Shown here: one piece after another, positions 1 to 64,000 of the stretch
Position numbering within the stretch: the stretch's first letter is position 1
Layout: the number at the start of each line of letters is the position of its first letter
Assembly: GCA_965230955.1 (NCBI GenBank)
Contig: OZ246404.1
Location: 988,291-1,052,290 of the forward strand
Reading direction: 5' to 3'
Length of the DNA: 64,000 nt
Source: an uncultured Candidatus Saccharibacteria bacterium
Lineage (GTDB): Bacteria; Patescibacteriota; CALEFQ01
Notes under the pieces: generated by a model
Databases searched by the model: none
The model's input: only the letters and a program-made list of their open reading frames with translations
Told to the model about the DNA's origin: nothing
Position numbers and translations under genes: made by a program

Positions 1-366
1 CATAATCACCTGGCCGGATGAATCCAACAAGGAAACCTTGAAAACCTCCGGCGTGGTTTGCACTATCTGCTTCAAGCGCTGATTGGCTCGATTATAATAA
101 TTCGTGTAATCAGGTGAATCTTTGACCGCGCCCAAAAGATCGGTAAAGGCAAAACCATTACTCGCGGTCGACTTAATCAGATCGCGATAACTGTTTAAAT
201 AAAGATTGACTTGCCCAGCACGTGATTCGGTAGCGGTTTCCAAATGCGACAAAATCAGCCGATCCAAAACTGTTTGGGTCTGACGAACTACGACAAAACC
301 GATCGCAACCGTCAAGCAAGCGAAGAAAACAAGGAAAGACCACAAAATTTTAGATCGGATTTTCAT
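1..366 (-). CDS. membrane sensor-like protein, N-terminal fragment (gene continues past window start)
   Basis: rc ATG at 364-366; translation MKIRSKILWSFLVFFACLTVAIGFVVVRQTQ... gives a signal-anchor TM helix followed by an extracytoplasmic domain; open to the window edge; same strand, 9 nt after the 376..564 ORF. Confidence 0.3.
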   Translation of the reverse strand, partial: MKIRSKILWSFLVFFACLTVAIGFVVVRQTQTVLDRLILSHLETATESRAGQVNLYLNSYRDLIKSTASNGFAFTDLLGAVKDSPDYTNYYNRANQRLKQIVQTTPEVFKVSLLDSSGQVIM

Positions 367-375
367 TAAATTTGA

Positions 376-564
376 TTATTCCAGTAAATCTAGCAACTTT
401 TGGGCGACACGCATATGACGGTCTTCATCATCACGAATAGCCGTAACTATAGCTCGAGTCTTCTCATCTTTGAGATCACGCAAGTAATCGCTATATAAAT
501 CGCGTGCCTGTTTTTCTAGCCAATAGAGGTCTTCGAACATTTTTGATAAAATTTTGTCAGCCAT
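376..564 (-). CDS. small hypothetical helical protein (62 aa)
   Basis: ORF in operon context, 8-nt overlap with the upstream sensor gene; DEDRHMR segment faintly ferritin/rubrerythrin-like; no confident family. Confidence 0.35.
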   Translation of the reverse strand: MADKILSKMFEDLYWLEKQARDLYSDYLRDLKDEKTRAIVTAIRDDEDRHMRVAQKLLDLLE

Positions 565-1945
565 TGTTGTTTTGCTTCAATTGTTCAAATTTTCCTTTAT
601 GCCCCTCACTTTCCGACACTAATTTCTGCAATAATTCACGAGCGATCGTTTTTTTCTCGGGCTTCAAAGAAGAGCGATCTATTTCAGTCAGGTAAGTACT
701 CCTGAACTTAGCAATCATTGATTCCTCCAGATCAACCGCTTGCTGAAATTTTTGTGACCAATCAGAACCATCATCCACGGGAGATCCGGCTGAGAGAGCT
801 TCTTGTTTTGAACCTCGTTGACGCTCTAATTCAGCCTTCAATTCCACCATCCGCAACTCCCGGCCGACCATCAGCTGATTGAATTTTTCCAAATTTTGGC
901 TTTTTTGCTCGATCAATTGATTAAGTTTGGCTGTCCGCTCTTCGTTTTGCCGCATAAGCGAAAGACTTTCCCGCAATTTATTTTCCTGCTCAAAAGAACG
1001 GGAAATTAATTGAGCCAATTCACCAAACTCGGTTCGGCTGCGCAACAGCGATTCCAGCGGATCGGCCCGATTTTTCTGGAGACTGGCAGAAATTTTACGC
1101 AAGGGACGATTGATCACGATAAACCAAGAAAATATCACTAAAAATAATATTAGGCCGGTGATGGTCGCAAAAAAATAGAGTTGCCGATCTTTAGCCTGAC
1201 TGACAATACTTAAAAAAGGATAAGTAATAGTCATCTCCAACTGCCGGACCACCGACTGATTAATTCCCAGCAGATCAATGCGAAAAGTCGCCTGGCCGGC
1301 ATTAATATCAAAAACAGGGGTGAAAAATATGCCAGGAGCTGGATCTACCAGATCGGCGGTTCCGCCACTCAAATCAGCAATACTACTAAGATATGAATCA
1401 TCCCACTGACGAGCCACGATCCAAAAACCTCTGGGTGCCGAAACCCGGTCAATATCGTCAGACGGCTGAATCGGCGCAGTCCTAACTTCCAAGAAGCCAC
1501 CGGCGGTATTTACATAGAAATGGTTAAAAAATTTACCCGCCACCAATTTTTCCTCCAGCGCGTTTTTTTCCGGGAACTGAGCCAAACCGGCCGCTTGTGA
1601 GTTTTCTGAGGAATAAACCAAATCCAATCCCGGCCGATAAACCCACGCGTAATCAATTTGATAAGTATCAAGCCCCGGCTCCAGATTATCACGCGCCCAA
1701 ACCGGATCGGCGCTAGATGCGAAACTGACCATCTCGTCCCAGCGGGAATAATCATCTCCCAACTGCCTTAACGCATCACCTTTCAAACTGATCGTCCGCT
1801 CGGCCAGCTTAATTTCTTCTTTGGTTTTGGCAATCAGCTGTTCGTTGACGGTAAGATCTTCTTGATATTCAAAAGAAATAATAGCGGCCGCGCTTAAAAC
1901 GATCACCGAAAATATTATGATAGGAATGAGAATATATAGCTTCAT
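557..1945 (-). CDS. membrane sensor protein (TM, extracytoplasmic Cache/CHASE-like domain, TM, cytoplasmic coiled coil) with no kinase or other output domain
   Basis: N-terminal TM helix, ~250-aa periplasmic domain, second TM (LILFLVIFSWFIVI), then a coiled coil ending KFNQLMVGRELRMVELKAELERQ; no H-box or ATPase motifs. Confidence 0.5.
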   Translation of the reverse strand: MKLYILIPIIIFSVIVLSAAAIISFEYQEDLTVNEQLIAKTKEEIKLAERTISLKGDALRQLGDDYSRWDEMVSFASSADPVWARDNLEPGLDTYQIDYAWVYRPGLDLVYSSENSQAAGLAQFPEKNALEEKLVAGKFFNHFYVNTAGGFLEVRTAPIQPSDDIDRVSAPRGFWIVARQWDDSYLSSIADLSGGTADLVDPAPGIFFTPVFDINAGQATFRIDLLGINQSVVRQLEMTITYPFLSIVSQAKDRQLYFFATITGLILFLVIFSWFIVINRPLRKISASLQKNRADPLESLLRSRTEFGELAQLISRSFEQENKLRESLSLMRQNEERTAKLNQLIEQKSQNLEKFNQLMVGRELRMVELKAELERQRGSKQEALSAGSPVDDGSDWSQKFQQAVDLEESMIAKFRSTYLTEIDRSSLKPEKKTIARELLQKLVSESEGHKGKFEQLKQNNNG

Positions 1946-1957
1946 AAATGACTAATG

Positions 1958-4222
1958 TTATTTTTGTTTAAGCCGCTCTATTTCTTTTTTTAGTTGCACC
2001 ATTCTTAATTCACGGTCAACCATCAGCCGATTGAATTTTTCCAGTTCAATCAATTGCTTTTTCATCTTTTCCTGAGTCGTTTTTAATTCGGTAATATCCA
2101 GCGATATACCGATAATTCCCTTCACCCGCCCCCGGTCGTCACGATAAGGAAGTTTGTCGGTATGAAACCATTTTAGGCCATCTGGTGTCGGCATCGATTC
2201 CAAAATATTGAGCTGTGGCCGGCCCGACTTGATCACTTGCTGATCGGCCAGCCAGTATTTCCCAGCCACTTCTTCGCCGTAAATCGACTTCAAATCCTTT
2301 CCTTCAAGCTGTTCACGCGATTTTTTTAGACTATCCGCCAGAGCTCGATTGACCCTGATGAAGCGATTATTAGAATCCTTATAAAAAACCAAGGCGGGAA
2401 TGGCGTCCAGGATCATACTGAGTTCTTGGCCCTGCTGATCCAGCAGCCGCCGGTTCAGAATCAAATCGGTGATATCTTGAAAAATTCCGGTCAATTTGAT
2501 TATTTTTCCGTTTTGTCTTTTGGCCTTGCCGATCGCCCGAACAAAAATTTTACGTCCTTTAGCGGTAATTAAGGACAACTCTAAATCAAAAGGCGTACCG
2601 TCTTTTATGGCGAGCTCAACCGCCCGGGTAATAATCGGCTTAGCTTCCGGCGCGTAAAAATTAATCCCATTCTCCGCCGTCGGTTTAAAGCTTTTGTCCA
2701 GTTCATGGATCTCATAAACTTCATCGGTCCAGTTTTGTCGGCCAGTCGCGACATCCAATTCCCAACCGCCAACCCGGGCAATCCGGCCGGCTTCGGCCAA
2801 TCTTTCTTTGGCCAACTTGATTTCTTCCTCCATTTTTTGCCGCTCGGTAATATCGCGGGCAACCGAGAGGATAACCGGCTGTCCTTCCCAATCGATAATT
2901 TTGCTGCTAAGCTCGGTCGGAATTTTATGGCCGTTTTTAGCGATATGAACCGTCCGAAAAATCGATGACCCCGTCTTTTTGAGCTCCGCTATTTTGCCCG
3001 GGACATTCTTGGCATATTCCGGAGAATCAATATCCTGCGGCTTCATTTTCATCAATTCATCTCGAGAGTAACCCAGCCGATGGCAAGCCGACTGATTCAC
3101 TTCGATGAAATTTCCTTCCGGACTATGGATAAACATCGCGTCTTGCGCCAAATTGAAAACATTCTGGAATTTTTTCCCCTCTTCGGCGCGTGAAATTTCC
3201 GCTTTCCGTTGCGCCGATATGTCACGCAGGGTGATAATTCGTCCCGCCAATTGATCGCCCAGCCGCAAGAACGGATTGACGGTGATCTGCAAATAGTAAT
3301 TCTGATATTGGATTTTGGCCTGATCGGTTTTTTCTTGCTGGTAAAAAGCCGGCGACAAGCCCAAGCGCCGGAGCCAAGTCTCGCCGTCACTGCCGAGCGG
3401 AATGAAATTCACTCCCAGAATCTTTTTGGCCGATTGGTTGATGGCGCTGATTCGATTTTGGGAATCCAGAATAATTTCACCGTCCGCCATCTGGGCAAAC
3501 AAAGTTTTTTCGGCAACCGGGATGATATCCAGCAATTGCCAGCGAAAAATCGCCCAACTGACCATAATGCCGGTAATCACAAACATGACCGGACCGAGAT
3601 CATAGGGGGGCCAGGGATTTAATTTGAAAACATAGAGCGCGTTGCCAATCAAAGGCACGCAACCCGCCACAATCAGTAACTGAGTCTGCCGATGTAACAG
3701 ACCCTTCGAGCGCTGACTGGTCCGGATCAGCCAGACCAGGCCGAGCAAAGTCAAAATATAACTGTAGCCGATATGGATCCAAATCCACCAGCCGTAAGTG
3801 TAAATAACCGGAGAACCGGCGACCGAGCTAATCGGAGTGATCTCAGACCACAGCCAGTGATGCCACTGATTGGTCGCCACCACCAGCAAAGTTACGGCGG
3901 GAATCAACCAGAAAAGCCACAAATTACTAGGCTTTAACCACTTATCGCGTCCGCTGAATCTCACGGCAAAAAAGAACCAGGCAACCGGCAGACTGACTAT
4001 CCCCAAATAACTGAATTGTGACCAGATGATCTTGGTATCAAGCCCGGCGACAAGCGATTCCCCTATCCCGGTAATTGACCACACGGCGCAAGCCAGCATC
4101 ATCACGGCAAACCAGCCGGCGCCAGCCACGGCTCGGCGACGGACGGCATAAATCGCCAGAAAAAACGAGATGGCTCCGGCCGCCCCCAACAAGCTGGCAT
4201 AAATCAAGTTCCCTAGTAGCAT
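1958..4222 (-). CDS. polytopic membrane PAS-domain sensor protein lacking a transmitter domain
   Basis: ~7 N-terminal TM helices, then at least 3 PAS/PAC-like modules; C-terminus KFNRLMVDRELRMVQLKKEIERLKQK matches the C-terminus of the 557..1945 protein; no HisKA/HATPase motifs. Confidence 0.6.
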   Translation of the reverse strand: MLLGNLIYASLLGAAGAISFFLAIYAVRRRAVAGAGWFAVMMLACAVWSITGIGESLVAGLDTKIIWSQFSYLGIVSLPVAWFFFAVRFSGRDKWLKPSNLWLFWLIPAVTLLVVATNQWHHWLWSEITPISSVAGSPVIYTYGWWIWIHIGYSYILTLLGLVWLIRTSQRSKGLLHRQTQLLIVAGCVPLIGNALYVFKLNPWPPYDLGPVMFVITGIMVSWAIFRWQLLDIIPVAEKTLFAQMADGEIILDSQNRISAINQSAKKILGVNFIPLGSDGETWLRRLGLSPAFYQQEKTDQAKIQYQNYYLQITVNPFLRLGDQLAGRIITLRDISAQRKAEISRAEEGKKFQNVFNLAQDAMFIHSPEGNFIEVNQSACHRLGYSRDELMKMKPQDIDSPEYAKNVPGKIAELKKTGSSIFRTVHIAKNGHKIPTELSSKIIDWEGQPVILSVARDITERQKMEEEIKLAKERLAEAGRIARVGGWELDVATGRQNWTDEVYEIHELDKSFKPTAENGINFYAPEAKPIITRAVELAIKDGTPFDLELSLITAKGRKIFVRAIGKAKRQNGKIIKLTGIFQDITDLILNRRLLDQQGQELSMILDAIPALVFYKDSNNRFIRVNRALADSLKKSREQLEGKDLKSIYGEEVAGKYWLADQQVIKSGRPQLNILESMPTPDGLKWFHTDKLPYRDDRGRVKGIIGISLDITELKTTQEKMKKQLIELEKFNRLMVDRELRMVQLKKEIERLKQK

Positions 4223-4299
4223 ATTTTATTTCTTTGGTTTCGGTTTTAACCTTATCGACAAAAACTCAGTAAAAACACTCAAGGAAAACATCACAAAAA

Positions 4300-4707
4300 T
4301 CAATTGGACAGCTTTTTATGAGCCAAAGTGATCAGATCCTTGAGCTGCCAATTGGATTTTATCAGAAAATCATAAACACCTTCGCGTGCGGCCTCGTCGG
4401 CTCGATCGGCGTCCGCCAAATTAGTCAGGACAACAACTTTTATTTTCCGACCCCAATCTTGCGCGCGCATTTGCCTGAGCATTGTCATACCATCCATTTC
4501 CGGCATCACAATATCCAGCAAAACCAAATCGGGCAGGTGCTGTTGCGCCAGAGTCAGTCCTTCACGGCCATTGTGAGCCAGCCAAACTTGAAAACCTTCT
4601 TTGGTGAATCTGTCTCCTAAAATACTCGAGATCGGGATTTCATCTTCGACGATCAGGATTTTTTTACCGGCAGAAACAGGTGTCAACAATTTATTAGTTT
4701 CGGTCAT
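4300..4707 (-). CDS. single-domain response regulator (CheY-like receiver)
   Basis: KKILIVEDE...LLDIVMPEMDG...VVLTN receiver motifs including the phospho-acceptor Asp; 135 aa with no output domain. Confidence 0.85.
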   Translation of the reverse strand: MTETNKLLTPVSAGKKILIVEDEIPISSILGDRFTKEGFQVWLAHNGREGLTLAQQHLPDLVLLDIVMPEMDGMTMLRQMRAQDWGRKIKVVVLTNLADADRADEAAREGVYDFLIKSNWQLKDLITLAHKKLSN

Positions 4708-4722
4708 ATGTGAAAATCCAGT

Positions 4723-7023
4723 TTAAAGACGCTTTTGACCAGACTGGCTCGGCACCGATGCTTGGCCGCGGAGCGGCCAAGAGACAAAAAACGTTGAACC
4801 TTGATTCTCTTTTGAGGTAAACCAAATTTTGCCACCGGTTCGATCTACCATTTTTTTGGTGATATACAAACCCAAACCCTGTCCGGCCGGATCCATTTTA
4901 ATGGCATTATGGCCTCGAAAAAGTTTCACAAACATATCATCTTGATCAGATATGGAAATTCCGCAGCCGGTATCCGAAACGCTCAGCACAATCCGGTGAT
5001 TGGCCGGAGACAAACGAACGGTTATTTTCCCGCGGGGAGAAGTGTATTTGACGGCATTGGATATCAAATTTTGCAATACATGATTGTAAACACTGGCATC
5101 GATCTTGATCTCGGGCAAAGCCGGATCATAAATTTTATTCACGCTTAGCGACTTTGCCGATAATGCTGGCTGAAACTGACGAATGATCTCATCTGTCAGT
5201 GCCGGCAATCGAACATTTTCCGGCTTGATCGCCATAGTGCCTAATTCCAAGCGAGAAACTTCCAGCAAAGAATTTATCAGTTTGGCCATGCGCTGGCTCC
5301 CCAGTACTATTTCTTTGAGGTAATTTTTCTGATCGGGGGAAAAATTTGATACATCCGCCGACAACATTTCACCGTACCAATTGAGTGCAGTCAGCGGTCC
5401 ACGCAACTGGTGTGAAGCCAATGAGACAAATTCCGTTTTGGCCAGGTCGATTTCCCTGTCCCGGGTCACATCTCGAAAGACGCCCACGCAACCCCAGACC
5501 TTTCCCGACTCGGAAAAAATAGGAGAAGCACCGCCGGCAATAGGCAGTCTCGTTCCGTCCCTTCTGATAATTATCAAATGATTCGCCAATGGCGTCGTCT
5601 TGTCACGCTTGATCGCCTGGATCATGAAATCTTCGGCCGAGCGATTGGAATTTTCACGGACAAACACCAAAACCTTTCGGTGCGGCTGGCCGATGGCTTC
5701 GGCGGCTGACCATCCCGTCAGTTCCGACATGACACGATTAAACAAAATTATCTTCCCTTTGGCGTCACAGGCCACCACTCCGTCGCTGATCGCGCCGATG
5801 ATCGCTTTTTCTTTGGCGTTTCTGATAGACTCCAGCGCTTGTTCCAGATTTCGGCGGTCGGTGGTGTCATGGAAAAAACCCATTAGATATGAATGCCCGG
5901 CAATTTCGATCTTGGTGGAATTTATATCCGCGTAAAAAACACTGCCGTTTTTTCGCCGGACCGGTAAATCCGGCGCCAGGTGAATTATTCCCTTCATCTG
6001 CCTTTTGAATGCAGATATCACCCGAGGCAGATCTTTTTTGGGATGAATATCATCAACAGTTAGATGGCTGATTTCTTTTGTAGTATAGCCCAGCATTCGG
6101 GATATGGTCTTGTTCCCCAGGTAGAATTTCCGGCTTCCGGGATCGACGACGATAATTCCATCTTGCGCCTTATCAAAAATGGTTCGAAAACGTTCCTCGG
6201 ATGCTTTCAAAGCGCTCTCGGCTAATTTTTGCTTGGTAATGTCGCGGACAGTGGCCAGCAGAAAAGTTTCTTTCTCGATTTTGACCCTGGACAACAAAAC
6301 ATCGGCCGGGAATTCCTGGCCATCGATTCTTTTATGCACCCACTCGAAAAAATTGGAGCCTTGACGCATCGCCTTGTTTATCATGGCCTTGGCCTTATCG
6401 GGCGAAGATTTACCATCCGGCTGAAACCGAGGGGACAATTTCCAGGGAGCATAAGACAAAAACTCGGCTTCGCTTTTTGCTTTGAATATTTTGAGAGTGG
6501 CAGGATTTCCCGCAGTAAAATTCCAACTGGGCGGTTCCAATGTCATGATGGCATCATGAGAAGCAAAATACAGACTTTGATACTTGTGCACACTGGATTG
6601 TTCTTCACGTTCGGCTTTCCTCAGATTGGTAATGTCTTCGATCGCCAGCAGAAGAATCCGCGGTTTGGCCGGCAGACGGGGAATGCGTCGAGCATTTAAT
6701 AACATGGTTTTAGTCCCAATCTCCTCAAAATCATGCTCAATCTCGTAATTATTGAAGACACTGCTCTTGGTAATGATGTTTTTCAGCAATTGCCGCAGTT
6801 TGGGAATGTCCCATTGCCGATTGCCCAAATCATAAATAAAACGTCCGACTGTCTCCCGCGGCTTAACCCGGAAGGTTTGATAGAAAGACTTGTTGGCTGA
6901 AATTACTTTTAGCTTGTCATCCAGTACGATCAAGGGTTCGCGCACCGTTTCCACAATACCCGAAGCATATTCAAGAGCTTCTACTATCGATCCTGCTATC
7001 TCTTTTTTATAATTAAATTTCAT
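4723..7023 (-). CDS. multi-PAS sensor histidine kinase
   Basis: PAS repeats; H-box EFVSLASHQLRGPLTALNWYGEMLS; HATPase_c N/G boxes (NLISNAVKYT, DTGCGI, GLGLYITKKMV). Confidence 0.85.
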   Translation of the reverse strand: MKFNYKKEIAGSIVEALEYASGIVETVREPLIVLDDKLKVISANKSFYQTFRVKPRETVGRFIYDLGNRQWDIPKLRQLLKNIITKSSVFNNYEIEHDFEEIGTKTMLLNARRIPRLPAKPRILLLAIEDITNLRKAEREEQSSVHKYQSLYFASHDAIMTLEPPSWNFTAGNPATLKIFKAKSEAEFLSYAPWKLSPRFQPDGKSSPDKAKAMINKAMRQGSNFFEWVHKRIDGQEFPADVLLSRVKIEKETFLLATVRDITKQKLAESALKASEERFRTIFDKAQDGIIVVDPGSRKFYLGNKTISRMLGYTTKEISHLTVDDIHPKKDLPRVISAFKRQMKGIIHLAPDLPVRRKNGSVFYADINSTKIEIAGHSYLMGFFHDTTDRRNLEQALESIRNAKEKAIIGAISDGVVACDAKGKIILFNRVMSELTGWSAAEAIGQPHRKVLVFVRENSNRSAEDFMIQAIKRDKTTPLANHLIIIRRDGTRLPIAGGASPIFSESGKVWGCVGVFRDVTRDREIDLAKTEFVSLASHQLRGPLTALNWYGEMLSADVSNFSPDQKNYLKEIVLGSQRMAKLINSLLEVSRLELGTMAIKPENVRLPALTDEIIRQFQPALSAKSLSVNKIYDPALPEIKIDASVYNHVLQNLISNAVKYTSPRGKITVRLSPANHRIVLSVSDTGCGISISDQDDMFVKLFRGHNAIKMDPAGQGLGLYITKKMVDRTGGKIWFTSKENQGSTFFVSWPLRGQASVPSQSGQKRL

Positions 7024-7062
7024 TTATAAAAAGTAAGCCGGTTAAACTACTGCCGTTGAAAA

Positions 7063-7446
7063 TTATTTATCGACTTTGTTATGGACTAGTTTCACCAAGT
7101 CCTTGAGCTGCCAATTAGCTTTGACGAGAAAATCATAAACTCCGCTAGCAGCGGCTTCCTGAACCGATTCCGCGTCGCTCAAATTGGTCAGAATCACCAC
7201 CGGAACGCGCCGGCCGAATTCTCCGCTGGCCCGAAGTTTTTGGAGCATCGTCAGGCCGTCCATTCGAGGCATGATAATATCAAGCAAAATCAAATCCGGC
7301 TGGATCTCCAAAGCCTTTTTTAATCCGAGCAAACCATCGGCGGCCTCGTGAATCCGAAAACCATCTGCCTCGAATTTTGTTTTCAGCGGGCCGATAATGG
7401 TTGCATCGTCCTCAATGATTAGAATCTGCTTTTGGTTTTTAGACAT
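7063..7446 (-). CDS. single-domain response regulator (receiver)
   Basis: ILIIEDD...LLDIIMPRMDG...ILTN; C-terminal ANWQLKDL shared with the two sibling receivers. Confidence 0.85.
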   Translation of the reverse strand: MSKNQKQILIIEDDATIIGPLKTKFEADGFRIHEAADGLLGLKKALEIQPDLILLDIIMPRMDGLTMLQKLRASGEFGRRVPVVILTNLSDAESVQEAAASGVYDFLVKANWQLKDLVKLVHNKVDK

Positions 7447-7576
7447 ATTTTTTTGATTAATACGCCTTTCTTTTGTTTGGATGCCGAGATTATTATAACA
7501 TAAACCAATTTATTGTAAAAGCGGTCCGCCGGCAGCGGATCGCTGATTGATTCCTGATTTTAGAACCTACTCCAGC

Positions 7577-7987
7577 TCATCTGCCTTTTAGTTTCTTTTT
7601 TACCAGAGCCACTATTTGCCACAACTGCCAATTGGACTTGATCAGAAAATCGTACACTCCTTCGCGGCCAGCTTCATCGGCCCGGTCCGCGTCAGCCAAA
7701 TTGGTCAGCATAATGACCGGGATTTTCTTACCCCAGGATTGCGAGCGCATCTTCCGCAACATAGTCATCCCATCCATTTCAGGCATCACAATGTCCAGCA
7801 AGATCAAATCGGGCTTTTTCTGCTCGGCCAAAGACAAACCTTCTTGGCCATTGCGAGCCGTCCAGACCGTAAAACCCTCTTTGGTCAAACGCTCCTGTAA
7901 AATATTACGCACCGGGATTTCGTCTTCTACCACTAAAATTGATTTTCGCGAGACTGAGGTTGCGGCAGCTGGTGTTGTTTGCAACAT
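7577..7987 (-). CDS. single-domain response regulator (receiver)
   Basis: ILVVEDE...LLDIVMPEMDG...MLTN; paralogous to 4300..4707. Confidence 0.85.
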   Translation of the reverse strand: MLQTTPAAATSVSRKSILVVEDEIPVRNILQERLTKEGFTVWTARNGQEGLSLAEQKKPDLILLDIVMPEMDGMTMLRKMRSQSWGKKIPVIMLTNLADADRADEAGREGVYDFLIKSNWQLWQIVALVKKKLKGR

Positions 7988-7991
7988 AAAT

Positions 7992-10900
7992 TTAATATTT
8001 TTTATTTCGTAGTGAATTTAGAGGTTTGCCCTCTTCCGCCTTCATTCCACTCAGCGGCCAAGTGACAAAAAACGTCGATCCTTGATTTTCTTTGGACCGG
8101 AACCAGATCCGTCCGCCGGTACTTTCCATAATTTGCTTGACTATATATAGGCCCAAACCCTGTCCGCTGGGATCAATTTTTGCCGCGTTGTCGGCCCGCC
8201 AGAGTTTATTGAAAACATCAGACTGCTGATCGGCCGGGATTCCGCAACCGGTATCGGCAACACTGAGCAAAAACTCACTGCCCTGTTTACTCAAACTGAG
8301 AGTTATTTTACCCCGTGCCGGTGTATATTTTATGGCGTTGGAAAGCAAGTTTTGCAAAATATGACGATAAATATCTGGATCCAGCTGAATCAATTCCAGC
8401 TTCGGATCGTAGTTTGTAGCCAGTTGGAGTGATTTATCCTTCAAGGACGGCCAGAAATCTTTGATGATTTCTTTCGTCAGTTCGGCCGGACTTATTCTTT
8501 TTGGTTTCACCGACACAGAACGCAGCTCCAAACGCGAAACATCCAACAATGAATCGATCAAACCCACCATCTGTTGGCTCCCCCTGATAATTTCGTTTAA
8601 CTGCGCCTTTTGGGCCGCGGTCAAATTGCTGGTGTCCTCCGACAGCATTTCACTATACCAGTTGAGAGCGGTCAGAGGCGTGCGCAATTGGTGCGAAGCC
8701 AGAGAGATAAACTCAGTTTTGGCTCTATCCGCCCGCGCCCGCTCCGTGATATCGCGCACATTGCATTGGATCACTTTCCGGGTATGATTCTCGGTGTAGA
8801 CATTGCAGACAAATTCGGTATTTATCTGCCGGCCATCCCTGGTCAGTAAGGGCAAATTATCGTAGCGGACATAGCCCTTTTTTTGCAGAATCTGGAAAGT
8901 CTTTTGCGCCAACTTTTTATCCTGGAAAAATCCCAGTTCCCAAAGCCTTTTCCCGACAAAATGTTTCTGGGGGTAACCCAGGATTGATTCTAGGTAAGGA
9001 TTGGCCTCCGTGATCAGTCCGGTATCGGCATTGAGCAATAAAACCCCGTCCTGCGCCGTTTCAAATAGCCGGCGATAGCGATTTTCGGTGATTTCGAGAT
9101 TTGTCAGGGTCTCTTTGATTTTGGTGATATCTCGAACGATCGCCCAAAACCCGACGATTTTCCCGCGAGCATCGCGCAGGACCCAAGTTCGCAGAGAAAC
9201 CGGCACCCGCGTTTTGTCCCGGCGAATATATTCCTTTTCGTAATAATCTGAAAATCCGCGACGCGCCACTTGCTCGCGCAAGATACGGCTCTCAATTTGA
9301 TGCCATTTGGGCGGAGTTAAATCATTGTAAGTCAGGCGGCGCAGTTCCGAGAGAGAATAACCGGTCAAGTCGCAAAAAGCCTGATTGGCTTCCGTAATTC
9401 GACCGGTCAGATCCACTGAAGCGATGCCATCCGCGCTCGATTGGTAGAGACTGCGATATTTCTCTTCCGATTTTTTCAGGATTTCGGTCATCTGCCTCAA
9501 AGAAGTAATATCGCGCGCCACTACCGTCGCCCCGACGATCTTTCCCGTTTGATCAAGCTGGGCGCAAATTGAAGTGGAAAAAGATTTTTTGGTTGAACCA
9601 AAAGGGATCTCGTATTCAACATTTCGGCTTCCGCCCCGGCGCAAAACGTTTTGCAGAACCGGATTGATAATCCTCCGTAAAGCCGGCGGGAAAACCTGTC
9701 TGATGGTTTTGCCCAAAAACTTGTCGGGCGGGGCAAATAAGCTTTTGGGATCTTGGGCGTAATATTTTACAAATCGCCCACGGCGATCCAGCACGAAGAT
9801 CAAATCCGGTATCGACTTAATCAACGCCTGTAATTCTCTCTCCGAACGAGCCACGGAACGCTGATCTTCTTCGTGACGATCAGTTTCAATCCGCAAAGAG
9901 ATGTGATCGGCCACCGAGCCGGAAAAAGCCTGCTCCTCCGGCGTCCAGTAATGAGACGCCCCGACAGACTCACAACAGATGATTCCGATCACCCGACCGT
10001 GCAAACGGATCGGAACATCCATCATGGAAATAATTTTCAGCGGCTTGAGATATCCCGAGGTAAATTCTTTGGTCCGCCGGTCATTTTGGGCGTCATCGGC
10101 CGCAATTACTCGGTTGGCCGCCAAGTGACGAAAATAAACCGGGTAATGACTGGCCAGCAGCCGAGTCCCGTGTTCATGCTTTTTCCGGCTGGAGACATAC
10201 TGATCGGCGCAATAGATGGCCTTGTTGTATTCGGTATAAAACCAAAGGCCAACTCGCTCCACGCCCAGCGCAACGGAAAATTTTTCCAGAATCCGAGCCA
10301 GATCTTCATCAAGGTGAGCAGTAAAAAATATCCGACCGATTTCCAACAATGATTTTTGAAAAAAAATTATTTTTCGCTGGCGCGCACGTTCTTTTTCAGC
10401 CAACGAATGACTAGCTGTGATATTATGCATCGTCACCTGATGTCCGACCAATTTCCCGGCATCAATCACCGGTCGAGCCAGTAAACGATAATATTGCCGC
10501 GTCCCGCGCTTGGAAATGGTTTCTATTTCTACTCCCTGATTTTTTCGCAACGACAAATATGTCCGCAGATAATTAGTGGCCTTAGCCTTGGAATCAGGCG
10601 GTAAATTAGAACCCCGAGTGATATTATGGCCGATCAATTCTTGGCGCTGATAACCGCTCTCACGCACGGCCACCTGGTTCACATCCACAACATTGCCTTT
10701 TAGATCTAAAATCACCACTGAATCAACCAAACCCTCAAATAATTTACGGTATTTATTTTCGCTAATTTTCAACTTTCGGGTGATCTCCAATTGCGAAGTG
10801 ACATCCGTCCCGGAACTGATAATAGCGTATATATTCCCCCGCGCGTCAATCAAGGGAGTATTGTACCAGCGAATAATTTTTTCCCGCTTCTGCTTGGTCA

Positions 10901-11213
10901 ATATAGCATTTTCATAATGGCGGACTGATTTTATTCTGCCGGACATAATCTGTCTAAATACTCGCTTGACGGCGGGAATATTTTGCCGCAGCAAAAAATG
11001 ATCGAACCAATTTTTCCCGATCATCTCCGCCCGGGTATAACCGATCATTTTTCTCCCGGCTCGATTGACCAAGACAACCCGTCCGAAACGATCCAAGATT
11101 AAAATAAAAACAGCTGTCAGGTCGAAGCTGTTTTGCATACGTTTTAACTCGGCCGGAGAAAAAAATAACTGGGCATCAGCGGAAGACTTTGATTTTGATT
11201 TTACTTTTGGCAT
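7992..11213 (-). CDS. large multi-PAS/GAF sensor histidine kinase
   Basis: Several PAS modules plus a GAF-like segment; H-box [25 protein letters not shown]; HATPase_c ([27 protein letters not shown]). Confidence 0.85.
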   Translation of the reverse strand: [1073 protein letters not shown]

Positions 11214-11246
11214 ATATATTTACACCCTATAGCTAAATATTAAAGC

Positions 11247-11278
11247 AAAAAACAGCCCCTGGCAAGGGGCTGTTTTTA
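11247..11278. terminator. bidirectional intrinsic terminator hairpin
   Basis: ACAGCCCCTGGCAAGGGGCTGT flanked by an A-run and a T-run, between rnc and the histidine-kinase gene. Confidence 0.6.
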
Positions 11279-11370
11279 TCGCAGAGATAGTGATGTTACG
11301 AGGCGCCAAAATAAATCAGAAATTTGAATCTCAAAATTCGAAACAAGTTCCAAACCATAAACCTAAATAT

Positions 11371-12216
11371 TTAAAAGTTTGTTTTTGAGATTTTGGGCTT
11401 AGGTATTGTTTCGGGTTTCGGATTTTGTGCTGCGGATTTTTTGTTGTCACCAGAAAGTGAAACCTCATCGGGACTCAGCCGAGATTCGATCTTTCCCCCG
11501 CCCAACAAATACAACAACGCCTGTTCCGCCGCGCGCTCGCTGGCTTCTTTTTTATTTTCTCCCTCGGCTTGAGCCAGCGGCTGGCTCAAAACGGTGACTT
11601 CCACGGTACATTTATAAGTATCGTGCTCCCCGCTCTCCGCCAGTTTGGTATAAACGGGATTCTCATTGTAACGTTGGTGCACCAGTTTTTGCAGGGCGCT
11701 TTTCGGATTGTCCTGACCGGCTCGGCGCATCGCTTCGTCCAAGCGAGATAAAATATGGCGTTCGATAAATTTCCGAGCCGCTCGCTCCCCGCGATCAACA
11801 AAGACCGCTCCGACAATCGCCTCTAAACTATCGGCGTAAATCTGGTCGCGCGAACGGACGGTGAAATGATAGGAAAAAGGATAATCAGAGTAACGCACGT
11901 ATTTGTCCAGACCGAGCTGACGAGCGATATCGGCTAAAACTTTGTTACTGGTCAGCTCACTGCGCAGGACGGTCAGATCTTCTTCCGAGGCATCCGGATA
12001 GAGCTTGAAAATGTTTTTACTGATATGGGCGCTGAGCAGTGAATCCCCCAAGAATTCCAAACGCTCATAGTGGCAATCGCCACTATGCTTCTTGGCACCG
12101 AAACAGGAGTAATGAGTCAGGGCCTGAGCCAATAGGTCTTTGTGCCGAAAGCGCAAGCGAAGCTTGCGCTCGAGATCTTTATAAACACTAGGCATATCTG
12201 AAAAATAAAAATTCAA
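11371..12216 (-). CDS. rnc: ribonuclease III
   Basis: RNase III signature ERLEFLGDSLL; C-terminal dsRBD followed by a Lys-rich tail. Confidence 0.85.
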   Translation of the reverse strand: MNFYFSDMPSVYKDLERKLRLRFRHKDLLAQALTHYSCFGAKKHSGDCHYERLEFLGDSLLSAHISKNIFKLYPDASEEDLTVLRSELTSNKVLADIARQLGLDKYVRYSDYPFSYHFTVRSRDQIYADSLEAIVGAVFVDRGERAARKFIERHILSRLDEAMRRAGQDNPKSALQKLVHQRYNENPVYTKLAESGEHDTYKCTVEVTVLSQPLAQAEGENKKEASERAAEQALLYLLGGGKIESRLSPDEVSLSGDNKKSAAQNPKPETIPKPKISKTNF

Positions 12217-12326
12217 AGCTTAAAATCTAAAAGAAATTTAAAGGCAAAAGTCAAAACAATATTTTAAACTTTAAGCTTTTAATTTCCTTTGAATTTTAAG
12301 CTTTAGATTTTAAATTTTGATCGCTA

Positions 12327-13085
12327 TCACAGCTTTACCTCCAGTAAGTCCTCCGCCACCGTGATTTCGCCGCTGAATTCTCCGGCTTCTTCTTTCAGAT
12401 TCCGGCCTGCGCAACTCGGTCCGATATGCGTCAGGATAACTTCTTTGGCCTCCGCTCCCTGGGCGATCGAAGCGATTTGCGCCGGAGTGAGGTGTCCGTC
12501 CGTCGGCCGGTCGCTGGGATTGTTGCATTCCATAATGTACAAGTCTACGCCCTTTCCTAATTCTGACAAGGCGGGACAGACTCCGCTGTCGCCCGTAAAA
12601 GCAAACGATTGGTTTTTGGCCGAGAAGCGATAGCCGAGGCACTTTAGATGATCGGAATGCGTCACCAAGCGAGCCATCACGCTTATTTTACCGAATTCAA
12701 TCAAACTATTGCCGATCTCATGTAACTCCACTTTGAAAGGCAGATTTTCCGCCGCTCCGGGAAACATAAGTCGCACCAATTCCCAAAAAGTGCGCGTGAG
12801 CCCTGCTGGGCCGAAAATATGGAGTGTCCGAGTGCGCGGCTGAGGGAAATTATACTTATACATCTGAATCAGAGGTATCAGATCGGCCAAGTGATCGGGA
12901 TGGAAATGAGTGAGAAACACCGCCTCAATCGTATCGAGGTTTGTTTCCACCTCGCGCGCTCGGCGCAAAGTGCCGCTGCCGGCATCAATCAAAAAATGAG
13001 TTCCCCAACCATCGCAGTCGATGGCAGTCGTGGAACGATCTGGTTGTTGGTGGCAGGTGCCGGTACCTAAGAATGTAATTTTCAT
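12327..13085 (-). CDS. MBL-fold metallo-hydrolase (RNase Z/ElaC-like)
   Basis: THFHPDHLADL HxHxDH motif in the usual N-terminal position; the tracked start at 13106 is a TTG inside a (GTCAAAA)n repeat, so the ATG at 13085 (MKITFLGTG) is preferred. Confidence 0.6.
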   Translation of the reverse strand: MKITFLGTGTCHQQPDRSTTAIDCDGWGTHFLIDAGSGTLRRAREVETNLDTIEAVFLTHFHPDHLADLIPLIQMYKYNFPQPRTRTLHIFGPAGLTRTFWELVRLMFPGAAENLPFKVELHEIGNSLIEFGKISVMARLVTHSDHLKCLGYRFSAKNQSFAFTGDSGVCPALSELGKGVDLYIMECNNPSDRPTDGHLTPAQIASIAQGAEAKEVILTHIGPSCAGRNLKEEAGEFSGEITVAEDLLEVKL

Positions 13086-13116
13086 AAGTAAAAAGTCAAA
13101 GGTCAAAAGTCAAAAG

Positions 13117-13752
13117 TTACTTTTTAAGGGTAATATTTGGGGCATTAACATACAACGGGACTATTGGCTCGGTAAAATCATGCGACTCTTTCAGTCTACC
13201 CTGTCCGATCCAGCTGATTAATTCAGCTCGCTGTTCACCTGACAAGGGACTAGCCAAAAAGTTTTTATTTTTAGCACCTAAGATAATTTTCTTTTCTTTG
13301 GAAATATACCCAAAAAATTCTTCACTTTTGACTTTTGACTTTTGATCTTTGACTTGTTCAACCGCGAACCGTACTTTCCCTTCACTTACCCGCTTCACAT
13401 ACACCAAATCTTTAATATTATCCAACACTACCGTATAAGGCGGCTTGAGATTTTTTTGATTGGCCTCGTAAATTTCAAAGGCCTCAATCGGCACGACGGG
13501 AATTTGCCACGCATAAGCCAGAGCATTGGCGGTGGCCGCTGCGATCCGCATGCCAGTGAAAGAACCCGGTCCGGTAACGCAAAAAATCGCGTCGGGTTGC
13601 CCGCGTCGCGCCAGGACTTTTTCAATCGCCGGCAGTAATTCTTTCGAAAGCTTAAAACCGGCCGCCCATTCGCGAGTAAAAATTATTTTAGAGTTATCGC
13701 CGTAAGCCACCAAGGTTTTTGAGGGCGAGGCGTCGATGATTAGATAAGGCAT
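13117..13752 (-). CDS. tsaB: tRNA threonylcarbamoyladenosine biosynthesis protein TsaB
   Basis: YeaZ/TsaB motif GPGSFTGMRIAAATANALA; size ~210 aa; contains a repeat-encoded KDQKSKVKSEE insertion. Confidence 0.75.
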   Translation of the reverse strand: MPYLIIDASPSKTLVAYGDNSKIIFTREWAAGFKLSKELLPAIEKVLARRGQPDAIFCVTGPGSFTGMRIAAATANALAYAWQIPVVPIEAFEIYEANQKNLKPPYTVVLDNIKDLVYVKRVSEGKVRFAVEQVKDQKSKVKSEEFFGYISKEKKIILGAKNKNFLASPLSGEQRAELISWIGQGRLKESHDFTEPIVPLYVNAPNITLKK

Positions 13753-13759
13753 GAAATTT

Positions 13760-13860
13760 TGTCTTTAGTCTTTGGTCTTTGGTCTTTAGTCGTTAGCCTC
13801 CGCAATTTTAACTGATGTTCTGGCGTCTAGCCAAAGACTAGAGACTAAAGACTAAAGACC
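13760..13860. repeat. (CAAAGAC)n inverted-repeat element
   Basis: GTCTTTAGTCTTTGGTCTTTGGTCTTTAGTC ... CTAGCCAAAGACTAGAGACTAAAGACTAAAGACC. Confidence 0.75.
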
Positions 13861-13934
13861 TCTATTTCCCTTCCCAAACTCCGTTTTTTATCTTATCATT
13901 AAGAAGCTAGGTTTTAAAGCATTTTCTGAATCTA

Positions 13935-14972
13935 ATGAAGAAACGTAACTGGTTTTTTTTGATTTTGACCCTGGTCGGTATCGGCCTATTTTATTTAATT
14001 GCGGAGCGAATCGGCTGGGATAAAATCCGCGAGGTGTTTTCGGTTTTTCATTGGTGGCAATTTGCCCTGCTGATCGGACTATATTTTGTCTCGATTTTTT
14101 TTATGTCTCTCTCCATGCGAATAATCTTGAAATCGCTGGGCTATCACCTACCGTTTGCCAGTCTCTTCGCCCTGACTAATATAAATCTGTCGGTCGGATA
14201 CCTGACTCCTTTCGCCTATCTCGGCGGGGAACCGGTCCAGGTTTATCTAATGTACAAACGTCACCAGATACCAATCGCCGCCGGCACCGCCAACGTCGTC
14301 CTGGAAAAAATCGGGCGACAGGTAGTTATGATGATTTTTATTTTAGTCGGCATGGCCTGGCTGGTTTTTAATCAAGCCTTGCATATTTATTATCGCATCG
14401 GTTTGCTGGCTCTGGTTGCCTTTATGGTTTTTGTACTCTGGGCCTACTTCGCCAAATCGATTTCCGGCGAAGGATTTTTTCGCTACATGCTCCGGCTGTT
14501 TCATCTGAATAAATGGAAACTACTGACTAGCCCCAAAGTCGCGCCGGTCATCGCCAATATCGACGAAAGGACATCCGATTTTCTCATCCACCACCAGAAG
14601 ACTTTTTGGATTTCACTAATTTTCGCCACCGCGGCTGAACTAATACCGCTTTTTCAAATGGCTTTCGCTCTCTGGTTTATGGGTCTGACCCCCAGCTTTG
14701 TCAGCATCTTGCTTTTGTTTATGTTCACGAATCTACTCACTCTGATTCCCACACCGGCTCAGTTGGGAACCTTTGAGATCAGCGGAGTTTCGGCTTTCGC
14801 CATCAAGGGCGCCACCGCCGGAGCCGGTTTGATTTTCAGCGTTTTTCTCCATGTCGTCAACATCATCAGTGTCCTGCCGGGGCTGTTTTTGGTCCCCCTT
14901 TATGGCATGACCATCAAAGAAGCGGTGTTTAATGGAGAGGATGTACAGAAAAAATTAAAAGCTAAAAGTTAA
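13935..14972 (+). CDS. polytopic membrane protein (UPF0104/flippase-like family candidate)
   Basis: ~8 predicted TM helices; architecture resembles the lysylphosphatidylglycerol-synthase-region/flippase-like family; weak. Confidence 0.35.
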   Translation: MKKRNWFFLILTLVGIGLFYLIAERIGWDKIREVFSVFHWWQFALLIGLYFVSIFFMSLSMRIILKSLGYHLPFASLFALTNINLSVGYLTPFAYLGGEPVQVYLMYKRHQIPIAAGTANVVLEKIGRQVVMMIFILVGMAWLVFNQALHIYYRIGLLALVAFMVFVLWAYFAKSISGEGFFRYMLRLFHLNKWKLLTSPKVAPVIANIDERTSDFLIHHQKTFWISLIFATAAELIPLFQMAFALWFMGLTPSFVSILLLFMFTNLLTLIPTPAQLGTFEISGVSAFAIKGATAGAGLIFSVFLHVVNIISVLPGLFLVPLYGMTIKEAVFNGEDVQKKLKAKS

Positions 14973-15039
14973 AAACAAAAAACAGTCTTAAAGGCAAAAA
15001 TTAAAATTTTTGATTTCAAGACTGTTTTTTTGAACTCTT

Positions 15040-16077
15040 TTAAACCCTCCTCAGTACCCAAATCCTGGCTTCTTCACCCAACAGATTGATATCTGTTTTT
15101 TGTTTTAGTTCAAAAGAGGAAGTGAATTTTTTCAGAGCAGATTCGAAACCGATAATGTCGCCGTTGAGCACAACCAAGCGCCCGCCTGTTTTTAAGACTC
15201 GGACGGCTTCGGCTAGAAAATCGGTGAAAAGATTTGGATCCTTCGCGAAAGTTTTGCCAAACGGCGGATTGGTGGCGATAACATCGACTGATTTATCGGG
15301 CAGTGACAATTTTTGAGCTTCACCCACCGCCAGTTCGATGTTTTTTCTGTCAGCGGAATTGGCCTGAGCGGTCTCGACCACATTGGCATCGCGATCGAAG
15401 CCGAGAATTTTTTGCGCCGGCCCGGTCAACGAACGTTCCATCAAAATAGTCCCGGAGCCGCAAAAAGGATCAACGAAGACATCGGTCTCGCGCGGTGACG
15501 ACAGCTGGACCAGAGCGTAGGCAACCGTCGGCTTGAGCGCGCCGGGCAACTCGATTTCTTTATACTGGCGATTACTGAAAGATTTGTTGGACAAACGCAG
15601 GCTCAAAATCAACTCACCGCTTTTGAATAAACGGACATCAAATTCTATTTTGGCCCGGCCGTGAGTTGCTTTCCATTTGTTGAACTTCAAGGCGATCGTA
15701 CGCGAAACTACTTTGTCCAAATCAATGCGCCTAAAATTGAAACGGCCATAAACATGGGTAAAAACCTGAAAAGTCGTATGCTTGGGCTTGCTGTAAAGCT
15801 GGGCGTGGTATTTTAAGCCGTACTCAAATGAGGCATACTGCATTTTTTCCTCCAAAGTACTGAGCGTCGAGCGGCTCCGAGTAAAACCGGTTTCATTTAT
15901 CAGTACATAGAAAATGTCTTCGATCGAACGCAGGTCCAAAAGCCGGCGAGGATGGCCGTTATAATCAATGAAAATAAAGCCGCGCTCCTGACGCAAAATG
16001 ACAAAATCCTTAAGTTTTTCCTTAATCTCGGCTTCGGCGATACTGTTTAAGCCTTTGATACAAGTGAGCATTAACAT
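15040..16077 (-). CDS. THUMP-domain class I SAM-dependent RNA (m2G-type) methyltransferase
   Basis: N-terminal THUMP-like region; SAM motif I DPFCGSGTIL and motif IV ATNPPFG. Confidence 0.7.
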   Translation of the reverse strand: MLMLTCIKGLNSIAEAEIKEKLKDFVILRQERGFIFIDYNGHPRRLLDLRSIEDIFYVLINETGFTRSRSTLSTLEEKMQYASFEYGLKYHAQLYSKPKHTTFQVFTHVYGRFNFRRIDLDKVVSRTIALKFNKWKATHGRAKIEFDVRLFKSGELILSLRLSNKSFSNRQYKEIELPGALKPTVAYALVQLSSPRETDVFVDPFCGSGTILMERSLTGPAQKILGFDRDANVVETAQANSADRKNIELAVGEAQKLSLPDKSVDVIATNPPFGKTFAKDPNLFTDFLAEAVRVLKTGGRLVVLNGDIIGFESALKKFTSSFELKQKTDINLLGEEARIWVLRRV

Positions 16078-16238
16078 ATGAAGCTCCGCGGGTCAAAGCC
16101 CGCATTATTCGTCAACAGAATTTCGCGGAGCGAAATCCTGCCGAAGCCCCGCCCTAAACGGGGCGAAGGAGGATAGCTGAACTTTACACTAAGGAAAGAA
16201 GCTGGTAAAGTAAAAACGTTATTAATCAATCAAAACAT

Positions 16239-16667
16239 ATGAAAAAGATCCTTGGATTATCCTTAGCTTTAGTCCTGCTCCTGAGCTCTTTTTGTCTAAT
16301 TTCCTGCACAAAAACCGAGCCCCTGGCCACTGTCAGCGAGCCCTTGCAAGAAATCCTCGGCGCCGAGGATCAAATAACCGTGGAACTCAACTACGGCGAT
16401 CAAAAAGAAACCGGACTTTACCCGGCCGAATATACTTCCGGCTTAACCGCTTTTGACGCTTTGACCCAAGTGGCGGAAGACGCAGGTTTCGCTGTCGTTG
16501 CCTCTGATTCCGAATACGGGAAATACATTCAGGCGATCAATGACGTCAAGGAAGACGGAAAAAATTTCTGGCTTTTCTCGGTGAACGGCGAAATGGCCCA
16601 GCAGTCGGCCGATACCACCATACTCAATCCCGGCGACAGCGTGACTTTTAACTTTGGCTCAATGTAA
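16239..16667 (+). CDS. DUF4430-like lipoprotein (transcobalamin-beta-domain-like ligand binding)
   Basis: Lipoprotein signal peptide with lipobox LISC; ~110-aa domain ending DSVTFNF typical of DUF4430. Confidence 0.55.
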   Translation: MKKILGLSLALVLLLSSFCLISCTKTEPLATVSEPLQEILGAEDQITVELNYGDQKETGLYPAEYTSGLTAFDALTQVAEDAGFAVVASDSEYGKYIQAINDVKEDGKNFWLFSVNGEMAQQSADTTILNPGDSVTFNFGSM

Positions 16668-16698
16668 TCAAATCGGCTCGGAAAAATAATCAACAATT

Positions 16699-17268
16699 AT
16701 GACTCAGACTACTCTCATAAAACTTATCCTGGCCGGATCCTTGATCGCTTTTGGCATTGTCGGGCGCCTTTTACTCCAAGACTGGCCAAACATCGAAACC
16801 ATCACGGCCACCGCGCTGATTGCCGGAGCCTTACTCGGCTGGCGCTGGGGCGCGGCGATCGCGCTAATCGTGATCGCGGCCAGCGATATCTTCATCGGCA
16901 ATAATTCCATCATGATTTTTACCTGGTCCGCTTTTGCCTTGATCGGCGCCGGTGGCTGGTTGCTCCATAAAAAAGCTGCTTTTTCCCCGAAATTTACCCT
17001 CCAAATGACCGGGCTGGGACTTGGCGCGGCGGTTTTCTTCTATCTTTTTACCAATTTCGGCGTCTGGCTTCTTTTCCCGATGTATCCGCACACTTGGGCC
17101 GGCCTAGTCGCGTGTTATGTGGCCGCTATCCCCTTCTTCCGATTTTCGATCGCCAGCGCGCTGATTACCGTCCCGATCGCGACGATTGGTTTTACCTTTT
17201 TGCAAAAAACTTTGACAGAGCGATTGAACGTGTCGGCGAAAAAACATTCGGCGGTAATAACGAAATAA
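16699..17268 (+). CDS. small polytopic membrane protein (ECF-transporter S-component-like)
   Basis: 5-6 TM helices, ~190 aa, immediately downstream of the DUF4430 gene, a pairing often seen with ECF S components. Confidence 0.4.
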   Translation: MTQTTLIKLILAGSLIAFGIVGRLLLQDWPNIETITATALIAGALLGWRWGAAIALIVIAASDIFIGNNSIMIFTWSAFALIGAGGWLLHKKAAFSPKFTLQMTGLGLGAAVFFYLFTNFGVWLLFPMYPHTWAGLVACYVAAIPFFRFSIASALITVPIATIGFTFLQKTLTERLNVSAKKHSAVITK

Positions 17269-17352
17269 AATCATAAACAGGGCGAGCGCCGCTCGCCCCT
17301 ACAAACTTGTTCTTAAATCTTAATATCTTAATATTCTTAATATCTTTTTAAG

Positions 17353-17787
17353 ATGTTTCCCTTCATCATTCCCGTCATCCCCTTGATCGTTTTCGTCATC
17401 GCGCAGGGGACAAAATTTTTGACCAAATCATTTAGCGGCTTCAGCTGGCGAAATGTTTCCGCCTATGGCGGAATGCCATCTTCCCATACGGCGATTACCG
17501 TCTCGATGGCTACACTGGCCGGACTGGTGGCCGGATTCAACTCCATTCCTTTTATGATCAGTGTCGTGCTGGCGGTCATTATCATCCGCGACGCCATGGG
17601 ATTTCGCATGAACTTGAGCGAGCAAGGCAAGGTTTTGAACATGCTGGTGAAAGAAGTGGACGGCCTGGATCGAAAAAAATACCCCAACCTGGGAGAACGG
17701 CTGGGACACACCGGCTGGGAAGTTTTTGTCGGCGCCCTGGTCGGCATCGGCGCAACATATTTGCTGTATTTGTGGCTGGTGGTTTGA
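17353..17787 (+). CDS. divergent PAP2 family membrane protein (DUF212)
   Basis: GGMPSSHTA motif diagnostic of the acid phosphatase/vanadium haloperoxidase-related DUF212 family. Confidence 0.7.
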   Translation: MFPFIIPVIPLIVFVIAQGTKFLTKSFSGFSWRNVSAYGGMPSSHTAITVSMATLAGLVAGFNSIPFMISVVLAVIIIRDAMGFRMNLSEQGKVLNMLVKEVDGLDRKKYPNLGERLGHTGWEVFVGALVGIGATYLLYLWLVV

Positions 17788-17805
17788 TGATAATCCCCAA
17801 CCAAT

Positions 17806-17838
17806 AAGAGCGGCGGCCTTAAGACCGCCGCTCTTTTA
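17806..17838 (+). terminator. hairpin with GGCCTTAAGACC core (PAP2 terminator and IS-associated palindrome)
   Basis: AAGAGCGGCGGCCTTAAGACCGCCGCTCTTTTAT; same loop core as the hairpins at 17929 and 18390. Confidence 0.5.
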
Positions 17839-17839
17839 T

Positions 17840-17928
17840 CGATGACGTTTCCGTTGCCGTTCAATATAGTTCCGCACCCGATCGATATGTTTTTCGGAAA
17901 TAGAAAATGCTGAAACTAATCCAAAACC
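17840..17928 (-). repeat. solo partial copy of the IS right end (tnpA 3' fragment plus hairpin)
   Basis: rc translation ...VSAFSISEKHIDRVRNYIERQRKRHR* is homologous to the tnpA C-terminus ...FTVSESQVNKVKNYINRQKNHHKK; followed by hairpin 17806-17838. Confidence 0.5.
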
Positions 17929-18419
17929 CAAAACAGGGGTGGCCTTAAGACCACCCCTGTTTTTTGTGATGATTTTTTTGTCGATTAATATAGTTTTTTA
18001 CTTTATTCACCTGCGATTCTGAAACCGTGAAGGCACTATATCCTCGTTGCCAATATAAAGAACATTTGGGATATAAAATCTTAACTTGATATGAAGCGTA
18101 ACCTTTGATTGCACTGACCGCGGCAGTTACACTAATTACTGACGGTATTATAAGTAACAGGTGGATATGATCTTCGGTATTGTTACAAGCGATAACTACA
18201 ATGCCTAATTATTTGGCTTTTTCCTCAACCAGCTTTTTTATCCCTCTCTCAATTTCCAGGTTCATCAACGGGAGACGATATTTCACTGTCCATACCAAAT
18301 GGTAATATAGCCGACAAATAGATCTAGACATAAAAAACCTCCATTTGGAGGGTTTTTTGATTATGATAAAATTATGATTATTCGTCATTGTGAGATGCGG
18401 CCTTAAGGCCGCATCTCAC
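17929..18419 (-). mobile_element. IS200/IS605-like element (tnpA only) bounded by GGCCTTAAGRCC subterminal hairpins
   Basis: Hairpins at 17929-17964 and 18390-18419 flank tnpA; a terminator-like hairpin at 18333-18358 abuts the tnpA start, as in IS200. Confidence 0.5.
17945..18331 (-). pseudogene. tnpA: IS200/IS605-family Y1 (HuH) transposase TnpA interrupted by one in-frame TAA (18209-18211)
   Basis: Conceptual translation MSRSICRLYYHLVWTVKYRLPLMNLEIERGIKKLVEEKAK*LGIVVIACNNTEDHIHLLLIIPSVISVTAAVSAIKGYASYQVKILYPKCSLYWQRGYSAFTVSESQVNKVKNYINRQKNHHKKQGWS; family hallmarks YHxVWxxKYR, HIHLL, KGxSS and RGY. Confidence 0.65.
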
Positions 18420-19738
18420 AGACGCATCTGCATGTGGGATCGCACCGCCGCCCGATCATCCCACGGAATCCGTTTCCCCGCCGGCCCCATGATCACGGTC
18501 TCACAGCCTTTGCCGGTAATCAAAACAATATCGCCTGCTTGCGCTTCGCTGAGAGCTTTTTTTATCGCCTGTTCCCGGTCGAGGATCCGCCAGGCGTTTT
18601 TGTTTTCTTCTTTGCCCGCCTGAAGCGCGCCGGCAAAAACGTCGTCGATGATTTTCTGGGGCGATTCGTCATACGGATCTTCATTGGTCACAATCACCAG
18701 GTCGGCCAGTCGGCCGGCAGTCATTCCCAGTTTGGGGCGTTTTTGTTTGTCGCGTCCACCGCCTTGCGAGCCGAGAATGGACCAGAGTTTCCCTTTGACA
18801 AAAGGTTTGACCGCTTTTAAAGCATTGTCCAAGCCGTTGGGTGTATGGGCATAGTCAACGATCACCGTGAAAGGTTTCTTGATATCGATAATTTCCATCC
18901 GACCGGCCGGCGGTACAACCCGGGCCAGCGCGGTGGATATTGTTTCCAGATCAATCTTTTGGGTGTAGGCAACCGCAATAGCGGCCAGCGTGTTATAGAC
19001 ATTGAATCGGCCAACCAGCGGAGTGCGAATCTCTATCTTGTTCCTGGTATCGCCAGACAATGTCTGAAGTAAAAAAGTTGTTCCGTCGGGAGTGAGCCTG
19101 ATATCCGTCGCCCATAATTGCTGTTTCCCTTTTCCGGCCGGTTTATCTAGGGTATAGACCAAGTCATTATCCACCCGGAAAGACAAAAAATAATCCGCCG
19201 CCGGGTCATCCCCATTGATCACGGAAAATTTTTCATGGCCAATTTTGGCTGAGCCGGCGACGCTTTTAAATAATTTTCCTTTGGCTTTTTTGTAATTCTC
19301 AAATGAGCCATGCGATTCGATATGTTCCGGCGTCAGATTGGTGAAAACCGCCACGTCATAATTGATGCCTACCTGTCGGTGCTGTTTTATTCCTTCCGAA
19401 GTGGTTTCGATGATCGCGTAATCACACTTCGCCCGCACCAGCCGGCGCAAAAATTTCTGCAGTTTGAATCGACCCTGCATCCCCTGTTTGGTCGTGTTGG
19501 GCCATTCTTTTTCGCCAATTTTAAAATTAATCGTGGTCGACATGCCGACTTTGTGTCCGGCTTGCTCCAAAATTTTGGCCAGCAAGTTGCAAGTGGTCGT
19601 CTTGCCATCAGTGCCGGTGACACCAATCACCGTCAGCTGTTCCGAGGGGAAACCATAAACTAGCGTAGCCAAAGAAGCCAAGCACCAGTGGTAGGCGGAG
19701 AGCAGCCAGGGAGGGATAGATTTTTTGATGGAGGACAT
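18416..19738 (-). CDS. Mur ligase family protein (MurE-like UDP-N-acetylmuramoyl-tripeptide ligase)
   Basis: Mur ligase ATP-binding motif GVTGTDGKTTT; central and C-terminal Mur ligase domains; exact substrate is not determinable. Confidence 0.7.
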   Translation of the reverse strand: MSSIKKSIPPWLLSAYHWCLASLATLVYGFPSEQLTVIGVTGTDGKTTTCNLLAKILEQAGHKVGMSTTINFKIGEKEWPNTTKQGMQGRFKLQKFLRRLVRAKCDYAIIETTSEGIKQHRQVGINYDVAVFTNLTPEHIESHGSFENYKKAKGKLFKSVAGSAKIGHEKFSVINGDDPAADYFLSFRVDNDLVYTLDKPAGKGKQQLWATDIRLTPDGTTFLLQTLSGDTRNKIEIRTPLVGRFNVYNTLAAIAVAYTQKIDLETISTALARVVPPAGRMEIIDIKKPFTVIVDYAHTPNGLDNALKAVKPFVKGKLWSILGSQGGGRDKQKRPKLGMTAGRLADLVIVTNEDPYDESPQKIIDDVFAGALQAGKEENKNAWRILDREQAIKKALSEAQAGDIVLITGKGCETVIMGPAGKRIPWDDRAAVRSHMQMRL

Positions 19739-19746
19739 AGAGAAAT

Positions 19747-19823
19747 AAGTAACAGGTAACAGATAACAGGTAACAAATTGGAAGAAATATATTTATTAAC
19801 TGTTACTTGTTCCTTGTTACTTT
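19747..19823. repeat. (GTAACAR)n inverted-repeat element
   Basis: Arms of 7-bp tandem units GTAACAG/GTAACAA in inverted orientation around an AT-rich spacer; supplies the last codons (KVTRNK) and stop of the FemAB gene. Confidence 0.8.
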
Positions 19824-20807
19824 CATCGCCATCTTCATCGCCTGATACCAAAACAGCCGGTAAACAATATCATAAGCACCAATGTAATCGACTCTTTGGC
19901 CGCCAAAACCTTCCTTATACCTAGTAATTCCCGACCAGGGATGATCAACGACTCCCGCGGGCGCTACGCCGTACAAATCATATTTGCGGCAACCGTTATG
20001 CTTCGCCGCTTGCATCGCCCGCCACTGGAGCAAGTGCGGCGCCATAAGATTGCGCTCTTCATTGCCGGAAACTCCGTGCATATAAGTAGCGGTCTCGCGA
20101 TAAAATGAAACCAGAATGGCCGCCAAAACTTTCTGCCGGTACTCGGCGATAAAAAGTTTGGCATATCCGGCCGGGCCGAGAATCTTCAGCAGCGACTGAT
20201 AATAACCTTTTTCGTGAATGTGAAATTTATCCCGCCGGGCGGTAATTTCTGCCAAGCGATAAAATTCATCCAGATCATCGGCGGCAATCGATTCACGCAC
20301 CGTCACGCCTTTCTTTTCCGCCAATCTTATATTATAGCGCCACTTGGACTTCATCTGGGCCAACACATTGTCCTCGGCCGGCGCCAAATCAACCATAATG
20401 GTATTACGCGGCTGGATTTCTTTCGGCGCTTTAACCGCACCCAATTCTTTGAGCCAACTCTTGTCTGCGCTGTCCGCTATCAACGAATCAAACCGGAAAA
20501 ATAAACAGTTTTCTTTCCGTCCTATCTCTTTGATATTTTCCAGTAATTTTGCGTTTTGCGTTTTGCGTTTTACGTTTTGTATGAACCTCGGCGCATACAA
20601 GTACCATCTATTCCCAGGCATGTCATATTTCAACACCGTCGCCGCCGCCGTCAGCTCTTCTCCCTCAATTATACCCAGCCGCCAGATTTTGAATCCGGCC
20701 GCTTGCTGAAATTCGCCCCATTCCCAAGTTTGAAACAAAGAACCGTCTGGCTGACGGCTGATAAAATTATTTAGCAGTTGCCGATCTTTTATCTCGATTA
20801 CAGGCAT
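19803..20807 (-). CDS. FemAB-family peptidoglycan interpeptide-bridge aminoacyltransferase
   Basis: ~330 aa; N-terminus FQTWEWGEFQQAAGF and overall length typical of FemX/FemAB; adjacent to the Mur ligase gene. Confidence 0.5.
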   Translation of the reverse strand: MPVIEIKDRQLLNNFISRQPDGSLFQTWEWGEFQQAAGFKIWRLGIIEGEELTAAATVLKYDMPGNRWYLYAPRFIQNVKRKTQNAKLLENIKEIGRKENCLFFRFDSLIADSADKSWLKELGAVKAPKEIQPRNTIMVDLAPAEDNVLAQMKSKWRYNIRLAEKKGVTVRESIAADDLDEFYRLAEITARRDKFHIHEKGYYQSLLKILGPAGYAKLFIAEYRQKVLAAILVSFYRETATYMHGVSGNEERNLMAPHLLQWRAMQAAKHNGCRKYDLYGVAPAGVVDHPWSGITRYKEGFGGQRVDYIGAYDIVYRLFWYQAMKMAMKVTRNK

Positions 20808-20808
20808 A

Positions 20809-21369
20809 TTAATTCTTTAAAGCCGCTTTGATCTGTTCGGCGGTGGTCAAGGATGCTTTGACGGAGCTTAGCTTCTCCCGCGCCTCGCTATCAGAATAAC
20901 CGAGATTGCGGAGCGCCGCCACGGCTTCTTCGGAGGTTTTGATGCGGGCGATATTTCCTTTTCCGGAGACCGGACCGACCTTGCTTTGCAGTTCCAGAAT
21001 CAAGCGATCGGCGGTTTTGGAGCCGATGCCGGAAATTTTGGTGAAGAAATGTTTTTCGCCGCGGGCAATGGCCGCTCGGACATCTTCCGGTCCGCCGGCA
21101 TCGAGAATCCCCAATCCGGCCTTGGGACCGATTCCGCTGACCGAGATCAGCATCTCAAACATCTCCAGCTCGGCCATAGTTTTGAAACCGTAAAGCTCCT
21201 GGGCATCTTCCCGCAGATGAGTATGTATAAACAATTCCACCGGATCACCCTCATTTAAACCCAGCTGAAAATTTTTGGCGACAAATACTTTGTAGCCGAT
21301 ATTGCCGGTATTAACCACCAAAAATTTATCATTGGCGGCTTTAATTGTGCCCTTTAGGTATGCGATCAT
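20809..21369 (-). CDS. ruvA: Holliday junction DNA helicase RuvA
   Basis: MIAYLKG N-terminus with OB domain; HhH motifs GIGPKAGLGIL and GIGSKTADRLI; C-terminal domain III. Confidence 0.85.
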   Translation of the reverse strand: MIAYLKGTIKAANDKFLVVNTGNIGYKVFVAKNFQLGLNEGDPVELFIHTHLREDAQELYGFKTMAELEMFEMLISVSGIGPKAGLGILDAGGPEDVRAAIARGEKHFFTKISGIGSKTADRLILELQSKVGPVSGKGNIARIKTSEEAVAALRNLGYSDSEAREKLSSVKASLTTAEQIKAALKN

Positions 21370-21404
21370 ATATTTTCATTATAATGAAAAAAGCCGCCTT
21401 TGGC

Positions 21405-21434
21405 AATAAAAAAGGCACCTGCAAATAGGTGCCT
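21405..21434 (-). terminator. intrinsic terminator
   Basis: GGCACCTGCAAATAGGTGCC hairpin with a U-run on the minus strand, downstream of the 21450..21848 gene. Confidence 0.5.
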
Positions 21435-21449
21435 CGCGCGGCGAATAAA

Positions 21450-21848
21450 TCAATCGCCGGAGTCGACCGAGACGAAGATGAAATCTTGGGGATCATGAAC
21501 ATTTTGCCCCAGGATTCTGTGGTTACCCTCAAGGTACTGCAAACGAAATCTCTTTTTTGCCTGATCGAGCACGTGGAATGGATAAAAGTTTATGCCCGCC
21601 GGCAAAAGCACCAGCTCAAAATCGAGTTGCGGATTGACCTCGGCGGCGGTACAATGCCCGAAACCATAGGGACGAATCCACTCGGAAATCAGGCGAATCA
21701 TTACACGCAGACTGGCCTGCCTGGTCAATCTCTGATAATTTTCCACAGCTTCTAACTGCGATACAAAAAGGAACGGCGGGGTACTTTCGATCATAAACAT
21801 GCCCCCCTTTTTCACGGCAAACCAGCGATATCTTTTTTTTGCCATACC
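21450..21848 (-). CDS. hypothetical protein (~132 aa)
   Basis: AAGGAGG RBS 6 nt before ATG GGT ATG at 21848; the longer tracked ORF up to 21962 has no RBS and overlaps the uvrB promoter. Confidence 0.35.
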   Translation of the reverse strand, partial: GMAKKRYRWFAVKKGGMFMIESTPPFLFVSQLEAVENYQRLTRQASLRVMIRLISEWIRPYGFGHCTAAEVNPQLDFELVLLPAGINFYPFHVLDQAKKRFRLQYLEGNHRILGQNVHDPQDFIFVSVDSGD

Positions 21849-21981
21849 CATTTCCTCCTTTCGGTATAGCGCCCTGTGTTTGAACCAGATTAGCAGATTG
21901 TGAAAATTTGTCAACCGGATACCGGCGTAAATCAGAGCCGCTCTTGAGTCTGATTGAAGCACACGCTATACTGAGAACACC

Positions 21982-23952
21982 ATGAAATTCAAACTCGTCT
22001 CCAATTTCTCCCCCACCGGCGACCAACCCCAGGCGATCAAGCAGTTGACCGCCGGTTTTGAACAAGGAAAAAAATTCCAAACATTGCTCGGCGTTACCGG
22101 CTCCGGCAAGACTTTTACTATGGCCAATATCATCGCTACTCTGCAGAAGCCGACTTTGATCCTGGCGCACAACAAAACCCTGGCGGCGCAACTGGCCGGC
22201 GAATTCCGAGAGTTTTTCCCAAAAAACTCGGTCAACTATTTCGTCAGCTATTATGATTATTATCAGCCGGAATCCTACGTCCCTCAGCGCGATTTATATA
22301 TCGCCAAAGAAGCGACGATCAATGACGAAATCGATCGTCTGCGCCATCAGGCCACCGCTTCCCTGCTCACCCGCAACGACGTGATCATCGTCGCTTCGGT
22401 CAGCTGTATTTACGGCTTGGGCCGGCGAGAGGAATACGAGAAGGAAAAATTAGTTCTGCAGGCGGGACAAAAGATCGAGCGCCAGAAATTACTGAAAAAC
22501 TTGGTTGAGATTCGCTATACCCGCAACGATATTGATTTTCACCGCGGGACATTTCGCGTCAAAGGAGATGTGATCGATATTTTCCCGAGCTATGAAAATG
22601 AAAATATCGTTAAGCTGGAGATGTTCGGACCGGAAATCGAGAAAATAACGATCGTTGATTTTCTGACCGGGAAAAAGAAAGAGGTCGCGCCGTCAATCAC
22701 CATTTTCCCCAATACCCACTACGTCATGCCGCCGGCACAGCTCCCCGGCGTCATCACGGCCATTCGCCAAGACCTGAAAGAACGCCTGGCGGAATTAAAA
22801 GCAAAAAATAAGCTGGTGGAAGCGCAACGGCTCGAACAGCGCACCCGATATGATTTGGAATTGCTCGAGCACACCGGGTTTGTTTCCGGTATCGAAAATT
22901 ATTCCCGTTATCTGGACGGACGGAGTCCCGGCCAGCCGCCGGAAGTTTTACTGGATTATTTTCCCAATGATTTTTTTCTGATCGTGGACGAATCGCACAT
23001 TACTGTCCCTCAGATAGAAGGCATGTACTGGGGCGATAAATCACGTAAAGAAACGCTGGTTGATTTCGGTTTCCGCTTGCCTTCGGCCAAGGATAACCGG
23101 CCGCTAAAATTCAGTGAATTCGAACAACATTATAATCAAGTGCTTTTCACTTCCGCGACCCCTAAAACCTACGAACTGCAGAAATCAAAAGGCGCCGTCG
23201 TCGAACAACTGGTTCGCCCGACGGGATTACTTGATCCGACCATCGAGATCAAACCGACTAAAAATCAAGTCGATGACCTGATCGGACAGATCAAACAAAG
23301 GGTGGCGGAAAAACAGCGGGTACTCGTGACCACGCTGACAAAAAGGATGGCGGAAGACCTGACAAAATACTTGCAAGATTCAAATATCAAAGTCCAATAC
23401 ATCCACGCCGACGTCGATACCATGGAACGGCTGGAAATTTTGCGCGATCTGCGTACCGGCGCCTATGACGTCCTGGTCGGAATCAATTTGTTACGTGAAG
23501 GGCTGGACTTGCCCGAAGTGTCATTGGTTGCTATCCTGGACGCAGACAAAGAAGGATTCTTGCGCTCCGATACCGCTTTGATCCAGGTCATGGGCCGGGC
23601 CGCCCGACATCTCGACGGACACGTGATTATGTATGCCGACCAGCAGACCGGCTCGATGAAACGCGCGATCAACGAGACTCTGCGCCGGCGGAAAATCCAG
23701 GAAGCTTACAACAAAAAACACGGCATTACTCCGCGCAGTATTCAGAAAGCGATCCGCGACGACCGTCTGGCCGGTCAGAAACGTCCGGAAGAAAAGAAAT
23801 TCGCTGTGGCCGATATCCCGGCCGACGAGATCGACCGCGCGATCAAGATGCTGGAGCAGAAAATGGAACTGTCGGCGAAGAATCTGGAATTTGAGCAGGC
23901 GGCGTATTTTCGCGACCAGGTTGCGGACTTGCGCCAAGAACGAAAGAAATAA
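21982..23952 (+). CDS. uvrB: excinuclease ABC subunit B
   Basis: Walker A GVTGSGKT; UvrB helicase motifs; C-terminal UVR domain ([14 protein letters not shown]). Confidence 0.95.
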
Positions 23953-23954
23953 AA

Positions 23955-24009
23955 CCGTCTTTAGTCATTAGTCTTTGGTCTTTGGCTAAAGACTAATGAC
24001 CAAAGACCC
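23955..24009. repeat. (CAAAGAC)n palindromic element
   Basis: Between uvrB and truB. Confidence 0.7.
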
Positions 24010-24018
24010 TTATATAAT

Positions 24019-24954
24019 ATGCTCGGCTTCATCAATCTCAACAAGCCCGCCGGCATCACCTCGCACGGCGCGGCAGAAAAAGTGAAAAAAATCACCGGCA
24101 TGCACCGCGTCGGCCACGCCGGCACGCTCGATCCTTTCGCGACCGGAGTGTTGGTCGTGGCCCTCGGCAAAGCCACCAAACTGGTGGAGTATTTACGCAA
24201 AGATGATAAAGAATACGAAGCCGTGATCTGCCTGGGCGCCACCAGCGATACTTACGACGGCACCGGCCAGATGACGGAAACTCCCCCGCCGGTCCCGGTC
24301 CCCAGCGGCGCCCAGATCAATTCTCTGCTCCAGCAATTTACCGGCGAGATCACGCAACAGCCGCCGAAATTTTCAGCGATAAAAATTCACGGCACGCCGG
24401 CGTATAAACTGGCTCGGGCGGGTGAAGAAGTGGAGTTGGCGCCCCGACAGATCACCATCCATTCGATCAAACTGACCGAATACCGCTCGCCGTTGGTGAC
24501 AATAAAAGTTCATTGCTCCGCCGGAACCTATATTCGTTCCCTGGCTTATGATATCGGACAGCGCTTGAAAACCGGTGCCTATCTCGCCGCCCTGCATCGC
24601 ACCCAAGCCGGCATATTTTCGATCAAAGATTCGGTGGATCTGGCGGCGCTAACCACCGACAACTGGAAAAACTATCTTCTCCCCCCTATGACCGGTATCG
24701 CTCATTTCGCCAGTTACGAAACAACCGACGAAGAGGCCGACCGCCTGAAACGCGGACTGAAAGTCAAACCGCCAATACCGCTCGGCCCAGGCAACATCGC
24801 CCTGATGTCGCCGACCAAGGAACTGCTCGGCATCGGCGAATATGATTCCGCGGAAGGACTGCTCCGCCCCACCAAAGTAATCGCCGAATCAGAGGTCAAA
24901 AAATCCGAAATCCAAAATCAGAAATCCGAAACAAATCCAAAATCAGAAATCTAA
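24019..24954 (+). CDS. truB: tRNA pseudouridine(55) synthase TruB
   Basis: HAGTLDPFATGVLVVALGKATKL catalytic-Asp motif; PUA-like C-terminus plus a repeat-derived KSE-rich tail. Confidence 0.85.
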   Translation: MLGFINLNKPAGITSHGAAEKVKKITGMHRVGHAGTLDPFATGVLVVALGKATKLVEYLRKDDKEYEAVICLGATSDTYDGTGQMTETPPPVPVPSGAQINSLLQQFTGEITQQPPKFSAIKIHGTPAYKLARAGEEVELAPRQITIHSIKLTEYRSPLVTIKVHCSAGTYIRSLAYDIGQRLKTGAYLAALHRTQAGIFSIKDSVDLAALTTDNWKNYLLPPMTGIAHFASYETTDEEADRLKRGLKVKPPIPLGPGNIALMSPTKELLGIGEYDSAEGLLRPTKVIAESEVKKSEIQNQKSETNPKSEI

Positions 24955-25112
24955 ATATCAAAAAAACGTGTCTCAATATTTGGAATTTTGACTTGTTTCG
25001 TGATTCGAATTTATGGTTGTTCTGTTGACTTCTCTCCTCTTTATGCTAAACTCTTAATATTCTTAATATCTTAGTATTCTTAATATCTTAATCCTCTTAA
25101 TATCTTACCCAG

Positions 25113-25382
25113 ATGCCTATCAAGAAGTCCCCTCGTAAATTTGTCCGCAAGACCGAACGCCGCACGGCCTATAATTTACGCGTCAAAAAACAGATCAAAA
25201 AACTGGTCAAAGACGCGCGCCAACTGATTGCCGACGGTAAAGCCAAGGAAGCCGAAACCGCTATCGCTAAGGCGTCCCAGGGCTTGGACAAGGCGACCCA
25301 GAAAAACGTGATTCACCGCAACAAAGCCGCTCGACTCAAGCACCGTTTACACGAAGCCAAGAAGAAAATAGTAAAAAAATAG
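25113..25382 (+). CDS. rpsT: 30S ribosomal protein S20
   Basis: 89-aa basic helical protein; RKxERRxxxNxxxK pattern typical of bS20. Confidence 0.85.
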   Translation: MPIKKSPRKFVRKTERRTAYNLRVKKQIKKLVKDARQLIADGKAKEAETAIAKASQGLDKATQKNVIHRNKAARLKHRLHEAKKKIVKK

Positions 25383-25392
25383 TTCAACGATA

Positions 25393-25420
25393 AAAAAACG
25401 CGCTCAATGGCGCGTTTTTT
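25393..25420 (+). terminator. intrinsic terminator of rpsT
   Basis: AAAAAACGCGCTCAATGGCGCGTTTTTT. Confidence 0.7.
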
Positions 25421-25757
25421 AGTGCGGTAATTTTATCTATCCCGATACTATTTTAATATTTTTTCAAAAATAAAACCCCTTTTCTCCGGCAAAAAGGGGT
25501 TTAACACACCAGGTAGCTCCAGGAGAGTCGGCTGGTCAGTGCTACCCAATACGACAAGTTGTTACCTACGCTGCACTCCTCACAGCATCAGTAGACAGAA
25601 CAACTTGGAAAAACCTGCTTCAAATACCTTAGGGATGGCCCTTTCTGAATCGCTGTCTTCGATTCAGGCGGCATTCGCAGAACGCTCTATCGACACCAGG
25701 GTGGCTCCATGTAGAAGACCTACCCTAGATTCCTTAACGCGTCATTATACACTACCA

Positions 25758-25824
25758 GTCAAATTTGTCAAGTCAAACAAAATAAGTCAAAAGTGAATTA
25801 TGGAAACTTTTGACTTTTGACTTA
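25758..25824. repeat. (GTCAAAA)n inverted-repeat hairpin downstream of holA
   Basis: AGTCAAAAGTGAATTATGGAAACTTTTGACTTTTGACT. Confidence 0.7.
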
Positions 25825-25825
25825 G

Positions 25826-26776
25826 TTATCTACTCACCCCCACCACCAGCAAATCCAGAGCCGTGCGCGGATCGATTTTGCCCGTTTTCATCGCCAAATC
25901 AGCGTTGACTAATTTGTCATAGACTTGGGTGACTTTTTTCATGGTGAAATGGCGCGCTTGATTCAGTGTCTTGCCAATGACATATGGATGCAGTCCTAGC
26001 TCACGCTTCATCTCTTCCGCCGACATTCCCCGCTCGCGCAAAGGCACCACTTGAGCCAGATTGCGAAACTGGTAAGCAATCATTGTCAGCAAGTATTGCT
26101 CGTTTTTGCCCAACGCCAAATTTTCATGCAACAGCTTCAGCGCTCCCCGACAATCTCCCTGGCCAATAGCATCCACCAGATGAAAAATATTTTCGTCAAA
26201 ATTGGATTTGACCAGCAATTCAACATCGCCGACACTGATCTCGCGACCCCGGCAGTAAGCCAACAATTTATCCAGTTCACAGCTGACCCGCCACAAATCC
26301 GTGCCGGTAAAAGCGGCCAGCTTCTCCGCCGCACCGGGATCTATTTTTCCGCCGCGACGCTTGATTTCCGATTTGATCCAACCGGCCAGCTCGTAGGGAG
26401 ACAAAGCGGCAAATTCTTTAGTCTGCGCTAACTTTTTCAGACTTTTAAATGATTTCAGTCTCTTGTCGACCGGCTGGTATTCAAAGAAAACTATATCGGT
26501 CGAAGATGGAACTTTCTTTTGCGTGATGGCGGTCAAAACCGATTCTTGGGTTTTCGCGTCGCTTTCGGCCAGTAAATTCTTGACGACAATCAAACGGGTC
26601 GGCGCCAGGAAAGGCATCGCTCCGATAACCTTATTGAAGTCCGCCAGTTTTTTTTCACTCATATCTAAATTCACCAGATTTAAACCGGCTTTATCCGCCG
26701 ATTTGAATTTGGTAACAATCTCATTAAGTTTTTGGCGCGAACTAAAGGTGTCCGCGCCAAATAGAAATTGAATCAT
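25826..26776 (-). CDS. holA: DNA polymerase III delta subunit
   Basis: ~316 aa; N-terminal MIQFLFGADTF...RLIVVKN clamp-loader delta-like pattern. Confidence 0.6.
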   Translation of the reverse strand: MIQFLFGADTFSSRQKLNEIVTKFKSADKAGLNLVNLDMSEKKLADFNKVIGAMPFLAPTRLIVVKNLLAESDAKTQESVLTAITQKKVPSSTDIVFFEYQPVDKRLKSFKSLKKLAQTKEFAALSPYELAGWIKSEIKRRGGKIDPGAAEKLAAFTGTDLWRVSCELDKLLAYCRGREISVGDVELLVKSNFDENIFHLVDAIGQGDCRGALKLLHENLALGKNEQYLLTMIAYQFRNLAQVVPLRERGMSAEEMKRELGLHPYVIGKTLNQARHFTMKKVTQVYDKLVNADLAMKTGKIDPRTALDLLVVGVSR

Positions 26777-27153
26777 GTAGTTTCCTCTGCCCGACCATAA
26801 TCGTCGGCCAGTCTTTGGATATCAGCTTCGTCGTAAACTCCGAAATGGAGTTCCAGGATTTGCACCGGGGTCTCGATCGCTTCGAGGCGATGAGTGTCTT
26901 CAACTCCGATCCAAATCATTTCACCGGGAATCAAACGCCGCGCGTGGCCATCGAGAGTCACCATAGGATTCCCGGTCAGTACCACCCAGAGCTCCGCGCG
27001 ATGTAAATGCCGCTGTAAACTGAGTTTTTGACCGGCCTTGATCTGGAGTGTCTTGAGACAAACCGGATCAGCGTATCTGACCCAGCTTCCCCAGGGTCGC
27101 TTCTCTGATGACTTGATTCCGAACTGACCCAACAAAGCTTTTAAGGCTGACAT
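26773..27153 (-). CDS. cupin-domain protein (mannose-6-phosphate isomerase-like cupin)
   Basis: Cupin motifs G(x)5HxH-like (LQRHLHRAELWVVLTG) and PGEMIWIGVEDTHRLE. Confidence 0.55.
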   Translation of the reverse strand: MSALKALLGQFGIKSSEKRPWGSWVRYADPVCLKTLQIKAGQKLSLQRHLHRAELWVVLTGNPMVTLDGHARRLIPGEMIWIGVEDTHRLEAIETPVQILELHFGVYDEADIQRLADDYGRAEETT

Positions 27154-27225
27154 AACATCCCTCCTTGTTCTTGATTCCTCCCGGAATCGCTTCGAAAGTT
27201 CTTCTCTCGGTTGTTTTCTTTACTG

Positions 27226-27362
27226 TTCTCTTAATATCTTAAGTCTTACATCTTATACCTTAATATCTTTACATCGCCAGCAAAAACATCTCAAGTCTTA
27301 TATCTTACTTCTTATATCTTACATCTTATAATCTTAATACTCTTAATATCTTAATCTCTTAT
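27226..27362. repeat. (TCTTAATA)n-type tandem array
   Basis: Largest of four such arrays (also at 17309-17351, 25051-25107 and 45236-45292); overlaps the polA stop. Confidence 0.75.
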
Positions 27363-30175
27363 TTCATTGCTCCCCAATTCTCCCCGATCTGCGCATTTAC
27401 CTTCAGAGGAACCGACAATTTCGCCGCCTGCTCCATGGCGTTAGTACATTTTTTCACCACTTCAGTTACTTTGTCTTCTTTCACTTCCAACAATAATTCG
27501 TCATGGACTTGCAATAGCATCCGCGCCTGCCGGCCGTATTCGGTCAAACATTTCGCCACCGCGATCATCGCCAACTTGACAATATCCGAAGCCGTGCCCT
27601 GGATCGGCATATTTATCGCCATACGCTCGGCACTCCCCCGCACGGCGAACTGGGAAGAATTTATTTCCGGCAAATTGCGCCGCCGGCCGAAAAGTGTTTC
27701 CACATAACCGTGCTGTTTGGCGAAAGCCGCCATTTCTTTCATATATTCCTGAACCAGCGGATGTTTGGCGAAATAACGCTCAATGTATTCCTTGGCCTGA
27801 TTCCGCTCCACTTTCAGCGTCTGCGACAGACCGTGGGCGCTCATTCCATACACGATACCAAAATTGACTACTTTGGCAATACGGCGGTCGTTTTTCTCCA
27901 CTTGCGCGAGCGGCTTATTAAAAATCCGGGCCGCCACGGCCGAATGAATATCTTCCCCTTTTCGGAAAGCTTCCTGCAAACCGGGATCGCGGGTGAAATG
28001 AGCTAGCACTCGCAAATCGATCTGGGAGTAATCGAGCGAAATCAATCGGTAGCCAGGCGCGGCGATGAAGGCCCGGCGGATTTTTTGTCCTTCCTCGGAC
28101 TTAATCGGGATGTTTTGAAGATTGGGATTGGATGAAGATAGTCGACCGGTGGCGGTGACGGTCTGATTAAAACTGGTATGCAGACGTCCGGTTTTTTTGT
28201 TGACCAAGCGCGGCAAGGCGTCGAGATAAGTATTTTTTAATTTGGATAATTCCCGATGAATAAAAATCTTATCGACAATTTCGTGCCGACTGCGCAATTT
28301 TTCCAATTCCGAAGCGGCGGTGGAATAGCCGGTTTTCGTTTTCTTGATATCGGCCGTGCCGAGATTCAGCTTGTCGAAAATAATCTTCCGGAGCTGGAGC
28401 GGCGAACCGATGTTGAATTCCTCGCCGGCCAATTTATATATGCTCTGTTCGGCCGTTTTAATGCGATCTTCGAATTCATGGGCCGTCTTAATCAAAATAT
28501 CGCTGTCCAGGCGCACGCCGGCCCGCTCCATTTCGACCAGAATTTCAACCAGCGGCAATTCTATTTTTCGGTAAAGATCGGCTACATTCCACAGCCGGCC
28601 ATCAGCCTGCCGATAGGCGCAAAAAGTTTTGGCTTTCAGCTGGAGCTCGGCCAGCGCCTGTAATTTATTTTTCAAAATTTTGATCAAACGTCCGGTCACT
28701 TCCGCGTCCGCACCGGAATATTCGGCGGCTTTTTGAAGCGGAACTTGGCCAAAACCCAATTGCGTTTTACCTTTGCCGATCAAGGTTTCGATCGGTATCA
28801 TCTCCACGCCCAGCTCGGCAAAAGCCAGCTGGCTTAAATTATGGGCGCGGGTGCCCGGATCAAGCAGATAGGAAATAATCATCGAATCGTCCGCCAAACC
28901 CCGGACCGCCAGGCCGATATTGGCCAGCACCGAGATATCGTATTTGGTATTGTGTCCGCCCTTCGCGATTCGCCCATCGGCCAGAATAGGCTTCAGCCGG
29001 GACCAAACCGTATCGTCGAATGGGACGACATAGTACGCCTGGCCCTCTTCCCAGGAAAAAGAAATCCCGCACAATATTCCGGTCACTTGATCTAGCCGAT
29101 CGGTCTCCGTGTCAAAGACAAAACTTTTCTGTTGCTTCAGCTTCGCTAAAAACTCCGCGAAAGTTTTGGCGTCATTTACCAAAATACATTCCCGTTTGAT
29201 CACCTGTTTTTTTTCGGCAGGTATTTTCAGAACCGGAGGACGCTGTCCCCCCATAGCTCCCGATGCCGCATCGGGAGCGGCGGGGGGCAAATTTTTCAGC
29301 AGGCTCTGAAATTGCAATTGCTGAAATAAATCCACCACTTTCGCCCGATCGTAATTGCGCAAATAGCAATCATCTAATTTCAATTTTATTTCCGGCACAT
29401 CCCGCACCACTCGCGCCAGTTTCTGACTCTGATATGAATCCTGTTCATGATCTATAAGTTTTTGTTTTAATGTACTTTTGACTTTTGATTTTTGACTTTT
29501 GGCTTCTGTATATATTTTCTCCAACGTCCCATATTTCTGCAAAAGCTCGGTCGCCGTCTTCGGCCCAATCCCTTTTACTCCCGGAATATTATCCGAAGCA
29601 TCGCCGGCCAGCGCTTTGTAATCGACCAGCTGCTCCGGTTTTAGCCCATAGCGCTCTTTCACTCCGGCCGTATCATACAGCACGGTGTCGGTCATTCCTT
29701 TTCGGAGCGTAAAAACTTTGGTCTGGCGATCAACCAATTGCAGAGTGTCCATATCACCGGTGACGATTATCGTAGCGGCGCCATCGTCGTATTTTTCATG
29801 CTGGTCGCTCAAGGTCGCCAAAACATCATCGGCTTCAAAGCCGGTTTTTTCATAAATCGGGATATTTAGCGCGCGGACAACTTCCTTAACGCGCGGAATC
29901 TGCCGGTATAGTTCATCCGGGGCCTTTACGCGCTGAGCTTTGTATTCCTTATATATTTTGTCGCGCCAGGTCCCGCCGGGTAGATCAAACGTGACGGCCG
30001 CGTATTCGGGGTGGATTTTGGCCAAGGCTTTGAGCAAAATCATGGTAAAGCCAAAAACCGCGTTGACCACTTCCCCGTCCTTGGTGCGTAAGGTCGGCGG
30101 CAAAGCGTGAAAAGCGCGATGGATCAAAGCATGGCCGTCGACGATCATCAAAATTTTACCGGATTTTTTGGGCAT
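27359..30175 (-). CDS. polA: DNA polymerase I
   Basis: 5'-3' exonuclease N-terminus, 3'-5' exo region and polymerase motifs (DYSQIDLRVLAH, QVHDELLLE). Confidence 0.95.
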   Translation of the reverse strand: MPKKSGKILMIVDGHALIHRAFHALPPTLRTKDGEVVNAVFGFTMILLKALAKIHPEYAAVTFDLPGGTWRDKIYKEYKAQRVKAPDELYRQIPRVKEVVRALNIPIYEKTGFEADDVLATLSDQHEKYDDGAATIIVTGDMDTLQLVDRQTKVFTLRKGMTDTVLYDTAGVKERYGLKPEQLVDYKALAGDASDNIPGVKGIGPKTATELLQKYGTLEKIYTEAKSQKSKVKSTLKQKLIDHEQDSYQSQKLARVVRDVPEIKLKLDDCYLRNYDRAKVVDLFQQLQFQSLLKNLPPAAPDAASGAMGGQRPPVLKIPAEKKQVIKRECILVNDAKTFAEFLAKLKQQKSFVFDTETDRLDQVTGILCGISFSWEEGQAYYVVPFDDTVWSRLKPILADGRIAKGGHNTKYDISVLANIGLAVRGLADDSMIISYLLDPGTRAHNLSQLAFAELGVEMIPIETLIGKGKTQLGFGQVPLQKAAEYSGADAEVTGRLIKILKNKLQALAELQLKAKTFCAYRQADGRLWNVADLYRKIELPLVEILVEMERAGVRLDSDILIKTAHEFEDRIKTAEQSIYKLAGEEFNIGSPLQLRKIIFDKLNLGTADIKKTKTGYSTAASELEKLRSRHEIVDKIFIHRELSKLKNTYLDALPRLVNKKTGRLHTSFNQTVTATGRLSSSNPNLQNIPIKSEEGQKIRRAFIAAPGYRLISLDYSQIDLRVLAHFTRDPGLQEAFRKGEDIHSAVAARIFNKPLAQVEKNDRRIAKVVNFGIVYGMSAHGLSQTLKVERNQAKEYIERYFAKHPLVQEYMKEMAAFAKQHGYVETLFGRRRNLPEINSSQFAVRGSAERMAINMPIQGTASDIVKLAMIAVAKCLTEYGRQARMLLQVHDELLLEVKEDKVTEVVKKCTNAMEQAAKLSVPLKVNAQIGENWGAMK

Positions 30176-30455
30176 ATATGCATTTTAACACGAACACCCG
30201 AATTGTAAAAAACATATCACACTTGATTAATTTCAGCTGGGGGTCTGGGGGGCATTCAGGAGCCATAATAGAAATTACCGAGTAAACTTCAATGATGGCG
30301 ACTTTATACCCCCGAGCCTTTTTGCCTGCCTGCCGGCAGGCAGGGTGACTTTTTGGTTACAAAAAGTAACTACGCCCTAGCGTAACTCTTATAAACTAAA
30401 GCAGCGAGGCTAAAAAGTCCTCACTGCTTAGAAATATCAGATACTAGCGATATTT

Positions 30456-33248
30456 TTACGGAGTCGTATTGGCTTTTTTCGGAGTCGCGGTGGCCGTCGG
30501 GGTCGGGATCGGCGTCACTCTGGGAGTGGCGGACGGAACCGGCGTCTCGGGCTGATCCAACTCGGTCCCGGTCGGGACCGGACGCCCGGACTCTACCGGC
30601 TCGGTCTGTTTGGGAATCTCTTGTTCCACGGTGGTCGGCTTTTTGCCTTCCAGTTCATCTATCTTGCTTTGGATACTCTTATTACCCGGATTTAGCTCCA
30701 GGACTTTCTTGAACATTTCCAAGGCTTTGTCTTTTTCGTTGCGTTGCAGGTATATCAGCCCCATGCTATAGAGCGCATTGGAATATTTATCGTTGTTTTC
30801 CAGAATTCTTTGGAAGATCTTTTCGGCCTCATCGTATTTTTTGTCGTTGTAGAGAATCCGGCCCATCTCGTAGGCGGCGTCGATATTATCTGGCGCCAGC
30901 AACAGCGCAATCTGCATTTCTTTGAGCGCGCCGGCGCGGTCGCCTTTTTTGTCCAAGGTCTGCGCCAACGAGAGATGAGCATCGAAATAATTTTGTTTCA
31001 ATTCAATGCCGCGATTGAATTTTTCGATCGCCAAATTGAGCAATTGCTCCGCTTCACCGGTCTTTTCCGGAGAGATGGTCGCATTTTTGTCCGCTTCACC
31101 TTTTTCTTGGGCCTGTTTCAGGGCTTGCTCCGCTTCGAGGATTACATGATCGCTCTTGATGACATAGGCTTTGCCCTGCATCACGACCGGAATGGGATTA
31201 TTCGGATCCAGTTCAATCGCCTTGTTGTATGAATCGATGATCCATTCATCCGCCCCGCGCACATAGAGGCCAGCGTTTTGGTAAATCGAAGCCAGGAATT
31301 CCCAACTGGCGACATTGCTGGGCTCGACCGTCTGGGCGGTTCGAGCGGCATCGATACCGAGTTTGACGGCGTTGCTGACATAGTTGATGTCAGGAGTTTC
31401 TTTGACGGCTTCCTTGTTCGCCTGGGCCATGAAAGTCTGAGCGGCGCCGCGGTGGTAAACCGCGCGGGATTTATTCAGAGTGGCGGCGGCGACAAAATCA
31501 TTCAGTGCGCCTTCCAAATCTTCGCCTTTGGCCAGTTTTTCCTGGCCGCTACGGTAATTAATATCCGCCAAATACATCTTGCCGACAAAATAGAAAGCGA
31601 CAATACCACCGATCAGTACGACCAGGAAGATGAAAGAAGTGATCAAAGCGACTTGCGGCGAATTGGCGAAGGACCAGCGTTTTTCCTTGGCGGCAGATTC
31701 CGAAGTTTTCAGATTAAGGATGGCCGCGATCGTGAACGCCATCAAAATCCACCAGAGAAAACTGAGCGTGGTATTGAAAAAGTAGAAAAAGCTGATGACG
31801 GTCAGACCCACCCAGGCGGAAAAAGGAGCCAGGAGCAGCGCCCATTTGTTTTCATCTTTTTCCCGCATCAATTGTTTGATCGCTTCCCAGACAGTCAGCA
31901 CCATGATCAAAGCCAGCAAGCCGGTGCCAATGACACCGATAGTGGCCAGGGAGTTGAAAAATTGGGTGCCGGCTTTGTCGAATCTCATACTCCAGAGAAT
32001 GGTGTCGTTGAATTGAACCGGGCGGTATTGGGTGAAATCCTGGAAAAATGTTTCCGGACCACTACCGAGCAGAGGTTTTTGCCCTATCGTGGCTCGATCG
32101 ATATCCCAAGAAATCGGACGGCCGAGAGAAAGCTCAGTCGGTAAATTGAGCTTGAAGAGGCCGGCGGTCGGGATCAGCAGAAAAGCGACGCCGAGCGCCA
32201 AGAAAACCAGCGGTAGCCAAGCCACGGCTTTCTTTTCTTTCATTTGCGGCATCCGCGTCACCACGATCGCGAAAATCATGATCATGGACGCAATCAGAGT
32301 AATCCAGCCGATCGAAATGGAAAGCAAGAAAAGAATGACGACGCCGAGAATCGAGGCAACGACACAGATAATTTTCCAAATTTTGTTTTCCCGCAAAGCC
32401 AGAACCACAATCGCGCCCGCACCCGCCGCCAGGAAAATCGACAGCATGGTGATCGACCCGCCCACTAAATTGAAAGCCGGGGTTTTGGCGAATTCCCAGG
32501 GCCAGATAAATACGCCCAGGATCTGAAGCAGGCTGGTCACCGCGACAATCAGGTAGCCGACAACGAAAGTGCGCAGGTATTCCTGCAGAGCCGTGAGCGA
32601 TTTGACGTTATTGAGCGCCACAAAAAACAAAATAACCAGCGCGGCAATTTCCACGAAACCGCCGTTGAAACGACCGTAAAAACCGAAGAAACTGGAAAAC
32701 ATATCCAGTGAAAAAAGCGTCGACGCCAAATAAAGAGCGAGGTAAACCAAAATAGGAATGGTCACCAGTGTTTTGGCCAGCGTCACTTGCTTGGCAATGA
32801 TAATTTTTACCAGCCAGAGCAGGAAAGCCACCACCGCCAGAATATAGAGCGCCGTCTGCTTGCTCAATTCAAAAGCTTCAAAGGTCAGCGGCGTGAAAAG
32901 CAGAGGGATGATCAGAAGAGCGAGATGCAAACAGACTTTGATTCCGCGATCGCACCAATTGGTTTTGGGAGAATCAGCGGGATCTGGCGGGTTTGCTTTT
33001 TCCGAGCGAATGACCTTTGGCGCTTCCGGTCTCGGACTTGATTCCTGATTATCTTTCTTTTTGAACCAGGCGAAAAAATCCGCCTTGTTTTTATCTTTTT
33101 TGTTTTCGGCAGAAGGCGCGACCGGGGTATCGACCACCGGTGATTTGTCGGCCACCATATCCATGGAACCTTTGGGTCGATTGGAAACCGTCGCATCGCC
33201 GACGCGAACTTTGACCGATTCGCCTTCGGAATTGAGTCTTTTGGCCAT
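30456..33248 (-). CDS. Wzy_C/O-antigen-ligase-like (PglL/WaaL-type) polytopic membrane protein with C-terminal TPR repeats
   Basis: Low-complexity N-terminus, ~12 TM helices with an LLGSGPETFFQDF periplasmic loop (GxGxxxF, Wzy_C-like), then at least 6 TPR repeats and a Pro/Thr-rich tail. Confidence 0.5.
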   Translation of the reverse strand: MAKRLNSEGESVKVRVGDATVSNRPKGSMDMVADKSPVVDTPVAPSAENKKDKNKADFFAWFKKKDNQESSPRPEAPKVIRSEKANPPDPADSPKTNWCDRGIKVCLHLALLIIPLLFTPLTFEAFELSKQTALYILAVVAFLLWLVKIIIAKQVTLAKTLVTIPILVYLALYLASTLFSLDMFSSFFGFYGRFNGGFVEIAALVILFFVALNNVKSLTALQEYLRTFVVGYLIVAVTSLLQILGVFIWPWEFAKTPAFNLVGGSITMLSIFLAAGAGAIVVLALRENKIWKIICVVASILGVVILFLLSISIGWITLIASMIMIFAIVVTRMPQMKEKKAVAWLPLVFLALGVAFLLIPTAGLFKLNLPTELSLGRPISWDIDRATIGQKPLLGSGPETFFQDFTQYRPVQFNDTILWSMRFDKAGTQFFNSLATIGVIGTGLLALIMVLTVWEAIKQLMREKDENKWALLLAPFSAWVGLTVISFFYFFNTTLSFLWWILMAFTIAAILNLKTSESAAKEKRWSFANSPQVALITSFIFLVVLIGGIVAFYFVGKMYLADINYRSGQEKLAKGEDLEGALNDFVAAATLNKSRAVYHRGAAQTFMAQANKEAVKETPDINYVSNAVKLGIDAARTAQTVEPSNVASWEFLASIYQNAGLYVRGADEWIIDSYNKAIELDPNNPIPVVMQGKAYVIKSDHVILEAEQALKQAQEKGEADKNATISPEKTGEAEQLLNLAIEKFNRGIELKQNYFDAHLSLAQTLDKKGDRAGALKEMQIALLLAPDNIDAAYEMGRILYNDKKYDEAEKIFQRILENNDKYSNALYSMGLIYLQRNEKDKALEMFKKVLELNPGNKSIQSKIDELEGKKPTTVEQEIPKQTEPVESGRPVPTGTELDQPETPVPSATPRVTPIPTPTATATPKKANTTP

Positions 33249-33434
33249 ATTTGTGTGTTATTTTTAGACAAACATAAAACTTGGTCTTTGAATATAATAG
33301 CACATTATTGCAGTAAAGAACAAATCGATGCTTCCTATCTCGAAATATTCGCTCTTGACAATATTGTAAAAATAAGGTAATACTGCGCTATAACGTGCTC
33401 TTTGAAAAAATTCCATCATGATAGGAGGTCATTG

Positions 33435-35117
33435 ATGAAAAAGGAAAATATAGGGATAATTCTTAGTTTGATGTTTCTGATTGTAGCAATCTTGGCCCCT
33501 CCCTACATATGCGTCGATGATGCTATAATCACCGCTCGTTACGCCCTTAACTGGGTAAACGGGCACGGTCTTGTTTCTCGGCCGGGAGACCCTCGAGTGG
33601 AAGGGTTCTCCAATCCAACTTTGATATTAGCTACTGCCCTGTTCGCCAAAATTATGGGAGTGCAAACAATCTGGAACTGTATGAAAAGCATGCTGGTGAT
33701 CAACTTGATAGCCGCCGGACTAACACTTTGGTTGATTAGTCGGTGGGGACTGCGCGAAAAGCGTTCCTATTGGTGGCTTCCCGCGCTGGCGCTGATAATT
33801 TTTCCACCCTTCTTTCTGGAAACCAAAAACGGCATGGAAACAGCTCTGTACATGTTCTTCCTCACAGCGCTGGTGATGTGCCTGACCCGGCGTTTCTACC
33901 GCACAGCCGTCATCTGCGCCATCGCTCTGTCGTGGTCACGACCGGAAGGTGTAATCATTTCCGGACTGATCTGGCTGAGCGCCCTGGTTCCGATTGTGCG
34001 TCAATCCGGCTGGGCCTGTTATCGGCGCTGGAGCCTCATGATCCTACTGGGTATATTGTCTCTGTTTGCCTGGCGGGTCATGTACTTTCATCAGGGCATC
34101 ATAACAAGCATTTATGATCTCTTTCCGATCACCGTTCAAGCCAAAAGTCATACCGGCAATATCTGGAACACCGCTACTTTTGGGCTGGCCTACTTGTGGC
34201 AAGGCTTGATTCTATCCCCGATCTTGGGCCTATTGCTCTTGTTTACCGGGAGAAGAATCATCCGAGAAAAATCCTGGATTGAAGCGGTAGCGATATCAGC
34301 CCAACTGGCTTTTATCACCGGTGTCGGCGGAGACCTCCACTACTTCGGCCCATATCGTTTTCTGATGCCGATCTTCCCCTTTCTCTTCCGCTCTATTTCC
34401 CTGGACTGGATAGAGCTGAAAAAGCCCGCTCTCCGACGCGCTGTCTGTGGCTTGTGCTTGCTGACTGCCTTCACCCCATTTAGGCACAATGACCAACCGG
34501 AAATAAAAATTGGTTGGTGCGATCAAATAGAGTGGCTCCTCTATGAACCGGTGGAAACAATAGTTTGGTTTTTGTACTACCCCTTGGGGACACAGCAACA
34601 TCCGGAATTATTCATCGGCGAGGCACTGACCGAACTGGTCAAGCCGGAATACCGAGCGACCGTTACCGTGACTTGCAATCAAGCCGGCGCGTTTGCCACG
34701 ACCTGCCCCGGGAAATTTATCGATATTTTCGGGCTAGTATCACCGGAATACTCCTCTCTCCCATTCGGGCCGGAAAAAGAAGCCTACTGGCTCAAACATC
34801 CGACCGACATATTGGTGAATTTCGCCAGGAAAGACAAACAAGGCAATACTAGCGACTACCACTTTGTTAGAACCGAGGGACTAACAAAATTGGGATACTT
34901 CCCCGTCTGCCAAATCCAAATTCGATACTGCGACATAAACATAAGAAAAAAATTTATTGGAAGCGACATCGTCTATTTCCTGTGCTTCATCCGCGATCCG
35001 GCCATCATTGATTTTGACAAACTTCGGGAAAAAACAAAGTACCAAGTCTGGACAAATCACGATGACGAAACCGGAGTCATCAAGAAGGTTGTTCCGGTGA
35101 TTGAATTTCTGGAATAG
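33435..35117 (+). CDS. GT-C fold membrane glycosyltransferase (PMT/ArnT-like)
   Basis: AGGAGG RBS 5 nt before the ATG at 33435; first extracytoplasmic loop VDDAIITARYALNWV resembles the GT39/GT83 DD/DE...RYA catalytic loop; ~11 TM helices plus a C-terminal soluble domain. Confidence 0.45.
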   Translation: MKKENIGIILSLMFLIVAILAPPYICVDDAIITARYALNWVNGHGLVSRPGDPRVEGFSNPTLILATALFAKIMGVQTIWNCMKSMLVINLIAAGLTLWLISRWGLREKRSYWWLPALALIIFPPFFLETKNGMETALYMFFLTALVMCLTRRFYRTAVICAIALSWSRPEGVIISGLIWLSALVPIVRQSGWACYRRWSLMILLGILSLFAWRVMYFHQGIITSIYDLFPITVQAKSHTGNIWNTATFGLAYLWQGLILSPILGLLLLFTGRRIIREKSWIEAVAISAQLAFITGVGGDLHYFGPYRFLMPIFPFLFRSISLDWIELKKPALRRAVCGLCLLTAFTPFRHNDQPEIKIGWCDQIEWLLYEPVETIVWFLYYPLGTQQHPELFIGEALTELVKPEYRATVTVTCNQAGAFATTCPGKFIDIFGLVSPEYSSLPFGPEKEAYWLKHPTDILVNFARKDKQGNTSDYHFVRTEGLTKLGYFPVCQIQIRYCDINIRKKFIGSDIVYFLCFIRDPAIIDFDKLREKTKYQVWTNHDDETGVIKKVVPVIEFLE

Positions 35118-35150
35118 CCTGTGACTACAGCCTCTCTCCTAAACCGTTTC

Positions 35151-35185
35151 CCCGCGATTGAAAATTATCAATCGCGGGTTTTTAT
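35151..35185 (+). terminator. intrinsic terminator
   Basis: CCCGCGATTGAAAATTATCAATCGCGGG followed by a T-run. Confidence 0.6.
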
Positions 35186-35189
35186 TTTT

Positions 35190-35330
35190 CAAGTAACAGG
35201 TATCAGGTAACAAGTATCAGGGAACAAGTAACAAAAAACAACCATTACTCTTAATTTTGCTCATATGTAATGGCTGTTATTCCAATTTGTTCCCTGTTAC
35301 CTGATACCTGTTACTTGTTAATTGATCACC
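35190..35330. repeat. (GTAACAR)n/(GTATCAG)n inverted-repeat element
   Basis: ~45-bp arms around a 50-bp spacer carrying its own CCATTAC/GTAATGG hairpin; lies between convergent gene ends. Confidence 0.8.
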
Positions 35331-38300
35331 AGCCAGTTCACCGGCAAATCGACCGGAGCCGGTTTCCCGTCGTTAGTCGAAATCACAAATCCCTGCCCCG
35401 CCCGTTTCTCTTTTACTTTTACGCCGGTATTGGCGTCATTGGAACTTTCGATCGTCAGGAAAATTCGGCTCGCCGCCGTCACGGAATTATTCGGGACGAA
35501 AATTTCCGACTTGTTGCCGGGGAGTGTCACACTACCAATCGCTTTATTTTCGCCTTCTTGGATTTCGATATCGCCGGCCGTGACTTTCTGGAAGACGGCT
35601 TCACCGAGACTGTCGATATGCCAAGTGGCGTTATTCGACCAAAGTGAAGAAGCTTTGAGCGTGCCGGCGATATCAATATCTCCGCCAATGGTAACTTTAC
35701 CGGTAATACCCAGATCGCCGACGACTTGTCCGGCCTGGAGCGCACCACTTTGACCGGTGCCGGCAGTCAGAGTTTCCAATTGTTTTTTGATATTGGTAAT
35801 CTCTTCGTTCATATCCACGATGGCCGCTTCTTGTTCCTTGGCCGATTGAATCAGCGGAGTGACCAAATTTCCATAAGAAACCGTTTCGGGCCGGCCCTGG
35901 GCGTCATAGCTGACATACGCCGGATTGACTTGTTGGACTTCTTCGGCGATCAGACCTTCCTGCTTGGCGCCGGGATATTTTTTGTATTCAAATGATACCG
36001 GGCGTAATTGATACAGCCAGGCGATATTATTTATATTTTTCACATTGTTCTTGTAGCGCAGGGAAGAAGAAACATAACCGATTGTACCGGCATTATCGAC
36101 ATACAGATCGCGATTGGTCACGCCTACCGTATCGCTGTAAGTCCCGACGGAATTAATAGAATCTACCGTCGCCCCGGCATCGATGTATAGGCCGTATTCG
36201 ATATAGTCTTCCGGATCGAGCCAAGCGACATAATCCGTCCCGCTATTACTGGCTTCATCCACCGCGATCGAAAGTCCCATATCATTACCGGCCGCCGCCG
36301 CATTCACGTCAATCGAGACTCCGTAATCCGCTGCGGCTCCGCCGGTAGTGACCAAGAAAGTACCGCCCGTATTCCCCAACGCCGCGCCGGTCGCCAATCC
36401 CACAACGCCGATATTGTAGCCAAGGCTGGTTTGGTCTACCAACCCGCCGATACCATTGAAATGAACGGTGCTATTGTAAGTGATATTGCCCCCCTGTGTT
36501 CCCACAACGCCATAGAGATCACTATTGCTATAGGAATCCCCGGCGGTTCCCCCCACCCAGCCGTTAACACCGGCGATAAAATTCGTCCCGGAATCTGTCG
36601 TCACCGTCCCTTGATTATAGAAACCAACATTGAGGACATCCATCCCGGCAGTGACATCTTTTAGTGTATAGCCATCTTTGTTGCCCAAAATAAATTTACC
36701 GGCATGATTTTCGGCATAGACGCCATTATAATCAAGTGACGCATCTAATCCGAGATAACCGGACATACCCAAAGCTTCATCAGTATCATACGTAGTATGC
36801 ACTGAAGCCGTCAGCATAGCAGCTTTAACCCCGATAGTTGATTTACCATCATTAGCAGTCCCGGGATTTCCTTGTACGCCTATTTTGTTACCGGTCACTG
36901 CCGACAATACGTCGAAATAACCACCCCAATTTGATCCTGACCCACTTTCAGCTGATCCATAGATAGCAACATTTTGGTTAGTATTATTACTGGCCCGGCC
37001 ATACACACCGGTATTATATCCCGCCGCCCCGGCACCGTTGGAATTTCCGGTTATGCCGGCGATAGTATCGGCAGTCGCCAGAGTACTGGAATTGACCGCG
37101 TAAAGAGCGGACTGATAATCACCGGCATTATAAGTAGATAGAAAATCAAATTGTGCGCCGTATTGTAAATTACTCGCATGGTCATACAAATCCAGCTTAT
37201 AAGAAGGCGTCGTATCACCGATTCCAACATAGCCACCATCAAAGATACCGGCATAATTAGCCGTGCCACCCGAGGCTGTAGCATAAACAGCCGTATTACT
37301 GGTTCCGGCACCAGTAACTGAACTGTAAACACCATATTTGGTACCAGAAGCCCCCGTTTCAGAAATATTGATTCCCCGACCACTCGCACTGGCATCAGCA
37401 ATATTCATGCCATAGGCAGCATTGGCAGCAACACCAAATCCGCCGCGAGTAGCTCGTAAGTAGCCATCAGTGGTCTCGGCTGTGCCCACCCCTAGTCCAC
37501 CGGTCACATACGCATCACCCGAAACATATAATGGATAAGTGGCGTTATGAGCAATATTGACTCCAATATATCTAAAATCAGCGTCGCGGTCAGTATATAT
37601 AGTCGCCACGCCCCCCATGAACAAAGTATTAACGATATTCACATTACCACTGTCGAAATACCCGGCCCAGTTGGTCGTCCCGCCGGAAGCGGTGCCGTAG
37701 ATTCCATAATTTGTGGCATTCCCCGTGCCCGAACCATATACACCATAACTGGCGACAGAAGAGCGACTGGTCGCTCCATAAACACCATACTGGGTCGCCG
37801 CCCGATCAATTGAGGCATAAAGGCCATAATTAACTGTCGCCGAGCCCGGAACCGAAAGATAAATACCATAATTAGTCCCGGTCGCGCCGGTTTGTTCGAT
37901 ATTGATTCCGCGCCCGTCGGCACTGGCCTCGGCCACATTTATACCATAAGCGGCATTAGCGGCCACGCCAATCCCGGCTCGGCTCGCCCGCAAGTAACCA
38001 TCAGTAGCTTCAGCGGTGCCGACACCAAGCCCGCCGACAATAAAAGCATCGCCATCGGCATAAATTGATTGGGTCGTCCCGCCGATCACATATAGGCCGT
38101 ATTCGGCATTGGCTCCCGCCTGGAAAAATCCGGCATAATCGGTACCGGCGGCACCCGTGACATTAAAACGCCCGCCGTAATTGCTCCCCGTGGCGCCGGA
38201 AGACACACCGTAAACACCGTAGTTTTCCGTGCCGGTATTCGATGCTGTTCCGTAGACTCCATAATTATCCGTCGCAGCGGCTCCGGCGACGGAGAAATAT

Positions 38301-41300
38301 CCGCCGTAATTTGTACCGGCCGCTCCGGTGATCACTGACGCCAGGATGCCGTAATCATCTCCGCTACCGCCGGCATTGAGCTCGAAATATCCGCCGTAGT
38401 TGGCGTCAGTATTGCCGGCATTATCGATGTAGCCAAAAACACCGTAGTCGCTACTGTCGCCGGCCACCCCGATGATACTGAAATACCCGCCATAGTTACC
38501 TGAAACTGACGTGCCGGGATCGTTCAATAACGCATAGACGCCATAATCATTCAATGTTCCTCCGCCATCGACAGTAAATCGACCGCCCGAATTTGAATTC
38601 GCTCCTTGCGCCGCCCCCGCCACTCCGACCGATTCATCCCCGCCGTTTGGCAAAGCCACGTTTCCATAAATACCATAGGCGGTGAGACTTTGTCCGTTGG
38701 CGTTAAAAGTATTCGTCGCGTAGATCGAGTAATTGATAGAGGCTTCAAAAGCACCGGTACCACTGAAAGAATTATAGAAACCGTATTGACTGACTTCATG
38801 TGATCCGGAAACCGTTGTCGCCATATACATACCGCGCGCGCCATTGACCGTCGCTCCCAAGGTCGCTTCTCCGTGAAAAGCTTCGTTGTAATTGGTCGCC
38901 CCGCTCGCCGAAGCGTAAATAGCATAATTATTATAAGTATTGGTCGATCCGTCCGCCACGGAATAAATCCCATACGCCGTCGGGACAGCAGTGCCATCGG
39001 CACCGGTAGTTCTATTTCGAACATACAAACCAGTCGTCGTCGCCGTGGCTCCACTCGCGACACTTCCGCCGAAAGAATCGTAAATTCCGTATTGAGTCAA
39101 TCCGTTATTAATTCCATCGTTGGAAGTGGTACTGAAATAATAGCCTTGGACATCACCCAATGTCGCCGACAGCGCGGCGCTTCCGTGGAAAGCTTCATTA
39201 ATTCCGGCGGTACTCCCGGAAACAGTCGTGTGAATCCCGTAATTAGCCGTACCGTTGCCGCTGACTGTAAATTGCCCGCCATAATTATATACGGCATTCG
39301 CCACCACGGCGTTAACACCGTAATTAGTCGACTCACCGGCAACTGCGTTTGAAATATTTAAATACACGCCATTGTTCACCGTCGATGCGCCGGTCAAACT
39401 GATATAATTACCGTAAATTGTACCCGTCGCCCCGGTCATCGCCGTGTAGACGCCGTAACCGTTGTTCGACGCGTTGGCGATATTGAGCGAGCGTCCCGCC
39501 GTCGGCGTCGTGCCGATACTCATGATCCCGGAAGCGACCGAAACATTGTTAGAGTAAGTAGAATTTGGATAGAGGTAATCGCTCCCGACATCGTCCAGCC
39601 ACAAACCGGTTCCGCCGGAAGCCAGCGAGATCAAAGCGTCTATCACGCCTCGATCCGCCGCTCCAAACGCCGCTTCAAACGCCGCGGTGTTGTCGGTCAG
39701 GGCAAACGGAATCGCGGTCGTGATTAGCGCGTCTTGGAAATATATTTTGTCGGTGGAAAGTAATGTTATGTCATTCGTCGCTCCGGTGGAGCCGATAGTC
39801 AGTCCCGCCGTGGCGGTGATATTTGTCCCGACGCCGGTGATATTTTGTGAACCCATGGTCAAGGCGGCGTTGGTAATATCGAGACCGTTTTCCGCGTCAA
39901 CATTGCCGGTGAAATTCGCCGTGCCGTCAACGTACAATTCATCGCTCGTCGCTCCGCTGGCGATATAGACGCCGTATGTCGTACCGGAGAAATATCCGCC
40001 GTAATTTGTCGTCGCGCCGCTCGCCGTCGAATACAAACCGTAGTTCGTCGTCGACGCGCCCGTCGCTTCCAGGTACCCGCCATAATTGGCGTCACCTGTT
40101 CCGGTCACGCTCAGCACTCCGCCGTAATTAGTACCGGTGCCGGCATTATTGTTTCGAACTCTTATGCCCCAATCCACTCCCGCTGTACCGGTTCCAATAC
40201 TGACATCTAATCCGGTATTTGTATCACTTCCACTTCCGTCAGTCAGAAAAACAGTGGCTCCGTAATTATTACCACCGCCGGCTGTAGAAATACCCAAGAT
40301 AGCTCCATAATCATCGCCAGCATTACCGACCTGGACGCGTCCGTAAATTCCGACATCACTGCCGGCGCCGCCCGTCCCAACATCAAAGTAACCGGCATAA
40401 TTAGACGTAGCTCCAGTGGCCACTATATATGATCCGTAATTAGTGGTAGCTGCGCCGGACACGCTCACTTCCATGCCATAATTTGTCGTCGACGCGCCGG
40501 TGGCTGAAATATATTGACCATGAATTGTACCAGTCGCTCCGGTCATTGCCGTGTAGACGCCGTAACCGTTGTTCGACGCGTTGGCGATATTGAGCGAGCG
40601 TCCCGCCGTCGGCGTCGTGCCGATACTCATGATCCCGGAAGCGACCGAAACATTGTTAGAGTAAGTAGAATTTGGATAGAGGTAATCGCTCCCGACATCG
40701 TCCAGCCACAAACCGGTTCCGCCGGAAGCCAGCGAGATCAAAGCGTCTATCACGCCTCGATCCGCCGCTCCAAACGCCGCTTCAAACGCCGCGGTGTTGT
40801 CGGTCAGGGCAAACGGAATCGCGGTCGTGATTAGCGCGTCTTGGAAATATATTTTGTCGGTGGAAAGTAATGTTATGTCATTCGTCGCTCCGGTGGAGCC
40901 GATAGTCAGTCCCGCCGTGGCGGTGATATTTGTCCCGACGCCGGTGATATTTTGTGAACCCATGGTCAAGGCGGCGTTGGTAATATCGAGACCGTTTTCC
41001 GCGTCAACATTGCCGGTGAAATTCGCCGTGCCGTCAACGTACAATTCATCGCTCGTCGCTCCGCTGGCGATATAGACGCCGTATGTCGTACCGGAGAAAT
41101 ATCCGCCGTAATTTGTCGTCGCGCCGCTCGCCGTCGAATACAAACCGTAGTTCGTCGTCGACGCGCCACTGACTGAAATATAATTTCCATAAATAGTTCC
41201 GACCGTCCCGGTCATCGCCGTATAGACACCGTAACCGTTGTCGGCCGCGTTGGCGATATTGAGAGAGCGAGCACTGCTCGGCGCCACGCCGATTCCCACC

Positions 41301-42619
41301 ACCCCGCCGTTGGCATAAATATTTCCGCCGGTAAATTCCCAGCGGTCATCGGTGGTATAAGTGACTGATCCGGTCGCATCATTGGAGGCATACATATTGA
41401 GGATCGCATTGGTCGCCGCGCCGGCCGAGCCCTCACCGATCCGCACCGTGTTTAAATTTTCATCAACGGAAAAAGGCGCGACCAAACTATTCGCGCCGAT
41501 AGCAAAATCATCGGTCAGGGTATAGGGATGAATAATTATCCCCGTTTGCTCCCAGAGAAAAGGCTGATAAGAAATATCCGTGCCGTCGGACATCAAAACG
41601 GTATTGGCTAATCCGGCGCCGAGCCGGGTCGTGGTATTGGCGGCATTGCGGTAAATAATATCGCCGCGGGTTGTCATCGGATCCAGGAAACCGGAACTTT
41701 GGTTTTGCCAAGTGACATTGCCGCTGCCGTCGGTAATCAAAATCTGATTATTCGATCCCCGGGTGGTGGGAAAAGTATACGACGTCACACCAGTGCCAAA
41801 AGTGACTGCCCCAATCAAGTTTGTCGTATTGGAAACCGAAAGCGTGCTGGATAAATCAGTCGCGCCGGTCACGCCCAGGGTTGAAGACAAGGTAGCCGCT
41901 CCGGTCACGATGAGAGTGGAAGATAACGTGGTCGCGCCGGTAACGCCCAAAGTGGAGTCGAATGAAACCGCCCCGCTGACATGTAATCTCCCGTTCGGGA
42001 TCGAGACATCTTGCGATACCCCGGCTTTGGGATGTAAATTTCCGCTGCTATCTTCCCACATCCCGGCCGCCGGTATCGCCGTAGTATTTAAATAATTTAG
42101 CGCGTCGAGAATACCTCTTTCCGCCACCGGGAAAGAATCAATATTCGTATCAGTCAACGAGCCCGGCACGCCATAGACTCTTTCGGTATTCAGCGAATAA
42201 CCAACTCCGCCGATCCGACGCCGAGGCGACATTTCACCGTCGCCATTTACTTCGATCCCCAGATAATATACTCCGCTGTTGAAATCCAGATTGATCGCAT
42301 TGAGTGAGCCGAGATTAACATTGAAAACTCCGTCTTCCACCGTCACTTTGTTTCCGCCGATGTGATTCTCCGACCACATGGCTACCCCGCCTGAAGAAAC
42401 GTTGTAAATCCGAAAATTCATGTCATATACCCCATCGGTAACATTGGTACCGTCGGGATTGGTCAGCCGCCCCTGGAAATTAAACTCTTTAACATAGCCG
42501 GCGCGGACGTTTACCGGGGTATCAAAAAAGCCTACCAGTGAAAAAATCACCGCCAGAATAGCTAAAACTAGGGCTATAACGCCAAAAACTTGGCTTTTTG
42601 CCTTTTTTGTTTGAGCCAT
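35318..42619 (-). CDS. giant (2433 aa) membrane-anchored Thr/Ser/Gly/Asn/Tyr-rich surface protein with C-terminal tail-fibre-type intramolecular chaperone (peptidase S74) domain
   Basis: N-terminal signal-anchor helix; long NYGGYF/GATGT-type low-complexity beta repeats; C-terminus SSSLRYKNNVKNI...WLYQLRPVSFEYK...GLIAEEVQQVNPAYV matches the endosialidase/tail-fibre auto-cleaving chaperone domain. Confidence 0.7.
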   Translation of the reverse strand: MAQTKKAKSQVFGVIALVLAILAVIFSLVGFFDTPVNVRAGYVKEFNFQGRLTNPDGTNVTDGVYDMNFRIYNVSSGGVAMWSENHIGGNKVTVEDGVFNVNLGSLNAINLDFNSGVYYLGIEVNGDGEMSPRRRIGGVGYSLNTERVYGVPGSLTDTNIDSFPVAERGILDALNYLNTTAIPAAGMWEDSSGNLHPKAGVSQDVSIPNGRLHVSGAVSFDSTLGVTGATTLSSTLIVTGAATLSSTLGVTGATDLSSTLSVSNTTNLIGAVTFGTGVTSYTFPTTRGSNNQILITDGSGNVTWQNQSSGFLDPMTTRGDIIYRNAANTTTRLGAGLANTVLMSDGTDISYQPFLWEQTGIIIHPYTLTDDFAIGANSLVAPFSVDENLNTVRIGEGSAGAATNAILNMYASNDATGSVTYTTDDRWEFTGGNIYANGGVVGIGVAPSSARSLNIANAADNGYGVYTAMTGTVGTIYGNYISVSGASTTNYGLYSTASGATTNYGGYFSGTTYGVYIASGATSDELYVDGTANFTGNVDAENGLDITNAALTMGSQNITGVGTNITATAGLTIGSTGATNDITLLSTDKIYFQDALITTAIPFALTDNTAAFEAAFGAADRGVIDALISLASGGTGLWLDDVGSDYLYPNSTYSNNVSVASGIMSIGTTPTAGRSLNIANASNNGYGVYTAMTGATGTIHGQYISATGASTTNYGMEVSVSGAATTNYGSYIVATGATSNYAGYFDVGTGGAGSDVGIYGRVQVGNAGDDYGAILGISTAGGGNNYGATVFLTDGSGSDTNTGLDVSIGTGTAGVDWGIRVRNNNAGTGTNYGGVLSVTGTGDANYGGYLEATGASTTNYGLYSTASGATTNYGGYFSGTTYGVYIASGATSDELYVDGTANFTGNVDAENGLDITNAALTMGSQNITGVGTNITATAGLTIGSTGATNDITLLSTDKIYFQDALITTAIPFALTDNTAAFEAAFGAADRGVIDALISLASGGTGLWLDDVGSDYLYPNSTYSNNVSVASGIMSIGTTPTAGRSLNIANASNNGYGVYTAMTGATGTIYGNYISLTGASTVNNGVYLNISNAVAGESTNYGVNAVVANAVYNYGGQFTVSGNGTANYGIHTTVSGSTAGINEAFHGSAALSATLGDVQGYYFSTTSNDGINNGLTQYGIYDSFGGSVASGATATTTGLYVRNRTTGADGTAVPTAYGIYSVADGSTNTYNNYAIYASASGATNYNEAFHGEATLGATVNGARGMYMATTVSGSHEVSQYGFYNSFSGTGAFEASINYSIYATNTFNANGQSLTAYGIYGNVALPNGGDESVGVAGAAQGANSNSGGRFTVDGGGTLNDYGVYALLNDPGTSVSGNYGGYFSIIGVAGDSSDYGVFGYIDNAGNTDANYGGYFELNAGGSGDDYGILASVITGAAGTNYGGYFSVAGAAATDNYGVYGTASNTGTENYGVYGVSSGATGSNYGGRFNVTGAAGTDYAGFFQAGANAEYGLYVIGGTTQSIYADGDAFIVGGLGVGTAEATDGYLRASRAGIGVAANAAYGINVAEASADGRGINIEQTGATGTNYGIYLSVPGSATVNYGLYASIDRAATQYGVYGATSRSSVASYGVYGSGTGNATNYGIYGTASGGTTNWAGYFDSGNVNIVNTLFMGGVATIYTDRDADFRYIGVNIAHNATYPLYVSGDAYVTGGLGVGTAETTDGYLRATRGGFGVAANAAYGMNIADASASGRGINISETGASGTKYGVYSSVTGAGTSNTAVYATASGGTANYAGIFDGGYVGIGDTTPSYKLDLYDHASNLQYGAQFDFLSTYNAGDYQSALYAVNSSTLATADTIAGITGNSNGAGAAGYNTGVYGRASNNTNQNVAIYGSAESGSGSNWGGYFDVLSAVTGNKIGVQGNPGTANDGKSTIGVKAAMLTASVHTTYDTDEALGMSGYLGLDASLDYNGVYAENHAGKFILGNKDGYTLKDVTAGMDVLNVGFYNQGTVTTDSGTNFIAGVNGWVGGTAGDSYSNSDLYGVVGTQGGNITYNSTVHFNGIGGLVDQTSLGYNIGVVGLATGAALGNTGGTFLVTTGGAAADYGVSIDVNAAAAGNDMGLSIAVDEASNSGTDYVAWLDPEDYIEYGLYIDAGATVDSINSVGTYSDTVGVTNRDLYVDNAGTIGYVSSSLRYKNNVKNINNIAWLYQLRPVSFEYKKYPGAKQEGLIAEEVQQVNPAYVSYDAQGRPETVSYGNLVTPLIQSAKEQEAAIVDMNEEITNIKKQLETLTAGTGQSGALQAGQVVGDLGITGKVTIGGDIDIAGTLKASSLWSNNATWHIDSLGEAVFQKVTAGDIEIQEGENKAIGSVTLPGNKSEIFVPNNSVTAASRIFLTIESSNDANTGVKVKEKRAGQGFVISTNDGKPAPVDLPVNWLVIN
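39441..40060. repeat. perfect 620-bp direct repeat, copy 1 (inside the giant gene)
   Basis: Identical to 40548..41167 (offset 1107 bp); the tracked ORFs 39687..39968 and 40794..41075 are identical 93-aa products. Confidence 0.9.
40548..41167. repeat. perfect 620-bp direct repeat, copy 2
   Basis: See copy 1; flanks diverge at 39434/40541 and 40061/41168. Confidence 0.9.
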
Positions 42620-42679
42620 AATCTAAATATAGGCATATTACCAGGGCTCTTGCACCCGATAATCCACTTAATATTATAT

Positions 42680-42711
42680 CAAAAAACCGCCCAGATGAAA
42701 AGGGGGGCGGA
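42680..42711 (-). terminator. intrinsic terminator after the 774-aa gene
   Basis: CCGCCCAGATGAAAAGGGGGGCGG with a U-run on the minus strand. Confidence 0.5.
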
Positions 42712-42724
42712 GGTGTGGACAACA

Positions 42725-42800
42725 ATCAAGTAACAAGTATCAGGTAACAAATTGGAAAAACAACAATTTTGTTACTTGTTCCCTGTTACTTGTTACCTGG
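42725..42800. repeat. (GTAACAR)n inverted-repeat element
   Basis: Between the 774-aa gene and the giant gene. Confidence 0.8.
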
Positions 42801-42801
42801 T

Positions 42802-45126
42802 TTAAGAATCCGGGCCGCTTAAATCCTCTAAATTACGGTCTTTCTTCTCCTCCACTTTTTTGATCGTTTCCTGCATACCGGGAGTTTCAGGAGGAGGCGG
42901 CGGCGCAGCGTTTGGGGATGTCGGGGCATAGGGTAGCCCGGTGGCAGGATCCAGCGGAACATTGAAACGCACTACCCCATCGCGCTTAACGTTGAAATCT
43001 TCACCGCGATAGCGATTGAATCCTTTTTCAATTTTGGAAGGGAAAGCATACTGCTCGCGATCAACCGTCAGACGATAAGTTTCCGGCCCGACCAAGAAAC
43101 CAAATCGTCCGTGGCGATCGGTCACTTGCGTTTCCAGTAAATCATTGTACCGTCGATTAAATAATCTGACGACCGCCAGTCCCACCGGTTTCCCGGTCTT
43201 GGCATCATAAACCATGCCCCAGGGCTTGCTCTTTTGACCCTGAACGACCCGTCCGAAAAATATAAATAAAACGATATGAAGAATAAGGAAGATCATAGTA
43301 TAAATTGACGGGCTGATCCAAAGACACACCGCCGCGATAACCGGGCCGAGTATGGCCAAGATCAAATTGACCCGACGATGCAAGTAACGCAAGACCACAT
43401 TGCGATTGGTCATCGCCATATCTTGCTTGAGCATCGGATCTAAAGGCACGCTGACGGTAATAACAGTTTTACCGGAAGCGATTTCAATCGGCTCGCCGAA
43501 ATAAAGATCGTCATAGCCGGCATCGTGAGTTTTGCCCCGCATTTTTAGCGAGGGGAAGGCGAAGTTCGGCTTGGTGACCGTGATGCGGAATTTTCCTTCC
43601 TTGGTCAAAAAGGTAAATCGTCCCTGGCGATCAGTCACGCGAGTGCTGACCAATTTTCCCGTCTGCGCATCAAGCAAGCGTACCAGCGCCAGATCAACCG
43701 GAACTTTGGAAAGCGCATTATACACCACGCCCCAACAACGGCGGCGCCGTCCGGCAAAGAAGAGAAAAGGCTCGGTAAAAAGATACCAGAAAGACAGCAG
43801 GGCGGTACCGACATTGGCCATACCAGCCGCGGTCAGCAAGTTGGCGATCGCCAAAGCGGTCAGACCGGGAACGACAACCGACTGATTGATCAATTGAGTA
43901 ACCGGATTTTCTCTGAATAATTCGATATCCCGGAGCAAATCTCGCAGGGCGGTAATTATCAGTTCCGGAATCGTCAGGGGCGGATTCACCGGCGGGACAT
44001 CAATTCCCGGAATGGTGATCGTGGCCGGCAACGATAAATCGGTCGAAATATTATTACAGTTTCGCGCCATCACGTTATAAACATAAGTCTGGCCGGCCAC
44101 CAAACCATAGTGCGCCCGGCTTAACGCCGTCGACCAGTAAGAAGCGCCGCTGACCGATCCGTCGGGCTGTAAAAAAGCGCCGTTGACCAAAACCGCAAAT
44201 TCCGTCCCGGCCGGATTGCCGTTGGCCGCGATGGAAATTGTCGCCGTATATGTTCCGTCATCGGCGGCGACATAAGAGACACCGGGCTGACCCGGGACGT
44301 TCGCCAACGTACACCGCGTCAAGGTCGCCTCGGCGTTTTCTACGCCGCAAATATTTCGCTGTTTGGAATGCCAGGTATAAGCGGTGTTAAAATTTAATCC
44401 CGTGTCGCGCCAGCTGTTATCCCCGCTCTGCCAACCGGATTCGTTTACAACGCCGCGCCGGAAAAAATATCCGCTCAGCTCTATGCTATGCCGCGGAAAA
44501 ATCGGGACGGAGAGATCCATGTAATCCACTCCCGGACTGGCAAAAAGTCCCCGCGTTCCGACCAGAGTACAGCCGGAAGCAAAGCCGGAAGGGATACTGT
44601 TTCCGAAAGGATTAAAAGCCAAAACTTGTTCGGTGTATTTTTGGTTTTCATCCAGTCCGGTTTGGGTAATGGAGCTGATATTGGCTTGATTGACCACCTC
44701 AACGACGGTAGCCGAATCATCTTCCAGCAGGAAACCTTCTTCATCGGCCGACCGATCGGTAAAATTCCATTTTATAGCAGACGCGGACAAGCCTTCCGGT
44801 ATCCCGATTTCCGGCTTATTCGGCGGTTTGAAATAGAGATAACCGGCTTTGACGATATAATTGGGCGAGGTAAATTTTCCCGTGACAAAATAATTCAGCG
44901 CCTCATCGACCGAAAAATCTCCGGAATCAAGCTGACCGCCCGATTCATCGATATCTTCAACTTTCATCCGGTAATTCGGACTGGAATAACCGACGGCACC
45001 GGCTCGATCATTACTCCAAACAAAACCCAGGCTGACCGAAAGCAGGCAAATTAAAAAACCAATGCGCCACCAGCGGGCGAATGGATTTTTAATTCGCACC
45101 AGATTGTTTTTTTTATTTACCAACAC
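42802..45126 (-). CDS. membrane protein with two carboxypeptidase-regulatory-like (prealbumin-fold) domains and a Pro-rich C-terminus
   Basis: GTG start; N-terminal signal/TM; large extracytoplasmic domain; two repeats of GxVYxAxTGKPVxLAxVRL...TQVTDRxGRFxFL...YxxTVxKxxYAFPS, each following TM helices; PPPPPETP tail. Confidence 0.5.
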   Translation of the reverse strand: MLVNKKNNLVRIKNPFARWWRIGFLICLLSVSLGFVWSNDRAGAVGYSSPNYRMKVEDIDESGGQLDSGDFSVDEALNYFVTGKFTSPNYIVKAGYLYFKPPNKPEIGIPEGLSASAIKWNFTDRSADEEGFLLEDDSATVVEVVNQANISSITQTGLDENQKYTEQVLAFNPFGNSIPSGFASGCTLVGTRGLFASPGVDYMDLSVPIFPRHSIELSGYFFRRGVVNESGWQSGDNSWRDTGLNFNTAYTWHSKQRNICGVENAEATLTRCTLANVPGQPGVSYVAADDGTYTATISIAANGNPAGTEFAVLVNGAFLQPDGSVSGASYWSTALSRAHYGLVAGQTYVYNVMARNCNNISTDLSLPATITIPGIDVPPVNPPLTIPELIITALRDLLRDIELFRENPVTQLINQSVVVPGLTALAIANLLTAAGMANVGTALLSFWYLFTEPFLFFAGRRRRCWGVVYNALSKVPVDLALVRLLDAQTGKLVSTRVTDRQGRFTFLTKEGKFRITVTKPNFAFPSLKMRGKTHDAGYDDLYFGEPIEIASGKTVITVSVPLDPMLKQDMAMTNRNVVLRYLHRRVNLILAILGPVIAAVCLWISPSIYTMIFLILHIVLFIFFGRVVQGQKSKPWGMVYDAKTGKPVGLAVVRLFNRRYNDLLETQVTDRHGRFGFLVGPETYRLTVDREQYAFPSKIEKGFNRYRGEDFNVKRDGVVRFNVPLDPATGLPYAPTSPNAAPPPPPETPGMQETIKKVEEKKDRNLEDLSGPDS

Positions 45127-45272
45127 AAGAAAACGGATTTTATTCTCCGAACTCTAGCCTATTCATTATAACACGATTTTTGAAACTTGGCGATAAAACA
45201 GGGCGGCCACGCGGGGCCGCCCCTACTTCTATCTATTATCTTAAATCTTAATATCTTAACGTCTTAATTTTC

Positions 45273-45710
45273 TTAATATCTTATCTCTATCTCTCTCGTA
45301 TCGGCGTCGATAAACTTGAATCGCACCCAAATGCATTTTTCCGGCAAAATATCCGCGACCCGCTCGGCCCACTCAATGAACACGACCCCGGACGGATCCG
45401 CCAGCACTTCTTCCCACCCCAGCGCCAATATTTCGGCCGAACTTTTCACGCGATAAACATCAAGATGATAAATATTTTTGACTTTTGACTTTTGACTTTT
45501 GACTTTATATACCGCTTCCACCAAAAATGTCGGACTGGTTATTGCCTGCTCCACTCCCAATCCTCGCGCCAAACCTTTGATAAAAGTTGTTTTGCCGCCG
45601 CCCAAATCACCGCTCAAACACACGACTTCTCCGCCTTTTAGCCGCCGGGACAGCCATTCCCCCGCGGCTTCGGTTTCTCCGGCATTTTTAGTAATCAGCT
45701 TTTTGATCAT
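45273..45710 (-). CDS. tsaE: tRNA threonylcarbamoyladenosine biosynthesis ATPase TsaE
   Basis: P-loop GDLGGGKTTFIKGLARGLG; YHLDVYR motif; contains a repeat-encoded KVKSQKSKVKN insertion. Confidence 0.8.
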   Translation of the reverse strand: MIKKLITKNAGETEAAGEWLSRRLKGGEVVCLSGDLGGGKTTFIKGLARGLGVEQAITSPTFLVEAVYKVKSQKSKVKNIYHLDVYRVKSSAEILALGWEEVLADPSGVVFIEWAERVADILPEKCIWVRFKFIDADTREIEIRY

Positions 45711-45713
45711 AGT

Positions 45714-46562
45714 CTAAAATTTTCCCAGCCAGATAATTACCAGACTGAGCACAATCAAATAAATCGAAAAAACGTATAGCTTTTGTCGGCGCAAAAATTT
45801 TAACAGCCAGTAAATAGCCAGCCAGCCGGAAAAAGCCGCGACGAGAAAACCGACGATCAAAGACAGCAAATCATTGTTCGTGATTGAACTGCTTTGCAGT
45901 TCAATCAGTCCCAATCCTCCGGCCGCCAGTATCACGGGCGCCGAAAGCAGGAAGGAAAACCGAGCCGCGCCTTCACGGCTCAAGCCGGAGAAAACTCCCC
46001 CACTGATCGTCAGGCCGGATCGCGACAAACCCGGCAGTATCGCCAGGGCCTGCAAAACGCCGATTCCAAACGCTCCCATCCAGCCCGGTAAAATCGGACG
46101 CTCGCCCCGGGAACCGCGAGCGGCACGCCAGCGCAAAAACAATTCCACCGCGGCGAGCAAAACCGCCGTGATAAGGAAAAACATAGTGACGAACAACAGA
46201 CTATCGAAAACTTTGGCCAGCTGTTCCTGGAAAAGATAGCCGATCACCAGAGCCGGAACTGTGCCCAGCGCCAGCAGGCCGAATAATTTGGCGTCTCGGC
46301 GATCGATTTTTTCCCGTTGGGCCGGAGAAAAAACCCCGGCGATCGCTCGTCCGATAACGATCAAAATCCGCCGCCACTCGTTCCAGAAATAAATCAACAC
46401 CGCCAGCAAGGTCCCCAGATGCAAAATCGTATCAAAAGCAATCGAAGGCGAATCCCAGCCCAAAAGCTTTGGTACCGCCACCAAATGGCCGGAACTGGAT
46501 ACGGGAATGAATTCAGTCAGGCCCTGGACCAGACCGAGAATGATAGCTTGGAATAGAAGCAT
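45714..46562 (-). CDS. uppP: undecaprenyl-diphosphatase
   Basis: BacA/UppP N-terminal motif LGLVQGLTEFIPVSSSGHL; 8 TM helices. Confidence 0.85.
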   Translation of the reverse strand: MLLFQAIILGLVQGLTEFIPVSSSGHLVAVPKLLGWDSPSIAFDTILHLGTLLAVLIYFWNEWRRILIVIGRAIAGVFSPAQREKIDRRDAKLFGLLALGTVPALVIGYLFQEQLAKVFDSLLFVTMFFLITAVLLAAVELFLRWRAARGSRGERPILPGWMGAFGIGVLQALAILPGLSRSGLTISGGVFSGLSREGAARFSFLLSAPVILAAGGLGLIELQSSSITNNDLLSLIVGFLVAAFSGWLAIYWLLKFLRRQKLYVFSIYLIVLSLVIIWLGKF

Positions 46563-46571
46563 AAATAAAAA

Positions 46572-46646
46572 TTAACAGGTAACAAGTAACAGGTAACAAA
46601 TTTGGAAGTATCCTTTTTGTTACCTGTTACCTGTTCCTTGTAACTT
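46572..46646. repeat. (GTAACAR)n inverted-repeat element
   Basis: In the divergent uppP / DHH-gene intergenic region. Confidence 0.8.
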
Positions 46647-46720
46647 ATTCTATCATATCTTTTCCCCATTGACACCATTTTTGCCATTGCGTATGATGAG
46701 GGGACGTTTAAATTTCCTCC

Positions 46721-47860
46721 ATGGTACTGAGCGAAGAACAACAAATAAAAGATCTGGTGGCGCGGGCAAAAAATATTTTAGTTATAACCAAACGCGATCC
46801 CTCGGGTGATTCCGTCGGCAGTATGTTGGCGCTGTATTTGATTTTGAAAAAACTGGATAAAAACGCCACGGTCGTGGCCCACGGCACTCCCAATATACTC
46901 TATAATTTTTTGCCGAATTTCCAACACATTACTTCCGAATTATCCAGCACGCGCGACTTTGTTATTTCTCTGAATATTTCCAATACCCAGGTCGGCGAAT
47001 TCAGTTATCGCATCGAGGGCGAGCAATTGAAAATTTACATTCAGCCCCAACAAGGCTCTTTTGATCCCAAAGATGTCACTTCCGCTCTCGCCAAACCCAA
47101 ATACGATTTGGTACTGGCGCTTAATTGTCCGGATTTCGCCTATATGGGCAAGCTCTACGAAGAAAACTCCGATTTTTTCTACGAAACTCCGGTGATCAAT
47201 ATTGACCACCGCGCCAACAATGAAAACTACGGCAATATCAATTTAATCGACCTGACCGCAACTTCCACCGCCGAGATTTTGTATCGCCTGGCGCGGGAAT
47301 GGGGCGACAATCTGATCGACGCCGATATCGCCACCTGCTTACTGACCGGAATTATCGCCGATACCAATAGTTTCCAAAATGAGCGCACCACTCCCCAGGC
47401 TTTTCAAGTCGCCTCGGAACTGATTGCCGCCGGCGCCGATCAGCAGACAATCGTTCAGCGGCTCTATCGCACCAAGACTCTGGCCACTTTGAAATTATGG
47501 GGAAGGCTATTGGCTCGGATCCAATACGACGCCGACCACCGCCTGGTTTGGACCCTGGCCGATGTCCCGGATTTCACCAAGACCGGCGCCAAACCGGCCG
47601 ACCTGGAAGGCATTGCGGAAGAATTGATCGCCAATTCGCCCGATGCGGAAGTTATTTTGATTTTGGCTCGTCTCGCCCCAAAAAAAATCCGCGGAATAAT
47701 CTATACGACCAACAGCGTGAGCGCCGCTAAACTGGCCGGTCTATTTAACGGTAGCGGACACGAACGGCTGGCGTCATTCGACCTCGAGCGCGATGATCTG
47801 CTGACCGCGGAAAAAGAAGTCATCGAGACAATCAAGAAAAACCAGACCAAGAAACCCTGA
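46721..47860 (+). CDS. DHH-family phosphoesterase (NrnA-like nanoRNase/pAp phosphatase)
   Basis: DHH-domain motifs (RDPSGDSVGS, NIDHR); DHHA1-like C-terminus with GSGHERLASF (GGGH-type). Confidence 0.6.
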   Translation: MVLSEEQQIKDLVARAKNILVITKRDPSGDSVGSMLALYLILKKLDKNATVVAHGTPNILYNFLPNFQHITSELSSTRDFVISLNISNTQVGEFSYRIEGEQLKIYIQPQQGSFDPKDVTSALAKPKYDLVLALNCPDFAYMGKLYEENSDFFYETPVINIDHRANNENYGNINLIDLTATSTAEILYRLAREWGDNLIDADIATCLLTGIIADTNSFQNERTTPQAFQVASELIAAGADQQTIVQRLYRTKTLATLKLWGRLLARIQYDADHRLVWTLADVPDFTKTGAKPADLEGIAEELIANSPDAEVILILARLAPKKIRGIIYTTNSVSAAKLAGLFNGSGHERLASFDLERDDLLTAEKEVIETIKKNQTKKP

Positions 47861-47930
47861 AGCCGTTTGGCTCTGCCAATCGGGGCCGGGATATGCTATA
47901 ATATTAGCGTTAAACGCTAATTTTTATTTT

Positions 47931-49613
47931 ATGGCCAATACCGACGTAAACTTAGAAAAGGCTTTGAAACAAGCCTCCAAATCAAAATCCGTCCAGCATT
48001 CTTTGCAATCGATCAATCGCGACATGGAAGAACGGGCGGTGGAACGCAAGGCTCAAAACAGCCAGATGCACTATTTTAATCTGCACCAATTTCCGCTCAA
48101 TCCGGAAGTGGTCAGTTTAATCCCAAAAGAAACTGCGGCGGCCACCAAGGCCGTGATTTTCAGCAAGCAAAATCGAAAATTGAAAATCGGAACCACCGAC
48201 CCGACCAGTAAAGAATTACCCTCACTGCTCCAAGCGCTCCACGACCAAGAATACTCGGCGGAAATTTATTTGGTTTCCGACAGCAGTCTCAAAGACGGAC
48301 TGGACGCCTACCAGCGCGCCCGGACGCCGCAAGCGCGCGAAAAGAAAATAAAAATCGAACTGACCAAAGAAGAGCTTTCGTCTTTCAGAAAAGATATTAA
48401 AAACCTGGAAGAGCTGGAAACGAAAATCCAAAAGATGCCGATGACCAAAGTGCTCGATGTCATCGTAGCCGGCGCGGTGCAAAGCGACGCCTCGGATATC
48501 CACCTGGAGCCGGAGGAAAAACAAACCAAACTCCGTTACCGCATTGACGGCGTGCTCCAGGATGTCGCTTACCTGCCGAAAGAAGCCCATAAGCCGATTG
48601 TCAGCCGCATCAAGCTCCTCTCGGAATTAAAACTGAATGTGGTTGAAGTCCCGCAAGACGGACGGTTTACCGTCACTATCGGCGAACGGAAAATAGACGT
48701 TCGTACTTCGATTCTTCCTTCCGGCTACGGCGAAACTGTTGTCTTACGCTTGCTGGGCATCGGAGCCATGAGCCTGAATATAAATGACTTGGGGTTTGCC
48801 CCGCGCGATTACGATAAAATCAAAACCGAGCTCGATAAACCGAACGGTATGATTCTGACCACCGGTCCCACCGGCTCCGGAAAAACAACTTCGCTCTATG
48901 CTTTTCTCAATCACGTCAACAATCAAAAAATAAAAATCATCACCCTGGAAAATCCGATCGAGTATCGACTCTCGGGCATATCACAGACTCAAGTGGAAAA
49001 AGATAAGGGTTATGATTTCGCCACCGGCTTGAAATCGATTTTACGCCAAGATCCCGATGTCGTCATGGTGGGAGAAATCCGGGATTTGGAAACCGCCGAA
49101 ACGGCGCTCAACGCCGCGCTGACCGGACATTTGGTTTTCTCCACTTTGCACACCAATGATGCCGCCGGCGTCATCCCCCGCTTGATTGATATGGGAGTCC
49201 GGCCATTCATTATCGCGCCGGCCATCAATGCCGTGATCGCCCAGCGCTTAGTCCGGAAATTATGCACCGCCTGCCGCGAAGAGTACAAACCGGACGAAAA
49301 GACCATGCAACAATTGCATCGGATGTTCGACCTGCCCGGCACCACTGTCACTCTGCCGGTCATCGATAAATTGTTCCGACCCCATCAAGGCGGCTGTGAT
49401 GCCTGTCACGGCACTGGCTACAAGGGACGAATCGGCATTTATGAATTGTTTAAAATTGACCGCGAGATGGAAAAACTGGTTATGTCCGCCGCCACCACCG
49501 CCGAGATCTTCGAAGAAGCGGTCAAGACCGGCATGACTACGATGGCTCAAGACGGAATCTATAAATCAATCGAAGGTATCACTGATATTGACGAGGTGGA
49601 TCGGGTAACCTAG
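47931..49613 (+). CDS. pilB: type IV pilus/type II secretion assembly ATPase (PilB/GspE family)
   Basis: N-terminal GspII_E_N-like domain; Walker A TGPTGSGKTTSLYAF; Asp and His boxes (VGEIRDLETAETALNAALTGHLVFSTLHTND); C-terminal CxxC...CxGxG zinc motif. Confidence 0.85.
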   Translation: MANTDVNLEKALKQASKSKSVQHSLQSINRDMEERAVERKAQNSQMHYFNLHQFPLNPEVVSLIPKETAAATKAVIFSKQNRKLKIGTTDPTSKELPSLLQALHDQEYSAEIYLVSDSSLKDGLDAYQRARTPQAREKKIKIELTKEELSSFRKDIKNLEELETKIQKMPMTKVLDVIVAGAVQSDASDIHLEPEEKQTKLRYRIDGVLQDVAYLPKEAHKPIVSRIKLLSELKLNVVEVPQDGRFTVTIGERKIDVRTSILPSGYGETVVLRLLGIGAMSLNINDLGFAPRDYDKIKTELDKPNGMILTTGPTGSGKTTSLYAFLNHVNNQKIKIITLENPIEYRLSGISQTQVEKDKGYDFATGLKSILRQDPDVVMVGEIRDLETAETALNAALTGHLVFSTLHTNDAAGVIPRLIDMGVRPFIIAPAINAVIAQRLVRKLCTACREEYKPDEKTMQQLHRMFDLPGTTVTLPVIDKLFRPHQGGCDACHGTGYKGRIGIYELFKIDREMEKLVMSAATTAEIFEEAVKTGMTTMAQDGIYKSIEGITDIDEVDRVT

Positions 49614-49722
49614 GAGCAAGTAACAGGTAATAGCTAACAGGTAACAAATAAGGAAATAAATAAGAACAAGCTCGAAAAGGGCTTGTTTTTGTTACTTGTT
49701 CCCTGTTACTTGTTATTTGTCA
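49614..49722. repeat. (GTAACAR)n inverted-repeat element with nested terminator
   Basis: Between convergent pilB and the TPR gene; supplies the C-terminal codons (NNK) and stop of the TPR gene. Confidence 0.8.
49664..49691 (+). terminator. intrinsic terminator of pilB, nested in the spacer of a GTAACAR inverted-repeat element
   Basis: AACAAGCTCGAAAAGGGCTTGTT followed by TTTT. Confidence 0.6.
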
Positions 49723-51166
49723 TTTGCTCTCTCGCCCACTCGGCAATCTGTCCTTCAAAATCCCGGTCAATCGCTTTTTCGAAATCGGCTTGATCATCAT
49801 TGATCAAACCGCGGACAAAATACGCCAGCGGTTCCAGGCTGTCACGGCTGATAACCTGGTCGATCAAATTCTGAGCGGCCTCGGTCTCCCCCGCCAAATA
49901 ATAGCCCAGAGCGGCCAAGGCGTGAGTATGATTGGTCTGCCAGGAACGATCGATGGCCAAGGCGATTTCAGAAGCAGAACGAGCCTGATCCGATTTTTTC
50001 CCCAGTAAATAAACCAATGCTTCCCCGCCGGAAATGTCCCGCGGATCAATTTTATAAGCCGCCCGCAATTGTTTCTCGGCTTCGGAATAATTTTTCTGTT
50101 GAATCAAAAGACGAGCATAGTCCAAATAAACTTGGTGTTGGCGGTAGCCGAGATCAAGCGCTTTGCGATAAAGCTCGATGGCTTTTTCGGTTTGCCCCAG
50201 CCCTTGCTCCGCTTTGGCTTGAAGATAAGCGATCTGGCCGTAAGTCGGATCGGTTTTTGCCGCTTGAGTCAAAGATTCCTTGGCTGCGGAAAAATCATTC
50301 AGTTCGATTTCGGAAAATCCCTGGAGCACCCAGGCATCGCGATAATCCGGCACAATTAACAACGCCGCTTGCGCCAGTTGTCGAGCCACTTCGTTTTCTC
50401 CGACTTCGGCCAGGATCCAGCCGCGGATAATTTTCTGATAAGCCTCGACAGCGATCGTCCCTTCGGTTTGGCCGGTTTTATCCAATAACTCATTGATTCG
50501 GGCCTGCAACTGTTTCGCGCCGGCGCTAAAAGCGCCGTCATGACGCAAACTTTCCTCGACCCACTCCATCGCTGCTGCGGGATCTTTCTCTAGAGTAATT
50601 AAAGCTAAATAATAATATCCGGCTTGATTGGTAGGATCAGCGGCAATCGCTTGCCGTAAGATTTCTTCGGCCGGCGCTGATTTTCCCTGTCGGAAATAGC
50701 CTAGACCAAGCAGGCGCAACCCGCTGGGATCTTGGCGATCGCGGTCCCGGGCTTTTTCCAGGGCGCCGACCGCCAGATCGGTCCGTCGAGCCGAAAGCGC
50801 CACTTGCCCCAGCATCAACCAGGCTTCTTTATTACGCGACCGCAATTTCGTAGCCGACGTCAGCTCTTCAATCGCTTGATCATAATTGCGTTTGCGCTGT
50901 AGAATTTCCGCTCTCTTCAAATAGGCGCTATAGGCAATATTGCCGTCCAGATCTTTCAAAGACAAGGCGTAGGCGTATTCCTGCATGGCCGCCGAGTAAG
51001 CTCCCTCGCCCACCAATTTATCCCCGCGATCGACATAAATAGAGGCGATATCGTCAAAAACCCCGCTCAATTTCAAAACCAAAAAAGCGACCAAGAGAAT
51101 CGCCACTATCACGCCGACAAACACCAGCCAGCGGGGCAATTTGATTTTTTTAGGTAGCAGACTCAT
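49706..51166 (-). CDS. TPR-repeat protein with N-terminal membrane anchor
   Basis: One TM helix followed by at least 8 TPR-like repeats. Confidence 0.65.
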   Translation of the reverse strand: MSLLPKKIKLPRWLVFVGVIVAILLVAFLVLKLSGVFDDIASIYVDRGDKLVGEGAYSAAMQEYAYALSLKDLDGNIAYSAYLKRAEILQRKRNYDQAIEELTSATKLRSRNKEAWLMLGQVALSARRTDLAVGALEKARDRDRQDPSGLRLLGLGYFRQGKSAPAEEILRQAIAADPTNQAGYYYLALITLEKDPAAAMEWVEESLRHDGAFSAGAKQLQARINELLDKTGQTEGTIAVEAYQKIIRGWILAEVGENEVARQLAQAALLIVPDYRDAWVLQGFSEIELNDFSAAKESLTQAAKTDPTYGQIAYLQAKAEQGLGQTEKAIELYRKALDLGYRQHQVYLDYARLLIQQKNYSEAEKQLRAAYKIDPRDISGGEALVYLLGKKSDQARSASEIALAIDRSWQTNHTHALAALGYYLAGETEAAQNLIDQVISRDSLEPLAYFVRGLINDDQADFEKAIDRDFEGQIAEWAREQMTNNK

Positions 51167-51269
51167 ACCAGATCATCTTAGCGAACTGGAAAATAAATAC
51201 AATAGTTCCGCGCTTGACGATTATTTTTTATCCTGCTAAGACAATAGCGGAAGCAAGGAGGAAAACACT

Positions 51270-51659
51270 ATGCCCGCTAAAACCGACCGGATCAGTAATC
51301 AAGTATTAAATGAATTCCAAAGCTCGGTTGATACTTATCTGGACACATTACAAGACCCTCCCACTAAACAAGAAGTGGAGACAGTCTGGAACGAGCTGCA
51401 ACGCCTGATCAAAGAGTTTCCGCCAGAAGAATTCGGCCCAGATGCTGAATACCTGGAGTACCTGAAAAAAAGCGCTAAAAGTCTTTTTCGTTTTCCCCGC
51501 GGCCGAAGTTCGGCGCCAGCTTTCTATCAGATGCTGGCGGGAATTCTGAAAAGCATTTCCTACAACAGCACGATGATCATGCCCCGGGAGGAAGCGGACG
51601 ACCTCCCTTTACTTTGCTATCTGGTGATGGCCTCTCGGCTCTGTGTGATATTGCTTTAA
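51270..51659 (+). CDS. hypothetical protein (129 aa)
   Basis: AAGGAGG RBS 7 nt upstream; own terminator at 51673-51704; no recognisable family. Confidence 0.4.
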   Translation: MPAKTDRISNQVLNEFQSSVDTYLDTLQDPPTKQEVETVWNELQRLIKEFPPEEFGPDAEYLEYLKKSAKSLFRFPRGRSSAPAFYQMLAGILKSISYNSTMIMPREEADDLPLLCYLVMASRLCVILL

Positions 51660-51672
51660 AGAAGAATCTTAA

Positions 51673-51704
51673 CCGCCGAATGCTTCCTCGGCGGTCTTTT
51701 TTTT
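51673..51704 (+). terminator. intrinsic terminator (CCGCCGAAT...CGGCGG family)
   Basis: CCGCCGAATGCTTCCTCGGCGG followed by TCTTTTTTTT. Confidence 0.6.
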
Positions 51705-51776
51705 AAAAAAACTGGGGCACTTTAGTTTCTTAATTTAAATTTGTTTTGGATTTTGATTTTTAAGCTTTAGATTTTC

Positions 51777-52814
51777 CTACACATGAAGCCCGGGCAAAGC
51801 TTCGAGATGTTTCCATTCCCATTTACTATTTTTATGCTTTCTTTGCATGAAATACGCCGCGGCGCCGATCATGGCCGCGTTATCGACGCAATATTCAAAT
51901 TTTGGCTGATAGTATTTTACCGACGGAAACCGCCGGCCGATGTCATTTTGTAATGTCTCCCGCAATAATCTATTGGCGGCGACGCCGCCGGCCAAAACAA
52001 ACGATTTGATTTTATACTGCGCGATCGCCCGTAAGCTCTTGGACACCAAAACATCGACGGCTGCTTGTTGAAAAGAAGCGCAGAGATCATTGACTTGCTT
52101 GGCGCTCAAATTTTTCTTCTTTTCCAAATCGCGCACCTGATAAATTACGGAAGTTTTCAATCCGGAAAAACTGAAATCGTAGCCGGGCCGATCGATTAAC
52201 GCTCTGGGAAAATTAAAAGCCTCGGCCTTTCCCGTCTCGGCTCGTCGCGAAACTATCGGCCCGCCGGGATAGCCAAGTTTTAATAAATTGGCAACCTTAT
52301 CAAACGCTTCCCCCGCCGCGTCATCCAAGGTGCCGCCCAAGCGAGTGAAATGCAAATGATCTTTCATTAGCAATAATTCCGAATGCCCGCCGGAAACCAC
52401 CAGCGCGATCAAGGGAAATTTTATCGTCTCGGCCGGCAGGCCCAGCCAGTTGGCGTAGATATGCCCGACAATGTGGTTGACCGGGATCAGAGGTTTTTTG
52501 AGCGCGAGACTGAGAGACTTGGCGGTAGTCACCCCCACCAGTAAGGCCGGTAACAAACCGGCGCCTTCGACCACAGCCAGCGAGTCGATTTTTGACCAAG
52601 GCATCCGCGCTTTCTCCCGCGCCGCTTCCACTACCGGAATAATCTTTTCGATATGCGCCCGCGCCGCCACTTCCGGCACCACTCCCCCATAACGAGAATG
52701 CAGATCGATTTGCGACGCCACCACATTGGACAAAACAATACCGCCGTCGCGCACGACGGCCACTGAAGTTTCGTCACAAGATGTTTCGATAGCCAAGATG
52801 TTCATCAGTAGCAT
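51777..52814 (-). CDS. tsaD: tRNA N6-adenosine threonylcarbamoyltransferase TsaD
   Basis: MNILAIETSCDETSVAVV N-terminus; Kae1/YgjD HxxGH region (IVGHIYANWL) and GGVAANxxLR C-terminal motif. Confidence 0.9.
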   Translation of the reverse strand: MLLMNILAIETSCDETSVAVVRDGGIVLSNVVASQIDLHSRYGGVVPEVAARAHIEKIIPVVEAAREKARMPWSKIDSLAVVEGAGLLPALLVGVTTAKSLSLALKKPLIPVNHIVGHIYANWLGLPAETIKFPLIALVVSGGHSELLLMKDHLHFTRLGGTLDDAAGEAFDKVANLLKLGYPGGPIVSRRAETGKAEAFNFPRALIDRPGYDFSFSGLKTSVIYQVRDLEKKKNLSAKQVNDLCASFQQAAVDVLVSKSLRAIAQYKIKSFVLAGGVAANRLLRETLQNDIGRRFPSVKYYQPKFEYCVDNAAMIGAAAYFMQRKHKNSKWEWKHLEALPGLHV

Positions 52815-52867
52815 TTTAAGCGTTGTAAATCTCTCTGTCCACTAATCTTAATAAACCCTCAAGATAA

Positions 52868-52895
52868 TTGACGGGGAAGAATTGTGTGATAAGAT
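52868..52895 (+). promoter_or_regulatory. sigma70-type promoter with extended -10 (TTGACG-16-TGaTAAGAT) for the intergenic small RNA
   Basis: Read directly from the sequence; no + strand CDS lies downstream. Confidence 0.35.
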
Positions 52896-52901
52896 GACTC
52901 T

Positions 52902-53146
52902 ATCATTGCTTGTTCTGGCCAAGCCAGCAGGAGATGTATCGGTGTGTACAACCGGTACATTGCTCAGATCACGGCTAACCTCCAACTGATCGGAATTTCT
53001 AGGAGTCACTATGTGGGTCAACGACTGCAGGGGTCGCACCCACTCAAAGACTAACTATGTCCAGCGTCCTGCCGCCGGATCAAATTACTCCTAGACAACT
53101 TTAAGCCCAATGCCAAACTTTAGACCGATCAGCTGGAGGTTTTTTC
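52902..53146 (+). ncRNA. candidate structured small RNA (unclassified)
   Basis: A ~17-bp long-range helix (52977-52993 with 53125-53142) encloses nested helices (52999-53006 with 53087-53094; 53013-18 with 53038-43) and ends in a U-run; promoter upstream; no ORF. Confidence 0.35.
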
Positions 53147-53151
53147 ATACC

Positions 53152-53186
53152 AAAAATGCCCGCGATTGGCTGGGCATTTTATTTTT
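53152..53186. terminator. bidirectional intrinsic terminator
   Basis: AAAATGCCCGCGATTGGCTGGGCATTTT flanked by A/T runs; terminates the minus-strand gene 53194..54123. Confidence 0.55.
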
Positions 53187-53193
53187 GGCGTTA

Positions 53194-54123
53194 CTATTTC
53201 TGAGAAACCATGGGCGTTTGCTTCGGAGGCGGTGTCGGCGACTGATTTTGGGCGCGCCTTTTTTTGACCACGAAGTAAATTTTCCCGCCCGCCGCGGCGA
53301 TCATCAAACTCAGACCAATATAGAAAAAAGTGGTGTGAAAAGCCGAAATTTCTCCGATATTTCTCTCGACCGTCTGGATCACGGCAACAATAAAGATGTC
53401 CATGAACAAATTCGCCCCCTCCGTCACAATGCTCGGTAAAAACTCGGTCACAAACTGATGAGCGATATTATATGAGGCAAAACCGGGGAAACTGGCTATG
53501 AGCAGAACCAATCCCGGACTGAACAATTTTCCCCAGCCGCAACTGAAATAAATCAACCCCAAGAGAACAACCAAAGAAACAGTCAAGCTGATACCGAACC
53601 AGGTTTGCATCTGCTGATGAGTCTCGTCGGAATAAATCTGAAAAGATTGAAGTCCCTCATCCAAATATTTGGTGTAATCAACTCCGCGCAACATGGTAAA
53701 AATGGCGCTGGTTCCCCCTTCATAAAAGGGAACGGCGATATCCTGCAGCATTTTAGTTTTCAGTTGTTCGGGCGAGGATGTCAGAATTTCGCTTTCCGGA
53801 AAAAAAGATTTTAAAATTTTGGCAATGGGCCGCTCTTCCGTCGGCTCGGCCGGAGATTCCTGCTCCGCTTTCGCGGCCAATTCATTTTTGTACTCGGCAA
53901 TCAGATTCTGAATATTCCCCTCGGCCTTGGAAAGAGATTTTTCGATGGCCACGGTAATAACTTCGACCGCCCGCTCGCGATCGGTCAATTGCATGACATT
54001 GTAAAGCGCCAGGGTGGATGAAAAAACCAGCACGAACAAAATGCCCACAACCCACTTGGCATCGATAAACCACAGCGGCCGATCTTTCCGGCCGGCTGAG
54101 AAATATTTCCAGAATTTGCTCAT
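53194..54123 (-). CDS. hypothetical membrane protein (309 aa)
   Basis: N-terminal TM helix, soluble coiled segment, ~5 C-terminal TM helices, Pro-rich tail; no recognisable family. Confidence 0.4.
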   Translation of the reverse strand: MSKFWKYFSAGRKDRPLWFIDAKWVVGILFVLVFSSTLALYNVMQLTDRERAVEVITVAIEKSLSKAEGNIQNLIAEYKNELAAKAEQESPAEPTEERPIAKILKSFFPESEILTSSPEQLKTKMLQDIAVPFYEGGTSAIFTMLRGVDYTKYLDEGLQSFQIYSDETHQQMQTWFGISLTVSLVVLLGLIYFSCGWGKLFSPGLVLLIASFPGFASYNIAHQFVTEFLPSIVTEGANLFMDIFIVAVIQTVERNIGEISAFHTTFFYIGLSLMIAAAGGKIYFVVKKRRAQNQSPTPPPKQTPMVSQK

Positions 54124-54272
54124 AGTTTTTTGTTTAAATAATATTTATATTAATTATAGCAATTTCTATCTCCGGGTGCAAAACCGACAAAAGACGTTCC
54201 GGGATCATTTATTTGGATCTTTATTTCCCACGCCGAAATGATATACTTAAATAAAACGTTAACACAAAAAAT

Positions 54273-56306
54273 ATGCCCATAAGCAATCGAGCCTTATCGA
54301 TCGCGGGAATCGTATGTTTTTTGATATTTTTTTTCCTCTTTCCCTTAGTACGAGCCGACGAGGAGCCGGTTACCCAGCCCCATGTTGTCCGAGTGGGTAT
54401 TTATGACAATAAACCTAAAATCTATCGCGATGATGACGGTCAAGTAAAAGGATTTTTCGCCGACATCTTGAATTATACCGCCGCCCAAGAAGGTTGGAAA
54501 ATAGACTATATCGACGGCACTTGGGATGAAGGCTTGGAGCGTCTGAAAAATAATGAAATCGATATCATGGTCGATGTCGCCTTGTCGGAAGAACGACAGC
54601 AAGTCTATGATTTTAACAATGAAACAGCTCTCTTTGCTTGGGGAGTCATCTATACCCGCCCGGGAGTGAAAATCGAAAAAATCAACGACCTGGAAGGAAA
54701 AAACATTGCTGTGATGAAAAGCGGCATTCTTTTTACCGGACCCTGGGGTATCGAAAATCTTTTGAATTCTTTTCAGATCAAATCCAATTACACGGATGTC
54801 AAAGTCTATGGTGATGTTTTTAAATTATTAGACCAAGGCGAGGCGGATGCGGGAGTAGTCAATACCTTTTACGGATTCGCCAATCAAAAAGATTATAAAG
54901 TAGTTCGAACCAATATCGTCTTTAATCCCAGCGAACTGCGCTTCGCCTTAACTAAAAACGCCCCGGCTAACCCGTACTTGATAGAAAAATTGGATGCTAA
55001 TCTTCAAAAGCAGAAAGCGGACAACAACAGCGCCTACCAAAAGAATATGCAAGCTTTCCTGACTGAAATGGAAGCATCGCAAGAAGTGGAAGTCTTTCCG
55101 GTCTGGGCTCAAATGACGCTAATCATCAGCGGAATCGGTATCGCGGCATTGCTGGTGATTTATTTTATCGCATTGCGCTATCGAGTAAAACTGGAAAAAA
55201 CAGTCCGAGCCAGAACGGCGGAATTGAAAAGATCGGAAGAAAAATATCGCACGACAATCGAGCGCGCCAATGACGGCGTGGCTATTATCCAAGATCAAAT
55301 AATAAAATACGGCAACGCGGCTCTGGCCAGTATCAGAGGCGAACCGCTGGAAAAAATCATCGGGCAAAACTTCACAAAATTTGTGGATAAAGAATCCTTG
55401 CCGAAAGTGGTTGATTTCTATAAACGACGCCTGCGCAATGAAAAAATACCGACTGAGTATGAAACGGTTTTAAGAAACGTGGCCGGCGACAAAATCTATG
55501 TCGAAGTGAATACCGGCCTGGCCGATTATGAGGGCCGGCTGGCTGATGTCGTTATGGTCCACGATATCACCGAGCGTAAAAAATCAGAGGCCAAAGTCAA
55601 AGAACTTAACGAGCTCCGCAAAAAATTCGTCCAAATCGTTTCGCATCAGCTTCGAACCCCCCTAACCTCCATTCGTTGGAATACCGAAGCCTTGCTCAGC
55701 GGCGATATGGGAAAAATGGAGCCGGCCCAGGAACAAATATTGCGCTCGACCAACCGCGCCGAAGCGACTGTTATAAATCGCCTGGGAGATCTCCTGACGG
55801 TGATGGAAATCGAAGAAGGCCGGGAGAATCTGTCCAAAGAAACGGCCTCGATTGAAAGCCTGTGGGGTTCGGTGATCAAAGACGTGAAAAAGAAATGCCA
55901 GGCCAAAAACCTTCGGTTTATCTATCATTCACCGGATAAATTATTACCCAAAGTATCAATCGACTTGGAAAAAATGAGAGTGGTTTTCTGGCAGTTGATG
56001 AGTAATGCCCTGGATTATACTCGGCCGGGAGGAAAAATAGAGACAAGATTTATCAACCGGCGCGGCCGAATACGCTTTGAAGTCTCGGATAACGGTATCG
56101 GTATTCCGGAAGTGGAACAACCGCGAATTTTTGAGAAATTTTTCCGAGCCAGCAACGCAGCCGCGATGGAGACAGATCGTTCGGGCATCGGATTGTCAAT
56201 TGCAAAATTCTACATCGAAGAACACGGCGGAAAAATTGGCTTCTCGAGCGAAGAAAGCAAAGGCAGTACTTTTTGGTTTGAAATTCCCGCAAGTTCCGGA
56301 GATTAA
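54273..56306 (+). CDS. sensor histidine kinase with periplasmic solute-binding (SBP_bac_3-like) domain and PAS domain
   Basis: Signal peptide/TM; family-3 SBP-like domain; TM; PAS; H-box KFVQIVSHQLRTPLTSIRW; HATPase_c (DNGIGI, GIGLSIAKFYIEEHGG). Confidence 0.8.
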   Translation: MPISNRALSIAGIVCFLIFFFLFPLVRADEEPVTQPHVVRVGIYDNKPKIYRDDDGQVKGFFADILNYTAAQEGWKIDYIDGTWDEGLERLKNNEIDIMVDVALSEERQQVYDFNNETALFAWGVIYTRPGVKIEKINDLEGKNIAVMKSGILFTGPWGIENLLNSFQIKSNYTDVKVYGDVFKLLDQGEADAGVVNTFYGFANQKDYKVVRTNIVFNPSELRFALTKNAPANPYLIEKLDANLQKQKADNNSAYQKNMQAFLTEMEASQEVEVFPVWAQMTLIISGIGIAALLVIYFIALRYRVKLEKTVRARTAELKRSEEKYRTTIERANDGVAIIQDQIIKYGNAALASIRGEPLEKIIGQNFTKFVDKESLPKVVDFYKRRLRNEKIPTEYETVLRNVAGDKIYVEVNTGLADYEGRLADVVMVHDITERKKSEAKVKELNELRKKFVQIVSHQLRTPLTSIRWNTEALLSGDMGKMEPAQEQILRSTNRAEATVINRLGDLLTVMEIEEGRENLSKETASIESLWGSVIKDVKKKCQAKNLRFIYHSPDKLLPKVSIDLEKMRVVFWQLMSNALDYTRPGGKIETRFINRRGRIRFEVSDNGIGIPEVEQPRIFEKFFRASNAAAMETDRSGIGLSIAKFYIEEHGGKIGFSSEESKGSTFWFEIPASSGD

Positions 56307-56388
56307 AATTTATTTTTTGCCCAAACGCCGGCGATGCTTACCGGCGTTTTTTTGCCCAAAAGCCCGAAAATTATGGTAAAATAAAGAT

Positions 56389-59325
56389 ATGATTCAAATT
56401 TTAGAATTATTGCTATTTATCGGCCTTTTTTATTTTTACGGCTCGGTTCCCTTTGCCTTGATTTTTACATATTTCACCAGACGAAGAGATCTCAGGGAAT
56501 TCGGGACAGGAAATATCGGCGTGGCGAACGCCTTCGCGGCCGGCGGAATGATCGCCGGAATCGGCGCCGTGATAGGCGAAATTTCCAAAGCGGCTCTGCC
56601 AATCGCCGCCAGTTATCTGTTTTTTCAGGATAATCCCTGGGTAACAGTAATCCTGGTTTTGGCCGCTATCTTTGGCACCACCTTTTCCCTTTTCCTAAAA
56701 GGAAAAGGTGGACTCGGCAACACCATTTTCATGTGGTGTATTTTAATTTTGGTGCCGATTCCGGCGATTTTGGCCGGCACCTTGAGTTTTTTGGTTTCTA
56801 TTTTGATTCGGAAAAGTTATCCGGCCACTATTTTTACCAGGATGGTCATACTGCCGACGGCGTTATATTTTTTGACTTTTGACTGGCCCGTGACCGGACT
56901 CGCTCTCGCTTCCGGACTTGTTTTCACCCTGCGCTACAAAAAGGAAAAAGACGATTTTACCGCCCAGAATATGGGAAAAAAGATAAAGGCCTTCTTTTCC
57001 CGGAATAAATACCTGCTCCCGCTTCAAAAAGTCAGAAATTCTAATCTGTTGGGCGGTAAAGCCGGCAACCTGCGGTGGCTCAGCAAGTTCGGCTGGCGCA
57101 TACCGACCACTTACATCGTGCCGGCCCAAGTCCTGGCCAACGCCCTGGCCGATGAAAAAATTTCCGTCGCGCTAAAAGAAGAAATCATCAAAACGCTTGC
57201 CAATGGAAAAAAATACGCTGTGCGCTCTTCCGCCAATGTCGAAGATTTTTCGGAGCATTCTTTCGCCGGACAATTTCAAACCGATTTGAACGTGAAAAAG
57301 GAAAACATCTACTCCAGCCTGCTGGCGGTCCGGCAATCCGCCCGGCAAGAAAACGTCAAAATGTACCAGCAACAAGTTGCGCGGGAAACACCGGAAATAA
57401 AAATGAACGTCATCATCCAAGAAATGATCACGCCGATTTATTCGGGAGTGATTTTCACTCGGAGCCCCATAACCGGCCTGGATGAAGTATTGATTGAAAC
57501 CGTCCCGGGAACAGCCGCCAAGCTGGTGCAGGGACAAGCCACGCCCCAGAGCTGGATATATAAATGGGGACAATTCACGGAAAAGCCGGCACATCCGGAA
57601 TTCGACAACCAGGAAAAAATCATCGCCCGTCTGGCGCAGGATTGTAAAGTGATTGAAAGACAATATCGCGCCCCGGTTGATATCGAATGGGCTTATGACG
57701 GTCGGGATCTATATTGGATTCAATTACGGCCGATCACCGCCATCAAAGGAATAAATATTTATTCCAATAAGATATCGCGGGAATTCTTGCCCGGTTTAAT
57801 CAAGCCCTTGGTCTGGTCAATCAATATTCCGTTGGTCAACGGCGGATGGAAAAATCTGTTTATGGAAATACTCGGCGCCGATGCCAAAAATATTGAAGTG
57901 GCGGATTTGGCCAAATCATTTTACCACCGGGCTTATTTCAATATGGGTATTGTCGGCGATCTGCTGGAACTTTTCGGCATGCGCCGCGAGACCCTCGAAT
58001 TGCTGCTGGGTTTGGAAAAAACCGGCCGCCAAAAACCGAAATTTATCCCGGGTTTTCGAATTGTCAGATATTTGCCGAGCGGCCTGCGGTTTTTCATATC
58101 TACTTTCAGCGGCTATCGCCGAAAAATCGATCGATTAATCCAGTTCGCTCAAAACAAATATACCGAATATCGATTTACCGCGCCGGGAAGATTATCGGAA
58201 ACCGAGATCGTGGCCAAGATAGAAGAGGCCCTGGCTCTCAATGAAAAACTGGTTTATTTCAATATTTTGACTCCCCTGCTCATGTCTTTTCGCATGAACA
58301 GTTTGCGAAATTATTTGGCCGACCAAAATGTTTCGGAAGACGATCTGGCCGATTATTTCCGGAAAGACCCGGATACCGATCCGGCATGGCATTTGGCGGT
58401 ATTGCACCAGGAATACCAAAGGTGGCGAAAAACCAATCCCCAAACCTCGCCCCCGATGCTGGAAGCTTTTTTAGCGAACTCGCCGGAACAAGCGACCTTT
58501 CGCCGGTTATTTGGAAACTTTATCGAAAAATTCGGACATATCGGCCAAAGTAATAATGATTTTTCTCTACCGACTTGGAAAGAAAATCCCGAAATTGTTT
58601 GGGATATGATCAGAAACTATCGCCCGCCGCGGGCGAAAAAAAATTCGGCGGAAAATAAAATCGAAAAAATTTCCGAGAAATATCTTTTTCGCAACGCGGA
58701 TCTGGGCCGAATCATGAAACAACGGGTAAGTTTTTACTACACCAAGTGTTATTTCCTTTTCCGCCCGTATTTTTTGGAACTGGGACGCTTACTCGGCGAA
58801 CGACAAGCCCTGGAGAAGCCCGATGATATTTTTTTCCTGACTTATCCGGAAATAAAAGAAATAGTCTCGGGCAGAAAAAGCGATCTGGCAAAAATCGCGA
58901 CCCGACGCAGTAACTATCAAACCGATTCCGAAATTACCGCCCAAATACCGGAAACTATTTTCGGCGATAACCCGCCGGTTTTGACCAAACCAGTCAGTCA
59001 AAAGACTTATTCCGGCTTACCGGCTTCCAAAGGATACTATGAGGGGCGGATCAGAAAAGTCGCTTCTTGGGCTGATCAAAAGAAAATCCAGCCCGGTGAA
59101 GTTGTCGTTCTGGGTCACACCGACGTCGGCCTGAACATGATCTGCACTCGAGGCAAAGCCTTGGTCACTTCCAGCGGCGGCATCCTTTCTCACTGCGCGA
59201 TCATCGCCCGAGAGTATCGCATCCCGGCGGTGGTCTCCGTCAAAGAGGCCGATCAGCTCGCCGATGGTCAAATGGTGGCCGTTGACGGAAATTTGGGGAA
59301 AATAGAAGTATTGACCCAAAAGTAA
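56389..59325 (+). CDS. fusion protein: PlsY-like acyl-phosphate:glycerol-3-phosphate acyltransferase membrane domain plus PEP-synthase-like dikinase module (PPDK_N ATP-grasp plus phosphohistidine swivel domain)
   Basis: N-terminal ~200 aa with PlsY motifs (RRRDLREFGTGNIGVANAF resembling GSGNPGATNV; FLKGKGGLGNT); middle LLGGKAGNLRWLSKFGWRIPTTYIV resembles the PPDK_N start; C-terminal GGILSHCAIIAREYRIPAVV is a PEP-utilising mobile domain with catalytic His; no TIM-barrel PEP-binding domain. Confidence 0.6.
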   Translation: MIQILELLLFIGLFYFYGSVPFALIFTYFTRRRDLREFGTGNIGVANAFAAGGMIAGIGAVIGEISKAALPIAASYLFFQDNPWVTVILVLAAIFGTTFSLFLKGKGGLGNTIFMWCILILVPIPAILAGTLSFLVSILIRKSYPATIFTRMVILPTALYFLTFDWPVTGLALASGLVFTLRYKKEKDDFTAQNMGKKIKAFFSRNKYLLPLQKVRNSNLLGGKAGNLRWLSKFGWRIPTTYIVPAQVLANALADEKISVALKEEIIKTLANGKKYAVRSSANVEDFSEHSFAGQFQTDLNVKKENIYSSLLAVRQSARQENVKMYQQQVARETPEIKMNVIIQEMITPIYSGVIFTRSPITGLDEVLIETVPGTAAKLVQGQATPQSWIYKWGQFTEKPAHPEFDNQEKIIARLAQDCKVIERQYRAPVDIEWAYDGRDLYWIQLRPITAIKGINIYSNKISREFLPGLIKPLVWSINIPLVNGGWKNLFMEILGADAKNIEVADLAKSFYHRAYFNMGIVGDLLELFGMRRETLELLLGLEKTGRQKPKFIPGFRIVRYLPSGLRFFISTFSGYRRKIDRLIQFAQNKYTEYRFTAPGRLSETEIVAKIEEALALNEKLVYFNILTPLLMSFRMNSLRNYLADQNVSEDDLADYFRKDPDTDPAWHLAVLHQEYQRWRKTNPQTSPPMLEAFLANSPEQATFRRLFGNFIEKFGHIGQSNNDFSLPTWKENPEIVWDMIRNYRPPRAKKNSAENKIEKISEKYLFRNADLGRIMKQRVSFYYTKCYFLFRPYFLELGRLLGERQALEKPDDIFFLTYPEIKEIVSGRKSDLAKIATRRSNYQTDSEITAQIPETIFGDNPPVLTKPVSQKTYSGLPASKGYYEGRIRKVASWADQKKIQPGEVVVLGHTDVGLNMICTRGKALVTSSGGILSHCAIIAREYRIPAVVSVKEADQLADGQMVAVDGNLGKIEVLTQK

Positions 59326-59335
59326 TATTGGCCAA

Positions 59336-59380
59336 AGAAAAACCGCCCGCCCGCCGAATCGGCGGGTGGGCGGTTTTTTT
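59336..59380. terminator. bidirectional intrinsic terminator (CCGCCGAATCGGCGG family)
   Basis: AAAAACCGCCCGCCCGCCGAATCGGCGGGTGGGCGGTTTTTTT between convergent genes. Confidence 0.7.
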
Positions 59381-59389
59381 GACAATAAA

Positions 59390-60619
59390 TTATTCGGCCG
59401 AGGGAGACGCTTCGATCCGTTCTTTTATGGCCCGAATGACAATCGGATCATCCCCCCAGGCACCGAGATTGATAACCTCCACGCCGGCAGGAATGTTCGC
59501 TTCATGAACCAAGGTGGGTATATCGTACTGGCTGTGCATGGAATCGGCGCTGATCGCCGAGGCAAAGAAGAAGATTTTTTTCACTCCCTGGTTGATTAAT
59601 TGCTCAACTTTTTCTTTAGGTTTCGGCTCTTTGAAATCCATCCAAGCCTGGCTCAGATTTTCCGGCAAATACCCATCCGCTTCAAAGAGCTTAATAATCT
59701 CTTCGCGAAAACTGGTTTCCTGCTCGGTTTCCGTCGGCCATTCAACATCCCATTCGTCCGGTTGTCCGTGACCGACCAACAAGACCGCGATTTTATCCTT
59801 GGGCGTATCGCCTCGATTGGCATTTACCCGAGAAACAAACATACTGCGCAAAGTTTCCGAGTTCCAGAGCGGCTGAACATAGACTATTTCAACTTGATAT
59901 TTATCAAGCTCCAGCTCTTTTATCTGTTTGACTCCTTCGGCCGTGTGATTGGAATTGGTCAAGAATACTTCGCTCACGATAATCTTACTGGCCCCTTCAT
60001 TGAGAGCTTGAATAACCGCCGCGTCCGGCCGAGGCTCATCATCAAGAAAACTCAAATAAAATTTCGTCGTTTGATCACCGTCGGCTCGATAAGCTTCTTC
60101 CAGACTTTTAATCATATTTTTGTGACCCTGCCGGTGATTACTCTGCCCCACTTTTACATAATGGTCCCGCAACTGGTAGAAAAATATCGGCCGAACCAAG
60201 AATGGTATAAAAGATATTTTTTGCTCATCAAATTCATTGAATTGGTTTATCCAGCCGATCGGATTATAGTTTTCCGGCTCGCCGTGAGTAAAATAAACAA
60301 CCGCCGTATGCCCGTCACCGGGATCGCTGGGAGACCGGGTCAAAGTCGGGACGGCTCGATTATCAACGGTGTTCAAAATAATCTGCGTCATCGTAGCGTA
60401 CCCGCCGATGAAAAAGACCGCAACCAGAATAATAACCAAAGCCAGCCATTTACCCCGAAACCCGGTAACCACGAGAAAAACACAGGCCAGGGCGGAAATC
60501 AGAAAAAAAGACAGATAAACGGCCATTTGATTGATCGGGCAAGACATGTATCTGACCAGTAAATATCCGGCGACAAATGCCAGGGCGATGACTGACAGCC
60601 AAAGAATGATTTTTTTCAT
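59390..60619 (-). CDS. membrane-anchored class II chelatase-like protein (ferrochelatase/CbiX-like fold)
   Basis: Three N-terminal TM helices, then a two-lobed ~330-aa domain with VVYFTHGEP and LLVGHGQPDEWD resembling ferrochelatase N- and C-lobe motifs, including a conserved His. Confidence 0.45.
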   Translation of the reverse strand: MKKIILWLSVIALAFVAGYLLVRYMSCPINQMAVYLSFFLISALACVFLVVTGFRGKWLALVIILVAVFFIGGYATMTQIILNTVDNRAVPTLTRSPSDPGDGHTAVVYFTHGEPENYNPIGWINQFNEFDEQKISFIPFLVRPIFFYQLRDHYVKVGQSNHRQGHKNMIKSLEEAYRADGDQTTKFYLSFLDDEPRPDAAVIQALNEGASKIIVSEVFLTNSNHTAEGVKQIKELELDKYQVEIVYVQPLWNSETLRSMFVSRVNANRGDTPKDKIAVLLVGHGQPDEWDVEWPTETEQETSFREEIIKLFEADGYLPENLSQAWMDFKEPKPKEKVEQLINQGVKKIFFFASAISADSMHSQYDIPTLVHEANIPAGVEVINLGAWGDDPIVIRAIKERIEASPSAE

Positions 60620-60768
60620 TTGTTTTTGTTAATTTATATCTGTCTATTGTAGCAAATACAATCTTTTTTATCTAATTCGAACAAAAAAAGAAACCGACAA
60701 AAAATATTACTTGACCGGAACCGACCCCGCTTGTATGTTATGTTCATAGATAAGAACCGCTAAAATAT

Positions 60769-62109
60769 ATGAAATACCCTTACTACGCGCTAGATTTTGG
60801 CACGACCAACTCATCGATCGCCCTCTGCGAAAGCAAAACCAGGCATCGTCTCCTGGAAATCGACCCCGGAACCAAAATACCTCACACCGTGAGGTCTCTT
60901 TTTTGTATAGAAAAGAGCGGCGCCACGTCAATCGGTGAAGAGGCGATCAAGCGCTATACCCACGCCGTCGCCACTATCCCACTGGACGTTAAGCAAAAGA
61001 TGAAATTGGCGCTCAGTGTCGACGACGGCGGTTTTGTCAAAACGGCTAATTTCCGCGACGCCCTGGCCGAATACAAAGGCTTTGATGTGCCGGCGCGACT
61101 TTTCCAATCGCCCAAAATGCTGCTCCGCTACATCGGAGCGGCCACGGCGGTCTTCGGACAAAAATATACGGTGCAGGATGTGGCCTATGGTTTTTTAAAG
61201 GAAGTAAAAAATAAAGCCGATGCCATCGCGGGTAAAAAAATTGACCGACTGTTTTGTAGCCGACCGATTCGGTTTGCCGAGGAAGATTTCCAGGAAAAAT
61301 ACGCCACCAAAAACCTGGCCGATGTTCTGCGCCGGCTCGGTTTTAGCGAAGTCAAATATGCGTTCGAACCGGTCGCCGCGGCGGAAGGTTTTATTCGGGG
61401 ACTGACAAAAAGCGAGCGCATCCTGGTCTTCGACTGCGGAGGCGGCACGACCGATATCTCCGTCATCGAAGCCGGCGCCGGGCAAAAGAAAATTTTGGCT
61501 AATATCGGCGTGCCGAAGGCCGGAAATAATTTCAACGAAGATATTTTCTATAACCGATTTGCGCGAGAGCTCGGACAAGGCACCACCTACGGCCGTAAAG
61601 AGCTGCTTATTTCCGACTCTTTCTTCCAGTCGGTCAGTCACTGGCTGCCGCAGTTTGAGACCTCGCGTGAAAAAGTGCTGGAAATTCTTTATGATATTCT
61701 CAAAACCGCCCAATCTCCGGAAAAAATACAGAAGCTGATCATCACCATCGAAAAAAGTCTCAACTGGGAAATGTTTGAGGAAATCGAAACAAAAAAGAAA
61801 ATTTTGTCACGCATCGATGAAGTAACACTGGATTACAACAATTGGGGCGTAGATATCCATTCGTCTCTGACGCGCCCGGCCCTTGAAGCCTATATCCGCT
61901 CAACCGTCCGAGAACTCCTGGCCGGCATCGATACCGCCTTGCGTTCGGCCAAACTGAACGCCTCGGATATCGACCACGTGCTTCGCGTCGGCGGGTCCTC
62001 TCTCGTTCCTCTGGTTTCTCACTCGCTGGAAAAAAAATTCGGCAAAAATAAGATCGTCTCCCAAGCCATATTCACTGACGTCATTAACGGCTTGATGCTG
62101 CAAGATTGA
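60769..62109 (+). CDS. Hsp70-family ATPase, nucleotide-binding domain only (no substrate-binding domain)
   Basis: Hsp70 phosphate-1 motif YALDFGTTNSSIAL, connect-1/phosphate-2 LVFDCGGGTTDISVIEAG, adenosine motif LRVGGSSLVPLV; 446 aa total. Confidence 0.6.
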   Translation: MKYPYYALDFGTTNSSIALCESKTRHRLLEIDPGTKIPHTVRSLFCIEKSGATSIGEEAIKRYTHAVATIPLDVKQKMKLALSVDDGGFVKTANFRDALAEYKGFDVPARLFQSPKMLLRYIGAATAVFGQKYTVQDVAYGFLKEVKNKADAIAGKKIDRLFCSRPIRFAEEDFQEKYATKNLADVLRRLGFSEVKYAFEPVAAAEGFIRGLTKSERILVFDCGGGTTDISVIEAGAGQKKILANIGVPKAGNNFNEDIFYNRFARELGQGTTYGRKELLISDSFFQSVSHWLPQFETSREKVLEILYDILKTAQSPEKIQKLIITIEKSLNWEMFEEIETKKKILSRIDEVTLDYNNWGVDIHSSLTRPALEAYIRSTVRELLAGIDTALRSAKLNASDIDHVLRVGGSSLVPLVSHSLEKKFGKNKIVSQAIFTDVINGLMLQD

Positions 62110-62119
62110 TCTCGGGAAT

Positions 62120-62146
62120 AAAAAAACCCGCCGAATCGGCGGGACG
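62120..62146 (-). terminator. intrinsic terminator downstream of tRNA-Glu (CCGCCGAATCGGCGG family)
   Basis: CCCGCCGAATCGGCGGG preceded by AAAAAAA on the + strand, giving a U-run on the minus strand. Confidence 0.55.
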
Positions 62147-62264
62147 GTTGTCTATTTCCAATTTAGATTTGGAAATTTATTTGATATTTGAGCTTTAAAA
62201 TTTTTAGCTTTCCCCACACTCAAGACGATTTCGAATTATGAACACGGCTTGAGTGTGGGGGTCT

Positions 62265-62341
62265 GGTACCGCTACCGGGATTTGAACCCGGGTTTTCAGG
62301 ATGAAAACCTGATGTCCTGGACCAGGCTAGACGATAGCGGC
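62265..62341 (-). tRNA. tRNA-Glu (anticodon UUC), CCA-encoded
   Basis: rc GCCGCUAUCGUCUAGCCUGGUCCAGGACAUCAGGUUUUCAUCCUGAAAACCCGGGUUCAAAUCCCGGUAGCGGUACCA; cloverleaf folds; D-arm UCGUCUAG..AGGACA typical of tRNA-Glu; anticodon loop UUUUCAU. Confidence 0.85.
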
Positions 62342-62443
62342 AGGAAAATCATTGCCGATTGTAACATGGCCTCCGCCAGGAGTCAATTATCGACAAGTAT
62401 TCTGGAAATGCTATAATTAAATCAATAATCTTAACCTAGATTT

Positions 62444-62734
62444 ATGGACAATTCATCTCTCCAAAACAACCCCCGCTATGCCGACGCTAAAAAACGCGTC
62501 AATGAAATTAGGGAATTTTATCAACACCTCTGGACCTATATCGGGATCAATGTGGTGCTGTTTCTGATCAACCTAATCACCTCCCCTGGTGCCTGGTGGT
62601 TTTACTGGGTCACTGTTTTCTGGGGTATTGGCGTTATTATGCACGCTGTCACTACTTTCGGCACAAATCGCTTCATGAGCAAAGACTGGGAAGAACGAAA
62701 AATCAAAGAAATGCTCGATAAAGAAAAAAAGTAG
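62444..62734 (+). CDS. small 2TM-domain membrane protein
   Basis: 96 aa; two adjacent TM helices (WTYIGINVVLFLINLI / WWFYWVTVFWGIGVIMH) resembling the 2TM family. Confidence 0.45.
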   Translation: MDNSSLQNNPRYADAKKRVNEIREFYQHLWTYIGINVVLFLINLITSPGAWWFYWVTVFWGIGVIMHAVTTFGTNRFMSKDWEERKIKEMLDKEKK

Positions 62735-62743
62735 ATCAAATCC

Positions 62744-62775
62744 AATCCCCTGGCCTCCGGCCGGGGGATTTTGTT
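62744..62775 (+). terminator. intrinsic terminator
   Basis: AATCCCCTGGCCTCCGGCCGGGGGATTTTGTTT. Confidence 0.6.
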
Positions 62776-63010
62776 TAGGCACGAATTAATAATCATTCCA
62801 ACCATAAAATATTACTGTTTTTGATATATTCACCCGACAATCAGGCCAGTGCGACCCTACCATCACAGCCACAATAAAGGCTCTATTAAGCACCACCAAC
62901 CTTGAAGCGCAAATGTGTTAGTTTTTTTTGACAAAAACTGGTGTTTTTACTTGCATTAGTAATAATTTTTTGCTAATTTGGGCTAAAATTCACTAAATTT
63001 ATATCCTGCC

Positions 63011-63472
63011 ATGACTAATTTTATTACTAAAGATGGCTTCACCAAATTACAGGCCCAACTGGAATACTTAAAGAAAGTTAAGCGTTATGCCGTAGCCGAA
63101 GCGATCGAAGACGCCCGGGAAGTTTCCGGTGAGCTTAATGATAATCCCGAAATGGAAATAGCTCGGCGCGCCCAAGACGAAGTCGAGCAAGAAATTGCCG
63201 AGCTGGAATCATCCCTAGACAACGCTCAGGTAATCACCAAAGCCCCGGGATCAATGAAGGCGGTTCGGGTCGGCTCAGTCGTCAAGGTACGCTCCCCCGA
63301 TGGCGAATGGCAGTTTACCATTGTTGGCTCACGCGAAGCCGATCCAAAACTGGGCAGAATTTCTCATATTTCCCCCATCGGACAGGCTTTACTTAATCGC
63401 CAGATCGGAGAAAAAGTAAAAGTGAAATTGCCAGACGGCCAGGCCGAATACGAAATCTGCGCCGTCCAGTAA
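63011..63472 (+). CDS. greA: transcription elongation factor GreA
   Basis: N-terminal coiled coil (MTNFITKDGFTKLQAQLEYLK...) plus C-terminal FKBP-like domain (ISPIGQALLNRQIGEKVKVKLPDG). Confidence 0.85.
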   Translation: MTNFITKDGFTKLQAQLEYLKKVKRYAVAEAIEDAREVSGELNDNPEMEIARRAQDEVEQEIAELESSLDNAQVITKAPGSMKAVRVGSVVKVRSPDGEWQFTIVGSREADPKLGRISHISPIGQALLNRQIGEKVKVKLPDGQAEYEICAVQ

Positions 63473-63741
63473 ATATAAATCGAGCCGCGGCGGCTTCATG
63501 CCGCGCGGCGAGAACTAAGGAAAGGGGAGGCAGCCCCGCCTAGCGGGGCGTCGGAAGGGGAAAACCCTTCTGGGGTTTTCCCCTCCGAGTAATTTGAGTT
63601 TAGACGGATCTTCACAATCCGTTTTTAAACCCCGCCGTCCTCGGCCGTAAAACGCCGGGCGAGGCGGGGTTTTTGAGTTGATGATCTATATAAAAAGAGC
63701 TTGTGGAAACACAAGCTCTTGTCTTATTTCTTGATTTTCTT

Positions 63742-64000
63742 TCAGAGCGTGAAGGCGATTGATCCGGCCAGCCCCCATTCCCTGGCTCCAATGGCAGCAA
63801 TGTTACCCGGTCCGGAATAACCATACCAGTAATTCAGTTTGAATTTGAGGTATTGGTTAGGCAGAATTAAGCATCCTGCCGTCCAGCGATCTCGGCTCTG
63901 GAGGGAAATATCTTGGCCAAAATCGGTTTCCAGCATATCGTACTGCACAAGCAGTTTCAATTTCTTTCCAACTTGCTGGGACATGATACAGTAAGCCGAC
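63742..64000 (-). CDS. hypothetical protein, C-terminal fragment (ORF open to window end)
   Basis: Reading frame continues upstream of the Met at 63984 to the window edge; ends ...GSIAFTL*. Confidence 0.2.
   Translation of the reverse strand, partial: SAYCIMSQQVGKKLKLLVQYDMLETDFGQDISLQSRDRWTAGCLILPNQYLKFKLNYWYGYSGPGNIAAIGAREWGLAGSIAFTL

What the first reader, a model, noticed from the sequence alone, without database searches (positions are those of the whole stretch)
52902..53146. Promoter-to-terminator small RNA candidate with a long-range closing helix between two minus-strand genes
No ORF is present. A sigma70-like promoter with extended -10 (TTGACG-16-TGaTAAGAT, 52868-52895) points into a ~245-nt region. 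In that region 52977-52993 (AACCUCCAACUGAUCGG) pairs almost perfectly with 53125-53142 (CCGAUCAGCUGGAGGUU) and is followed immediately by UUUUUU. The helix encloses nested helices CUAGGAGU/ACUCCUAG (52999-53006 with 53087-53094) and GUGGGU/ACCCAC (53013-18 with 53038-43). It is on the opposite strand from both flanking genes (tsaD and a membrane protein), so it is not a 5' leader. It does not show the conserved boxes of RNase P RNA, tmRNA, SRP RNA or common riboswitches as far as I can tell by eye. A 6S-like or novel sRNA is possible.
Basis: seen in the sequence. Interest (0 to 1): 0.55.

Follow-up and report, generated by a model that had tools for sequence, protein, structure and literature searches.

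The report
Orphan small RNA gene candidate beside tsaD
A roughly 250-base stretch between two genes of an uncultured, small-genome (CPR/Patescibacteria) bacterium looks like a stand-alone small non-coding RNA gene, but it was found in only one other species, its fold is only partly kept there, and its function is unknown, so it is a modest lead.

Summary
This includes the 17-nt long-range inverted repeat (52977-52993 / 53125-53141, one A·C mismatch), the two nested helices, the following U6, an extended -10 promoter pointing into the region, and no gene on that strand.

No Rfam family matches, even at E<=10. The organism is a CPR/Patescibacteria bacterium. Of all relatives I could reach, only one other species lineage (TsaD 76% identical; loci L162-167, L182-183) has a homologue. 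It sits at the same place and in the same orientation, with the promoter (TTTACT-16-TGaTATCAT) and the U-run conserved. Frameshifting indels rule out a shared ORF. Identity is 60%, against 44-45% at four-fold degenerate sites of the neighbouring genes.

The fold is only partly conserved. 25 of 31 core pairs are kept and there are 9 compensatory changes, against 0-2 in slid controls. But the homologous fold in the relative is about 16 kcal/mol worse than its own best fold, and that sequence folds no better than shuffles. Five other relatives lack the element.

Verdict: probably a real, lineage-restricted orphan sRNA gene on the + strand. It is not 6S-like. Function is unknown. Interest is low to moderate.

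The parts
52868..52895 (+). Putative sRNA promoter. The -35 is TTGACG (52868-73), followed by a 16-nt spacer, TG at 52887-88, and the -10 TAAGAT (52890-95). The predicted start is near A52902.
   Evidence: The homologous site in L162 is TTTACT-16-TGaTATCAT in the same register.
52902..53147 (+). Predicted transcript of about 246 nt, the candidate sRNA.
   Evidence: Fold. The homologue in L162 was found by nhmmer at E=1.8e-12. The CM gives 208 bits for the window and 183 bits for L162. Identity is 60% against 44-45% at 4-fold sites.
52909..52931 (+). 5' hairpin P1.
   Evidence: In L162, 6 of 9 pairs are kept, one of them compensatory. L162 forms a hairpin here in a slightly shifted register.
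52933..52961 (+). 5' hairpin P2, an 11-bp stem. Its base includes the conserved AUUGCUC block.
   Evidence: In L162, 8 of 11 pairs are kept, 3 of them compensatory.
52977..52993 (+). 5' arm of the long-range closing helix P3 (AACCUCCAACUGAUCGG).
   Evidence: I1. Of 16 modelled pairs, L162 breaks 1; 1 is compensatory and 4 become G·U.
52998..53006 (+). 5' strand of P4 (UCUAGGAGU). It contains AGGAG 5 nt upstream of AUG 53011.
   Evidence: I11. In L162 there is a 3-nt deletion, 5 pairs are kept, and 2 are compensatory.
53013..53043 (+). P5 hairpin (GUGGGU...ACCCAC) with the conserved loop block YAACGAC. The inner CGACU/GGUCG extension is present only in the window sequence.
   Evidence: In L162, 5 of 6 P5 pairs are kept, one compensatory. 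The inner extension is broken in L162.
53059..53080 (+). Hairpin P6, seen in the window only.
   Evidence: It is mostly broken in L162 (helix 8).
53087..53095 (+). 3' strand of P4 (ACUCCUAGA).
   Evidence: I11.
53125..53147 (+). 3' arm of P3 (CCGAUCAGCUGGAGGUU) plus U6, the putative intrinsic terminator.
   Evidence: The U-run is conserved as U5 in L162 and U6 in L182/L183. The terminator scan does not call it because the loop is 131 nt.
53153..53180 (.). Bidirectional terminator hairpin (AAAAUGCCC...GGGCAUUUU) lying 14 nt after the stop of the - strand membrane-protein gene. It could also act as a back-up stop for the sRNA.
   Evidence: I12.
52813..52865 (-). tsaD promoter (TGGACA 52841-36, 17-nt spacer, TAAAAT 52818-13) within a block about 90% identical between the window and L162. 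It lies back to back with the sRNA promoter.

Best explanation
The region is a small, independently transcribed, non-coding RNA gene that is restricted to one sublineage of a CPR/Patescibacteria clade.

**Inferred transcription unit.** An extended -10 sigma-70-type promoter (52868-52895) lies back to back with the tsaD promoter and starts transcription near 52902. The roughly 246-nt RNA forms two 5' hairpins, then a domain closed by pairing of 52977-52993 with 53125-53141. That closing helix plus the U-run at 53142-53147 stops transcription. The bidirectional terminator at 53153-53180 may serve as a back-up.

**Inferred mode of action.** The RNA most likely acts in trans, as a regulatory or protein-binding sRNA. 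The conserved sequence blocks are GCUUGUU, AUUGCUCA, CAACUGAU, YAACGAC, UUAGA and AGCUG-AGGUUUUU. I think these blocks, more than the exact fold, are what selection maintains.

**What is shown.** The sequence features exist. The promoter, the U-run and collinear sequence are conserved in a second species. There is no conserved ORF.

**What is inferred.** Transcription, the strand, the 5' and 3' ends, and any trans-acting function.
For: - **Features present.**
- **Homologue.** It lies at the same position and orientation, divergent from tsaD, in a species with 76% TsaD identity (nhmmer E=1.8e-12; alignment). It is also present in two strain variants of that species.
- **Promoter.** It is conserved hexamer for hexamer with identical spacing and TG, and the scan finds it independently in L162.
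- **U-run.** It is conserved, and lengthened by the only 3' substitution in L182.
- **Selection.** The region is 60% identical over 245 aligned nt with 7 gap columns (small indels of 1-3 nt), against 44-45% at 4-fold degenerate sites of tsaD and the TPR gene.
- **Not coding.** ORFs differ in frame and length between the species. An A-to-G change removes the shared AUG in L182. Pfam finds nothing.
- **Pairing.** 9 compensatory and 12 one-sided pair-preserving changes fall on the window-derived structure, against 0-2 compensatory in slid controls.
- **Strand.** In the three best-kept helices, L162 has 6 G·U pairs that work only on the + strand, against 2 A·C. Only the + strand has a U-run after the helix.
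- **Other origins excluded.** There is no pseudogene remnant and no phage or plasmid match.
Against: - There is no transcription data.
- Only two distinct sequences exist within reach, so covariation has little power, and the tested structure was derived from one of the two.
- In L162 the homologous fold evaluates to +2.9 kcal/mol. With those pairs enforced, the best fold is -12.2, against an unconstrained MFE of -28.1. The L162 sequences fold no better than shuffles (z=-0.7 and +0.09).
- The window's z-score is not exceptional for this genome's intergenic regions.
- Other short intergenic regions are also alignable between these genomes.
- The element is absent from five related lineages at this locus, so it is dispensable there or has moved.
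- A 131-nt 'loop' is atypical for an intrinsic terminator.
- No target complementarity to neighbouring genes was found.
Confidence: 0.5

Rival explanations
1. The element works at the DNA level, not as a stable RNA. On this view the conserved stretch is an enlarged regulatory and insulator region for tsaD. It would hold divergent promoter sequences, regulator binding sites and terminator-like repeats that shield tsaD from read-through out of the upstream membrane-protein gene. Any + strand transcript would be incidental.
For: - The best-conserved part is the roughly 55-nt block around the tsaD promoter, about 90% identical (z=16.9), not the RNA body (z=7.7).
- Genomes with the element share a tsaD promoter spacer that differs from the spacer in genomes without it.
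- The homologous RNA fold is not stable in L162.
- Other short intergenic control regions are similarly alignable.
Against: - Relatives manage with 111-134 nt between the upstream gene and tsaD.
- 250 nt of collinear conservation with only 1-3-nt indels is more than a promoter needs.
- A second, outward-facing promoter with a conserved extended -10 and a conserved U-run about 245 nt downstream is hard to explain without a transcript.
Confidence: 0.2
2. The element is the remnant or cargo of a mobile or recombined cassette. About 340 nt, comprising the RNA plus the tsaD promoter variant, would have been inserted between the membrane-protein gene's terminator and tsaD. It would then either have been exchanged between two lineages or lost from the others. 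The inverted repeat would be a leftover of that element.
For: - Presence is patchy. The element is in the window (P0001) and L162 (P0004). It is absent from P0002/P0003, which are closer to the window by TsaD, and from the P0005 clade.
- The tsaD promoter variant travels with the element.
- Relatives show clean empty sites.
Against: - There is a single copy in the 64 kb window and in all fetched loci.
- The inverted repeat is internal to the unit and not at its ends. I did not see target-site duplications by eye, but I did not search for them systematically.
- There is no transposase and no phage or plasmid similarity.
- The 60% identity between the two carriers is older than any recent transfer.
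- This explanation does not exclude the cargo being a functional sRNA.
Confidence: 0.1
3. The functional RNA is on the - strand. It would be a structured spacer or 5' UTR between the membrane-protein gene and tsaD, for example a processing or attenuation element in a co-transcript.
For: - The - strand of the window folds slightly more stably (-91.6 kcal/mol, z=-3.9).
- The single mismatch in the closing helix is A·C on the + strand, which is a G·U pair on the - strand, in both species.
- Both flanking genes are on the - strand.
Against: - A strong terminator follows the membrane-protein gene.
- tsaD has its own conserved promoter ending 7 nt before its ATG in all relatives.
- In L162 the upstream gene is different and convergent in orientation, yet the element is kept.
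- L162's G·U pairs (6 against 2 in the kept helices) become mismatches on the - strand.
- The L162 - strand has z=-0.4.
- There is no U-run after the helix on the - strand.
Confidence: 0.07
4. The transcript encodes a very small protein. This would be a 27-aa ORF (53011-53094) preceded by AGGAG at 5-nt spacing, with a 30-aa ORF starting at the aligned AUG in L162.
For: - AGGAG, then 5 nt, then AUG in the window.
- Both species have an ORF starting at the same aligned AUG, with similar first residues: MWVND in the window and MRIND in L162.
Against: - A 1-nt indel puts the two ORFs in different frames after about 8 codons. The peptides are otherwise unrelated and stop at different places.
- There is no SD-like sequence in L162.
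- The AUG is GUG in L182/L183.
- Substitutions are not concentrated at third codon positions. They are explained by compensatory changes in helix P5.
Confidence: 0.04

Closest known systems
Orphan, lineage-specific bacterial sRNA genes with their own promoter and Rho-independent terminator (the generic class of trans-acting sRNAs found in intergenic regions)
   Same: It is an intergenic stand-alone unit with a sigma-70-type promoter, a helix followed by a U-run at the 3' end, a length within the usual 50-300 nt, no conserved ORF, conservation limited to close relatives, and no Rfam family.
   Different: The terminator helix is long-range, with 131 nt enclosed, instead of a compact hairpin. No seed or target could be identified. 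The host is a CPR bacterium. From my own knowledge, and not tested here, the usual sRNA chaperones are often missing in CPR bacteria and very few sRNAs have been described there.
   Same: It has a similar size range, is non-coding, is a stand-alone gene, and is highly base-paired in the window species.
   Different: There is no match to the 6S covariance model even at E<=10. The 5' and 3' ends do not pair. The fold is branched rather than a rod with a central bubble. It is absent from close relatives, whereas 6S is normally a conserved housekeeping RNA (from my own knowledge, not tested here).
Miniature inverted-repeat elements / REP-like intergenic repeats
   Same: It has a 17-nt inverted repeat, sits in an intergenic location, and is present or absent among related genomes.
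   Different: It is single-copy. The repeat arms are internal to the conserved unit. It is kept at the orthologous site across 76% TsaD divergence, together with a conserved promoter and U-run.

Membership tests
6S RNA (RF00013) | Match to the family covariance model | tested here: not met
   cmscan at gathering threshold over the whole window finds only a tRNA. cmscan at E<=10 on 52780-53260 gives no 6S hit. The same holds for L162 at E<=5.
6S RNA (RF00013) | Rod-like fold: the 5' and 3' ends form a closing stem, with a large central bubble and a terminal stem | tested here: not met
   The MFE and centroid folds show two 5' hairpins and then a branched domain. The transcript ends do not pair.
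6S RNA (RF00013) | Binds the sigma-70 RNA polymerase holoenzyme and templates pRNA | not testable with these tools
   This needs biochemistry.
Stand-alone trans-acting sRNA gene | Own promoter, conserved in relatives | tested here: met
   TTGACG-16-TGaTAAGAT in the window and TTTACT-16-TGaTATCAT in L162 in the same register. This is a consensus match only, with no transcription start site data.
Stand-alone trans-acting sRNA gene | Intrinsic terminator at the 3' end | tested here: inconclusive
   A U6 run follows the 17-bp helix, and the U-run is conserved. However, the helix encloses 131 nt, is weak in L162, and is not called by the terminator scan.
Stand-alone trans-acting sRNA gene | No conserved protein-coding frame | tested here: met
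   Frameshifting indels, non-homologous ORFs, no Pfam match, and loss of the shared AUG in L182.
Stand-alone trans-acting sRNA gene | Detected transcript with defined ends | not testable with these tools
   No RNA-seq data were available.
Stand-alone trans-acting sRNA gene | Identifiable conserved seed and target | tested here: inconclusive
   Duplex energies against the 5' regions of tsaD, the TPR gene, the membrane-protein gene, the histidine-kinase (HK) gene and the 129-aa ORF are no better than for a shuffled sRNA (z from -2.1 to +1.3). Only neighbouring genes could be tested.
Structured ncRNA class supported by covariation | Helices maintained by compensatory substitutions across homologues | tested here: inconclusive
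   Of 68 pairs, 9 are compensatory and 12 are preserved with a one-sided change, 17 are broken and 4 are gapped. Slid controls give 0-2 compensatory. Only 2 distinct sequences were available. The homologous fold in L162 is about 16 kcal/mol above its MFE, with z=-0.7 and +0.09.
MITE / repeat element | Multiple copies per genome | tested here: not met
   There is no second copy in the 64 kb window or in the fetched loci, by pattern search, nhmmer or CM search. The rest of the 1.1-Mb genome was not available.
Riboswitch / 5' leader | A downstream gene on the same strand under its control | tested here: not met
   Both neighbours are on the opposite strand. The only + strand ORF downstream (53110-53439) is antisense to the membrane-protein gene, crosses two terminators, has no Pfam match and is not conserved.
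Retron msr-msd | Adjacent reverse-transcriptase gene | tested here: not met
   The neighbours are TsaD, a membrane protein, a histidine kinase and a TPR protein.

The most novel reading that the evidence does not exclude
The element is the founding member of a new class of structured non-coding RNA confined to a sublineage of CPR/Patescibacteria. It would have a multi-helix domain whose closing helix doubles as the terminator. It would work as a protein-binding or catalytic RNA coupled to the divergently transcribed t6A-synthesis gene tsaD, and not as an ordinary base-pairing sRNA.
Probability: 0.1. Interest if true: 0.55.

Novelty: new member of a known kind. Interest (0 to 1): 0.3.

Why it matters
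To my knowledge, almost nothing is known about regulatory RNAs in CPR/Patescibacteria; two full-text literature searches found nothing directly relevant. These bacteria have tiny genomes and few recognisable regulators. A verified stand-alone sRNA there would be a useful entry point.

The back-to-back arrangement with the apparently leaderless tsaD promoter is a concrete, testable regulatory unit. The element also appears to have arisen recently in one small clade, so it could show how new sRNA genes are born.

As it stands, it is a two-species candidate without expression data or a function. Its importance is therefore limited.

Tried and rejected
**Known RNA families.** Rfam gave nothing at gathering and at permissive thresholds, on both the window and L162. 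The weak SNORD75 and STnc350 hits are chance, or simply the terminator. ARAGORN found no tRNA or tmRNA here.

**Search for homologues.**
- TsaD-anchored scans of genome contigs and metagenome contigs returned 160 loci with at most 65% TsaD identity and no RNA homologue.
- The protein database gave closer relatives for TsaD and for the membrane protein.
They yielded only one other RNA-bearing lineage plus a strain variant about 1% diverged.
- A viral contigs pattern scan gave 0 hits. Phage and plasmid BLAST gave 0 hits.
- A covariance model of the closed domain found no paralogue or distant homologue.

**Alternative origins.**
- A pseudogene remnant of thymidine kinase or other neighbouring genes is rejected.
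- A conserved small ORF is rejected.
- Recent horizontal transfer of tsaD together with the RNA is rejected. The 5' part of tsaD is not unusually similar between the carriers, and the RNA is only 60% identical.

**Function.** Base-pairing of the sRNA to neighbouring mRNAs gave no signal.

**Sequence resemblances judged coincidental.**
- The anti-SD-like GAUCAC...CCUCC and the SD-like GGAGG in the closing helix are not conserved in L162.
- GGA motifs that might suggest CsrA-type binding: I counted about five by eye in the window sequence and made no formal test.
- A TIGR or CRISPR-like array is excluded: there are no tandem repeats, only a 17-nt, 76% direct repeat that is not conserved.

**Other.** Two literature searches found nothing directly relevant. 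The strain-level comparison of L162 with L182 has too few substitutions to measure constraint: 2 in 254 nt, the same as background.

Full report
**1. What is in the sequence**

The 309-aa protein has no Pfam family and 4-5 hydrophobic segments.

- A 17-nt inverted repeat at 52977-52993 / 53125-53141 has one mismatch and 131 nt between the arms. Nothing as good appeared in 400 shuffles of the gap.
- A perfect 9-nt nested repeat lies at 52998-53006 / 53087-53095, and GUGGGU/ACCCAC lies inside it.
- T6 follows directly at 53142-53147.
- The site TTGACG-16-TAAGAT, preceded by TG, is at 52868-52895 on the + strand.
- The + strand MFE of 52902-53152 is -84.6 kcal/mol (z=-4.4, 0 of 200 shuffles as good) and reproduces these helices. 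The closed domain alone gives -60.2 (z=-4.6).

Two cautions apply. The - strand folds about as well (-91.6, z=-3.9). And z-scores of -5 to -14 occur in several other intergenic regions of this window, so thermodynamic stability alone does not single this region out.

A bidirectional terminator at 53153-53180 serves the membrane-protein gene and lies just beyond the U-run.

**2. Known families**

- Rfam 15 gives only a tRNA-Glu in the whole window at gathering thresholds.
- Nothing relevant appears at E<=10 on 52780-53260 or at E<=5 on the homologous region of the relative.
- ARAGORN finds no tRNA or tmRNA here.
- 6S, SRP, RNase P, tmRNA, riboswitches and the large 'ornate' RNA classes are therefore not supported.

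**3. Organism and relatives**

The best genome-collection match for TsaD is 65% identical, to an uncultured 'Saccharibacteria' MAG. Most of the top hits are Patescibacteria/CPR. The exact TsaD occurs on a 1.14-Mb NCBI contig. The host is therefore a small-genome CPR bacterium.

The two large DNA collections held no close relative: 160 loci, with no RNA homologue by nhmmer or blastn. The protein database held closer ones. For TsaD these were P0002 (84%), P0003 (82%), P0005 (77%), P0004 (76%) and P0006 (73%). Four relatives of the membrane protein, at 75-78% identity, were also found.

Fetching their contigs showed the following.
- The element is present only in the window genome and in the P0004 lineage. 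Two further Logan assemblies of the window genome, L173 and L174, are identical.
- The P0004 lineage comprises L162-L167, which are identical to each other, and the strain variants L182/L183, which carry 2 substitutions.
- In both carriers the element sits immediately upstream of tsaD and divergent from it (nhmmer E=1.8e-12; CM 183 and 180 bits).
- Where the upstream region could be read, the P0002, P0003 and P0005 lineages and the more distant L001, L170 and L175-179 leave only 25-236 nt between tsaD and the preceding gene. None of these has a homologue.

The TsaD neighbour-joining tree is (P0005 clade, (P0004, (window, (P0002, P0003)))). The simplest history is therefore one gain and one loss or relocation.

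One observation complicates this. Carriers share a tsaD promoter spacer and upstream block that non-carriers, including P0002 and P0003, do not have. The element and the tsaD promoter variant thus behave as one cassette of about 340 nt. Recombination is a possible alternative to simple loss.

**4. What is conserved between the two carriers**

- **Promoter.** The window has TTGACG-16-TGaTAAGAT and L162 has TTTACT-16-TGaTATCAT, with no indel between the hexamers. The scan picks up the L162 site independently.
- **3' end.** The window has ...AGCUGGAGG-U6 and L162 has ...AGCUGAAGG-U5. In L182/L183 this is U6, through one of only two substitutions.
- **Body.** It is collinear over about 250 nt, with 7 gap columns (small indels of 1-3 nt) and 60% identity. 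Four-fold degenerate sites of tsaD and the TPR gene are 44-45% identical between the same genomes. This indicates moderate purifying selection, although the RNA alignment was optimised and the codon alignment was not. Other short intergenic control regions are also alignable between these genomes, so conservation alone is not extraordinary.
- **Coding potential.** The indels shift the frame. L162 has a 70-aa ORF where the window has none. The 27-aa and 30-aa ORFs that share an aligned AUG (53011) diverge in frame after about 8 codons. That AUG is GUG in L182. Pfam finds nothing. tblastn finds no remnant of the genes that occupy this position in relatives.

**5. Is the fold conserved?**

I scored the window's MFE structure on the pairwise alignment A3.
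- Of 68 pairs, 26 are unchanged, 12 are kept with one side changed, 9 are kept with both sides changed, 17 are broken and 4 are gapped.
- With the 3' partners slid by 1-3 columns, only 0-2 compensatory pairs appear.
- Closing helix P3: of 16 modelled pairs, 1 is broken, 1 is compensatory (C-G to U-A) and 4 change from G-C to G·U.
- P4: 5 pairs remain around a 3-nt deletion, 2 of them compensatory.
- P5: 5 of 6 pairs remain, 1 compensatory.
- The two 5' hairpins are partly kept. The inner extension of P5 and hairpin P6 are not kept.

The thermodynamics point the other way.
- L162's full region folds at -52 kcal/mol with z=-0.7.
- Its closed domain folds at -28.1 with z=+0.09, into a different structure.
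- The homologous P3-P5 fold evaluates to +2.9 kcal/mol. With those pairs enforced, the best fold is -12.2, about 16 kcal/mol worse than the free MFE.

With only two distinct sequences, and a test structure taken from one of them, I call structural conservation inconclusive. There is a real enrichment of pair-preserving changes, but no evidence that the relative actually adopts the same fold.

**6. Strand**

The following favour the + strand.
- The conserved promoter and U-run point that way.
- In helices P3-P5, L162 has 6 G·U pairs that would be mismatches on the - strand, against 2 A·C.
- The - strand of L162 has z=-0.4.
- tsaD has its own promoter ending 7 nt before its ATG in all relatives.
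- The upstream gene in L162 is unrelated and oppositely oriented.

The following favour the - strand.
- The one mismatch in P3 is A·C on the + strand in both species.
- The window's raw MFE is slightly lower on the - strand.

**7. Copy number and mobility**

No second copy exists in the window or in any fetched locus, by pattern search, nhmmer or CM search. There is no similarity to phages or plasmids and none in viral contigs.

**8. Function**

I found no complementarity of the RNA to the 5' regions of neighbouring genes beyond what a shuffled RNA gives. No seed can be named.

The conserved blocks are GCUUGUU, AUUGCUCA, CAACUGAU, YAACGAC, UUAGA and AGCUG-AGGUUUUU. Several lie in helices, and the two P3 blocks are complementary to each other.

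My best reading, at about 50% confidence, is a genuine lineage-restricted sRNA gene transcribed from 52902 to the U-run and acting in trans. The rivals are:
- a DNA-level regulatory or insulator region for tsaD (0.2);
- a recombined or mobile cassette remnant, which need not exclude a functional RNA (0.1);
- a - strand element (0.07);
- a tiny ORF (0.04).

**9. Verdict**

'Novel sRNA candidate' stands as the best reading. '6S-like' fails its membership tests. The long-range helix is prominent in this genome but only weakly kept in the single relative.

The element is a new, unclassified member of a familiar kind: an orphan bacterial sRNA gene. It has narrow distribution and no functional handle, so interest is low to moderate.

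Noticed in passing
window 35118-35317: A near-perfect long hairpin of about 128 nt sits between two convergent genes, one of which encodes a 2433-aa protein. It has a 31-bp outer stem built from short GUAACAGG/GUAUCAGG-type repeats and an inner 12-bp stem, and is followed by a strong GC-rich terminator hairpin. The MFE is -91 kcal/mol with z=-13.5. There is no Rfam hit.
   Followed up: partly
window 30176-30455: A 280-nt gap between two roughly 930-aa genes on the - strand holds several stable hairpins, including the palindrome GCCUGCCGGCAGGC. The z-score is about -5. There is no Rfam hit.
   Followed up: partly
window 13753-13934, 17788-18037, 46563-46720: Three further intergenic stretches have folding z-scores of -6 to -7 on one strand. 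I did not examine them. They show that strong predicted structure is common in this genome's intergenic regions.
   Followed up: no
window 52805-52841 (- strand); also L161, L169, L175: tsaD most likely starts at ATG 52805 (342 aa, as in P0001) and not at 52814. Its TGGACA-17-TAAAAT promoter ends only 7 nt before that ATG. The same geometry (TGGACA-17-TAAACT, then 7-8 nt, then ATG) occurs in relatives. This suggests a leaderless tsaD mRNA.
   Followed up: partly
window 52815-52865 vs L162 2940-2991: A block of about 55 nt covering the tsaD promoter and its upstream flank is about 90% identical between the two RNA-bearing species, far more than the RNA body. RNA-less relatives share a different promoter spacer (GYTGCCGGYTTTRMGTT), even though two of them are closer to the window by TsaD. 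This may be a shared regulator site, or a sign that the cassette was exchanged by recombination.
   Followed up: partly
L162 2072-2654: About 590 nt with no called gene lies between the RNA's terminator and a Na/Ca-exchanger gene, in the position where relatives (L175, L177) carry the histidine-kinase and membrane-protein genes. It has no similarity to the window and no relevant Rfam hit. It is probably a deletion or rearrangement scar.
   Followed up: partly
window 51270-51659 (+): A 129-aa ORF with no Pfam family lies on the opposite strand between tsaD and the TPR gene. It is called as a gene in the Logan assembly of the same genome. The gap is only 155-211 nt in L162 and L161 and 0-159 nt in the other relatives examined. 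It appears to be a lineage-specific insertion.
   Followed up: no

What the first reader, a model, noticed from the sequence alone, without database searches (positions are those of the whole stretch)
56389..59325. PlsY-like acyltransferase fused to a PEP-synthase-like dikinase module (possible self-contained acyl-phosphate generating lipid-synthesis enzyme)
The first ~200 aa have the PlsY motifs (GTGNIGVANAF resembling GSGNPGATNV; KGKGGLGNT). The remainder has the PPDK_N ATP-grasp start (LLGGKAGNLRWL...) and a C-terminal phosphohistidine swivel domain (GGILSHCAIIAREYRIPAVV) but no PEP/pyruvate TIM-barrel, which is the architecture of rifampicin-phosphotransferase-type dikinases. PlsY needs acyl-phosphate, normally supplied by PlsX or the fatty-acid kinase FakAB. 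An ATP-dependent dikinase fused to PlsY could phosphorylate scavenged fatty acids or another lipid head group directly. That would fit an organism without its own fatty-acid synthesis. I know of no described fusion of this kind.
Basis: partly seen in the sequence, partly recalled or inferred. Interest (0 to 1): 0.7.

Follow-up and report, generated by a model that had tools for sequence, protein, structure and literature searches.

The report
PlsY-like membrane domain fused to dikinase
A real, conserved gene in a tiny-genome (CPR) bacterium joins a membrane domain resembling the lipid enzyme PlsY to an ATP-driven kinase of the rifampin-phosphotransferase type. The PlsY-like part has lost the residues needed for normal lipid synthesis, and the gene travels with light-stress and pigment-handling genes, so it is probably an undescribed membrane enzyme rather than a lipid-synthesis shortcut.

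Summary
Window 56389-59325 (+) is one 978-aa ORF with PF02660 (PlsY), PF01326 (ATP-grasp) and PF00391 (swivel His domain), and no PEP/pyruvate barrel. It is not a frameshift artefact: 58 fused and 23 split-but-adjacent versions occur in CPR, Asgard, Bathyarchaeia, Thermotogae, Chloroflexota, Planctomycetes and others at 35-40% identity.

The C-part is an Rph-class small-molecule dikinase with an invariant His935. The N-part has the PlsY fold and Gly-rich loops but lacks the acyl-phosphate ligands (His92->Thr, Thr41->Ala) and the G3P clamp (Arg45, Lys104, His177, Asn180). It scores below the PlsY equivalog cut-off. Ordinary PlsY genes found in the same scan keep every one of these residues.

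No phospholipid genes are nearby. Recurrent neighbours are a membrane-anchored ferrochelatase/CbiX-like protein (adjacent in the window), photolyase, heliorhodopsin, Staygreen, MsrA/B and DUF1295/DUF2177.

A second dikinase->PlsY-like pair sits in MacB ABC operons. It includes the 'PlsY' of Thorarchaeota SMTZ1-83, a MAG whose PlsY is cited in the lipid-divide literature.

Best reading: an undescribed two-part membrane enzyme that phosphorylates a hydrophobic membrane compound. The substrate is unknown.

The parts
56389..59325 (+). Whole fusion gene (978 aa plus stop codon)
   Evidence: Single ORF; three Pfam domains; identical protein P0001 on independent contigs
56389..56973 (+). PlsY-fold 7-TM domain (aa 1-195), non-canonical subfamily
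   Evidence: PF02660 E 9e-22; TIGR00023 62.5 bits, below the 137.2 cut-off; profile hit to 5xj5 E 5.5e-13; Foldseek TM 0.73-0.75 to PlsY; residue audit
56503..56529 (+). Motif-1 Gly loop GTGNIGVAN (aa 39-47). Asn42 and Asn47 are invariant; Ser35->Thr40; Thr41->Ala46
   Evidence: Alignments A1/A2; ungapped match to Aquifex GSGNVGATN
56698..56724 (+). Motif-2 'phosphate hole' loop KGKGGLGNT (aa 104-112). Gly107, Gly108 and Gly110 are kept; Lys104 of Aquifex PlsY is Leu109 here
56974..57033 (+). Flexible linker between the membrane domain and the dikinase (aa 196-215)
   Evidence: pLDDT below 50 at aa 196-204; this is the point where the gene is split into two genes in other genomes
57034..57756 (+). 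ATP-grasp nucleotide-binding domain (aa 216-456)
   Evidence: PF01326; matches the Rph ATP-binding domain 5hv6 and HpeI 9goj
57757..58983 (+). Central helical domain equivalent to the substrate-binding domain of Rph (aa 457-865), highly conserved
   Evidence: Precomputed PF27448 Rph_4th; Foldseek alignment to Rph over about 900 columns; many invariant residues
58984..59322 (+). Swivelling phosphohistidine domain (aa 866-978)
   Evidence: PF00391 E 1.2e-15; 80.9-bit local match to the Rph C-terminus
59191..59193 (+). Codon of His935, the predicted phospho-carrier in T927-S-S-G-G-I-L-S-H935
   Evidence: Invariant in 76 sequences; fits the T/S-x-x-G-G-x-x-x-H motif of small-molecule dikinases (PMC12167813)
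59390..60619 (-). Convergent neighbour: class-II chelatase-like protein (ferrochelatase/CbiX) with three N-terminal TM helices; the most frequent conserved partner of the module
   Evidence: PF01903 and PF00762. Homologues 45-70% identical lie beside the PlsY-like gene in L030, L010, L012, L080, L084, L060, L061, L068 and L085; L033 carries a separate PF00762 gene. Commonest family in the neighbour census, 7 hits
56325..56353 (+). Hairpin ACGCCGG-9 nt-CCGGCGT followed by T7, just after the stop of the upstream histidine-kinase gene; suggests the fusion is its own transcription unit
   Evidence: Read directly from the sequence; the automatic scan missed it because the loop exceeds 8 nt. Inference only
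56374..56382 (+). TGgTAAAAT extended -10-like element 7 nt upstream of the ATG (possibly a leaderless or short-leader transcript)
   Evidence: Read directly from the sequence. Inference only

Best explanation
What it is: the fused form of a conserved two-part membrane enzyme. Part one is an Rph-class, ATP-dependent small-molecule dikinase made of an ATP-grasp domain, a central substrate domain and a swivelling His935 domain. Part two is a 7-TM domain with the PlsY fold that has been re-purposed.

Proposed mechanism: ATP pyrophosphorylates His935 at the ATP-grasp site. The gamma-phosphate goes to water. The swivel domain then carries the beta-phosphate to an oxygen nucleophile of a hydrophobic compound that resides in the membrane. 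The PlsY-like domain holds or receives this compound in its hydrophobic groove and Gly-loop 'phosphate hole'. The net reaction is R-OH + ATP + H2O -> R-O-P + AMP + Pi at the cytoplasmic face of the membrane.

What it is not: the housekeeping glycerol-3-phosphate acyltransferase.

Biological setting: the module is an accessory, horizontally mobile unit that travels with light, photo-oxidative-stress and tetrapyrrole-handling genes. The likeliest substrate class is therefore a membrane-bound pigment, tetrapyrrole-derived compound or isoprenoid alcohol.

Shown versus inferred: the architecture, catalytic His, fold, loss of the PlsY substrate residues, conserved pairing and gene context are shown. 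The substrate, the hand-over between the two parts and the physiological role are inferred.
For: Dikinase class: best matches are Rph by sequence (E 2e-38) and by fold over the full length (E 7e-33). The TIM barrel is absent. His935 and the GG-x-x-SH motif are invariant. Characterised relatives (RPH, HpeHI, CreHI, PpsAB) phosphorylate hydroxyl groups of hydrophobic or aromatic molecules (PMC12167813).

A functional pair: 58 fused and 23 adjacent split versions, the split form in at least 7 different MAG lineages. A second subfamily has the reversed gene order, dikinase->PlsY-like.

More than an anchor: Asn42, Asn47, Glu64, Lys67, Ser100, Gly107 and Thr112 are invariant, all in the loops that form the PlsY active site.

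Not canonical PlsY: residue audit with a built-in positive control; equivalog score not reached.

Topology: in the Aquifex PlsY structure the protein has 7 TM helices and the active site opens to the cytoplasm (PMC5700162). That its C-terminus is cytoplasmic, which would fit a C-terminal cytoplasmic dikinase, is my own recollection and is not in the passages read.

Context: 23 of 34 de-replicated groups with flanks have at least one light/tetrapyrrole gene within 8 kb: photolyase 8, ferrochelatase-like 8, heliorhodopsin 6, Staygreen 4, Fpg 4, plus Msr, TudS-DUF1722, DUF1295 and DUF2177. This compares with 0 of 10 ordinary PlsY loci. The carriers are mostly under 60% identical to each other. 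Key loci are L115, L116 and L118.
Against: - No substrate has been identified and there is no experiment.
- The 'theme' gene list was defined post hoc from the same loci, so the Fisher p of 1.4e-4 is only indicative.
- Many loci come from similar sediment metagenomes.
- In the window itself only the chelatase-like gene belongs to the theme.
- The central Rph-like domain is itself a complete substrate-binding domain in Rph, so the PlsY-like domain may not be the substrate site.
- Asn42, the equivalent of the proposed oxyanion-stabilising Asn37 of PlsY, is invariant. That would fit retained acyl-transfer chemistry rather than simple binding.
- The inter-domain geometry of the model could not be inspected.
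Confidence: 0.5

Rival explanations
1. Activation-and-transfer enzyme with a non-G3P acceptor. The dikinase phosphorylates a carboxylate, either a free fatty acid or a tetrapyrrole propionate, to give an acyl-phosphate. The PlsY-like domain then transfers that acyl group to a hydrophobic alcohol such as phytol or another lipid alcohol, releasing Pi. This would be an ATP-driven ester synthase in the membrane.
For: PlsY-fold chemistry is acyl-phosphate + alcohol -> ester + Pi (PMC5700162). The Gly-rich phosphate-hole loop and the Asn37 equivalent (Asn42) are conserved. Loss of the G3P phosphate clamp is what one would expect if the acceptor carries no phosphate. Staygreen, alpha/beta-hydrolase and chelatase-like neighbours suggest chlorophyll- or porphyrin-derived carboxylates and phytol. 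From my own knowledge, phosphohistidine can phosphorylate carboxylates, as in succinyl-CoA synthetase.
Against: No characterised Rph-class dikinase phosphorylates a carboxylate; the known ones act on hydroxyl groups. Thr41 and His92, which bind the acyl-phosphate carbonyl and phosphate in PlsY, are both replaced in this subfamily.
Confidence: 0.2
2. Xenobiotic or antibiotic-inactivating kinase, as for Rph. The dikinase phosphorylates a hydrophobic toxin, and the PlsY-like domain serves mainly as a membrane anchor or entry portal. The type-ii pairs couple this step to MacB-type efflux.
For: Rph is the closest solved relative. The distribution is patchy and looks like horizontal transfer. The type-ii pairs lie inside ABC/MacB-FtsX operons. 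Neighbours include Vgb lyase, beta-lactamase, GNAT and MFS genes.
Against: Polar residues in the PlsY active-site loops are invariant, which argues for more than an anchor. The commonest neighbours are photolyase, heliorhodopsin and chelatase genes, not resistance genes. The score is far below the Rph equivalog cut-off, 181 against 999.
Confidence: 0.15
3. One reading: a self-contained lysophosphatidic-acid synthase. The dikinase turns scavenged fatty acids into acyl-phosphate and the PlsY domain acylates glycerol-3-phosphate, replacing PlsX/FakAB in a CPR bacterium that lacks fatty-acid synthesis.
For: PF02660 passes its Pfam cut-off. The host is a CPR bacterium, a group that from my own knowledge generally lacks fatty-acid synthesis. 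No plsX, plsC, fab or fak gene is present in the 64 kb window. The fusion logic is chemically attractive.
Against: Six of the eight substrate-contacting side chains of PlsY are replaced and Ser35 is Thr. In Aquifex PlsY, S35T leaves 17% activity, R45K under 10% and H92A 20%; T41A is described as severe and no residue could replace His177. The PlsY equivalog cut-off is not reached. The same subfamily occurs in ether-lipid archaea and in bacteria expected to have normal PlsX/PlsY. No lipid genes are in its neighbourhoods.
Confidence: 0.08
4. Assembly or frameshift artefact that joins two separate genes.
For: Split two-gene versions exist in other genomes.
Against: The identical ORF is on independent contigs and samples. 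There are 58 fused loci across distant phyla with a continuous alignment through the linker.
Confidence: 0.01

Closest known systems
PlsY, acyl-phosphate:glycerol-3-phosphate acyltransferase (Aquifex aeolicus, PDB 5XJ5-5XJ9; PF02660/TIGR00023)
   Same: Same 7-TM fold (TM 0.73-0.75). Same Gly-rich motif-1 and motif-2 loops. Conserved Asn37, Asn42 and Lys101 equivalents. Active-site cavity expected to face the cytoplasm.
   Different: Replaced: His92, Thr41, Arg45, Lys104, His177 and Asn180; Ser35 is Thr. Below the equivalog cut-off. Always paired or fused with a dikinase. Not found in lipid-gene contexts. Rare and patchy instead of near-universal in bacteria.
Rifampin phosphotransferase RPH (Listeria, PDB 5HV1/5FBS; NF041857)
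   Same: Same three-domain order (ATP-grasp, helical substrate domain, C-terminal swivel His domain) without a TIM barrel. Conserved catalytic His motif. Full-length fold match.
   Different: Only about 20% identity and far below the equivalog score. Has an N-terminal membrane domain that RPH lacks. The substrate is unlikely to be rifampin. The gene context is not antibiotic resistance.
Two-component small-molecule dikinases HpeHI, CreHI and phenylphosphate synthase PpsAB
   Same: Same dikinase superfamily and swivel-His mechanism. They show that the family works as separable components and phosphorylates hydroxyl groups of hydrophobic compounds (PMC12167813).
   Different: [quoted passage not shown] Here the separable partner is a membrane PlsY-fold protein. 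Those enzymes are soluble and catabolic.
PigC/RedH prodigiosin ligases (NF052631/NF052632)
   Same: Same Rph-like architecture; 150-167 bit matches. From my own knowledge they activate a pyrrole aldehyde oxygen by phosphorylation, which is a precedent for pyrrole-type substrates.
   Different: Far below their cut-offs (1300 and 1350). No membrane domain. No prodigiosin genes nearby.
PlsX and fatty-acid kinase FakA/FakB (the normal suppliers of acyl-phosphate to PlsY)
   Same: Functional analogy only: a partner that would generate the phosphate-activated substrate for a PlsY-fold protein.
   Different: No sequence or fold relationship to the dikinase. Neither is found next to this subfamily.
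E. coli Aas (2-acyl-GPE acyltransferase fused to acyl-ACP synthetase; from my own knowledge)
   Same: A precedent for a membrane enzyme that fuses an ATP-dependent activating module to a lipid acyltransferase module.
   Different: Unrelated domains (PlsC-type acyltransferase and an adenylate-forming enzyme). Its substrates are known.

Membership tests
PlsY (G3P acyltransferase) | PF02660 domain and 7-TM PlsY fold | tested here: met
   PF02660 78.3 bits against 24.1; Foldseek TM 0.73-0.75 to 5xj5-5xj8
PlsY (G3P acyltransferase) | Reaches the curated equivalog score (TIGR00023) | tested here: not met
   62.5 bits against a cut-off of 137.2
PlsY (G3P acyltransferase) | G3P phosphate clamp Ser35/Arg45/Lys104/Asn180 and 2-OH ligands Ser142/His177 | tested here: not met
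   In the window protein these are Thr40, Ala50, Leu109, no Asn, and Tyr183. Across 63 fused sequences Arg45 is kept in 5, Lys104 in 7, His177 in 2 and Asn180 in 0. Ordinary PlsY controls keep all of them
PlsY (G3P acyltransferase) | Acyl-phosphate side-chain ligands His92 and Thr41 | tested here: not met
   Thr97 and Ala46 in the window protein. His92 is Thr in 47/63 fused and 23/23 split sequences. Thr41 is Ala or Ile in 61/63 fused sequences
PlsY (G3P acyltransferase) | Gly-rich loop forming the backbone 'phosphate hole', and Asn37 | tested here: met
   K/R-G-G-x-G is conserved and the Asn37 equivalent Asn42 is present in 57/63 sequences
PlsY (G3P acyltransferase) | Acts with PlsX/FakAB and PlsC in phospholipid synthesis | tested here: not met
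   No PlsX, PlsC, CdsA, Fab, ACP, DegV or Dak2 family is among the recurrent neighbours of 40 representative loci, or in the window ORFs annotated, which cover most of the 64 kb. The rest of the genome could not be searched
Rph-class small-molecule dikinase | ATP-grasp + helical substrate domain + C-terminal swivel His domain, with no PEP/pyruvate TIM barrel | tested here: met
   precomputed PF27448 Rph_4th
Rph-class small-molecule dikinase | Catalytic His in the T/S-x-x-G-G-x-x-x-H motif | tested here: met
   T927-SSGGILS-H935; G930, G931, L933, S934 and H935 are invariant in 76 sequences; motif defined in PMC12167813
Rifampin phosphotransferase proper (NF041857) | Equivalog score, implying rifampin as substrate | tested here: not met
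   181.5 bits against a cut-off of 999
PEP synthase / PPDK | C-terminal PEP/pyruvate-binding TIM barrel (PF02896) | tested here: not met
   No such domain at E<=1. All PEP-synthase equivalog scores are far below their cut-offs
Dikinase activity (ATP -> AMP + Pi + phospho-product) | Biochemical stoichiometry and a phospho-His intermediate | not testable with these tools
   Needs an enzyme assay

The most novel reading that the evidence does not exclude
PlsY-fold proteins paired with Rph-like dikinases form an undescribed family of membrane enzymes. They process a light-toxic membrane compound, such as a chlorophyll- or porphyrin-derived tetrapyrrole or its phytol tail, as part of a photo-oxidative-stress response. 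If so, many 'PlsY' genes of Asgard, Bathyarchaeia and other archaea are members of this family and not lipid-synthesis genes. The clearest case is the Thorarchaeota SMTZ1-83 'PlsY', a MAG cited in the lipid-divide debate.
Probability: 0.3. Interest if true: 0.8.

Novelty: new variant of a known kind. Interest (0 to 1): 0.6.

Why it matters
- **Mis-annotation:** automatic annotation calls these proteins 'glycerol-3-phosphate acyltransferase PlsY' or 'pyruvate, water dikinase'. Both names are probably wrong for this family.
- **Lipid-divide debate:** archaeal 'PlsY' homologues have been counted as bacterial-type lipid genes in discussions of the lipid divide and eukaryote origins (PMC6431249, PMC9385802, PMC13400652). 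At least the Thorarchaeota SMTZ1-83 gene, and Promethearchaeota, Heimdallarchaeota and Wukongarchaeum examples, are dikinase-coupled paralogues that lack the G3P-binding residues. This weakens that inference and gives a simple residue and neighbour test to sort such genes.
- **Possible new enzymology:** the conserved pairing with a small-molecule dikinase, a membrane-anchored chelatase-like protein, Staygreen, photolyase and heliorhodopsin points to an unexplored membrane chemistry linked to light or tetrapyrrole stress. It occurs in uncultured archaea, CPR bacteria and Thermotogae.
- **CPR lipid metabolism:** this gene should not be taken as evidence of a lipid-salvage route in CPR bacteria.

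Tried and rejected
**Rejected after testing**
- Frameshift or assembly artefact: rejected by recurrence on independent contigs and 58 fused homologues.
- Canonical PlsY: rejected by the equivalog score and the residue audit, which had an internal positive control.
- Phospholipid-operon context: looked for and not found.
- PEP synthase/PPDK: rejected because there is no TIM barrel.

**Led nowhere**
- Literature searches for PlsY with rifampin phosphotransferase, PEP synthase fusion, or water dikinase with lipid returned nothing relevant.
- Heliorhodopsin-neighbourhood papers and a chlorophyll-degradation preprint do not mention the pair.
- Two context look-ups were wasted because I trimmed the wrong end of minus-strand ORFs.

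**Could not do**
- I could not search the rest of the 1.14-Mb genome for canonical plsY, plsX, plsC, fak or fab genes.
- I could not inspect model coordinates for inter-domain geometry.
- The chelatase-like neighbour matched solved structures only weakly (CbiX-S, E 0.002), so its activity is unknown.


Full report

Window 56389..59325 (+) is one uninterrupted ORF of 978 aa. Pfam finds PF02660 (G3P_acyltransf/PlsY, aa 14-184, E 9e-22), PF01326 (PPDK_N ATP-grasp, E 8e-38) and PF00391 (mobile phosphohistidine domain, aa 900-970, E 1e-15). All three are above their gathering scores, and there is no PEP/pyruvate TIM barrel.

An AlphaFold2 model built on 76 homologues is confident (pLDDT 90.2, pTM 0.73). 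It shows a 7-helix membrane domain, a disordered linker at aa 196-204, and a three-domain dikinase. Foldseek aligns the C-terminal ~770 residues with Listeria rifampin phosphotransferase (E 7e-33, about 900 columns). It aligns the N-domain with Aquifex PlsY at TM 0.73-0.75 normalised to PlsY length.

The fusion is not an artefact. The identical protein occurs on several contigs from at least two samples. A 61%-identical fusion and about 30 more fusion clusters at 35-39% identity exist.

**2. What organism is this?**

The neighbours are bacterial: GreA, BacA, TsaD, a T2SS/T4P ATPase and an M23 peptidase. The rest of the window is housekeeping (PolA, UvrB, RuvA, TruB, RNase III, HolA, a Mur ligase, FemAB) plus several PAS histidine kinases. 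Every named close relative of its UvrB (60-72% identity) is from Patescibacteria/CPR, and the source contig is 1.14 Mb. The annotated ORFs, which cover most of the 64 kb, include no plsX, plsC, fab, fak or second PF02660 gene. The rest of the genome could not be examined.

**3. Is the N-domain a PlsY?**

It belongs to the PlsY fold family but is not an equivalent of PlsY. The curated equivalog model TIGR00023 gives 62.5 bits against a cut-off of 137.2.

The Aquifex PlsY structure paper (PMC5700162) defines the functional side chains:
- **Acyl-phosphate binding:** His92 binds the phosphate and Thr41 the carbonyl. Backbone amides of residues 104-107 form the 'phosphate hole'.
- **Catalysis:** Asn37 is proposed to stabilise the oxyanion.
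- **G3P binding:** Ser35, Arg45, Lys104 and Asn180 clamp the phosphate. Ser142 and His177 hold the 2-OH.

An HMM alignment of the fusion N-domains to chain 5xj5 is ungapped through motifs 1 and 2. In the window protein it gives:

| Aquifex PlsY | Window protein |
|---|---|
| Ser35 | Thr40 |
| Asn37 | Asn42 (kept) |
| Thr41 | Ala46 |
| Arg45 | Ala50 |
| His92 | Thr97 |
| Lys101 | Lys106 (kept) |
| Lys104 | Leu109 |
| His177 | Tyr183 |
| Asn180 | no Asn |

PF02660 genes with no dikinase nearby (Atribacterota, Spirochaetales, Alphaproteobacteria) carry the complete Aquifex signature S-N-x-N-R-H-K-G-G-K-G-S-H-N. This serves as an internal positive control for the alignment. In contrast, among the dikinase-linked sequences:
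- His92 is Thr in 47/63 fused and 23/23 split sequences.
- Thr41 is Ala or Ile in 61/63 fused sequences.
- His177 is Tyr, Phe, Thr or Ser.
- Asn180 is never kept.
- Arg45 and Lys104 are mostly lost in fused forms and kept in about half of the split forms.

In Aquifex PlsY these substitutions are individually crippling. S35T leaves 17% activity, R45K under 10% and H92A 20%. T41A is described as severe, and no residue could replace His177.

What is conserved is the pair of Gly-rich loops plus family-specific invariant polar residues: Asn42, Asn47, Glu64, Lys67, Ser100 and Thr112. So the pocket is under selection but has been re-tooled.

**4. What is the C-part?**

By sequence and fold it is an Rph-class small-molecule dikinase, with the precomputed Pfam family 'Rph_4th'. 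It scores far below every equivalog cut-off: Rph 181 against 999, PigC 167 against 1300, and PEP synthases about 200 against 850-970. The swivel motif T927-SSGGILS-H935 is invariant in 76 sequences and fits the T/S-x-x-G-G-x-x-x-H motif described for this family (PMC12167813). Characterised members (RPH, HpeHI, CreHI, PpsAB) use ATP -> AMP + Pi to phosphorylate hydroxyl groups of hydrophobic or aromatic molecules.

**5. Are the two parts a unit?**

A genome scan and a metagenome scan with the N-domain profile gave 114 loci. Of these, 58 are fused and 23 have the PlsY-like gene immediately upstream of, often overlapping, a separate dikinase gene. Most of the rest are cut by contig ends.

By MAG label, carriers include Asgard archaea (Wukongarchaeum, Promethearchaeati, Heimdallarchaeota), Bathyarchaeia, Methanomassiliicoccales, Dehalococcoidia, Thermotogaceae, Kosmotogaceae, Actinomycetota, Thermodesulfobacteriota, Pirellulales and Alphaproteobacteria.

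The subfamily is small. In an exhaustive search of 1.84 billion representatives, about 35 clusters score better than roughly 1e-16 before the list merges into ordinary ~200-aa PlsY.

A second arrangement also exists. The closest unfused ~780-aa dikinases are followed by a different non-canonical PF02660 gene inside ABC-ATPase/MacB-FtsX operons, in Thorarchaeota, Promethearchaeota and Chloroflexota. Fusion, conserved adjacency in both gene orders, and two independent subfamilies together make a functional partnership very likely.

**6. What does the neighbourhood say?**

Clustering and an unbiased Pfam census of 231 neighbour genes from 40 de-replicated loci found no phospholipid genes among the recurrent families. 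A targeted census counted the following within 8 kb, out of 34 groups with at least 2 kb of flank:

| Neighbour | Groups |
|---|---|
| Photolyase (two classes) | 8 |
| Membrane-anchored ferrochelatase/CbiX-like protein | 8 |
| Heliorhodopsin | 6 |
| Second PF02660 paralogue | 6 |
| Staygreen (Mg-dechelatase family) | 4 |
| Fpg | 4 |
| Rieske/VanA oxygenase | 4 |
| MsrB, TudS-DUF1722, PNPOx-like, nitroreductase | 3 each |
| MsrA, DUF1295 | 2 each |

In total 23 of 34 groups have at least one such gene. None of 10 ordinary PlsY loci (about 165 kb) has any (Fisher p 1.4e-4). The carriers are mostly 30-60% identical to each other, so this is not a single conserved syntenic block.

Individual loci show the pattern clearly:
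- **L115** is a co-directional run: STAS, FAD amine-oxidase-type oxidoreductase, SDR, DUF1295, DUF2177, MsrA, Rieske, Staygreen, the fusion, then an O-methyltransferase. A photolyase and a PNPOx-like gene lie alongside.
- **L116** has SOD, Hsp20, Usp, DJ-1, a response regulator and a histidine kinase, then the fusion, a desulfoferrodoxin fragment and a heliorhodopsin.
- **L118** (type-ii) combines DUF2177, Staygreen, an alpha/beta-hydrolase, P450 fragments, MFS, PNPOx and a dikinase.

Photolyase, SDR and DUF2177 are published typical heliorhodopsin neighbours (PMC11109279).

In the window itself the theme is represented by the chelatase-like gene at 59390-60619 (-), convergent and 65 bp away. 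Homologues 45-70% identical sit next to the PlsY-like gene in Actinomycetota, Chloroflexia and several metagenomic lineages. In some of these they directly follow a stand-alone PlsY-like gene with no dikinase in between.

Caveats: the theme list was assembled post hoc, and sediment metagenomes dominate the sample.

**7. Mechanism**

- **Shown:** the architecture, catalytic His, PlsY fold, loss of the PlsY substrate residues, obligate pairing and gene context.
- **From established knowledge:** the dikinase cycle runs ATP -> His-PP -> His-P -> acceptor. In the Aquifex structure PlsY has 7 TM helices and its active site opens to the cytoplasm (PMC5700162). From my own recollection its C-terminus is cytoplasmic, so the dikinase would sit on the cytoplasmic face.
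- **Inferred (confidence about 0.5 for the general model):** phospho-His935 phosphorylates an oxygen on a hydrophobic, membrane-resident compound. The PlsY-like domain binds or receives this compound in its groove and phosphate hole.
- **Substrate (speculative):** the context suggests a tetrapyrrole-derived compound, pigment or isoprenoid alcohol such as phytol.

The rivals are listed with their confidences in the rival section.

**8. Comparison with known systems and novelty**

The protein works like an Rph-class dikinase, but it is neither Rph nor a PEP synthase. It has the PlsY fold, but it fails four defining tests for PlsY. No paper in the searchable library describes the pairing. Source databases auto-name such proteins 'PlsY/phosphohistidine swiveling domain-containing protein' or 'pyruvate, water dikinase'. 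I rate it a new variant of known kinds: a new, conserved combination of two known families with unknown chemistry.

**9. Wider relevance**

Coleman et al. 2019 (PMC6431249) list PlsY orthologues in Lokiarchaeum GC14_75, Heimdallarchaeota LC_2 and Thorarchaeota SMTZ1-83. A 2022 review says their function 'remains to be elucidated' (PMC9385802). A 2026 paper still calls Asgard plsY and plsC 'most striking' (PMC13400652).

The NCBI protein 'glycerol-3-phosphate acyltransferase [Candidatus Thorarchaeota archaeon SMTZ1-83]' (P0388) is identical to the L031 gene. That gene follows an Rph-like dikinase by 3 bp in a MacB operon and has the non-canonical signature A-I-N-A-M-H-Q-G-G-R-G-Y-T-E. I did not verify that this is the exact protein Coleman et al. 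used, and I could not test the Lokiarchaeum and LC_2 genes.

**10. Verdict**

The feature is real and conserved, and the architecture was read correctly. The proposed lipid-synthesis function is unlikely. The gene belongs to an undescribed dikinase/PlsY-fold membrane module linked to light and tetrapyrrole stress genes. Interest 0.6.

Noticed in passing
window 59390-60619 (-): A class-II chelatase-like protein (ferrochelatase/CbiX Pfam hits) with three N-terminal TM helices, in a CPR genome that from my own knowledge should lack tetrapyrrole synthesis. Homologues 45-70% identical sit beside non-canonical PlsY-like genes in Actinomycetota, Chloroflexia and several metagenomic lineages. Its activity (chelatase, dechelatase or binding protein) and membrane orientation are unknown.
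   Followed up: partly
L031:6036-11156, L032:4348-12443, L117:1-4785: A second conserved operon type, ABC ATPase / MacB-FtsX permease / Rph-like dikinase / non-canonical PF02660 protein, in Thorarchaeota, Chloroflexota (Leptofilum) and Promethearchaeota. About 110 clusters of this PF02660 subfamily exist, and all named ones are auto-named PlsY.
   Followed up: partly
L115:484-13689: A gene cluster resembling bacterial light / singlet-oxygen regulons: photolyase, PNPOx, STAS, FAD amine-oxidase-type, SDR, DUF1295, DUF2177, MsrA, Rieske and Staygreen, ending in the fusion and an O-methyltransferase.
   Followed up: partly
L116:11750-12523; also L038:4082-4903, L047:18317-19138, L094:2683-3447: Heliorhodopsin genes lie within a few kb of the PlsY-like/dikinase module in 6 de-replicated groups. 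Since heliorhodopsins are reported to regulate neighbouring enzymes, the membrane PlsY-like domain could be a heliorhodopsin partner.
   Followed up: no
L045:6322-7320 (-); homologues in L003, L043, L047, L048, L053: A ~333-aa protein with a signal-like N-terminus and several C-terminal TM helices, with no Pfam match, recurs next to the module in 4 groups.
   Followed up: no
L005:6166-9243 (-) and L005:9989-10618 (+): One Bathyarchaeia contig carries both a full fusion and a divergently transcribed stand-alone PlsY-like gene of the same subfamily, next to a photolyase. L006 and L010 carry an extra PF02660 paralogue of the type-ii signature beside the module.
   Followed up: partly
L060:1310-3337, L068:528-2548, L085:919-2963: A stand-alone non-canonical PlsY-like gene is directly followed by the TM chelatase-like gene, with no dikinase visible on the contig. 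This suggests that the PlsY-like/chelatase link can exist without an adjacent dikinase.
   Followed up: no
window 557-11213 (-): Four consecutive large sensor proteins: a CHASE4 protein, a 7TM-receptor protein with PAS domains, and two PAS/GAF histidine kinases. A further SBP_bac_3-type histidine kinase sits directly upstream of the fusion (54273-56306). This is an unusually rich signalling set for a CPR genome.
   Followed up: no
window 35318-42619 (-): A 2433-aa ORF that I did not annotate, flanked by a TPR protein and a CarboxypepD_reg/SdrD-like protein; probably a giant surface protein.
   Followed up: no
window 13935-14972 (+): An LPG_synthase_TM (MprF-type flippase-like) membrane protein. 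It is the only other lipid-related family seen in the window.
   Followed up: no
window 56325-56382 (+): A terminator-like hairpin plus T7 after the upstream kinase gene, and a TGgTAAAAT element 7 nt before the fusion's ATG. Together they hint at a separate, possibly leaderless, transcript.
   Followed up: partly
L118:1635-2986 and 5206-5358: On this 1.1-Mb contig the P450 gene is split in two and the ABC ATPase is a 50-aa fragment. These are likely frameshift errors or pseudogenes, so the gene calls in that locus should be read with care.
   Followed up: no
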